Part shown: positions 1-20,000 of the stretch, in pieces
How positions within the stretch are numbered: the first letter of the stretch is position 1
Layout: each line of letters starts with the position of its first letter
Source: an uncultured virus (IMG/VR IMGVR_UViG_2881085443_000001)
Lineage: Duplodnaviria > Heunggongvirae > Uroviricota > Caudoviricetes > Crassvirales
Virus record (IMG/VR): IMGVR_UViG_2881085443_000001
Strand: one strand, 5' to 3'
Length of the DNA stretch: 20,000 nt
Program-made: the position numbers and the translations under genes
Notes under the pieces: model-generated
Seen by the model: the letters and a program-made list of their open reading frames with translations, nothing else
Told to the model about the DNA's origin: nothing
Database searches by the model: none

Positions 1-224
1 ACTCTGATAATATCATTTAACCATTCACTATATTCTTCGTCTTCTTTTAAAAAAGTTGGAATTAAAGTTACTGAGTTTTTACTTGGAGTTTCTTTATTAA
101 AAAAACTTAAACGCATTGATGAATTATGTTTTACTAATTCAAAAACAATGTCTTCAGGTAGTTCTTTACCTAATTTGTTTTCTAAATCTTTTTTTACTTC
201 ACATAGAAAAATTTCTTTATTCAT
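1..224 (-). CDS. Hypothetical phage protein (3' end outside window)
   Basis: Manually translated: ATG at 224, open to the window edge (MNKEIFLCEVKKDLENKLGKELPEDIVFELVKHN...), 10 nt downstream of the preceding ORF's stop. Confidence 0.7.
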   Translation of the reverse strand, partial: MNKEIFLCEVKKDLENKLGKELPEDIVFELVKHNSSMRLSFFNKETPSKNSVTLIPTFLKEDEEYSEWLNDIIR

Positions 225-234
225 AATTACATAA

Positions 235-486
235 TTAATTCCATTTGAAATTCATTTGATTTCTTATTTTTTGCTTTACCGATTCGTAGGATTCTTTTAC
301 TGTATAAGTTTCTCCATTAGAAAATACGTCACAATATCCTTTTTCGTCATGAGGTCGTATAGCGGCTATTAAATAAAATGTATGTATCCTAGTGGTACAA
401 TCTTTAATTGGCACTTCCATTCCTGCTTCCTGCTGCGGTATTAATTCCTCTGGAAGCCAAAGAACTTCTAAATCTAATTCTATCAT
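235..486 (-). CDS. Hypothetical phage protein (83 aa)
   Basis: ORF in the tightly packed leftward operon, ATGA overlap with the groES stop. Confidence 0.75.
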   Translation of the reverse strand: MIELDLEVLWLPEELIPQQEAGMEVPIKDCTTRIHTFYLIAAIRPHDEKGYCDVFSNGETYTVKESYESVKQKIRNQMNFKWN

Positions 487-746
487 AATATCAGTTCTAG
501 TTCAGTTTTTTCTTTAAGAAAAATGCAGTTTTTACCTTCGTATTCTATTGTAATTCCGCAATGATCATAGTAGCGAACGGTATCGCCAACTTGTACAGAT
601 TGCACATCTGGACCTACCATGATTACTTTCCCTTCCAGCGGTTTCTTGATCGCTTCGCCCGGCAAAAATATTCCGGAAGCAGTTTGTGTGACAGCTTCCG
701 AAATTTCTACCAAAACTTTGCTGCGGATTAATTGTTTTATTTTCAT
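483..746 (-). CDS. groES: Phage-encoded co-chaperonin GroES/Cpn10 homolog
   Basis: 87 aa with KVLV, mobile loop TASGIFLP, GKVIMVGP, VQVGDTV and IEYEGK, all Cpn10 signatures. Confidence 0.9.
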   Translation of the reverse strand: MKIKQLIRSKVLVEISEAVTQTASGIFLPGEAIKKPLEGKVIMVGPDVQSVQVGDTVRYYDHCGITIEYEGKNCIFLKEKTELELIL

Positions 747-749
747 TGC

Positions 750-1469
750 TTACATTATTACTTCCCTAGTTTGATTTTTATGATTATACACTTTCTCAAT
801 GTTATACATATACAATTTGACGCTAGCTTGACGATCCATCAACATGGGTGCCTGGGAAATTTTACTTTTTAATTTTTCAAAACTGCAAAGTCCTTTCTTT
901 TGCAGTTCCTGGACCGCGCCAATAAGGTTTCTATCTTTAGAAAAACGATACTGTCCAAATAATTCATCTGATAATGTTAGTAAAGCGTCCGTCTCTTCAA
1001 AATACTTACATTCGAATCCACCACTTTGAAACGTTTCAGTTGATTTTACCTTTGGATTATTATACATTAATAAATCAATTGATAATTTAATTGCGATTTT
1101 ATGCTTATTCATTATCTCAATGATTTTCTCGTAATCCGTAATGCCTAATTTTATATAGCAATTTAAGAAGTCATTCGGTTTCCATTTTTCGCCACGGCTA
1201 TTCAATTGAGCGATTTGTTTTAGCGTTAACGTATTGCAAACAACAAAATATACTGGGTTTCCTGTTTGTTTACTTATTTCATATCGGTGCTGGCCGTCTA
1301 TGATACAATACAATCCGTCCTTTTCTGAAACAATTATTGGACAAAAAGGAAGCATATTAAATCCTTGGGTAACATCGTTTATGATTTTTTCAATCTTAGA
1401 TTTACTCAACAATCTATTCCCTGTTATATTTTCAAATAATTCGTAATTTGTTGTTTGCTGGATTTCCAT
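750..1469 (-). CDS. ParB/Srx N-terminal-domain phage protein
   Basis: GNR...PIIV...IIDGQHR motifs and LNSRGEKWKPNDFL, typical of phage ParB-N proteins. Confidence 0.8.
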   Translation of the reverse strand: MEIQQTTNYELFENITGNRLLSKSKIEKIINDVTQGFNMLPFCPIIVSEKDGLYCIIDGQHRYEISKQTGNPVYFVVCNTLTLKQIAQLNSRGEKWKPNDFLNCYIKLGITDYEKIIEIMNKHKIAIKLSIDLLMYNNPKVKSTETFQSGGFECKYFEETDALLTLSDELFGQYRFSKDRNLIGAVQELQKKGLCSFEKLKSKISQAPMLMDRQASVKLYMYNIEKVYNHKNQTREVIM

Positions 1470-1472
1470 TTT

Positions 1473-1688
1473 TTAACTTTTATTATTAACTGAATTTACA
1501 ATTGTGGCAAACACTCCTTTTTTCCAGAACGTAATAGCACCGCCTACAGAAGTCCAGATCCTAGCTTCTTTATCATATTCAAAAGAAGTGATTCCGGTAA
1601 CGTCGATATTCATTTTGTTTGTGATACATTCTACGGTTTTAGCTGTAGCAAAATGTTGTCTTACTGCTTTTCGCGTTGGTCTTTTCAT
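1473..1688 (-). CDS. Hypothetical phage protein (71 aa)
   Basis: Operon packing, 3 nt gap to the downstream gene. Confidence 0.7.
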   Translation of the reverse strand: MKRPTRKAVRQHFATAKTVECITNKMNIDVTGITSFEYDKEARIWTSVGGAITFWKKGVFATIVNSVNNKS

Positions 1689-1819
1689 AGGATTATATAG
1701 TTTCTGTTTTTAATACCGTACCAAATCACATAAGATCCATCGGCTTTATCAATCCTTGGCTTCAACCACGTTTCTACTAAAAAAGCTATTACGATAATAG
1801 CGACTAACAATATTTTCAT
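1685..1819 (-). CDS. Small membrane-anchored protein (44 aa), not in the ORF track
   Basis: MKILLVAIIVIAFLVETWLKPRIDKADGSYVIWYGIKNRNYIIL*; fills the gap, ATGA overlap with the next gene. Confidence 0.65.
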   Translation of the reverse strand: MKILLVAIIVIAFLVETWLKPRIDKADGSYVIWYGIKNRNYIIL

Positions 1820-1822
1820 AGT

Positions 1823-2275
1823 TTATAGAATTAACAGAAAAGCGTCGCGCTGTTCCTGATTGGATTTTTTAGGGAAACCGGGAGCGATCATTTCAATTTC
1901 CTTGTGGGTAATTTTGCCGTTTGCTCCTTTCCAGTGTTTTTTTAGTGGCTTAACCTGAACAAAAGGAATGTCTTTATGAATACACATTTCTACAATCTTT
2001 CGGCCTACTTCGTGATTGGCTCCGGTTTTAGAGCCAATTCTGGAAGCAACACCAGTTCCCATATTATTGCTATGCCAATTGGTTTTTTTGATCAACCAGG
2101 AAGCCTCTATTCGAACTTCCTTTATGAATTCCTTATGGAGTTCTAAGTAGTCGAATAGTTCAAAAAAAGTTAATGTTTTCAATTCGAAAGTTTTCGTTTT
2201 CTTATCGATGCAGGCGACTCCTGATTTACTAACATCAGGATCAATTCCTATCACTAAATTTTGTAGGCTGTTCAT
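1823..2275 (-). CDS. RuvC-like (RNase H fold) Holliday junction resolvase/nuclease
   Basis: N-terminal VIGIDPD..KSGVA, VRIEA glutamate and C-terminal EQRDA acidic motif. Confidence 0.8.
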   Translation of the reverse strand: MNSLQNLVIGIDPDVSKSGVACIDKKTKTFELKTLTFFELFDYLELHKEFIKEVRIEASWLIKKTNWHSNNMGTGVASRIGSKTGANHEVGRKIVEMCIHKDIPFVQVKPLKKHWKGANGKITHKEIEMIAPGFPKKSNQEQRDAFLLIL

Positions 2276-2278
2276 GGG

Positions 2279-2425
2279 TTATTTTACTGTTGTGGTTTCT
2301 TTATAAATTGAAATCCCTAGAAATCGTATTGTAATTTCTTTTTTTGAGAAGTTCGTACAGCCTGTACCATCGTTATAATCTGGTGTTAAAACTACTGTCT
2401 TAGTAATCATTGCTAATTTTTTCAT
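2279..2425 (-). CDS. Small hypothetical protein (48 aa), not in the ORF track
   Basis: MKKLAMITKTVVLTPDYNDGTGCTNFSKKEITIRFLGISIYKETTTVK*; fills the operon gap. Confidence 0.6.
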   Translation of the reverse strand: MKKLAMITKTVVLTPDYNDGTGCTNFSKKEITIRFLGISIYKETTTVK

Positions 2426-2440
2426 AATGAGTTATTTTTT

Positions 2441-3109
2441 TTAGTTTCCTTCTTCGTTTCTGATATTCACATCATCGAGCATAATTTGTCTGCCAATGTA
2501 TTTTGTAGGATCCGCATTATACTCGTCATAAATGGAGTTGAGGTAGAAAAATTCGTGCGGTAATGATTTAGCCATTCTGGAAACAAAACCGTCAATTGCA
2601 TTGAATATATTAGTCAACATTTGTGGATCAGCACCATAAACCTGACTCAAATGTTTATTGGCTTTACGCTCTAAACCTTTGTTCGCTTTTTTAAGCAGGT
2701 TGTTTAAGTACGGATCATGCTCTACCGTTTCAATAAGATTGTCATTAGCTTCTACAGCAAGTTGGTTGTAGATAAGTGATTTTAAGACGTTGTTTTTATA
2801 CGCCATCACTTCTTCTGTATATACTTTTTCTTTCCAGGAATCGTCGCCAGCAGCATAGAATTTCCAGGTCCCGTTAGCTACTTCAAAAGAAAGCATAGCA
2901 GCCGGACAAGTGGTTAATTGGTTTCCTTCAATCAATGAAAGATACACGGAGGTTAAATCTTTTTTGGCTATTTTGTAATAGTTGCCGTTTGGGTGGCCTA
3001 CTACTCCCTGGTACATTTCTTCAATAGTGTACACTGGTTTTTCTGGAACAAAAGAAAGTACGTCTTTAGTACTTAAATCTTTTGTGCTTGCGCTTGTGTT
3101 GTTCTTCAT
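2441..3109 (-). CDS. Hypothetical phage protein (222 aa)
   Basis: Long ORF in the operon; no recognised motif. Confidence 0.8.
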   Translation of the reverse strand: MKNNTSASTKDLSTKDVLSFVPEKPVYTIEEMYQGVVGHPNGNYYKIAKKDLTSVYLSLIEGNQLTTCPAAMLSFEVANGTWKFYAAGDDSWKEKVYTEEVMAYKNNVLKSLIYNQLAVEANDNLIETVEHDPYLNNLLKKANKGLERKANKHLSQVYGADPQMLTNIFNAIDGFVSRMAKSLPHEFFYLNSIYDEYNADPTKYIGRQIMLDDVNIRNEEGN

Positions 3110-3314
3110 TTACTCGTTTTTTTGGTTTAACTGTTTTACTTTCCCTTGTATTCCTTTTACTTTTACCGATGTGAAACCGGCCACATATTTTACATTTGTA
3201 AATTTCAGAAGCTCCATCTGAATGCTCATTCTGTAAAAAATAGTTTGCTGATAACTTTGTTTTGTGCTGCGTCTTTCCGGCGCAACCTTTCATAAAGCTA
3301 TTAGTACATGCCAT
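3066..3314 (-). CDS. Small basic Zn-finger-like phage protein
   Basis: C..K..H and YKCKICGRFHIG motif, basic C-terminal tail. Confidence 0.7.
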   Translation of the reverse strand: MACTNSFMKGCAGKTQHKTKLSANYFLQNEHSDGASEIYKCKICGRFHIGKSKRNTRESKTVKPKKRVNEEQHKRKHKRFKY

Positions 3315-3319
3315 TGTTC

Positions 3320-3622
3320 TTAATTTTGATTCTTATTTAAATCGTGCCATAAAGCCTCTACAGTGATTATTAATTCCTCTCCGATCTTACCAAAGTTCAT
3401 TTCAAAACAATAGTGTTCTATCATACAGAAACCGTCTTGTTTAGGAAAATGAGTTTGTAGAAAACTAATAATAGCTTTTATCAGAATGCTATTATCATAA
3501 GGGTTCATTCCATCGGAATTAAATATTTCAGCTAAAGTGACAGCGTTATTCCTGTCTTTAAGTATTTGTAACCTAATAGCCTCTATTAATAGAATAAAAC
3601 TATCTATTGTAATTCCTACCAT
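3320..3622 (-). CDS. Hypothetical phage protein (100 aa), first gene of the leftward operon
   Basis: Follows the predicted promoter at 3648-3655; IEHYCFEMNFG motif. Confidence 0.75.
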   Translation of the reverse strand: MVGITIDSFILLIEAIRLQILKDRNNAVTLAEIFNSDGMNPYDNSILIKAIISFLQTHFPKQDGFCMIEHYCFEMNFGKIGEELIITVEALWHDLNKNQN

Positions 3623-3647
3623 TTGTTTTTTTCGTTTTAAGCTTTTA

Positions 3648-3655
3648 CAAATATA
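3648..3655 (-). promoter_or_regulatory. Leftward promoter -7 element (TATATTTG)
   Basis: Matches the Bacteroidota sigma-A -7 consensus TAnnTTTG, 25 nt upstream of the ATG at 3622. Confidence 0.7.
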
Positions 3656-3661
3656 ATTATT

Positions 3662-3678
3662 TTATACTAATAGTGTAA
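3662..3678. promoter_or_regulatory. Operator family A site (TTATACTA-A-TAGTGTAA)
   Basis: 17-bp palindrome with 1 mismatch, just upstream of the -7 box; related copies at 4684, 4733, 7325, 10698 and 10763. Confidence 0.6.
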
Positions 3679-3693
3679 TAATTTGTTACCAAA

Positions 3694-3732
3694 TTACCAA
3701 CCAGTGGTAATATAGTTACCACCCAGTGGTAA
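3694..3732. promoter_or_regulatory. Two tandem 17-bp palindromic operators, family B (TTACCA-N5-TGGTAA)
   Basis: TTACCAACCAGTGGTAA at 3694-3710 and TTACCACCCAGTGGTAA at 3716-3732, 22-bp period; extra half site TTACCA at 3686-3691. Confidence 0.7.
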
Positions 3733-4728
3733 TATCAAATGACAAATTAAATTATAACTTATTGAATAATAATAATATACATGTCAAAACAACCAAATAA
3801 ACTCCATAGTAATTACTTTGAGTAACTTAGTATTATTGTAATAAACAAATAAATAATCAATTTTAACATTTATTAATTAATAGTTTATTGTTAATGTGTT
3901 GATTGTTAGTATATTATAAATATTAATATTTTAGTATTATTCTTATATTTTATATATGATTGATTTGTAGGGAGGGTATAGGGGTACGGAGGCGTTGCGA
4001 AAAAAAAGGAAACCGGATTTATTTCGGGTATGGGGTGCGTTTTTTCCCCGGATCGCTACAATTTTTCGACTTTTTTATTCCTGCTGTTACGACTGGTTTT
4101 TTGCGTACTACTACATACTTAATCCTAGTTAGGTCACATTAATACTTCGTTAACACCTATCAATTAAGGAACTAGCAATATTATACTGTAATTATCCCGA
4201 CAATCGACACGACAACTACAAAAATCTATGTAATTAATCAATAAATTATAATCTCAACCCTCTGAGCTTTCGATATTTCAAAATTAATTGGCATTGGTAC
4301 GGTATAATTAAACCATAACATCAGTAAAAGCGCTGATTCTACTGACTTACAAGCGAATCCAGTACCATTACAATATCACCCTATAAAACAAAATAGCATC
4401 TAAATAATAAATTCAACAATTAAATCAATTAAGCAATCAAAAAAGCAATCAAATAAACAGTATTAAAACAATCTAATTAAATATGATATAAGTATAAATT
4501 AATAGATCACATTAATATCTAATGAAGGAATAAATATAAAACTTAACACCTGGTAAAACATTATATAAGTATAACATATTGATATTAATATAAAGGAATA
4601 AGCGACGATAAAATAATCTAGTAATATAATACGATAGCAGCAAAAACAAGGCTTTAAAACCAACTATAAATAAAAGCAATAGTTTTTCTTATTAGTATAA
4701 ATATTTCGTATCAAATTAATAGTATCAA

Positions 4729-4762
4729 TTTGTTATACTAATGATATAAAGTCCTATATTTG
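4729..4762 (+). promoter_or_regulatory. Rightward early promoter (TTTG ... TATATTTG) with an operator A site in the spacer
   Basis: TTTG at 4729-4732 and TATATTTG at 4755-4762 (spacer 22 nt, slightly long); TTATACTAATGATATAA at 4733-4749. Confidence 0.7.
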
Positions 4763-4766
4763 TAGG

Positions 4767-4800
4767 GTACTAAAGAAGTACAAAAAAGCTCATTGAAATA
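4767..4800 (+). promoter_or_regulatory. Putative boxB-like hairpin plus boxA-like antitermination site
   Basis: GTACT-AAAGA-AGTAC hairpin at the predicted 5' end, followed by GCTCATTGAAA, which resembles boxA (GCTCTTTAACA type). Confidence 0.45.
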
Positions 4801-4812
4801 TCGAATAAAAAA

Positions 4813-4862
4813 TAACGGTTTACAATATGATTGTACTAGGTCGAGCGAAACGGCAGCCGCTA
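4813..4862 (+). ncRNA. tRNA-like T-loop element 1
   Basis: P1 CGGTT/AGCCG, P2 TACAAT/ATTGTA, P3 GTCG-AGCGAAA-CGGC stacked directly on P1. Confidence 0.5.
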
Positions 4863-4884
4863 ACTAATTATAAAAACTAATCCA

Positions 4885-5103
4885 ATGAAAAAGTTAACAA
4901 CACATTACATAATATTAATACTTATAGCTTCTTACTTCATGTTTAACGGTTGTATTAATAGAACGCCAGCGAACGACTGGAAAGCATACGCCAACGATTT
5001 ACAAAGCGAAGGTTGGAGTATTGAAGCAGCGGAACACATTGCAAAGGTAGAGTTTAAGATCCTGCCAATTGACGAAGAATACACCGCATATATTGAAGAC
5101 TAA
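4885..5103 (+). CDS. Small exported/lipoprotein-like protein (72 aa), first early gene
   Basis: MKK + hydrophobic stretch + FNGC (imperfect lipobox). Confidence 0.7.
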   Translation: MKKLTTHYIILILIASYFMFNGCINRTPANDWKAYANDLQSEGWSIEAAEHIAKVEFKILPIDEEYTAYIED

Positions 5104-5150
5104 AAACAATAACAAAACAAATATTTAAAAATCATAAAAAAAACAAAGCC

Positions 5151-5279
5151 ATGAACACAAGCAACACTCCGCCAGTAGAAGACAAAACAAAAGAAATTTT
5201 AGGAAAAGTAATTTTTTGGACAGTAGTAACAATTATAATAGTATTTATTTATTCAAGTACTCCGCTACGTTACAGATAA
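5151..5279 (+). CDS. Small single-TM peptide (42 aa), not in the ORF track
   Basis: MNTSNTPPVEDKTKEILGKVIFWTVVTIIIVFIYSSTPLRYR*; A-rich leader aaagccATG shared with other early genes. Confidence 0.6.
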   Translation: MNTSNTPPVEDKTKEILGKVIFWTVVTIIIVFIYSSTPLRYR

Positions 5280-5330
5280 AATCATAAAACCAACAAATAA
5301 AACATTTAAAAACTTATAAAAATTTATATC

Positions 5331-5876
5331 ATGGAAAACACTGCAAAATTATTCGTAACAGATTACGCTAGTTATAACGAAGGAAAACAATTTGAGTTTG
5401 GTTATTGGGTTGAGTTAAACGATTTTAACGATGCTGAAGAATTCAATACATACATAACAACACATTTTAATAATGTTGTAGGATTACAAGACTTTGAGCC
5501 AATGTACACCGATTTCGAGGGGTTTCCTGATTCATTATATAGTGAGTCTATGAGTGAATCAGAACTTGAAAAAATATTTAAATATATAGAACTGGATTAC
5601 GAAAATAAAGACGACAGCGAAAAAGTTTCTTTATGGAATGAGTATTGTTCGGAGCAAAGGAATGAAGACGAAATACATAATTTCGACGATGATTTTTTTG
5701 ATATTTTTTTTGAAGGTAAACCAATGGAAGCAGCAAAGGCAGCGAGTTTTGGCGATGTTAATTGGTCAGATGATTATATAAGTTTTGACGGTTACGGGAA
5801 CTTAAAAAGCTTGTCAAATCCTATTCACGCAATTGACGAAAACGCACTAATTGAGTGGTTAATTGAAAATTTATAA
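5331..5876 (+). CDS. ardA: ArdA-like antirestriction DNA-mimic protein
   Basis: N-terminal LFVTDYASYNEG...G.WVEL.DF.D.EEF...EPMYTDFEGFP matches ArdA domain 1; about 43 D/E versus about 10 K/R in 181 aa (hand count). Confidence 0.8.
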   Translation: MENTAKLFVTDYASYNEGKQFEFGYWVELNDFNDAEEFNTYITTHFNNVVGLQDFEPMYTDFEGFPDSLYSESMSESELEKIFKYIELDYENKDDSEKVSLWNEYCSEQRNEDEIHNFDDDFFDIFFEGKPMEAAKAASFGDVNWSDDYISFDGYGNLKSLSNPIHAIDENALIEWLIENL

Positions 5877-5887
5877 TCTATTACAAC

Positions 5888-5934
5888 GCCTTCGCAAAGA
5901 AATGGTTTTCGGTTCGATACCGACGAAGGCACAA
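5888..5934 (+). ncRNA. tRNA-like minihelix, element 2
   Basis: 7-bp stem GCCTTCG/CGAAGGC plus T-arm TCGG-TTCGATA-CCGA (GGTTCGATACC); no D or anticodon arm. Confidence 0.55.
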
Positions 5935-5970
5935 ATTTAAAACTAATTATTTAATCTAAAAACTTATATC

Positions 5971-6525
5971 ATGGCTAACAATTGTATGAATTACATCACT
6001 ATCAACGGAAATGATAATGATATTAAAGAGTTTTCACAACTTTTAAAAATAGACGAACAACAACCAAACGGTTATGACATTTACGAAAACTTATGTAATG
6101 AGTTTGGGAAATCTGAAAATGACGGAAGATGGTTTGATATTCAATTAGTAGAACAAGACAAAAATACTATTGTTATATCTGGAGATAGTGCCTGGTGTCC
6201 TTGTCTTGAATTATTTACAAAAATAAGCGGCAAATATACATCATTAGAAATTCATTATGAATACGAAGAAAGCGGATGTGATTTTGCAGGTTTTGCAGAA
6301 ATAAACGAAGGTAATTGCGATGATAATTGTTTTGGATATTGGGAAGGAAAAGCAAAAAATGACTATGAATACGCTTTTCAAACTGCTTTTGAAGATATAG
6401 AATATTACTACGAAGAAGATAGCGAAGAAGATTTTATATATAGTTCTATGTATAAAGCATTTGAACCAAAAGAACAAGCGGAACTTTTAGAGGAATTTAG
6501 AAATAAATTAATCGAGCAAAACTAA
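5971..6525 (+). CDS. DUF1281/YubB-like ferredoxin-fold acidic protein
   Basis: MANNCMNYITING start and DSAWCP...L...IS.KY..LEI...YEESGCDFAG motif; very acidic. Confidence 0.72.
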   Translation: MANNCMNYITINGNDNDIKEFSQLLKIDEQQPNGYDIYENLCNEFGKSENDGRWFDIQLVEQDKNTIVISGDSAWCPCLELFTKISGKYTSLEIHYEYEESGCDFAGFAEINEGNCDDNCFGYWEGKAKNDYEYAFQTAFEDIEYYYEEDSEEDFIYSSMYKAFEPKEQAELLEEFRNKLIEQN

Positions 6526-6617
6526 TGAAGAAGCAACCCAACACAACAGAAAACCGATGTAAGATAATTTTATCGGTTTTCTTTCTCCTGATTACTTCAA
6601 TTATTATTCAACTTTAA
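6525..6617 (+). CDS. Possible tiny TM peptide (30 aa)
   Basis: TAATG overlap; MKKQPNTTENRCKIILSVFFLLITSIIIQL*; overlaps a terminator-like hairpin, so uncertain. Confidence 0.35.
   Translation: MKKQPNTTENRCKIILSVFFLLITSIIIQL
6548..6586 (+). terminator. Intrinsic terminator-like hairpin within the early operon
   Basis: AGAAAACCGAT (6548-6558) / ATCGGTTTTCT (6572-6582), then TTCT. Confidence 0.5.
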
Positions 6618-6628
6618 AAAATACGATT

Positions 6629-6793
6629 ATGAATATATATTATAGCATCCGAGTAATGAAAGCAAAGACCGAAGAAAAAGCCAGAAAAAAAATGTGTGAT
6701 GATAATTTTTTTGAAGATCACGAATTATGCGACGTGATTCTCTCAGAACAAGAGCTGAAAGACTATTTAAAGAATAAAAATAAAAAGCCATGA
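6629..6793 (+). CDS. Small hypothetical protein (54 aa), not in the ORF track
   Basis: MNIYYSIRVMKAKTEEKARKKMCDDNFFEDHELCDVILSEQELKDYLKNKNKKP*; ATGA overlap with the next gene. Confidence 0.6.
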   Translation: MNIYYSIRVMKAKTEEKARKKMCDDNFFEDHELCDVILSEQELKDYLKNKNKKP

Positions 6794-6969
6794 AAAAAGC
6801 AATTATTATTATTTGGACATTCCTAACAATTGTTTTATTAATACTCGGAATTTACGGCTATTACATACAAAACAAAATAATTGATATTGAAAAACGGGCC
6901 TATCAAAAACTGACAGAAGAAAACAAAGATCTAATTGAATTTATAATATTTGGCGAAAGTCAAGAGTAA
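6790..6969 (+). CDS. Small membrane-anchored protein (59 aa), not in the ORF track
   Basis: MKKAIIIIWTFLTIVLLILGIYGYYIQNKIIDIEK...DLIEFIIFGESQE*. Confidence 0.65.
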   Translation: MKKAIIIIWTFLTIVLLILGIYGYYIQNKIIDIEKRAYQKLTEENKDLIEFIIFGESQE

Positions 6970-6981
6970 AAAAATAAAACC

Positions 6982-7212
6982 ATGAATCAAGCGCAAAAAA
7001 AAGAATCTCTTACTAAATTTTTAAGAGTTTCAGACAAAAATCAAAAGTATTTTATTACTACGGATCAAATAACAGGCAAACGTTTTGCAGTTGCAGAATT
7101 CGGAGAACCGGGAGAAGTAAACATCAAAAGTAATTTTATGAAATTCAAAGAAATGGAATGCTTTTTATTTGGAGTAAACGCAGTAAAAAACAATACTTTA
7201 AAAATAAACTAA
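6982..7212 (+). CDS. Hypothetical early protein (76 aa)
   Basis: ORF track; A-rich leader; operon packing. Confidence 0.75.
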   Translation: MNQAQKKESLTKFLRVSDKNQKYFITTDQITGKRFAVAEFGEPGEVNIKSNFMKFKEMECFLFGVNAVKNNTLKIN

Positions 7213-7224
7213 AAATCATATCTA

Positions 7225-7296
7225 ATGAAAAACTTTAGAGATCAAATCGAGAATTTTATAATCAGATTAACAAAAATGTTATTCTCACAAGTATAA
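7225..7296 (+). CDS. Possible tiny peptide (23 aa)
   Basis: MKNFRDQIENFIIRLTKMLFSQV*; 12 nt after the previous stop. Confidence 0.4.
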   Translation: MKNFRDQIENFIIRLTKMLFSQV

Positions 7297-7345
7297 AAAA
7301 ATTAACTATTTTAATACAAATAATTTTTACTAATAAGAAAAATTT

Positions 7346-7435
7346 ATGGAATTATCAGAACGAATAAAATACAATATAGGCGCCGGACTACTTTTTTTAT
7401 TAGCAGCGTCCGGCATGTACTTAGCATCATATTAA
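7346..7435 (+). CDS. Tiny TM peptide (29 aa)
   Basis: MELSERIKYNIGAGLLFLLAASGMYLASY*. Confidence 0.45.
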   Translation: MELSERIKYNIGAGLLFLLAASGMYLASY

Positions 7436-7447
7436 CACTAAAAAAAA

Positions 7448-7503
7448 GCCGTTAAAATCTTTAAAATGGAGATTTATTTGTAGCGATAACAGAAACGGCA
7501 CTA
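7448..7503 (+). ncRNA. tRNA-like T-loop element 3
   Basis: P1 GCCGTT/AACGGC, P2 AAATCT/AGATTT, P3 TTTGT-AGCGATA-ACAGA stacked directly on P1. Confidence 0.5.
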
Positions 7504-7532
7504 AGAAAATTTTAATCAAAAACCTTTATAAA

Positions 7533-7694
7533 ATGAAACAAACTATTTTGACGCACAAAGATCCGGAAATGCTAGGAAAGGAATTAATTACTGAACTGCA
7601 GAAACTAAATACTGATTTTGTAATAATTCACAGCTCTACTTTTTACGATCACATTGACGAATTTTTTAAAGCAATCATACTATACCACGAATAA
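7533..7694 (+). CDS. Small hypothetical protein (53 aa), not in the ORF track
   Basis: MKQTILTHKDPEMLGKELITELQKLNTDFVIIHSSTFYDHIDEFFKAIILYHE*. Confidence 0.6.
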   Translation: MKQTILTHKDPEMLGKELITELQKLNTDFVIIHSSTFYDHIDEFFKAIILYHE

Positions 7695-7704
7695 ATAAAA
7701 ACTC

Positions 7705-7776
7705 ATGAACAAGAAGCAATCTATTATTTTAATCATCATTTTACTTGCCATCATTACTGCTGCAGGTATATACTAA
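7705..7776 (+). CDS. Tiny TM peptide (23 aa)
   Basis: MNKKQSIILIIILLAIITAAGIY*; sits between two genes with 10-nt gaps on each side. Confidence 0.5.
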   Translation: MNKKQSIILIIILLAIITAAGIY

Positions 7777-7786
7777 AAAAAAAGCC

Positions 7787-7969
7787 ATGGAAAAATTAGT
7801 TAAAAAAAGCAGCCTTAGATCTGGACTAAACAGATTTTTTAGAATGACACAACGAATCGAAATTACTAAACTACCTACTAATACGGTAACAGTAAGAAAT
7901 GTTTATAAAAACAAGCAAATTATTGAAGTAACAAGTGATACTTTTGCTAGGTTTAACTCTAGAATTTAA
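7787..7969 (+). CDS. Small basic hypothetical protein (60 aa)
   Basis: Start revised to ATG 7787 (aaagccATG leader) instead of TTG 7745. Confidence 0.6.
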   Translation: MEKLVKKSSLRSGLNRFFRMTQRIEITKLPTNTVTVRNVYKNKQIIEVTSDTFARFNSRI

Positions 7970-7987
7970 TTCAAAACAAAAATAAAA

Positions 7988-8200
7988 ATGACAGAAATAG
8001 AAATCTTTGCAAAATTTGTAAAGGACAAAAGGACAGCGTTAGGAAAATCAATTGCTGATTTATCTGAAGAAGTTTTCAACGATAGAAAAAATAGATACAT
8101 TAGTGACCTGGAGAACGGAAGAAGAAAAGGAATTACTATTGATGTAATGGGTAAGATACTGGCTGCACTAAACACAGAAATTAGTTATAAAGAACTGTAA
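7988..8200 (+). CDS. XRE-family HTH regulator (Cro-like)
   Basis: VKDKRTALGKSIADLSEEV...YISDLENGRR..ITIDVMGKILAAL. Confidence 0.88.
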   Translation: MTEIEIFAKFVKDKRTALGKSIADLSEEVFNDRKNRYISDLENGRRKGITIDVMGKILAALNTEISYKEL

Positions 8201-8228
8201 AATTATTTAAACTAAAATAAAAATAAAA

Positions 8229-8522
8229 ATGGAAAAAGAAAAAGAAATCAAAAACACTGCAGATGGAGAGAGAACAGTAGAAATTCCTTTGAAAAGGTAT
8301 GACGAATTGTTAATTAAAGAGAAAATGACCATGGATAGTGATAAAGAATTAAAGCAGCTTACAGATGTTTTAGTAATATCCAACAGTTTAACTATGGAAC
8401 TTATAGCAGAAAAAGGAGCTCTACAAAATCAAAATATTGAATTATTAAATCTAAGAAAAAGTAAAACTTGGACGGAAATATTCACTAGTATAAAAAATAA
8501 AATTTTATTTAAAAGTGAGTAA
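8229..8522 (+). CDS. Hypothetical coiled-coil protein (97 aa)
   Basis: TVEIPLKRYDELL motif, helical; last gene before the terminator. Confidence 0.7.
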   Translation: MEKEKEIKNTADGERTVEIPLKRYDELLIKEKMTMDSDKELKQLTDVLVISNSLTMELIAEKGALQNQNIELLNLRKSKTWTEIFTSIKNKILFKSE

Positions 8523-8540
8523 TAGCGTATAAAAAAATAT

Positions 8541-8572
8541 AAAAAAAGCGACCCTTAGTGGTCGCTTTTTTT
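8541..8572. terminator. Bidirectional intrinsic terminator
   Basis: AAAAAAAGCGACC-CTTAGT-GGTCGCTTTTTTT between convergent operons. Confidence 0.85.
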
Positions 8573-8953
8573 GTTTAATGATTTTTCTATTCTAAGCAGA
8601 ATACTTTCTATATTTTTCAAAACAGTAAAAGATTCTACGCTGTAATCTGGCGACTCAATTGCAATAGTTTTACCGAACAAATTAGCTTGGTTTCGTTTTA
8701 ATTTATCGTTTAAAGCAATTGGATCCTGGCCTTTTTTCAAGAACCAGTAATTAATCTCCGGGAAGCGCTTAATTATTTTATCAATCAAATTATCACTAAT
8801 TTTATTTCGATCATGCAAAATATGATCAATTGAAGAGTGACTAGCGTACCCTAATTCCTTAGAAAATCCTAATGCAGAATACCTTAATTCTGCTAAAACC
8901 CTTTTCATTATTTCAGAATCAGGTAAATTTTTGTTGTTTTCATTATTTGCCAT
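8555..8953 (-). CDS. Phage repressor-like HTH protein (CI-like, no obvious S24 peptidase domain)
   Basis: FSKELGYASHSSIDHILHDRNKIS..LIDKIIKRFPEINYWFLKKG, an XRE-type HTH common in Bacteroidota. Confidence 0.8.
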   Translation of the reverse strand: MANNENNKNLPDSEIMKRVLAELRYSALGFSKELGYASHSSIDHILHDRNKISDNLIDKIIKRFPEINYWFLKKGQDPIALNDKLKRNQANLFGKTIAIESPDYSVESFTVLKNIESILLRIEKSLNKKSDH

Positions 8954-8992
8954 TTTCGTTTATTTTTATGTTGTTAATATTTTTTTACTTGA

Positions 8993-9310
8993 TTAAATTG
9001 TATTATTTATTCTCTGAAATCCATCTACTAAATCTTCATGTGACATTGCGTCGTATTCATTCAAGTCAATAGTATCGACATACTCCAAGAAGGAAAGTAA
9101 CACTTTATTTTGCTCAATAACAGACAATTTTGCACTACTAATTATATTCCAGTTTTTCAAAAAAGAAGATAAAGATTCATACGGACATTTCCCCGTACCG
9201 TCCAGTCTATTTATCGATAGCGATTTTATATCAGACAATTTTAATTCATATTCCTTTCCGTTTTCATATCCTAATGAATTCGTTCCTGTAAATTTTGCTT
9301 TAATTTCCAT
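8993..9310 (-). CDS. Hypothetical protein (105 aa) between integrase and repressor
   Basis: Starts 1 nt after the integrase stop; likely co-transcribed. Confidence 0.75.
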   Translation of the reverse strand: MEIKAKFTGTNSLGYENGKEYELKLSDIKSLSINRLDGTGKCPYESLSSFLKNWNIISSAKLSVIEQNKVLLSFLEYVDTIDLNEYDAMSHEDLVDGFQRINNTI

Positions 9311-9311
9311 C

Positions 9312-10607
9312 TTAATTTACTTTCTTATAATTTATATCCCAAACTTTTTTCAAGCTCTCAGCGTGTTCTCTATTCGTTTTCTTAATATAGTCTAGCATCT
9401 GTTCCTCGCTCTTCCATCCACATATAGCCATCAAAGTACTATTACTTACCGTTCCGTAAATGTTAGTCGCAAAACTTCTCCTGCAAATGTGGCTTGTTAT
9501 CAGTTCGTGTTTTGGGTATAAACTTACTACTTTTCTTTTAACTTTAGTTTTAGGATCAACTTTTGCAACCCCGCCCATCATTTGAGTATCAAATTTCAAA
9601 ATTCCCGCTATTGTTTTAATATGTTTATTGAATTTAGGATCACAAATTTTTTCTGGCAGCGCTCCGTTTCTTTTCTTCAAAATATCGTGTATCATCCAGT
9701 GAACAGGAATAGAAACCCAAGTTTTTGTTTTCTCAGTTTGAATTTCAATAAAATCATCATGAAAATTATCTAATTTAAGTTTCGATAAAAAATCTGAAAT
9801 ACGTAAACCGGTCCACAATCCAATAATTAAATTGTCTCTCACATTATCTAGCGTAGGATTTTCAGAAAAATCATGGTTATAAATTTTATTTATTTCCAAT
9901 TCATCAAAATAAGGTTCTTTGTAATCGTGGTTTTCTTTAGTAACAAAAACTCTATTTTTATAACTCTGATTAATCAAAATGTTTTCTGCTTCTGCTCTAC
10001 CGCAAAAGAATTTAAATCTTCCAATCATCCTGCGAGCTGTTTTTTCAGCGTAAGATTCAGCCGTTAGAAATTCAGAAAAATTATCCAGCAAAGTATCATC
10101 AATTGAACTAAATTTTATTTTGTCTTTTCCTTCAAATTTCTGGATCAATTTATTCAAAATAGTATAATGGCTTTGTGTTCTTTCTTCCATGTATTTATCA
10201 GCCGAAACTTTAAATTTTGGTGCTTTCTCTTTTAGCCACCAGGTAGCAAAATCAGTCAAATAAAGTTTATGAAGTTCTGGCGCTTTTTTCAGTTCATTAG
10301 ACGGACGATTGAAAAATTTGGCTACGCTTTTTTCAAGCCAAATTTTATTCAAAATTTCACCTTCCATAAAATCCTCATTGACTGCATTAAAAAGATGGAT
10401 CTTTAATTCTGATAATTTAGAATTTAACTTGTCTCTATTCGGGACCGCTATAACGTTTCGTATTTTCTGGTTATCCTGGTCCCAATACTTAGGATCAATA
10501 AATACATTAATACCAGCGCCAGTATCAGTACTTCTTCCGCTAATGAAACGGATACGGATTTCTGAAGGAGATTTTTTACCTACAATGTAGTACTTTAGTG
10601 TTGCCAT
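9312..10607 (-). CDS. int: Phage tyrosine integrase (431 aa)
   Basis: N-terminal arm-binding-like and SAM-like domains; catalytic TGLRISD (R), EKTK (K), HICRRSFAT (HxxR), CGW (W), LDYIK (Y); start revised to MATLKYY at 10607. Confidence 0.95.
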   Translation of the reverse strand: MATLKYYIVGKKSPSEIRIRFISGRSTDTGAGINVFIDPKYWDQDNQKIRNVIAVPNRDKLNSKLSELKIHLFNAVNEDFMEGEILNKIWLEKSVAKFFNRPSNELKKAPELHKLYLTDFATWWLKEKAPKFKVSADKYMEERTQSHYTILNKLIQKFEGKDKIKFSSIDDTLLDNFSEFLTAESYAEKTARRMIGRFKFFCGRAEAENILINQSYKNRVFVTKENHDYKEPYFDELEINKIYNHDFSENPTLDNVRDNLIIGLWTGLRISDFLSKLKLDNFHDDFIEIQTEKTKTWVSIPVHWMIHDILKKRNGALPEKICDPKFNKHIKTIAGILKFDTQMMGGVAKVDPKTKVKRKVVSLYPKHELITSHICRRSFATNIYGTVSNSTLMAICGWKSEEQMLDYIKKTNREHAESLKKVWDINYKKVN

Positions 10608-10655
10608 AATTTTCGTTTTAATTTGATCAAAAGAACACTCTTCCCAAAGCATTCC

Positions 10656-10677
10656 ATCCCGACAATATCCCGACCAG
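10656..10677. repeat. Tandem direct repeat, probable integrase arm-type sites
   Basis: ATCCCGACAAT ATCCCGACCAG, 11-bp period, about 110 bp from the att core. Confidence 0.55.
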
Positions 10678-10697
10678 TTTGAACCAATACAAACATA

Positions 10698-10714
10698 TTA
10701 TACTACAAATATAA
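10698..10714 (-). promoter_or_regulatory. Promoter -7 box (TATATTTG, 10706-10713) for int-hyp-repressor, overlapped by an operator A-like site
   Basis: TTATACTACAAATATAA contains both the perfect half site TTATACTA and CAAATATA. Confidence 0.55.
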
Positions 10715-10767
10715 AATTATTTTTACTATAAATACAAAATATATGTACTTTTATTCTAATACGTGTA

Positions 10768-12267
10768 TTAATAGTATAAATCCGTCTTCCAGTCAAGGTC
10801 ACTTAATCTATTGTTTACCAAATAGATACAGTTAATAATTTCGTTGAGTCGGGTGGTTTGGAATTGGTTTTCCCGAAACGTGAAATTTTCGGGATAAATT
10901 AAACCAATTAGTTCTCTAGTATCAGCTAAACTACTGTTTTCACAGGCTTCTCCGAGCTTTAAAAGGTTTTCCAATCCTGTATTCATTAATTGCTCAATAT
11001 TACCCTTATCATCATCTGCATTCCCAATCTGTTTTTCTAAATTACTTATGATGCCATTATATTCTTTTTTCATAAGATTGTAATCTTCAACCTCGATTTT
11101 TTCAGTTACCAATAAGTTCCTTGCAACTGATAATTTCTTTTCATATTCCGAAATCTGTTCCAGCGACTTTCTCTTTTCATTAGCTATAATCCCTGTATGC
11201 TCTCTATAAGCTTCAAGTAGCACAGCAGTATATAGTTTCTTAACTGGTTCTAAAGGTTTGAATTTATTTAACTGTTCAATAAATATCTTGTTTGCTATTT
11301 CGGAGTTGACTCTCCATTTACAGAGCTTATCACAATGATAGTAATAGTAATATTTGTTTCTCCCTTTGCATTTACTGCCTGTGAGCTTTCGTCCGCACTG
11401 TGGACACTGGAAAAAACCTCTTAGAGGAAAATTTTCTATTGTTCTGACCTTAGGCCTATACGTTCTGGATTTACCGTCAAGAACATCCTGCACTCGGTAA
11501 AATAGTCCTTCACTGATTATTGCTTCATGTTGTCCATCCACCCATCGGACCTCTTCATCTTTATATTTAGGAACTACGATTTTCCCACAATACAGCGGAT
11601 TACGCAAAATAACCCACATGTTACTCTTAGCAATGCGCAACCCTTTTTCCTTTGCCATCTGGTAAATGGATTCAGTGCTGAAAGCATTTTTTGCAATCTG
11701 CTCAAATACCCATATAAGCTGAGTTGCTGCCTTCGGCTCGGGGGCTATATATTTTTTTCCGTCTTCAGTTGCTTTATTAACATAACCATAAGGAGCCATG
11801 CCCATATGCCTTCCTTCTTTCTTACCGCGTCTGAGCCCTTGAAATGTATTGAGTGCCCTTCTGTCATTTTCTACTTCTGGTGCTGCCAGATAAAATGCAA
11901 GCATCATCTTATTTTCTGGGACACTTAAATCAAGAGGCTGCTCTATAGCCTGAGGTTCAACACCTAGTTTTCTTAACAGGTTTATCATTTGATAGGCATC
12001 CCCTGCATTACGACTGAACCTGTCCCATTTCATGAAAAGAATCAGGTCTACTTTATTTTTATGTTTTTTAAGATTAACCAAAAGTTTTTTCCACTGTGGC
12101 CTGTTAAAAGTCTTTGCAGAATGATCTTCATAGATTACGTTGCGTATTTCCATATGATTAATGCTACAATATTTTCGCAACATTTCTTCCTGATTACGTT
12201 GTGAAAAACCTTTCTCAGCCTGCTCGTCAGTGCTGACCCTTATATATAAATCTGCTATCTTACTCAT
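10768..12267 (-). CDS. Large serine recombinase (ICE integrase), 499 aa
   Basis: YIRVSTDEQ (catalytic Ser), DRFSRN, APYGY, ILRNPLYCG, GQHEAII, Zn-ribbon CPQCG...YYHC, coiled coil. Confidence 0.95.
   Translation of the reverse strand: MSKIADLYIRVSTDEQAEKGFSQRNQEEMLRKYCSINHMEIRNVIYEDHSAKTFNRPQWKKLLVNLKKHKNKVDLILFMKWDRFSRNAGDAYQMINLLRKLGVEPQAIEQPLDLSVPENKMMLAFYLAAPEVENDRRALNTFQGLRRGKKEGRHMGMAPYGYVNKATEDGKKYIAPEPKAATQLIWVFEQIAKNAFSTESIYQMAKEKGLRIAKSNMWVILRNPLYCGKIVVPKYKDEEVRWVDGQHEAIISEGLFYRVQDVLDGKSRTYRPKVRTIENFPLRGFFQCPQCGRKLTGSKCKGRNKYYYYYHCDKLCKWRVNSEIANKIFIEQLNKFKPLEPVKKLYTAVLLEAYREHTGIIANEKRKSLEQISEYEKKLSVARNLLVTEKIEVEDYNLMKKEYNGIISNLEKQIGNADDDKGNIEQLMNTGLENLLKLGEACENSSLADTRELIGLIYPENFTFRENQFQTTRLNEIINCIYLVNNRLSDLDWKTDLYY
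10788..10802 (+). other. Putative att core: duplicated tRNA 3' end (tRNA-Arg-like) at the prophage/ICE junction
   Basis: TCCAGTCAAGGTCAC reads as T-stem 3' strand + acceptor 3' strand; from memory it resembles Flavobacteriaceae tRNA-Arg(ACG) ...GAATCCAGTCGAGGTCAC; lies between two integrases. Confidence 0.6.
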
Positions 12268-12434
12268 CTTCTTTCGCTTAAATGTTTAGACACAGCGATA
12301 TTAGCGATTTTCCTCAACAAATACAAAATTTCCTGTACCTGTTCGAAAGTTACATCTAATCCTTCTGATCTCAGCATATGTAAAGCCCTTTCAGGCGTCA
12401 GCTTTGAATCCCTATAGTCCATATCCTTCTCCAT
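12264..12434 (-). CDS. Small protein coupled to the recombinase (56 aa), candidate directionality factor; not in the ORF track
   Basis: MEKDMDYRDSKLTPERALHMLRSEGLDVTFEQVQEILYLLRKIANIAVSKHLSERR*; ATGA overlap with the recombinase start. Confidence 0.75.
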   Translation of the reverse strand: MEKDMDYRDSKLTPERALHMLRSEGLDVTFEQVQEILYLLRKIANIAVSKHLSERR

Positions 12435-12730
12435 CCTCTTACTTTTTTAAATTCATATTCTTTTAAAAAGTAATTTAACCGTAAAACTGGCTCTAATAGT
12501 CATAATGGCAGTACTTGGCTCTGTCTGGAAATATATTTCCTATCTCTTAAAAATACTTCAACAAATTGCAAAAAAAATACCCATCATTTATAATTCTGGT
12601 TATTCACATGTCATCAATTATCCAATACAACTAAACAATTAAGATAAAGACTTCGATTAGTTTTTATAGCTATTTTTTTTTTACCGTTTTATCTCATTTA
12701 ACTTCCTTTCTTCCTATTTCATTTGGTGAG

Positions 12731-12922
12731 GAGCACCGATGCTTGGTTCTTTTTTTTCAGGAGCAAAGGTATTTTCGGGCTCTTAACGGATAACCAAGGT
12801 CAGGCCCTTTGAGGTTTTGAATAAAATCTCCACCCATGCGGGTTGTATTTTTCTCAAAAACCTTGGTTTTCCTAAACCCTACCTTTTTATGCTCATGAAA
12901 CAAAACCAGCATACTCCGGCTC
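12731..12922. promoter_or_regulatory. Long imperfect fold-back, putative single-stranded-DNA promoter (Frpo-like)
   Basis: Nested arms ATGC/GCAT, TGGTT/AACCA, TTTCA/TGAAA, GAGCA/TGCTC, AAGGTA/TACCTT, GGATAACCAAGGT/ACCTTGGTTTTCC, TTTTGA/TCAAAA; upstream of ssb. Confidence 0.65.
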
Positions 12923-13116
12923 TTTACACGAATAAAAAAAATGTCACATATGAAAAACAATCAATTAAATATTACAAATGAAACAAAACAGCGCCTCCTC
13001 TCATTGCCGAATAAATATTTTAAAAAAATAGGCAAACCTAATAAGGCTCACAGAGGAGAGCAGATTGAAAGAAAATGAAGTGTAACAATAGTGAATAACA
13101 GTTAAAAAAGAAAATC

Positions 13117-13494
13117 ATGAACATCATCGGAAGACTGACAAGGGATGCGGAAGTACGCAGAACGTCACAGGAAAAACAAGTAGTAAACTTTTCAGTAGCT
13201 ACTAACGACAGCTACAGAAACAAGCAGGGCGAACGCATAGAGCAGACAACGTACTTCGACTGTTCGTATTGGCTTAGTCCAAAAGTAGCGCAGATACTCA
13301 CAAAAGGTACGGTGGTAGAACTCACAGGCAGAGTAAGTGCAAGGGCATGGACGGGCAGTGACGGAGAAGCACACGCAGGGCTAAATTTCAATACCTCGCA
13401 AATCAAACTGCACGGGGGTGGCAAAAAATCCGAAACGGTGCAGGCTCACGCAGGAAACAGCAACGATAAGGAAAATGACGACCTCCCATTTTAA
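13117..13494 (+). CDS. ssb: Single-stranded DNA-binding protein
   Basis: IIGRLTRDAEVR...NFSVATN...LTKG..V...G, acidic C-terminal DDLPF tail. Confidence 0.95.
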   Translation: MNIIGRLTRDAEVRRTSQEKQVVNFSVATNDSYRNKQGERIEQTTYFDCSYWLSPKVAQILTKGTVVELTGRVSARAWTGSDGEAHAGLNFNTSQIKLHGGGKKSETVQAHAGNSNDKENDDLPF

Positions 13495-13538
13495 TCAAGA
13501 GTATTCAAACAATTATCAAATTTTTAAATCATTTTATC

Positions 13539-14612
13539 ATGGCACATAATATCAATTTCAACAGCACAACAGGACGTTATTCATTCTTTAGCGTAAAAGA
13601 AAAAGCGTGGCACGGCTTAGGGCAAATCGTAGCGCAATACCCTACGAGCGAAGAAGCAATCAAGCACGCAGGATTAGATTATGAAGTCATAAAAACACCA
13701 CTATATACCAAAGGTTCGGGCATCATCGAAACCAGAAACGGTATTGAAATAGGCAGTAGCGAATTGGAAGTACCTTCCTATTATGCCAATATCCGTGCCG
13801 ATAACAATGCCGTATTGGGTGTGGTTGGCAAAGACTATCACATCGTACAAAACCGTGAAGCATTCAATTTTTTTGATGCTATTGTAGGTGGTTCACAAGG
13901 AATATTATACGAAACCGCAGGAGTATTGGGACAAGGGGAACGCATCTTTATTACCGCCAAACTACCCGATTATATCCGAGTAGGAAATGGCGATGATGTA
14001 ACAGAAAAGTACATTTTCCTAACCACTTCGCACGATGGCAGTGGAAGCATAACAGCAGCCTTCACCCCTATCCGTATTGTTTGCCAAAATACCCTTAACG
14101 CCTCGCTTCGTTCAATGAGCAACGTGGTACGCATCAAACATACTTCGGGAGCAAAACAGCACTTGGAAAATGCACACAAGGTTATGGGATTAGCGGATAC
14201 CTTAAGCAACCAGTTAGAAGGAATATTCAACCAGTGGGCTAAAGTAAAGGTGACTGACCAAGAAGTAAAAAAACTAATCCAATTGGCTCTTTGCCCAAAC
14301 AAGGAAACATTGGATTTGCTAAAGAAGGGTGCAGAAGATGAAGTTTCCACCGTCTTCAAAAATGTGGTACAAGATGCCTTTGCCTATGCTATGACAAGCG
14401 ACACCCAACAAATGGATACCACCAAAGGCACATTGTTCGGGGCATACAATGCTGTGACAGGGTACTATCAGAATGTGCGCAATTACAAAGATGATGAAGC
14501 CAAGTTACAAAGTATTGTAATGGGTGGAACCGCTCAAATCAAATCACAGAAAGCATTTGAATTGTGTACTGCCTTTTCAATAAACGGCTCGGAAATCTTA
14601 AATCTCAATTAA
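13539..14612 (+). CDS. DUF932 family phage/plasmid-like protein
   Basis: MAHN, AWHGLG, YHIVQNREAF.FFD, YETAG.L..G, TTSHDGSGS, TPIRIVCQNTL, GTLFGAYNAVT. Confidence 0.9.
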   Translation: MAHNINFNSTTGRYSFFSVKEKAWHGLGQIVAQYPTSEEAIKHAGLDYEVIKTPLYTKGSGIIETRNGIEIGSSELEVPSYYANIRADNNAVLGVVGKDYHIVQNREAFNFFDAIVGGSQGILYETAGVLGQGERIFITAKLPDYIRVGNGDDVTEKYIFLTTSHDGSGSITAAFTPIRIVCQNTLNASLRSMSNVVRIKHTSGAKQHLENAHKVMGLADTLSNQLEGIFNQWAKVKVTDQEVKKLIQLALCPNKETLDLLKKGAEDEVSTVFKNVVQDAFAYAMTSDTQQMDTTKGTLFGAYNAVTGYYQNVRNYKDDEAKLQSIVMGGTAQIKSQKAFELCTAFSINGSEILNLN

Positions 14613-14619
14613 TAACTAC

Positions 14620-14651
14620 AGGCGACTGCCTTTACAGGTGGTCGCCTATTT
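14620..14651 (+). terminator. GC-rich hairpin after DUF932 (weak terminator or mRNA stabiliser)
   Basis: AGGCGACTGCCT-TTAC-AGGTGGTCGCCT with G-U pairs, short ATTT tail. Confidence 0.55.
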
Positions 14652-14664
14652 AAAATTTACAATC

Positions 14665-15039
14665 ATGACAAAGGAAAACAAGAAGAAAAATGAATTTGCA
14701 GATTACCTTTTCAACCAATTTGTAAAAGCAGAACGTAGGGACAAACAAGATTGGTCGCTGAATTATTGGAACGTTTTAACCCAATATGCAGAGATTGGGT
14801 TGTCTGATGAAGAACAGTCTGAAGAAAGATTATACGTATTTAAACTTGATATTATAATTAGGGAAGCTATGTCAGGCTGGAACACACACCTATTGATCCT
14901 GCGTGGAAAAGAAGCCGAACAGGATTATAGGGAAAGAATGAAAAAATATGAAGAACGCTTACGTGCCATTGGACATGACGAAGCAACAATTAAGCAAATG
15001 TTAGACTATAAAATCAAATTAAATTATGGAACCGACTAA
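14665..15039 (+). CDS. Hypothetical helical protein (124 aa) preceding PRTRC E
   Basis: Start revised to ATG 14665 because GTG 14638 lies inside the hairpin; overlaps the next gene. Confidence 0.75.
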   Translation: MTKENKKKNEFADYLFNQFVKAERRDKQDWSLNYWNVLTQYAEIGLSDEEQSEERLYVFKLDIIIREAMSGWNTHLLILRGKEAEQDYRERMKKYEERLRAIGHDEATIKQMLDYKIKLNYGTD

Positions 15040-15565
15040 TTTTTTCAATCAGATAGCGCAAATGGGCATTACGGGAGATTTACAGCTCACTATATCAAAG
15101 GGTATAGAAAACACCCTTATTGTTTCCATAATGCTTCAAAATGAGCAATGTGGTGATAATGCGAAACAACTGATACCACCGCTTAATCTGCGGGGAACAG
15201 CAGAAGAATTGGACGAGGGATTTTTTCAGCAGATAACAACGCCTTTGCATACCGCTTCGGGTTTAGTGGTAAATATGGAAGCCTTTATGAAGCAATTGGA
15301 AGTAGCCAAAAAGCAATCGGCAATGGAGAAAGAAAAATCCGAAAAAGAGAAGAAAGAACAGGAAGCCAAAGACAAGAAGTTTAAAGACGGCATGGCAAAG
15401 GCAGACGAATTGGAGAAAGAGGATAAATTCCGTGAAGCATGGATGAAAGTACCCGAAATTACAGACTTCCCCGAAAAGGCAGACGAGATACGCAAACGCA
15501 AATCGGAACTATCAAACCAATTTTCTTCAACAGGTCTTTTTGCGACTGAACAAACTACCGTTTAA
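15026..15565 (+). CDS. PRTRC system protein E
   Basis: NFFNQI...LIVSIM.....CGD.AK.LIPPLNLRGTAEELDEGFF motif; position in the cassette. Confidence 0.85.
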   Translation: MEPTNFFNQIAQMGITGDLQLTISKGIENTLIVSIMLQNEQCGDNAKQLIPPLNLRGTAEELDEGFFQQITTPLHTASGLVVNMEAFMKQLEVAKKQSAMEKEKSEKEKKEQEAKDKKFKDGMAKADELEKEDKFREAWMKVPEITDFPEKADEIRKRKSELSNQFSSTGLFATEQTTV

Positions 15566-15581
15566 CACAAAATCAAGAGTT

Positions 15582-15800
15582 ATGTTATTAGCAACACAGT
15601 TAGAACGAGTATTTATACTTAAAGATAAAGGGCAGGACATCAGACTGACCGACCCCGAACCACGTTGGAGTGTGGAAGCGGTATTGAATTTTTACGCCAA
15701 TACGTATCCCATACTAACCACCGCAAAAATATCTGCCCCCATCATCCGTGATGATAGGATAGAATACAAATTAGAGAGCGTAATGGGAACAAAAGGTTAA
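15582..15800 (+). CDS. PRTRC system protein C (prokaryotic ubiquitin-like, 72 aa)
   Basis: LERVF...LTDPEP..SVEAVLNFYANTYP.LTTA...GTKG with C-terminal Gly; start revised to ATG 15582. Confidence 0.9.
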   Translation: MLLATQLERVFILKDKGQDIRLTDPEPRWSVEAVLNFYANTYPILTTAKISAPIIRDDRIEYKLESVMGTKG

Positions 15801-15817
15801 ACCAAAAATAAAAAACA

Positions 15818-16993
15818 ATGAACTATGCAACGCAATATCCTATCGGGAACTATCAGCATACCCGAACAGAAAACACAACGGCAACTGCACAGACAATTGG
15901 GCGAGTTCTCACAATGGATGCAAAGAGCCAAAGACACAAACGAAGTACGGAAAGACAAACAGAAATCCGTACCGATAGCAATGCTTCCAATGGTTTTCTA
16001 AAGTGTGGGTTTCTGCCTAAACTGAAAACAACACAATCCACACAGGATTGTAAGAAAACAGCAAAAACGCAAAGGGATTTTTACAAGTCCCTTTCCCAAC
16101 TTGCAGAGCATTACGGCATTGAACCGTTACAAACGCAGGAATACGGCTACCCCTACAATATGGCTTTGGCTATGTGGGATGCTGAAACCAAGTTAAAACA
16201 AAACAATGTCAATTGGGATAATTTACGTTTGGTACAGGATAGTAAGAAAACATTTTTTACGAGCGAAGAACGATACAGCACAGGTACAACCCTATACTAT
16301 ATTCCAATCGTGCCACTCTTTCAAATGCTCTATGACCCAAAGCGTAAAAAGACGGCTCAATTGCTTGTTTCGATTTGCAGTTATCTATATCATATTGTCG
16401 ATATACCGTATTATAGACAGGAAAACAGCTATCTGTATTGGATGTATGAAATGATGAACGATTGGGTAGAACAGGATGATTATACCGAAGAAACGGACAG
16501 CTGTATTGCTGAGATTGCAAAAGCTGAATGGATAGGCGAACGGGTTGAACAGAAACTATTCAATCGCATCAATTTACAGTTATTTGAACAGCGTTTTAAC
16601 CGCTTTAAAAGCCGTGATACATTCGACCAGGAATGCCAAAAAGTCGCTTGCGATGCCTTTGCCCTTTATTCACAATATCCACACGAGAGCATTTTCCGAA
16701 ACGCACCAAGACCCGAAGAAGACCCCTATACTGATGAAAACGATTGCGAAACTGTTGGAATGGAAAAGTATATCTCCTTTATAGCAGATACCACAGGTTG
16801 GTTGTATGAGAGCCTTGCGGATAGTATCAACAATGAGTTTAACGAGTATGGAGCAATGGAAGAACCAACAATTTGTAAATACTTTGACGGTAGCAACATA
16901 ACGCAAACCAATCTTGATTTTGAGAACCGCCTGTTTGCCCTTTTGGACGAACTCTGCACACTACTGTATGATTATAAAACGACAAGAAAATGA
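15818..16993 (+). CDS. PRTRC-associated protein in the protein-F position (391 aa)
   Basis: Sits between C and B with an ATGA overlap to B; family inferred from position, no decisive motif. Confidence 0.6.
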   Translation: MNYATQYPIGNYQHTRTENTTATAQTIGRVLTMDAKSQRHKRSTERQTEIRTDSNASNGFLKCGFLPKLKTTQSTQDCKKTAKTQRDFYKSLSQLAEHYGIEPLQTQEYGYPYNMALAMWDAETKLKQNNVNWDNLRLVQDSKKTFFTSEERYSTGTTLYYIPIVPLFQMLYDPKRKKTAQLLVSICSYLYHIVDIPYYRQENSYLYWMYEMMNDWVEQDDYTEETDSCIAEIAKAEWIGERVEQKLFNRINLQLFEQRFNRFKSRDTFDQECQKVACDAFALYSQYPHESIFRNAPRPEEDPYTDENDCETVGMEKYISFIADTTGWLYESLADSINNEFNEYGAMEEPTICKYFDGSNITQTNLDFENRLFALLDELCTLLYDYKTTRK

Positions 16994-17712
16994 ACAATAT
17001 AAACGACATAACCGAGAATTTTGGAACACTTTACCACCCAAAATCTGCATTGGTTTTTTACCAAACCAAAGGGACGAATACCGATATGTATGTGGAGCAT
17101 TTTGATTTGGACAAAAACGGAACTCCTGTCAATGCCCATCCATTGACCGTAAATGAAGCTAAAGTATTGGCAAAGGCTTTACACACCGACAAAGAAAAGG
17201 ACAAAGCCTTTTTAAAGCCAAAAGGGATTTTGCAGACCAATATACTGCATATCAATCCAAGCGAAAAAGGCGCGGTACTTTGGTACACCAAAGCACAGGA
17301 ACAGCAATTATATTTTGTGAACGGCTTGGGCATACCCAACGGCAAAGCTTATGTACCATCAATGCTTTGGTATGCCAGTAAAAACAGCCTTGCGGTATTT
17401 GCTCTTGCAACTGACAGAAGACCATCGGAAAATACACCATTGTATTATGCTCCTTTCTTCAACATTTATGAAGACGGCAAAGTCTGTATGGGAACTGTAA
17501 GTATAGACATTAAAAATTCCGCTTCTGTGGAGGAATTTACAACTGCTTGGGAAGACTACTTTTTTAACAGCTATTTCAGCCATTTCTTAGGAAAACAAAA
17601 TCCCATAAAAGGGAATTGCGTAATCCTTTGGAAAAAACTGATTGAAACCAGCGAAGTCTTTCCTAAAGAGACCTTGAAAAAGAACAACAAAACACTTAAA
17701 AATCTTTTGTGA
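16990..17712 (+). CDS. PRTRC system protein B (prokaryotic E2-like)
   Basis: TPLYYAPFFNIYEDGKVCMG (catalytic Cys context) and WEDYFFNSYFSH. Confidence 0.9.
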   Translation: MNNINDITENFGTLYHPKSALVFYQTKGTNTDMYVEHFDLDKNGTPVNAHPLTVNEAKVLAKALHTDKEKDKAFLKPKGILQTNILHINPSEKGAVLWYTKAQEQQLYFVNGLGIPNGKAYVPSMLWYASKNSLAVFALATDRRPSENTPLYYAPFFNIYEDGKVCMGTVSIDIKNSASVEEFTTAWEDYFFNSYFSHFLGKQNPIKGNCVILWKKLIETSEVFPKETLKKNNKTLKNLL

Positions 17713-18518
17713 TGAATAACGAGAAACTAAAAGTACATTTTACCGATAACTATCTGATAAGCCCGACCAATCCCATTGCGGTAAACTTAATCGGTGCAGG
17801 TGGTACAGGTTCAAAGATTTTGACCGCTTTAATGGAAATGAACCACAGCTTAATCGAATTGGGACACGCAGGCTTACGTGTCCGCCTATGGGATGATGAT
17901 ATTGTGACCAATGCCAATTTAGGAAGACAGCGTTTTGCAGAAAGTGAAACAGGGTTATACAAATCCGTTGCACTCATCAACCGTGCAAACCGCTTTTCAG
18001 GTACAAATTGGAAAGCCGAAACCGAAAAGTTTGAGAAGGACAGTTTGGGCAGAATACCCGAAGAAGCACAGGCAACTATTTACATTACCTGCGTGGACAA
18101 TGTACAGGCGAGGTTTGGAGTTGCTGAAATACTGAAAGAAATAGGTTACCGCCGACACCACAGGGACGAACCGAAGTATTGGTTGGATTTTGGCAACAGC
18201 CAATATACAGGGCAAGTGTTGCTATCTACCATAGGAAACATTCATCAACCCAATTCGGAGAAATACGAAACGGTGGCAAATCTGCCAATGATTACGGAAG
18301 AATTTGGAGAATTATTGAAGCAGTCCGAACAACACGATGACACACCGAGTTGCAGTTTAGCGGAAGCTTTGGAGAAACAGGATTTGTTTATCAATTCCTC
18401 TTTAACACAAATGGGCTGTTCGCTTTTATGGAGCTTGTTTCGATATGGTATGACACCGTACAGAGGCTTTTTCCACAATCTGAAAGACTTTCGTACCCAC
18501 CCCATAAAAGTAGCCTGA
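17712..18518 (+). CDS. PRTRC system ThiF/E1-family protein
   Basis: IGAGGTGS, WDDDIVTNANLGRQ, TCVDN, WLDFGN, PSCSLAEAL.KQ.LFIN. Confidence 0.93.
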   Translation: MNNEKLKVHFTDNYLISPTNPIAVNLIGAGGTGSKILTALMEMNHSLIELGHAGLRVRLWDDDIVTNANLGRQRFAESETGLYKSVALINRANRFSGTNWKAETEKFEKDSLGRIPEEAQATIYITCVDNVQARFGVAEILKEIGYRRHHRDEPKYWLDFGNSQYTGQVLLSTIGNIHQPNSEKYETVANLPMITEEFGELLKQSEQHDDTPSCSLAEALEKQDLFINSSLTQMGCSLLWSLFRYGMTPYRGFFHNLKDFRTHPIKVA

Positions 18519-18530
18519 AAGTCAAAATCG

Positions 18531-18579
18531 GGCAGCAAAAAGACACTCCCTCCTATGGTCGGGATAGTCTTTTTGCGCC
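18531..18579. terminator. Hairpin closing the PRTRC operon
   Basis: GCAAAAAGAC..TCCC / GGGA..GTCTTTTTGC; could act as a terminator or an ssDNA signal. Confidence 0.5.
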
Positions 18580-18787
18580 TAATCGGTGCAACCACTTTGC
18601 TAAAATATATGTCAATCCATAAATTTCTCTCTCATATTTTACCAAACAGGTTGCAATCTAATTTCTAAGGGATATTCATTATCCCTTTCGTTGTTTTAGG
18701 GGACTTCTTTTCTTTCCACAGCAGCGGTCAAAGCAAAGAAGCAAAAGAAGACCGCAATATTAAAATTGGATTTTCTACCATTGCTAA

Positions 18788-19342
18788 TTACTCTATTGGC
18801 TGTGTTTTCCAAACAGAAAAGCCTTCAAAAAGATGTTCAATGTTTTCAAATTCTATAAATGCAATTAGTTCTTTTTTGCACTGTCCTTTAAATCGCCTGA
18901 AACACCCAAAACTTTTCAGAGGTATTTCAGCTAATTGCCCTATGGTATCAATATCCAAAACCTCGAACATGCTATACATTCTTTTACTGAAAGGGAAATG
19001 GCTTGCAATTAGTAACTTATGCTGGTCAATTTCAATTTCAGTTTTACTTTTCCTTTTTTTGATTTGCTGGGTCTCGCATTTAAAGTCGTATTTTAACTGT
19101 TGTAATTTTTGCTTATAGTCATCAATTTCAGCAAGTAACTCCGTTACGCTTTTTACTTTTTTATATGTTCTTTCGAAAATTTGGCGGACGTTTTCACCAG
19201 TGACCCCATAAATGGACGCCACTTCCTGTAGTGTCATTTTTTCTATCAGGAGCTTTTGCAATACATCATATTCCTTTTCAGAGAGTACTTTTCGGGACAT
19301 TTCGATATAAAATCTATTGGTACGTGCTATTACATCTTTCAT
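18788..19342 (-). CDS. Sigma-70 region-4-like HTH + coiled coil + RNAP alpha-CTD-like protein
   Basis: LSEKEYDVL......MTLQEVASIYGVTGENVRQI (sigma4) and FSKRMYSMFEVLDIDTIGQL...FRRFKGQCKKEL (alpha-CTD-like HhH). Confidence 0.7.
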   Translation of the reverse strand: MKDVIARTNRFYIEMSRKVLSEKEYDVLQKLLIEKMTLQEVASIYGVTGENVRQIFERTYKKVKSVTELLAEIDDYKQKLQQLKYDFKCETQQIKKRKSKTEIEIDQHKLLIASHFPFSKRMYSMFEVLDIDTIGQLAEIPLKSFGCFRRFKGQCKKELIAFIEFENIEHLFEGFSVWKTQPIE

Positions 19343-19480
19343 AGGAATGCATTTAAATTACTTTATCACTGAAATAATATCCTCTTTAGTGAAGTCTTTT
19401 TTCTATATTTTATTTAAAGATAGCAAGGTTTATGGAGTTATCCAATGTTTATATTATAGATACGTCTGGAAAACATTAAA

Positions 19481-19511
19481 TGAAACAACCCGAAGATCGA
19501 CTTCGGGTTGT
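19481..19511 (-). terminator. Terminator-like hairpin downstream of traQ
   Basis: Perfect 11-bp stem ACAACCCGAAG-ATCGA-CTTCGGGTTGT; the - strand ends ...GTTTCA. Confidence 0.65.
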
Positions 19512-19559
19512 GATTAAATGCAAATTTTTATACTATAAACTTAAACGAATACTTGGCAG

Positions 19560-20000
19560 TTAATCGCTGCTGTTAAACTCAAAGCTCAACTGCCTTTCGT
19601 TCCCGAAATTATCCGAAATCCATACATCAAAGGATTGGGAGACGGTGGAGTTCGAAGTATAATACAATCTGAATTGCTTAGCCCGTAACGGATACAAATC
19701 GTTGGGCAGATAAGGTGGCGCATCGTTATACTGCAAAGTTCCTTGTCCGTCAAATTGGAAGTAACGAATAAAGTATTGTGTGTTACTATAATTACCGGTT
19801 GGCTGTATTGTCAGCCTAATCTCTACGGTATTGCCATTAGCAATTTCTTTGGGTACGGGCATCACCTTTAACTCAAAAGGGAAATTATTTTGTATTTCCA
19901 GTTCGTCTTTGCTACAGGATGTAACGGAGCTCATCAGGATTGTCAGCAATACATACATTGGCAGTAATCCTATTCTGAATCTATTAAAAAATGTTATCAT
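19560..20000 (-). CDS. traQ: Conjugative transposon lipoprotein TraQ (DUF3872)
   Basis: Lipobox VTSC; FPF....MPVPK.I..G.TVEIR....GNY..T.YFIRYFQFDGQG.L...PNDLYPL...FRLYYTS...DNFG. Confidence 0.88.
   Translation of the reverse strand: MITFFNRFRIGLLPMYVLLTILMSSVTSCSKDELEIQNNFPFELKVMPVPKEIANGNTVEIRLTIQPTGNYSNTQYFIRYFQFDGQGTLQYNDAPPYLPNDLYPLRAKQFRLYYTSNSTVSQSFDVWISDNFGNERQLSFEFNSSD

What the first reader, a model, noticed from the sequence alone, without database searches (positions are those of the whole stretch)
4813..7503. Three sequence-divergent tRNA-like T-loop elements punctuate the early anti-defence operon
Seen: three intergenic elements (4816-4859, 5888-5930, 7448-7499) share almost no primary sequence but have the same architecture. 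Each has a closing stem (5-7 bp) whose 3' strand follows, with no spacer, a 4-5 bp arm capped by a 7-nt NNCGAWA loop (AGCGAAA, TTCGATA, AGCGATA); two have a single extra 5' arm. Each ends 25-40 nt before a start codon. Known: the coaxial acceptor + T-arm (about 12 bp) is what RNase P, RNase Z and CCA-adding enzyme recognise. Inference: a structure-conserved RNA family that either cuts/stabilises the early mRNA into units, releases tRNA-mimic decoys (for example against anticodon nucleases such as PrrC, which are triggered by type I R-M inhibitors; an ArdA-like gene is adjacent), or acts in antitermination. I cannot assign it to a named RNA family.
Basis: partly seen in the sequence, partly recalled or inferred. 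Interest (0 to 1): 0.8.

Follow-up and report, generated by a model that had tools for sequence, protein, structure and literature searches.

The report
tRNA-like RNA punctuation in phage ardA operon
Three small tRNA-shaped RNA structures sit between genes of a prophage's early anti-restriction operon, in the slots where related phages carry self-cleaving hammerhead ribozymes, so they are probably cutting marks for the host's tRNA-processing enzymes.

Summary
The three elements (4816-4859, 5888-5930, 7448-7499, + strand) exist as described. They belong to a conserved structured family that no Rfam 15 model matches.

A covariance model built only from three metagenomic instances finds these three sites and nothing else in the window. 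All 23 of its hits in 398 kb lie on the ardA-sense strand. On 14 distinct instances, 98% of cells pair and 13 of 14 pairs show compensatory changes. No hit appeared in 150 related genomes.

The shape is a tRNA without its anticodon arm: an acceptor-like stem, an optional 4-bp D-arm-like hairpin, a roughly 4-nt linker, and a T-arm with a G-C-closed 7-nt loop. Some relatives carry the canonical tRNA loop (TTCGATT).

The host region is a temperate Bacteroidota prophage next to a CTnDOT-type conjugative element. The elements lie 7-17 nt after a stop codon, most often ardA's, and 23-47 nt before the next start.

Related ardA operons carry hammerhead ribozymes in the same slots, and five loci carry both kinds. 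Hammerheads flanking ardA were published in 2011.

Best reading: processing punctuation cut by host RNase Z and/or RNase P. Cleavage is inferred, not shown. The anticodon-nuclease decoy idea is not supported.

The parts
4755..4762 (+). TATATTTG, a match to the Bacteroidota -7 promoter box TAnnTTTG (consensus recalled). Apart from 7939, it is the only + strand match between 3622 and 8600. It would place element W1 in the 5' UTR of the operon.
   Evidence: pattern list; a consensus match only, not shown to function
4816..4859 (+). Element W1: closing stem 4816-4820/4855-4859, D-arm-like hairpin 4821-4835, linker 4836-4839, T-arm 4840-4843/4851-4854 with loop AGCGAAA at 4844-4850.
   Evidence: R1 hit E 1.7e-5; R2 54.6 bits
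4862..4881 (+). A-rich leader with two AACTAAT boxes between W1 and the ATG at 4885.
   Evidence: the same box follows elements and hammerheads in relatives
4885..5103 (+). First ORF of the operon (72 aa, no family match).
5331..5876 (+). ArdA-like anti-restriction gene (181 aa).
   Evidence: Pfam ArdA 29.5 bits against cut-off 27; PHROG anti-restriction protein; 177 homologs
5888..5930 (+). Element W2, 11 nt after the ardA stop: closing stem 5888-5894/5924-5930, unpaired linker 5895-5908 containing GG, T-arm 5909-5912/5920-5923 with the tRNA-type loop TTCGATA at 5913-5919.
   Evidence: R1 hit E 2.2e-5. L023 and L028 carry a copy in the same position with a conserved linker and fully compensated stem changes.
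5931..5970 (+). Leader of the next gene, with ACAAAT at 5931 and AACTAAT at 5941-5947.
5971..6525 (+). Gene with a DUF1281_C (Api92-like ferredoxin-like) domain.
7346..7435 (+). Small ORF (29 aa) that ends 12 nt before W3.
7448..7499 (+). Element W3: closing stem 7448-7453/7494-7499, hairpin 7455-7475 with a loop ending in TGG, T-arm 7477-7481/7489-7493 with loop AGCGATA at 7482-7488.
   Evidence: R1 hit E 2.1e-3; R2 35.6 bits
7533..7694 (+). ORF (53 aa) that starts 33 nt after W3.
9312..10652 (-). Tyrosine integrase of the prophage. An ardA operon followed by an integrase on the opposite strand recurs in viral contigs.
   Evidence: homologs 39-45% identical lie downstream of ardA in L117, L036, L132, L133, L078 and L113

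Best explanation
The three elements are cis-acting RNA structures in the polycistronic early transcript of a temperate Bacteroidota phage. Each mimics a tRNA without its anticodon arm. It has an acceptor-like stem stacked on a T-arm (9-13 bp together), a T-loop-like 7-nt loop closed by a G-C pair, and a small D-arm-like hairpin or G-containing linker that could dock on that loop.

I propose that they work as punctuation. Host tRNA-maturation endonucleases recognise the shape and cut the transcript. RNase Z would cut just 3' of the closing stem, and/or RNase P at its 5' edge. This is what self-cleaving hammerhead ribozymes do in the same slots of related operons.

The expected result is a discrete ardA mRNA with a folded, exonuclease-resistant 3' end, and downstream cistrons that start with short, unstructured A-rich leaders.

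Shown here: the family exists, it covaries, it is strand-specific, it has a fixed intercistronic geometry, it occupies the same slots as hammerheads, and the host has RNase Z and RNase P.

Inferred, not shown: the elements are transcribed, they are cut, and which enzyme cuts them.
For: 1. The family is real.
- R1, built from 3 non-window sequences, gave 23 hits at E<=10 in 398,146 bases over both strands. All 23 are on the ardA-sense strand, and they include exactly the 3 window sites.
- On A5 (14 distinct instances), 98.3% of 181 cells pair, against 61.0% in shuffles. 13 of 14 pairs have compensatory changes. The covariation score is 0.856, against 0.206 in shuffles (0 of 500 reach it) and at most 0.138 when partners are slid.
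- RNAalifold returns the same structure.
- R2 hits only the three window sites above E 0.01 in the own genome, and none of 150 other genomes of the same family.

2. The shape is tRNA-like.
- The loop-closing pair is G-C in 13 of 14 instances. Loop position 3 is invariant and positions 4 and 5 are at least 90% conserved, as C-G-A, like C56-R57-A58.
- W2 has TTCGATA.
- Further elements on the sense strand in ardA loci carry exactly GTTCGATTC. Rfam's tmRNA model picks up two of these T-arms (L130, E 0.0018; L126).
- All 9 TTCGATT-loop elements whose linker I read have GG in it (my own inspection of the sequences).
- The strict variant descriptor finds only W1 and W2 in the 3.84-Mb genome.

3. The geometry is consistent. 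The element starts 7-17 nt after the upstream stop in 15 of 16 instances; the 16th, W1, is in the 5' UTR. It ends 23-47 nt before the next ATG in 13 of 16. The upstream gene is ArdA-like in 10 of 16.

4. Hammerheads fill the same slots.
- My descriptor finds 18 hammerheads (15 distinct), all on the sense strand, in 801 kb of loci. It finds 1 poor hit in the 3.84-Mb genome.
- In 12 of 16 rows the hammerhead lies at most 16 nt after a stop, and in 10 of 16 rows 13-28 nt before an ATG.
- Rfam hammerhead models are the best local matches for L047 and L058, at 24.5 and 26.5 bits, below the gathering score.
- Five loci carry both a hammerhead and a T-loop element in one operon: L078, L133, L057, L126, L130.
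- Perreault et al. 2011 (PMC3088659; passages read) report a triple hammerhead arrangement flanking ardA in an A. tumefaciens prophage that cleaves in vitro and in vivo, and ardA directly downstream of a hammerhead in three Legionella strains.

5. The host has the enzymes. RNase Z scores 312 bits, over the cut-off, and type-A RNase P RNA scores 188 bits. Only 6 of its 44 tRNA genes end in CCA.

6. RNase P is known to cut non-tRNA substrates, including phage M3 and C4 RNAs and mRNAs (review PMC11143913; passage read).
Against: - No RNA data exist, and no sequencing run could be listed, so neither transcription nor any RNA end at the elements is shown.
- Most loops read AG at positions 1-2 instead of the tRNA TT. 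Whether that loop adopts a T-loop fold is untested.
- The stacked helix is 9-13 bp rather than a fixed 12 bp.
- No instance has CCA.
- The base before the stem is mostly A or C.
- W1 folds no better than shuffled sequence.
- No Rfam tRNA or tmRNA model scores the window elements, even in an 81-nt search.
- Some ArdA homologs have only a plain hairpin (L022, L026, L117) or nothing (L110, L112, L114, L034) after the gene. The slot may therefore only need a folded 3' end, without tRNA-specific recognition.
- Homologs of the genes after W1 and W3 in L113, L039 and L029 lack an element upstream.
- The hammerhead calls rest on my own descriptor. Every Rfam score for them is below the gathering threshold.
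- All loci were fetched through ArdA, so the ardA association is partly built in.
Confidence: 0.45

Rival explanations
1. Uncut structural element. The fold acts only as a 3'-exonuclease barrier or stabiliser for the upstream (ardA) cistron, as an insulator that keeps the next A-rich leader unstructured, or as the binding site of a phage or host protein (for example an antitermination factor). No tRNA-enzyme cleavage is involved.
For: Plain stable hairpins without a U-run occupy the same position after other ArdA homologs (L022, L026, L117/L036). The elements sit at a fixed short distance after stop codons. The AACWAAT leader box also occurs in element-less spacers of the same operon (5116, 5292), so the leader works without an element.
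Against: A barrier or insulator does not explain the conserved G-C-closed 7-nt C-G-A loop, the canonical TTCGATT versions with GG linkers, or the three-way-junction architecture kept through full stem turnover. The elements that fill the same slots in relatives are self-cleaving ribozymes, meaning cutters. No candidate binding protein was identified.
Confidence: 0.25
2. A new class of small self-cleaving ribozyme. The element cuts itself, as its hammerhead neighbours do. The logic is that of the RAGATH searches, which (as I recall) found twister-sister, pistol and hatchet among motifs near hammerhead and twister ribozymes.
For: It has the same slots, strand and spacing as hammerheads, and it co-occurs with them in five operons. 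It is a compact three-way junction of 42-52 nt with strong covariation. No known family matches.
Against: Very few nucleotides are conserved outside the T-loop-like C-G-A and its closing G-C pair. Known self-cleaving classes have larger invariant cores (recalled). The 5' hairpin is dispensable (W2, L023, L028). The loop is interchangeable with an exact tRNA T-loop, which points to mimicry rather than catalysis. No hammerhead core is present.
Confidence: 0.08
3. Released tRNA-mimic decoys. The excised 45-nt mini-tRNAs soak up or mislead a host factor or defence nuclease that reads the tRNA elbow or acceptor end.
For: The setting is anti-defence (ArdA). tRNA-like shape.
Against: No anticodon arm is present, so anticodon nucleases such as PrrC cannot be the target. 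The position is tightly tied to stop and start codons, and hammerheads fill the same slots, which argues for a cis role. The closing-stem sequence is free to vary, so no specific tRNA identity is mimicked.
Confidence: 0.07
4. The structure forms in single-stranded DNA, as a priming, promoter or recombination site, rather than in RNA.
For: A conjugative element with SSB, DUF932 and PRTRC genes lies next door. ArdA genes of plasmids are expressed from ssDNA promoters (recalled).
Against: The operon belongs to the prophage, not to the conjugative element. All 23 R1 hits are on the mRNA-sense strand. G-U pairs (7 cells) outnumber non-standard cells (3) on that strand, and they would be C-A mismatches on the other strand. 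The T-loop consensus only reads as such in the sense orientation. W3 folds well only on the + strand (z -2.92 against -1.08).
Confidence: 0.03

Closest known systems
Hammerhead ribozymes flanking ardA in prophages (Perreault et al. 2011, PMC3088659; passages read)
   Same: Sense-strand, intercistronic position in phage ardA operons, several per operon, a few nucleotides after a stop codon and about 15-45 nt before the next start. Found here in 15 distinct sequences across the fetched ardA loci, and together with T-loop elements in five loci.
   Different: The window elements lack the CUGANGA / GAAA / UH core. They have a T-loop arm instead, and would need a trans-acting enzyme to be cut.
tRNA-like domain of tmRNA, and tRNA minihelices (acceptor stem plus T-arm)
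   Same: An acceptor-like stem continuous with a T-arm, a reduced D-region, and no anticodon arm. The Rfam tmRNA model matches the T-arm of two canonical-loop relatives.
   Different: No mRNA-like domain, no CCA, 42-52 nt in total, embedded in an mRNA. The tmRNA and tRNA models do not score the window elements.
tRNA punctuation of mitochondrial transcripts, and the MALAT1 mascRNA (recalled, not read here)
   Same: tRNA or tRNA-like folds inside long transcripts serve as RNase P / RNase Z cut sites that define mRNA ends.
   Different: Those are eukaryotic or organellar, and mostly full tRNAs. Here the fold is a phage-borne, anticodon-less mimic, and cleavage is not yet shown.
RNase III sites that divide phage T7 early mRNA, whose first gene is the anti-restriction gene 0.3 (recalled, not read here)
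   Same: A phage early operon that opens with an anti-restriction function is cut into units at structured intercistronic sites by a host endonuclease.
   Different: Different enzyme and different fold: long irregular hairpins rather than a three-way junction with a T-loop.
Non-tRNA RNase P substrates of phages and operons: phi80 M3 RNA, P1/P7 C4 RNA, polycistronic mRNAs (review PMC11143913; passage read)
   Same: Precedent that bacterial RNase P cuts phage RNAs and operon mRNAs with tRNA-like features.
   Different: None of these is a recurrent, covarying intercistronic family. No sequence relation was tested.
STAXI motif (Rfam RF01728; association with Ssb, topoisomerase, antirestriction and integrase genes recalled)
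   Same: A structured motif near anti-restriction and integrase genes of mobile elements.
   Different: The model finds nothing in the window or the whole genome. STAXI is a repeated pseudoknot (recalled), not a T-loop junction.

Membership tests
tRNA (Rfam RF00005 / ARAGORN) | Cloverleaf with D-arm, anticodon arm and T-arm | tested here: not met
   ARAGORN finds no tRNA in the window. No tRNA match at the gathering score, at E<=10 over 4600-7700, or in 81 nt around W2. No anticodon arm in any parsed instance.
tRNA-like mimic (works like a tRNA acceptor/T-arm) | T-arm: 4-5 bp stem closed by G53-C61 with a 7-nt loop carrying C56-R57-A58 | tested here: met
   The closing pair is G-C in 13 of 14 instances. 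Loop position 3 is invariant and positions 4-5 are at least 90% conserved, as C-G-A. W2 has TTCGATA. Relatives have GTTCGATTC.
tRNA-like mimic (works like a tRNA acceptor/T-arm) | Acceptor stem continuous with the T-arm, about 12 bp in total | tested here: inconclusive
   No spacer between the arm and the 3' strand of the closing stem in any parsed instance. Totals are 9-13 bp: 9, 11 and 11 for W1, W2 and W3, and 10-13 for canonical-loop relatives.
tRNA-like mimic (works like a tRNA acceptor/T-arm) | D-loop/T-loop elbow contact (G18-G19 with positions 55-56) | not testable with these tools
   A G is present in every 5'-hairpin loop or linker, and GG in all 9 TTCGATT-loop elements whose linker I read, and in W2 (my inspection). 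The partners never vary, so covariation cannot test the contact. No RNA 3D tool is available.
RNase P / RNase Z substrate | Cleavage at the 5' edge (RNase P) or after the discriminator (RNase Z) | not testable with these tools
   The host has both enzymes. No RNA run was listed. No CCA follows any element.
Hammerhead ribozyme | Core CUGANGA, GAAA and UH joined by three helices | tested here: not met
   The core pattern occurs once in the window, at 16731 inside a gene, and not at the elements. The descriptor finds no hammerhead in the window.
STAXI (RF01728) | Match to the Rfam covariance model | tested here: not met
   No match in the window or in the whole genome at E<=1.
Intrinsic terminator | G+C-rich hairpin followed by a U-run | tested here: not met
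   The terminator scan of 3500-9000 lists no site at the elements. The flanks read CTAACTAA, ACAAATTT and ACTAAGAA.

The most novel reading that the evidence does not exclude
The T-loop junction is itself a new class of small self-cleaving ribozyme, or an obligate partner of a phage factor, that replaces hammerheads in phage ardA operons. It would be a catalytic RNA built on a tRNA-elbow-like fold. The evidence does not exclude this. The elements share slot, strand, spacing and operons with hammerheads, and no known family matches them.
Probability: 0.08. Interest if true: 0.92.

Novelty: new variant of a known kind. Interest (0 to 1): 0.7.

Why it matters
Why ardA is flanked by self-cleaving ribozymes has been an open question since 2011 (PMC3088659). 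A second, unrelated RNA fold in the same slots shows that selection acts on the cut or the defined mRNA end, not on the ribozyme as such. That makes the question testable.

If host RNase Z or RNase P does the cutting, this would be tRNA punctuation of a bacterial virus's early mRNA. It would stand beside the two other ways phages divide early transcripts: T7's RNase III sites (recalled) and self-cleaving ribozymes.

It would also tie phage anti-restriction expression to the host tRNA-maturation machinery, which a host cannot easily give up.

In practical terms, a 43-nt shape-defined processing module that works in Bacteroidota, which lack Shine-Dalgarno-driven initiation (recalled), would be a compact insulator for operon engineering in that phylum.

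Tried and rejected
Searches that gave nothing usable:
- blastn of 4500-8500 against 50,697 phage records: no match.
- ArdA protein over 300 genomes of the same family: only 2 real relatives, so I moved to metagenome and viral collections.
- Sequencing runs: none was listed, so no RNA-end test was possible.
- Earlier findings of this scan by words, place and sequence: nothing.
- Exact pattern (T-arm plus trailing box) in IMG/VR: 4 loci, of which only L141 scores as a weak member.
- R2 on the 28 viral ArdA loci: strong hits only in L132 and L133. The closest viral relatives, L110-L112, have no element.
- Three of five record handles (L078, L042, L100) were not held.

Ideas considered and dropped:
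- The trailing AACWAAT box as part of the motif. It also occurs in element-less leaders and after hammerheads, at variable distance from the stem, so it is a leader feature. It is not enriched in the window as a whole (26 found, 19.9 expected).
- The same box as a minus-strand TAnnTTTG promoter. It fits only some instances (inspection).
- Remnant of a tRNA-borne attP. This is excluded by the paired 5' strand and the compensatory changes.
- N4-type hairpin promoter, or a lambda nut/boxB-like site. Nothing supports either, and the structure is on the sense strand.
- Decayed tRNA pseudogenes. The same trimmed architecture recurs with covariation.
- A tertiary covariation between loop positions 1-2 and the linker G motif. 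It is not clean on inspection.
- Sense-strand tRNA genes filling the slot in relatives. ARAGORN finds only 3 tRNAs in the loci, all on the minus strand.

Literature:
- Weinberg 2015 (the RAGATH paper) is not held, so I could not check whether a similar candidate is listed there or in its supplement.
- The main text of Weinberg 2017 (PMC5737381) has none of my search terms.
- Full-text searches found no description of such an element. The RAGATH listing and passages read from three papers on it added nothing either.

Full report
**What is there**

- W1 (4816-4859) has a 5-bp closing stem, a 6-bp hairpin, a 4-nt linker and a 4-bp arm with loop AGCGAAA.
- W2 (5888-5930) has a 7-bp closing stem, a 14-nt unpaired linker and a 4-bp arm with loop TTCGATA.
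- W3 (7448-7499) has a 6-bp closing stem, a hairpin and a 5-bp arm with loop AGCGATA.

In each, the 3' strand of the closing stem follows the arm directly. The minimum-free-energy folds reproduce this for all three. W2 and W3 fold better than shuffles (z -3.03 and -2.92). W1 does not (z +0.24). The elements end 25, 40 and 33 nt before start codons.

On its own it proves little.

**Context**

The window lies in a 3.84-Mb bacterial genome.

Its left part is a prophage. The 40 kb upstream encode a terminase, a portal, a collagen-repeat tail fibre, a GH108 lysozyme and a protein with a crAss muzzle C-terminal domain. Window genes 235-3622 (- strand) match phage families.

The + strand cluster 4885-8522 holds an ArdA-like gene (5331-5876; Pfam 29.5 bits against cut-off 27), a DUF1281_C gene and an HTH gene. 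It is followed by a tyrosine integrase on the - strand.

From the serine recombinase at 10768 rightwards lies a CTnDOT-type conjugative element: SSB, DUF932, PRTRC, then TraE-TraO homologs, MobC, a relaxase and a coupling protein.

ArdA homologs 67-70% identical occur in IMG/VR viral contigs. The ardA operon with a downstream integrase recurs there.

Between 3622 and 8600, the only + strand matches to TAnnTTTG (consensus recalled) are at 4755 and 7939. That would put W1 in the 5' UTR, and W2 and W3 inside the transcript.

**Is it more than chance?**

I fetched 122 loci around ArdA relatives: 14 from genomes, 80 from metagenomes and 28 viral.

A covariance model built from three of these (L037, L050, L100; no window sequence) gave 23 hits at E<=10 in 398,146 bases searched on both strands. 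All 23 are on the ArdA-sense strand. The three window elements are among them (E 1.7e-5, 2.2e-5, 2.1e-3), and they are the only window hits.

For the covariation count I re-searched 11 of the 97 sources. I kept those with distinct hits, dropped the duplicate loci L033, L038 and L039, and let the weak hits fall below E 0.05. L012 was included but did not pass. This gave 14 distinct instances (A5).
- 98.3% of 181 cells pair, against 61.0% in shuffles.
- 13 of 14 pairs have compensatory changes.
- The covariation score is 0.856, against 0.206 in shuffles (0 of 500 reach it) and at most 0.138 when partners are slid.

The alignment is fitted to the model, which favours the structure. However, RNAalifold returns the same structure, and the hand parses agree.

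W2, L023 and L028 sit in the same position. They share the linker AAAGAAAT while their 7-bp closing stems differ at most positions, with full compensation.

The refined model R2 finds only the three window sites in the own genome above E 0.01. It finds nothing in 150 other genomes of the same family, under stricter filters. In a 99%-complete 72-kb phage record it finds one strong site.

**Strand and molecule**
- G-U pairs fill 7 cells and non-standard pairs 3 on the sense strand.
- W3 folds well only on the + strand.
- The loop reads as a T-loop only in the sense orientation.

Together with the all-sense distribution, this makes an RNA in the mRNA the natural reading.

**Anatomy**

The common plan has five parts in order:
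- a closing stem of 5-8 bp;
- directly after it, a hairpin with a stem of mostly 4 bp and a loop that always contains a G, often AAG or TGG;
- a linker of about 4 nt;
- an arm of 4-5 bp closed by G-C (13 of 14) with a 7-nt loop of the type [A/T][G/T]CGA[A/T]A;
- directly after it, the 3' strand of the closing stem.

This is the order acceptor, D-arm, variable region, T-arm, acceptor of a tRNA with the anticodon arm left out. In W2, L023 and L028 the hairpin is replaced by an unpaired linker.

Two short matches of Rfam's tmRNA model (L130, E 0.0018; L126) led to further elements that R2 had missed. They have the same plan but an exact tRNA T-arm, GGGTTCGATTCCC.

A descriptor for G-TTCRANN-C arms with a contiguous closing stem found more of these on the sense strand: L017, L051 (the same sequence as L125), L057, L066, L113 and L126. 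L008 and L114 carry them on the minus strand, downstream of homologs of the window's leftward operon. I set aside L112 and L143 as doubtful, and the true tRNAs.

In the host genome the same descriptor hits 34 tRNA sites and 8 others. The 8 include W2 and a site that looks like the tmRNA 3' end. The strict variant-loop descriptor hits only W1 and W2.

All 9 TTCGATT-loop elements whose linker I read have GG in it (my inspection), as D-loops do.

No Rfam family matches the elements, at the gathering score or in small local searches. STAXI, the motif I recalled as linked to anti-restriction and integrase genes, finds nothing in the genome.

**Geometry**

I parsed 16 instances by hand.
- 15 start 7-17 nt after the upstream stop codon. 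The exception, W1, is in the 5' UTR.
- 13 end 23-47 nt before the next ATG. Two have larger gaps, and one has no ORF called downstream.
- The upstream gene is ArdA-like in 10.

Because the loci were fetched through ArdA, this last figure is biased.

The A-rich stretch after the element carries an AACWAAT box. The box also occurs in element-less spacers of the same operon (5116, 5292), so it belongs to the leaders rather than to the fold.

**The key comparison**

A sub-threshold Hammerhead_3 match in L023 proved to be a complete type III hammerhead in the 5' leader of that operon. That is the position W1 holds in the window.

A core pattern search and a three-helix descriptor then found 18 hammerheads (15 distinct sequences) in 801 kb of loci. 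All are on the ArdA-sense strand. The same descriptor gave one poor hit in the 3.84-Mb host genome and none in the window.
- In 12 of 16 rows the hammerhead lies 0-16 nt after a stop codon.
- In 10 of 16 rows it lies 13-28 nt before an ATG.
- Three lie directly after ArdA: L016, L058, L069.
- Three lie directly before it: L047, L054, L072.
- They are followed by the same kind of A-rich leader.

Rfam's hammerhead models are the best local matches for L047 and L058 (24.5 and 26.5 bits) and list L041 and L078. All of these scores are below the gathering threshold, so these calls rest mainly on my descriptor.

Five loci carry a hammerhead and a T-loop element in the same operon: L078, L133, L057, L126 and L130.

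Perreault et al. 2011 (PMC3088659; passages read) had already reported two things. A triple hammerhead arrangement flanks ardA in an A. tumefaciens prophage and cleaves in vitro and in vivo. And ardA lies directly downstream of a hammerhead in three Legionella strains.

The window's three T-loop elements are therefore the positional counterpart of a published ribozyme arrangement.

**How it most likely works**

What these slots have in common is an RNA cut that gives ardA and its neighbours defined ends.

A tRNA-shaped fold offers that cut through host enzymes. RNase P cuts at the 5' edge of an acceptor stem, and RNase Z cuts after the discriminator. Both read the acceptor/T-arm stack and elbow rather than the sequence (established knowledge; review passage on non-tRNA RNase P substrates read).

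The host has both enzymes. Only 6 of its 44 tRNA genes end in CCA, so endonucleolytic 3' processing should be routine there.

Most of the hammerheads are type I. These cut near their 3' end and leave the folded ribozyme on the upstream RNA. By analogy I favour a 3' cut by RNase Z for the intercistronic elements, and possibly a 5' cut for W1. This is inference.

No RNA data were available, because no run could be listed.

**Against a tRNA-specific reading**
- Most loops carry AG, not TT, at positions 1-2.
- The stack is 9-13 bp.
- W1 is thermodynamically unremarkable.
- Some ArdA homologs have only a plain hairpin, or nothing, in the slot.
- Homologs of the genes after W1 and W3 lack elements elsewhere.

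**Rivals**
- An uncut stabiliser, insulator or protein site: 0.25.
- A new self-cleaving ribozyme: 0.08.
- Released decoys: 0.07. Anticodon nucleases are excluded as targets because there is no anticodon arm.
- An ssDNA structure: 0.03.

**Novelty**

tRNA-like folds as processing signals are known. So are phage operons cut at structured sites, and so is the hammerhead-ardA link. What appears to be new is this family: an anticodon-less tRNA mimic that fills the same slots as hammerheads in phage anti-restriction operons.

No Rfam 15 model matches it. Full-text searches found no description. I could not see Weinberg et al. 2015 or its supplement, where motifs found near hammerheads were listed.

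Noticed in passing
L023:320-370 (+); also L016:3061-3122 and 4267-4316, L019:3735-3788, L041:1412-1467, L047:2446-2502, L054:2775-2831, L057:2408-2465, L058:594-646, L069:3564-3625, L072:3568-3624, L078:171-225, L114:6846-6895, L126:1182-1255, L130:4394-4447: Minimal hammerhead ribozymes (mostly type I; type III in L023 and L019) on the sense strand of ardA operons in Bacteroidota and other phage contigs. All score below Rfam's gathering thresholds, so annotation pipelines would miss them.
   Followed up: yes
window 6548-6590 (+): A 10-bp G+C-containing hairpin with a 13-nt loop, followed by TTTCTTTCT, directly after the DUF1281_C gene. It is a possible internal terminator or attenuator that would split the + strand cluster into two units. 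The simple scanner did not list it because of the long loop.
   Followed up: partly
window 9312-12267 (-), continuing in L108/L109: A prophage and a CTnDOT-type conjugative element lie back to back. The tyrosine integrase (9312-10652) and a large serine recombinase (10768-12267) are only 115 bp apart. Then come SSB, DUF932 and PRTRC genes, tra genes, MobC, a relaxase and a coupling protein. The exact ends of the two elements were not mapped.
   Followed up: partly
L108:8796-14185 (G000:C12, about 360.5-365.9 kb): Inside the conjugative element lies a + strand cluster with an ABC-3C middle component (MC3), DUF3732, a 37-kD nucleoid-associated protein family member and a Hypoth_Ymh protein. It is a defence-like cargo island.
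   Followed up: no
L113 (after ardA, about 6560-6605), L029:1042-1097, L031:867-920, L033:274-328: A variant of the element in which the arm carries an 11-nt loop containing ATCGAAG within the shared string GTAGCATCGAAGC. It has the same closing stem and trailing box. Whether it forms an extended T-arm is unresolved.
   Followed up: partly
window 4862, 4875, 5116, 5292, 5941 (+): AACWAAT boxes recur in the A-rich leaders of the early genes, with or without an element upstream, and also after hammerheads in relatives. They may be a translation-initiation feature or a phage-specific leader feature. The box is not enriched in the window as a whole.
   Followed up: partly
G000:C12:352863-352938 (+) and G000:C5:12040-12115 (-): Two near-identical 76-nt stretches turned up in the descriptor scan, one just right of the window. 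This suggests a second copy of part of the conjugative element on another contig.
   Followed up: no
window 8541-8572: A 13-bp hairpin flanked by A-runs and T-runs lies between the convergent genes ending at 8522 (+) and 8555 (-). It looks like a bidirectional intrinsic terminator that closes the early cluster.
   Followed up: no

Follow-up and report, generated by a model that had tools for sequence, protein, structure and literature searches.

Large serine recombinases, or serine integrases, are known from phiC31, Bxb1, A118, TP901-1, TnpX of Tn4451, TndX of Tn5397 and SprA of SPbeta. The ICE CTnDOT uses a tyrosine integrase, IntDOT, and non-tRNA sites. To our knowledge, the working rule is that tRNA genes serve as targets of tyrosine integrases only. 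Stacking of elements on one site has been catalogued by Islander, which gives 125 tandems of at least two elements (PMC4383910). The type II ICEs of Elizabethkingia anophelis are described at the 3' end of tRNA-Leu-CAA, most of them reported without an integrase and a few with serine recombinases (bioRxiv 10.1101/402107). In full-text literature searches, with subscription journals outside the scope, we found no account of tRNA-targeting serine integrases on Bacteroidota ICEs.

Here we analyse a window of 20,000 nucleotides (the whole stretch of DNA under study), in which the right-hand part of a prophage meets the left part of an ICE and the serine recombinase gene of the ICE crosses the junction. 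The features are listed in Table 1, where positions without a prefix are those of the window and positions prefixed C12 are those of C12 in the same genome.

Table 1. Features of the window around the prophage-ICE junction
Feature	Position	Strand	Remark
Right-hand 10.8 kb of prophage	1-10787		Early/regulatory genes, ArdA, HTH regulator, integrase; PHROG matches
Prophage integrase, probably of the tyrosine type, 446 aa	9312-10652	minus	Start codon 135 nt from att core
16-nt motif TTATACTAYWAATAYA, three copies	10698-10713 (+), 10721-10736 (+), 10764-10779 (-)		Between integrase gene and core
Serine recombinase ORF of ICE	10768-12267	minus	499 aa
Prophage attR core: last 15 nt of tRNA-Arg(ACG) + TT	10788-10804	plus	Direct repeat of C12:273052-273068
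50-bp deletion	between 10803 and 10804		Relative to every relative examined; lost: predicted terminator hairpin and T-run
Left 9.2 kb of CTnDOT-type ICE	10804-20000		Left end fixed at 10804
ICE SSB gene	13117-13494
ICE DUF932 gene	13539-14612
ICE PRTRC genes	15026-18518
ICE sigma-70 r4 protein gene	18788-19342
ICE TraQ gene	19560-20000

A prophage and an ICE on either side of a tRNA-Arg(ACG) fragment

The 15-mer at 10788-10802 has exactly two copies in the 3.84-Mb genome, and by our own arithmetic a chance second copy is expected ~0.007 times (7.7 Mb over the two strands). The other copy (C12:273052-273066) forms the last 15 nt of a tRNA-Arg(ACG) gene (C12:272992-273066), which lies 69.4 kb upstream and has no second copy among the 44 tRNA genes detected in the genome. 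A preliminary description of the window had recognized the 15-mer as a tRNA-Arg(ACG) 3' end, and both the tRNA gene and a copy of the core indeed lie at the far prophage end. The repeat identity totals 17 bp, consisting of the 15-mer and TT, and this direct repeat flanks a complete prophage of 69.4 kb (C12:273069-342499), with the intact tRNA-Arg(ACG) on the left, the displaced 3' fragment on the right and the integrase at a distance of 135 nt from the latter. Between the repeats are the genes of portal, large terminase, seven virion structural proteins, endolysin and tail fibre, in addition to a replication initiator, an SSB and exonucleases. The portal is 49% identical to that of Cellulophaga phage phi18:3, and all of the 87 matching phage records fall below 60% identity. 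With this gene set bounded by the repeats, the element is a temperate tailed phage integrated at a tRNA gene.

The phage integrase scores 37.8 bits with Phage_int_SAM_5 (PF13102), above the cut-off, 21.3 bits with Phage_integrase (PF00589), below the cut-off of 27.1, and 18.7 bits with Arm-DNA-bind_5, also below the cut-off. It matches a PHROG integrase with an E-value of 6.8e-9, and its C-terminus contains HICRRSF and later LDY, as identified by eye. Its relatives among 300 genomes of the genus reach 54% at best; tRNAs adjoin one of 29 foreign loci, and none of the 29 has a tRNA-Arg end in the 400 nt ahead of the integrase gene. This genus sample was uninformative as to the phage target, which the viral contigs did reveal. 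Two of the five viral contigs with the 17-mer (L184 and L187) contain attP-like sites; the one in L184 combines 18 nt from the 3' terminus of tRNA-Arg with TT and a hairpin, next to a 64%-identical integrase N-terminus. The 16-nt motif of the phage att arm has seven matches in the window at up to two mismatches, compared to 0.41 expected, three of the seven being the copies that built the pattern; the core-proximal copy in L184, TATTAATAGTAT, keeps the same 10-nt spacing from the 17-mer. The three copies in Table 1 probably serve the phage att arm as binding sites for the integrase. The stretch 10763-10779 had been taken for an operator-like site; the repeated motif there is real, and its core-nearest copy overlaps the recombinase stop codon. 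The phage-borne hairpin was called on the minus strand only by a simple terminator scan. One run (X2) yielded a 386-nt contig identical to 10300-10353 within the phage integrase gene, unjoined to informative sequence.

Beyond the genes in Table 1, the tra, mob, coupling-protein, topoisomerase and RteC genes of the ICE reach at least C12:385000. Together with those in the window, they comprise the conjugation genes TraQ, TraO, DUF4138, TraM, TraJ, TraG P-loop ATPase and DUF4133/4134, together with MobC_2, a YWFCY-domain coupling protein, a topoisomerase and RteC; the scan left out the ORF C12:370028-371329, a possible relaxase position that crosses a locus border. With conjugation, mobilization and coupling-protein genes all present, the element is a CTnDOT-type ICE of Bacteroidota. 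None of the 58 ORFs scanned at C12:351-416 kb matches Phage_integrase at an E-value of 1e-5 or below, and the sole integrase found on the ICE is the serine recombinase.

The candidate right ends of the ICE, an element of roughly 100 kb, are C12:435085, 493793 and 498809. A copy of the core at the far ICE end, which the preliminary description had proposed as a check, was not found; a short-word BLAST of the tRNA against C12:330-440 kb gave only chance matches of 9-12 nt, and a third tRNA-end copy at the far border was rejected as the 15-mer occurs only twice in the genome. Such a copy is not expected in any case, since integration by a serine recombinase does not create long direct repeats. 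Delimiting the ICE through G301, the genome behind locus L041 described below, was likewise rejected: G301 has a 7.2-kb stretch of 100% identity at C12:403808-411000, no match to C12:371-391 kb, and only paralog-like matches of 70-82% beyond C12:498.8 kb. In G173, a genome of the same genus, C12:371-391 kb finds no counterpart and 391-411 kb matches in scattered places only. G173 was rejected as a syntenic empty site, since the DNA downstream of its tRNA-Arg corresponds to upstream DNA in the present genome; its site is used here simply to illustrate an unoccupied one.

The substituted recombinase tail and the lost hairpin

Pfam search of the 499-residue ORF revealed the domains Resolvase, Recombinase and Zn_ribbon_recom (PF00239, 81.9 bits with a cut-off of 23.3; PF07508, 52.6 bits with 21.1; PF13408, 25.7 bits with 25.3), and the protein matches the PHROG integrase phrog_95 with an E-value of 5.7e-72. 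The N-terminal R-x-S-T motif is present in LYIRVSTDEQ (residues 7-16), to which the catalytic serine is assigned by analogy. Residues 1-488 are intact and 99.6% identical to those of L041, a locus from the record Flavobacterium psychrolimnae LMG 22018, where the enzyme has 516 aa. By contrast, residues 489-499 are a substitute tail made of a tRNA fragment in the wrong frame and phage DNA, such that the protein ends in NNRLSDLDWKTDLYY before the stop. Within this tail, the S-D-L-D-W codons occupy 10789-10803, where the ORF crosses the 15-mer, and KTDLYY with the stop codon occupies 10768-10788 in phage-side DNA; both features had been noted in the preliminary description and agree with the translation coordinates.

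In relatives the tail reads NNRL-RAKKNGTKDDISLLSRV-VTLTGFKPVTS followed by a stop. The frame of phage-free relatives continues for 50 more bases than here and ends with VT(L/S)TGFKPVT(S/F), 36 nt inside the tRNA. In L041, which is phage-free, the ICE end is 97.5% identical over 4.2 kb, and the ICE, 50 further bases and an antisense tRNA-Arg are contiguous; this locus aligns on both sides of 10803/10804 with the 50 bases unmatched in between. The recombinase frame in the window is thus shifted because these 50 bases are missing.

An explanation by phage insertion alone, with a phage-free ORF that continues as SDLDWIQTSN through the tRNA, was put forward in the preliminary description. The recombinase ORF does cross the tRNA-derived 15-mer and stop in phage DNA, and were the phage alone taken from the present sequence, the frame would, in our reading, continue through the antisense strand of the tRNA. 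However, all phage-free relatives have 50 more bases and another frame, ending in VT.TGFKPVT., with which L041 and contigs of three of the four public runs compared agree, and an SDLDW ending occurs in none of the 80 loci of close relatives; we regard phage insertion alone as extremely improbable. What stands of the proposed rewriting by the phage is that phage DNA supplies the end of the protein, whereas the 50-bp deletion of the hairpin did the other half. The dependence of the tail on context, which had also been anticipated, is borne out by the different tails at tRNA, element-element and phage junctions.

The missing segment contains hairpin arms CGGGACAAAAGA and TCTTTTGTCCCG followed by T8-9. 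A 60-nt segment could be compared in 75 of the 80 loci, five being dropped for truncated or broken alignments, and gave 45 distinct sequences. Of these, 44 form the hairpin with folding energies between -15 and -25 kcal/mol, and a run of T5-T9 comes after it; 94.8% of the hairpin cells pair, compared to 53-61% with the partners slid, and four of the 12 pairs are changed on both sides. With its stem-loop, T-run and compensatory changes, the lost segment is, as judged from the aligned sequences, a predicted ICE-borne intrinsic terminator for the tRNA gene. The simple terminator scan missed this hairpin in L041, in our own reading because its 9-nt loop exceeds the 8-nt limit of the tool.

The deletion is read from one assembly. 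Among the public runs searched, no phage-ICE junction was found (best share 0.52), and 10450-10803 was without cover; the contigs of three of the four runs, from three studies, extend from 10804 into ATCATCTTTTGTTCCGTTTTTTTTTGCCCG with the hairpin intact. An assembly artefact, with a normal ICE end beside the phage in reality, would fit the make-up of the lost stretch, which consists precisely of a strong hairpin and T9, both hard for some chemistries. Yet the full 60-nt segment was resolved in 75 of the 80 loci and the hairpin also in the three runs, while the contig around the junction spans 862 kb and joins the two sides cleanly and in register. An artefact is accordingly most unlikely, and the gap is treated below as a genuine deletion.

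Five of the 80 loci have a frameshifted tail, RAKKNGQKMIFFFCPE before the stop, caused by the length of an A-run; apart from these, the recombinase tails track the target tRNA. Because such frameshifts occur, comparison of the tails suggests that the tail is dispensable and that its change here is probably of little consequence.

Attachment sites and the order of insertion

The sequence GTGACC alone is common to the tRNA junctions, the element-element junctions, the two far-end-like sites of the present genome and the unoccupied G173 site, which points to crossover by the ICE recombinase within GGTCAC at the tRNA end. The attR core of the phage contains this GGTCAC and would thus include the crossover place of the ICE recombinase. 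At element-element junctions, which by our own reading occur in eight of the 80 loci, the tRNA-proximal hairpin arm TTTGTCCCG is palindromic with CGGGACAAA of the ICE far end around AGTAGTGACCTCTA. The palindrome has a 14-nt spacer and is complete (9/9) in L049, which with L044 forms a pair of family copies ~97 kb apart in the F-70 chromosome; among the other sites only C12:493793 reaches 9/9, and L050, L060 and C12:498809 reach 8/9 or less. The arm TTTGTCCCG may therefore double as the ICE-side half-site of the recombinase.

We propose, as a likely history, that three layers lie on one tRNA gene: an ICE on tRNA-Arg, a phage wedge and a 50-bp deletion. The CTnDOT-type ICE would have integrated through its large serine recombinase at the last bases (GGTCAC) of tRNA-Arg(ACG), with the recombinase gene as its outermost gene pointing at the tRNA, such that the final ~28 codons of the gene would be antisense first to the ICE-borne terminator and next to the terminal 36 nt of the tRNA. 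The 69.4-kb temperate phage would then have targeted the 15 nt at the very end of this tRNA through its tyrosine integrase, its attP bringing these 15 nt, TT and a terminator of its own. Insertion between tRNA and ICE would leave the intact tRNA at the phage left end and a 15-nt stub against the ICE. The 50-bp deletion, after phage insertion or possibly earlier, would have removed the ICE hairpin and T-run and brought the tRNA stub, out of frame, directly behind codon L488, with SDLDW derived from the stub and KTDLYY and the stop from the phage att arm. That phage and ICE target one tRNA had been proposed before, and the closest recombinase relatives do use tRNA-Arg(ACG).

The reverse order, in which the phage came first on tRNA-Arg and the ICE later entered the 15-nt stub as a secondary site, followed by the deletion, would give the same final arrangement. 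The stub retains GGTCAC and would have retained the native downstream sequence, and the far-end-like sites C12:493793 and 498809 precede native-looking terminators. However, the stub offers only 15 nt of the tRNA-side half-site, which is short by general knowledge of serine integrase sites, an intact tRNA was on offer 69 kb away, and in L041, as in 41 other loci, this ICE directly abuts the tRNA. The reverse order thus appears unlikely, and ICE first, phage second remains our preferred sequence of events.

The left att site of the ICE would have been damaged twice, by the phage on the tRNA side past 15 bp and by the deletion, which took the whole ICE-side half-site. The earlier proposal that phage insertion replaces part of the ICE att site holds for the tRNA-side sequence beyond 15 nt. 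It had further held that the ICE is trapped only until the phage leaves; phage excision, however, would not bring back the deleted 50 bp. With a left site damaged in both halves, the ICE is, by analogy with other serine integrases, probably immobile even after departure of the phage.

A tRNA-targeting recombinase family and its known counterparts

In 55 of the 80 close relatives, the recombinase ORF continues into a tRNA gene on the opposite strand, the targets being Arg-ACG (42), Met (9), Pro (2), Leu (1) and Arg-TCG (1). In a family-level sample, a tRNA lies at the 3' end of the gene in 23 of 27 loci, and a scripted check placed the end of the frame 20-131 nt inside the tRNA in 17 of the 27. 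A phylum-wide sample gave a recombinase that ends inside a tRNA in 20 of 29 loci, and at least 12 tRNA species are targeted across the samples. Two members of the family (L015 and L032) read into tRNA-Leu(CAA). In L087, another element with a tyrosine integrase (29% identity) lies between an ICE of the recombinase family and a 13-nt tRNA piece, with the hairpin intact and a recombinase tail of VTSTELQ; this locus is an independent case of a second element wedged between tRNA and ICE. Altogether, we lean modestly toward a clade of ICE serine integrases spanning the phylum Bacteroidota, whose members integrate at tRNA ends, carry attP in their own last codons and a replacement terminator, and use its stem as a binding half-site.

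The phage wedge and the deletion in the window are ordinary decay, and the recombinase family is the interesting part. If the proposal is true, the same ~50 bp would serve simultaneously as terminator, att arm and coding sequence of the protein tail, and a second element on the tRNA, or a small deletion, would disarm the ICE in one step. It would also overturn the rule that tRNA genes are targets of tyrosine integrases only, and explain tRNA-located ICEs annotated without an integrase. Island finders based on tRNA fragments presuppose tyrosine integrases and long direct repeats; such ICEs would be easily mis-bounded or called integrase-less because crossover in the last 6 bp leaves almost no repeat and the gene end lies under the tRNA. 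The locus would be a concrete case in which competition of elements for one tRNA can immobilize the earlier arrival, the phage taking the tRNA and the ICE keeping the stub. The family would moreover hold many natural integrase-attB pairs at conserved tRNA ends, which may become genetic tools for Bacteroidota if the att sites are confirmed.

Compared to known large serine recombinases, the enzyme shares the resolvase domain with RVST, the recombinase domain, the zinc ribbon and a long C-terminal region, and its element likewise shows no long direct repeats at the ends and a putative attP that looks like an imperfect palindrome around a short centre. It would differ in aiming at the final bases of a tRNA, in having its attP within the 3' coding end of the enzyme itself, and in bringing along a substitute terminator for that tRNA. 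The ICE resembles the CTnDOT family in its TraG ATPase, TraJ, TraM, DUF4138, TraO and TraQ, in addition to the MobC-like protein, coupling protein, topoisomerase, RteC and PRTRC genes, whereas it differs from CTnDOT in a serine recombinase aimed at a tRNA. Similar to the type II ICEs of Elizabethkingia, by the description given of them, it belongs to Flavobacteriales elements with a traA-Q module beside tRNA 3' ends; the overlap of gene and tRNA is absent from that description, as far as it goes (bioRxiv 10.1101/402107). As in tandem accretion, seen in Islander arrays and streptococcal ICE-IME, elements are stacked on one tRNA and the newcomer restores the tRNA while pushing the fragment outwards. 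Unlike these arrays, however, a tyrosine and a serine recombinase would use the same 15 bp here, and the inner integrase gene spans the shared site, such that stacking edits the protein end and the att half-site together.

The tRNA-Arg(ACG) site at the phage-ICE junction

Two recombinase genes are arranged in tandem in the window, a tyrosine integrase gene and a large serine recombinase gene, which lie head-to-tail on the same strand and are separated by 115 nt. The serine recombinase is an ordinary member of its class by domain content. Its C-terminal end reads ...NCIYLVNNRLSDLDWKTDLYY before the stop, where SDLDW is encoded by 10789-10803, spanning the 15-mer core, and KTDLYY plus the stop by 10768-10788. 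The gene content to the left of ~10788 is phage-like (Holliday-junction resolvase, GroES-like, ParB-like, ArdA and an HTH regulator), and that to the right is typical of a Bacteroidota conjugative element (SSB, DUF932, PRTRC genes and TraQ), with the G+C changing from ~0.29 to ~0.40 across the junction. These positions confirm the preliminary description of an open frame that crosses the 15-mer and ends in phage-side DNA.

Features of the window and of the contigs of the source genome (positions without prefix refer to the window; C12 and C5 are contigs, L004 to L006 loci)
Feature	Position	Strand	Content
Tyrosine integrase, 446 aa	9312-10652	-	
Large serine recombinase of the ICE, 499 aa	10768-12267	-	Resolvase, Recombinase and zinc-ribbon domains
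15-mer core	10788-10802		
PRTRC cluster on the ICE	15026-18518		PRTRC_E, prokaryotic ubiquitin-like protein, unassigned 391-aa protein, E2-like, ThiF-like E1
tRNA-Arg(ACG)	C12:272992-273066		ends in the 15-mer
Further prophage genes	483-746, 5331-5876, 5971-6525; L004:7545-8129		two GroES-like co-chaperonins, ArdA anti-restriction protein, Api92-like (DUF1281_C) protein
Prophage ORF, 2840 aa	C12:287918-296440		
Defence-like ICE cargo	L005:9508-14900 (C12:360508-365900)		ABC-3C middle component (MC3), DUF3732, NA37 nucleoid-associated protein, Hypoth_Ymh
PLD-family NgoFVII-like nuclease	L006:3367-4575		
Further ICE debris	C12:435085, 488846-489250, 493793, 498809		
Second serine recombinase, 510-aa frame	C5:39759-41329		25% identity to the ICE enzyme

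The window corresponds to C12:331713-351712 of a 3.84-Mb assembly, in which the 15-mer occurs exactly twice. The second copy forms the last 15 nt of tRNA-Arg(ACG), 69.4 kb upstream on the same strand, and the identity of the two copies extends to 17 bp (15-mer plus TT). This tRNA, single-copy among the 44 tRNA genes found, is the one that had been proposed from the sequence alone. The 69.4 kb between the repeats form a full prophage, encoding a portal, large terminase, virion proteins, endolysin, a 1285-aa tail fibre, replication initiator, SSB and exonucleases; the portal shares 49% identity with its counterpart in Cellulophaga phage phi18:3, which has a 71-kb genome.

A scan of viral contigs revealed the 17-mer in five of them, two of which (L184 and L187) have an attP-like layout. 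In L184, the N-terminus of an integrase (64% identical to that of the prophage) is followed by the motif TATTAATAGTAT, 18 nt of tRNA end plus TT, and a hairpin with a T-run. The phage thus brings along both the tip of the tRNA and its own terminator, and the left end of the prophage has the matching order of tRNA, CCCCAAC...GTTGGGG and T6. The site at 10763-10779, described previously as operator-like, is indeed a repeated motif, one of three 16-nt copies that separate the core from the integrase gene. An integrase-binding site is more likely than an operator, because the spacing is conserved in L184, where a distance of 10 nt separates the motif and the 17-mer, just as in the window. Given weaker copies at 3582-4748, the motif may also have a regulatory role.

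Relatives of the serine recombinase were searched at three depths. In the family sample (301 genomes, 27 loci), a tRNA gene lies antisense at the recombinase 3' end in 23 loci, and in 17 the open frame was verified by script to run 20-131 nt into the tRNA; the remaining ten comprise four skipped by the motif filter, three for which the script chose a wrong frame, and three accounted for by the copy of the source genome itself, a contig end or a fragment. Among 80 close relatives (58-99.6% identity), the frame ends inside a tRNA in 55, namely 42 Arg-ACG, nine Met-CAT, two Pro, one Leu-CAG and one Arg-TCG. The other 25 include six that run off the contig end, one broken locus and 18 without a tRNA within 400 nt, one of the latter being N-masked and one having a broken alignment. 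The same layout was found in 20 of 29 loci of the phylum-wide sample, at Arg, Pro, Gln, Met, Asn, Leu and Ser tRNAs. Altogether, the ICE targets the same tRNA as the phage, as had been proposed, and tRNA-end targeting is a habit of the recombinase family. The source genome also encodes a second, distant serine recombinase, whose 3' end lies 85 nt from an antisense tRNA-Val(TAC); this locus would be a further element with the same habit.

The missing 50 bases and the recombinase tail

The relatives at tRNA-Arg(ACG) end in NNRL-RAKKNGTKDDI(F/S)LLSRV-VT(S/L)TGFKPVT(S/F), comprising 17 codons beyond the window ORF and then a stretch of 36 antisense tRNA nucleotides, read in a frame other than that of SDLDW. 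The best comparator is the phage-free locus L041 (record Flavobacterium psychrolimnae LMG 22018), whose ICE end shows 97.5% identity over 4.2 kb and whose recombinase shows 99.6% identity for residues 1-488; past the tRNA, identity of the chromosomal flank is only 81-90%. In L041, the ICE runs through 50 additional bases straight into the antisense tRNA, and the alignment with the source genome breaks cleanly on either side of the 50 bases, with the gap located between 10803 and 10804. Contigs at least 99% identical from 10804 rightwards run on leftwards into ...ATCATCTTTTGTTCCGTTTTTTTTTGCCCG, the missing segment, in three of the four public runs compared (three studies); that of the fourth ends at 10804, and the phage-ICE junction was found in none of the public runs examined. 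As the 50-base deletion is not a multiple of three, the tRNA stub is read as SDLDW instead of VTLTG. The phage-free tail predicted previously (SDLDWIQTSN) was therefore wrong, since it was derived from a genome that lacks these bases. The deletion breakpoints have at most 1 nt in common.

In the locus L087, an ICE of the same family is separated from 13 nt of tRNA by another tyrosine-integrase element (29% identity); the locus L065 is similar in appearance. The phage wedge is thus not unique to the source genome. As the tail of L087 is changed to VTSTELQ with the hairpin intact, insertion alone is sufficient to rewrite the tail, and the deletion is an extra lesion specific to the source genome. 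The preliminary description was right that the tail depends on the junction, but its attribution of the C-terminus to the phage was incomplete, as the deletion is also involved.

In the direction of the tRNA, the missing segment starts right after the tRNA with a 12-bp stem (CGGGACAAAAGA / TCTTTTGTCCCG), a 9-nt loop and a run of T8-9. Of the 80 loci, five with truncated or broken alignments were dropped, and the other 75 provided this segment in 45 distinct versions. The hairpin forms in 44 of these versions, with folding energies of -15 to -25 kcal/mol, and the remaining one has lost 1 nt from an arm. Paired cells account for 94.8% of the alignment, compared to 53-61% with the partners slid. 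Both-side changes occur in four of the 12 pairs (36 cells), and the observed covariation score was reached by none of 500 shuffles. At the unoccupied site of another genome (G173), a native hairpin directly follows the tRNA. We read the missing segment as a putative intrinsic terminator, supplied by the ICE for a tRNA whose native terminator it displaces. The conserved-looking peptide KKNGTK...LLSR is simply this hairpin read backwards, and selection probably does not act on the tail as protein.

A difference of one A in an A-run yields the tail RAKKNGQKMIFFFCPE in five of the 80 loci. In four of them the frame stops on the tRNA border or 1-4 nt past it within the tRNA; the fifth, L049, ends at an element-element junction. 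Apart from these variants, the tails follow the target tRNA. The A-run varies by one base in L049, L053, L072, L073, L077 and L155, giving RAKKNGQKMIFFFCPE or a close variant with its stop at the tRNA border; the variation could be natural length polymorphism or homopolymer sequencing error. Between the ICE recombinase and phage integrase genes, the terminator-like hairpin is deleted and would act only in the opposite direction anyway, so read-through from the former into the latter is conceivable.

Proposed crossover site and probable fate of the ICE end

Four kinds of junctions were compared. The ICE-tRNA junctions read ...CCCGAGTA GTGACC TYGACTGGATTC, and the element-element junctions of eight tRNA-less loci (L046, L049, L050, L055, L059, L060, L066 and L079) read ...CCCGAGTA GTGACC TCTACGGGACAAATTTC. 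In the two far-end-like sites at C12:493793 and 498809, GTGACC is flanked by ICE-end sequence and, opposite to it, by what looks like a native terminator; the fourth kind is the unoccupied G173 site. As GTGACC is the only sequence common to all four, we infer that the crossover lies within the last 6-8 bp of the tRNA. The L049 junction forms a 9/9 palindrome, TTTGTCCCG-14 nt-CGGGACAAA, which matches 8/9 in L050 and C12:498809 and is weaker in L060. Since its left arm coincides with the arm of the terminator hairpin that lies nearest the tRNA, we propose, as the least secure step, that this arm doubles as the ICE-side att half-site.

The phage identity block (15-17 bp) includes the putative ICE crossover hexamer, so the two elements would truly compete for the same bases. 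The phage now owns the intact tRNA and provides its terminator. The ICE keeps 15 nt of tRNA with phage DNA before them and has lost everything from 1 nt past the tRNA end to codon L488, the whole proposed half-site. Other serine integrases generally require both half-sites of each partner, and by analogy the ICE should no longer be able to excise; excision of the phage would not repair its att site. Either order of arrival would fit the structure, but we favour an earlier arrival of the ICE, given that elsewhere the same ICE directly adjoins the tRNA. The damage looks recent given an intact recombinase body, with two differences from L041 in 488 residues. The local event is the decay of an ICE end.

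Surroundings of the ICE and comparison with known systems

Beyond the window, the ICE encodes TraO, DUF4138, TraM, TraJ, a TraG-type ATPase, MobC, a coupling protein, a topoisomerase and RteC, with these genes extending to at least C12:385000; by its transfer genes it is an ordinary CTnDOT-type ICE. The debris further downstream includes an N-terminal piece (158 aa) of a related serine recombinase (51% identity), a degenerate far end and, at a distance of 5 kb from each other, two far-end-like sites with a terminator-like hairpin behind each. This debris suggests that several elements accumulated at tRNA-Arg over time. Two paralogous gene clusters, inside (C12:437.7-470 kb) and beyond (499-506 kb) the island region, hold TauE, a pyridine-nucleotide oxidoreductase, AhpC, a rhodanese/beta-lactamase-fold protein and carbonic anhydrase. 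A 7.2-kb segment (C12:403808-411000) adjoining a DDE transposase fragment matches the start of a contig in the genome of L041 at 100% identity, compared to only 81-90% for the chromosomal flanks, and looks like a recently shared mobile segment. A ~100-nt repeat (93-96% identical) at the ends of contigs C7, C9, C14, C15 and C28 of the source genome, and at L041:1-106, the contig start, where it interrupts the ICE, is probably an assembly-breaking insertion sequence.

More than the local decay, the family-level layout merits follow-up, with its three parts of tRNA-tip integration, an att site inside the enzyme's last codons and a built-in terminator. We found no description of this gene-tRNA layout in Bacteroidota in the literature searched, which covers few subscription journals. 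Tandem stacking of elements at tRNA genes is a familiar phenomenon, and Islander lists 125 tandems (PMC4383910). Compared to textbook serine recombinases, the ICE enzyme departs in its target, the tRNA tip. Type II ICEs of Elizabethkingia at the 3' end of tRNA-Leu-CAA are reported in a preprint as mostly "lacking an integrase" (10.1101/402107). As two members of the family sample read into tRNA-Leu(CAA), this recombinase family may explain such seemingly integrase-less elements.
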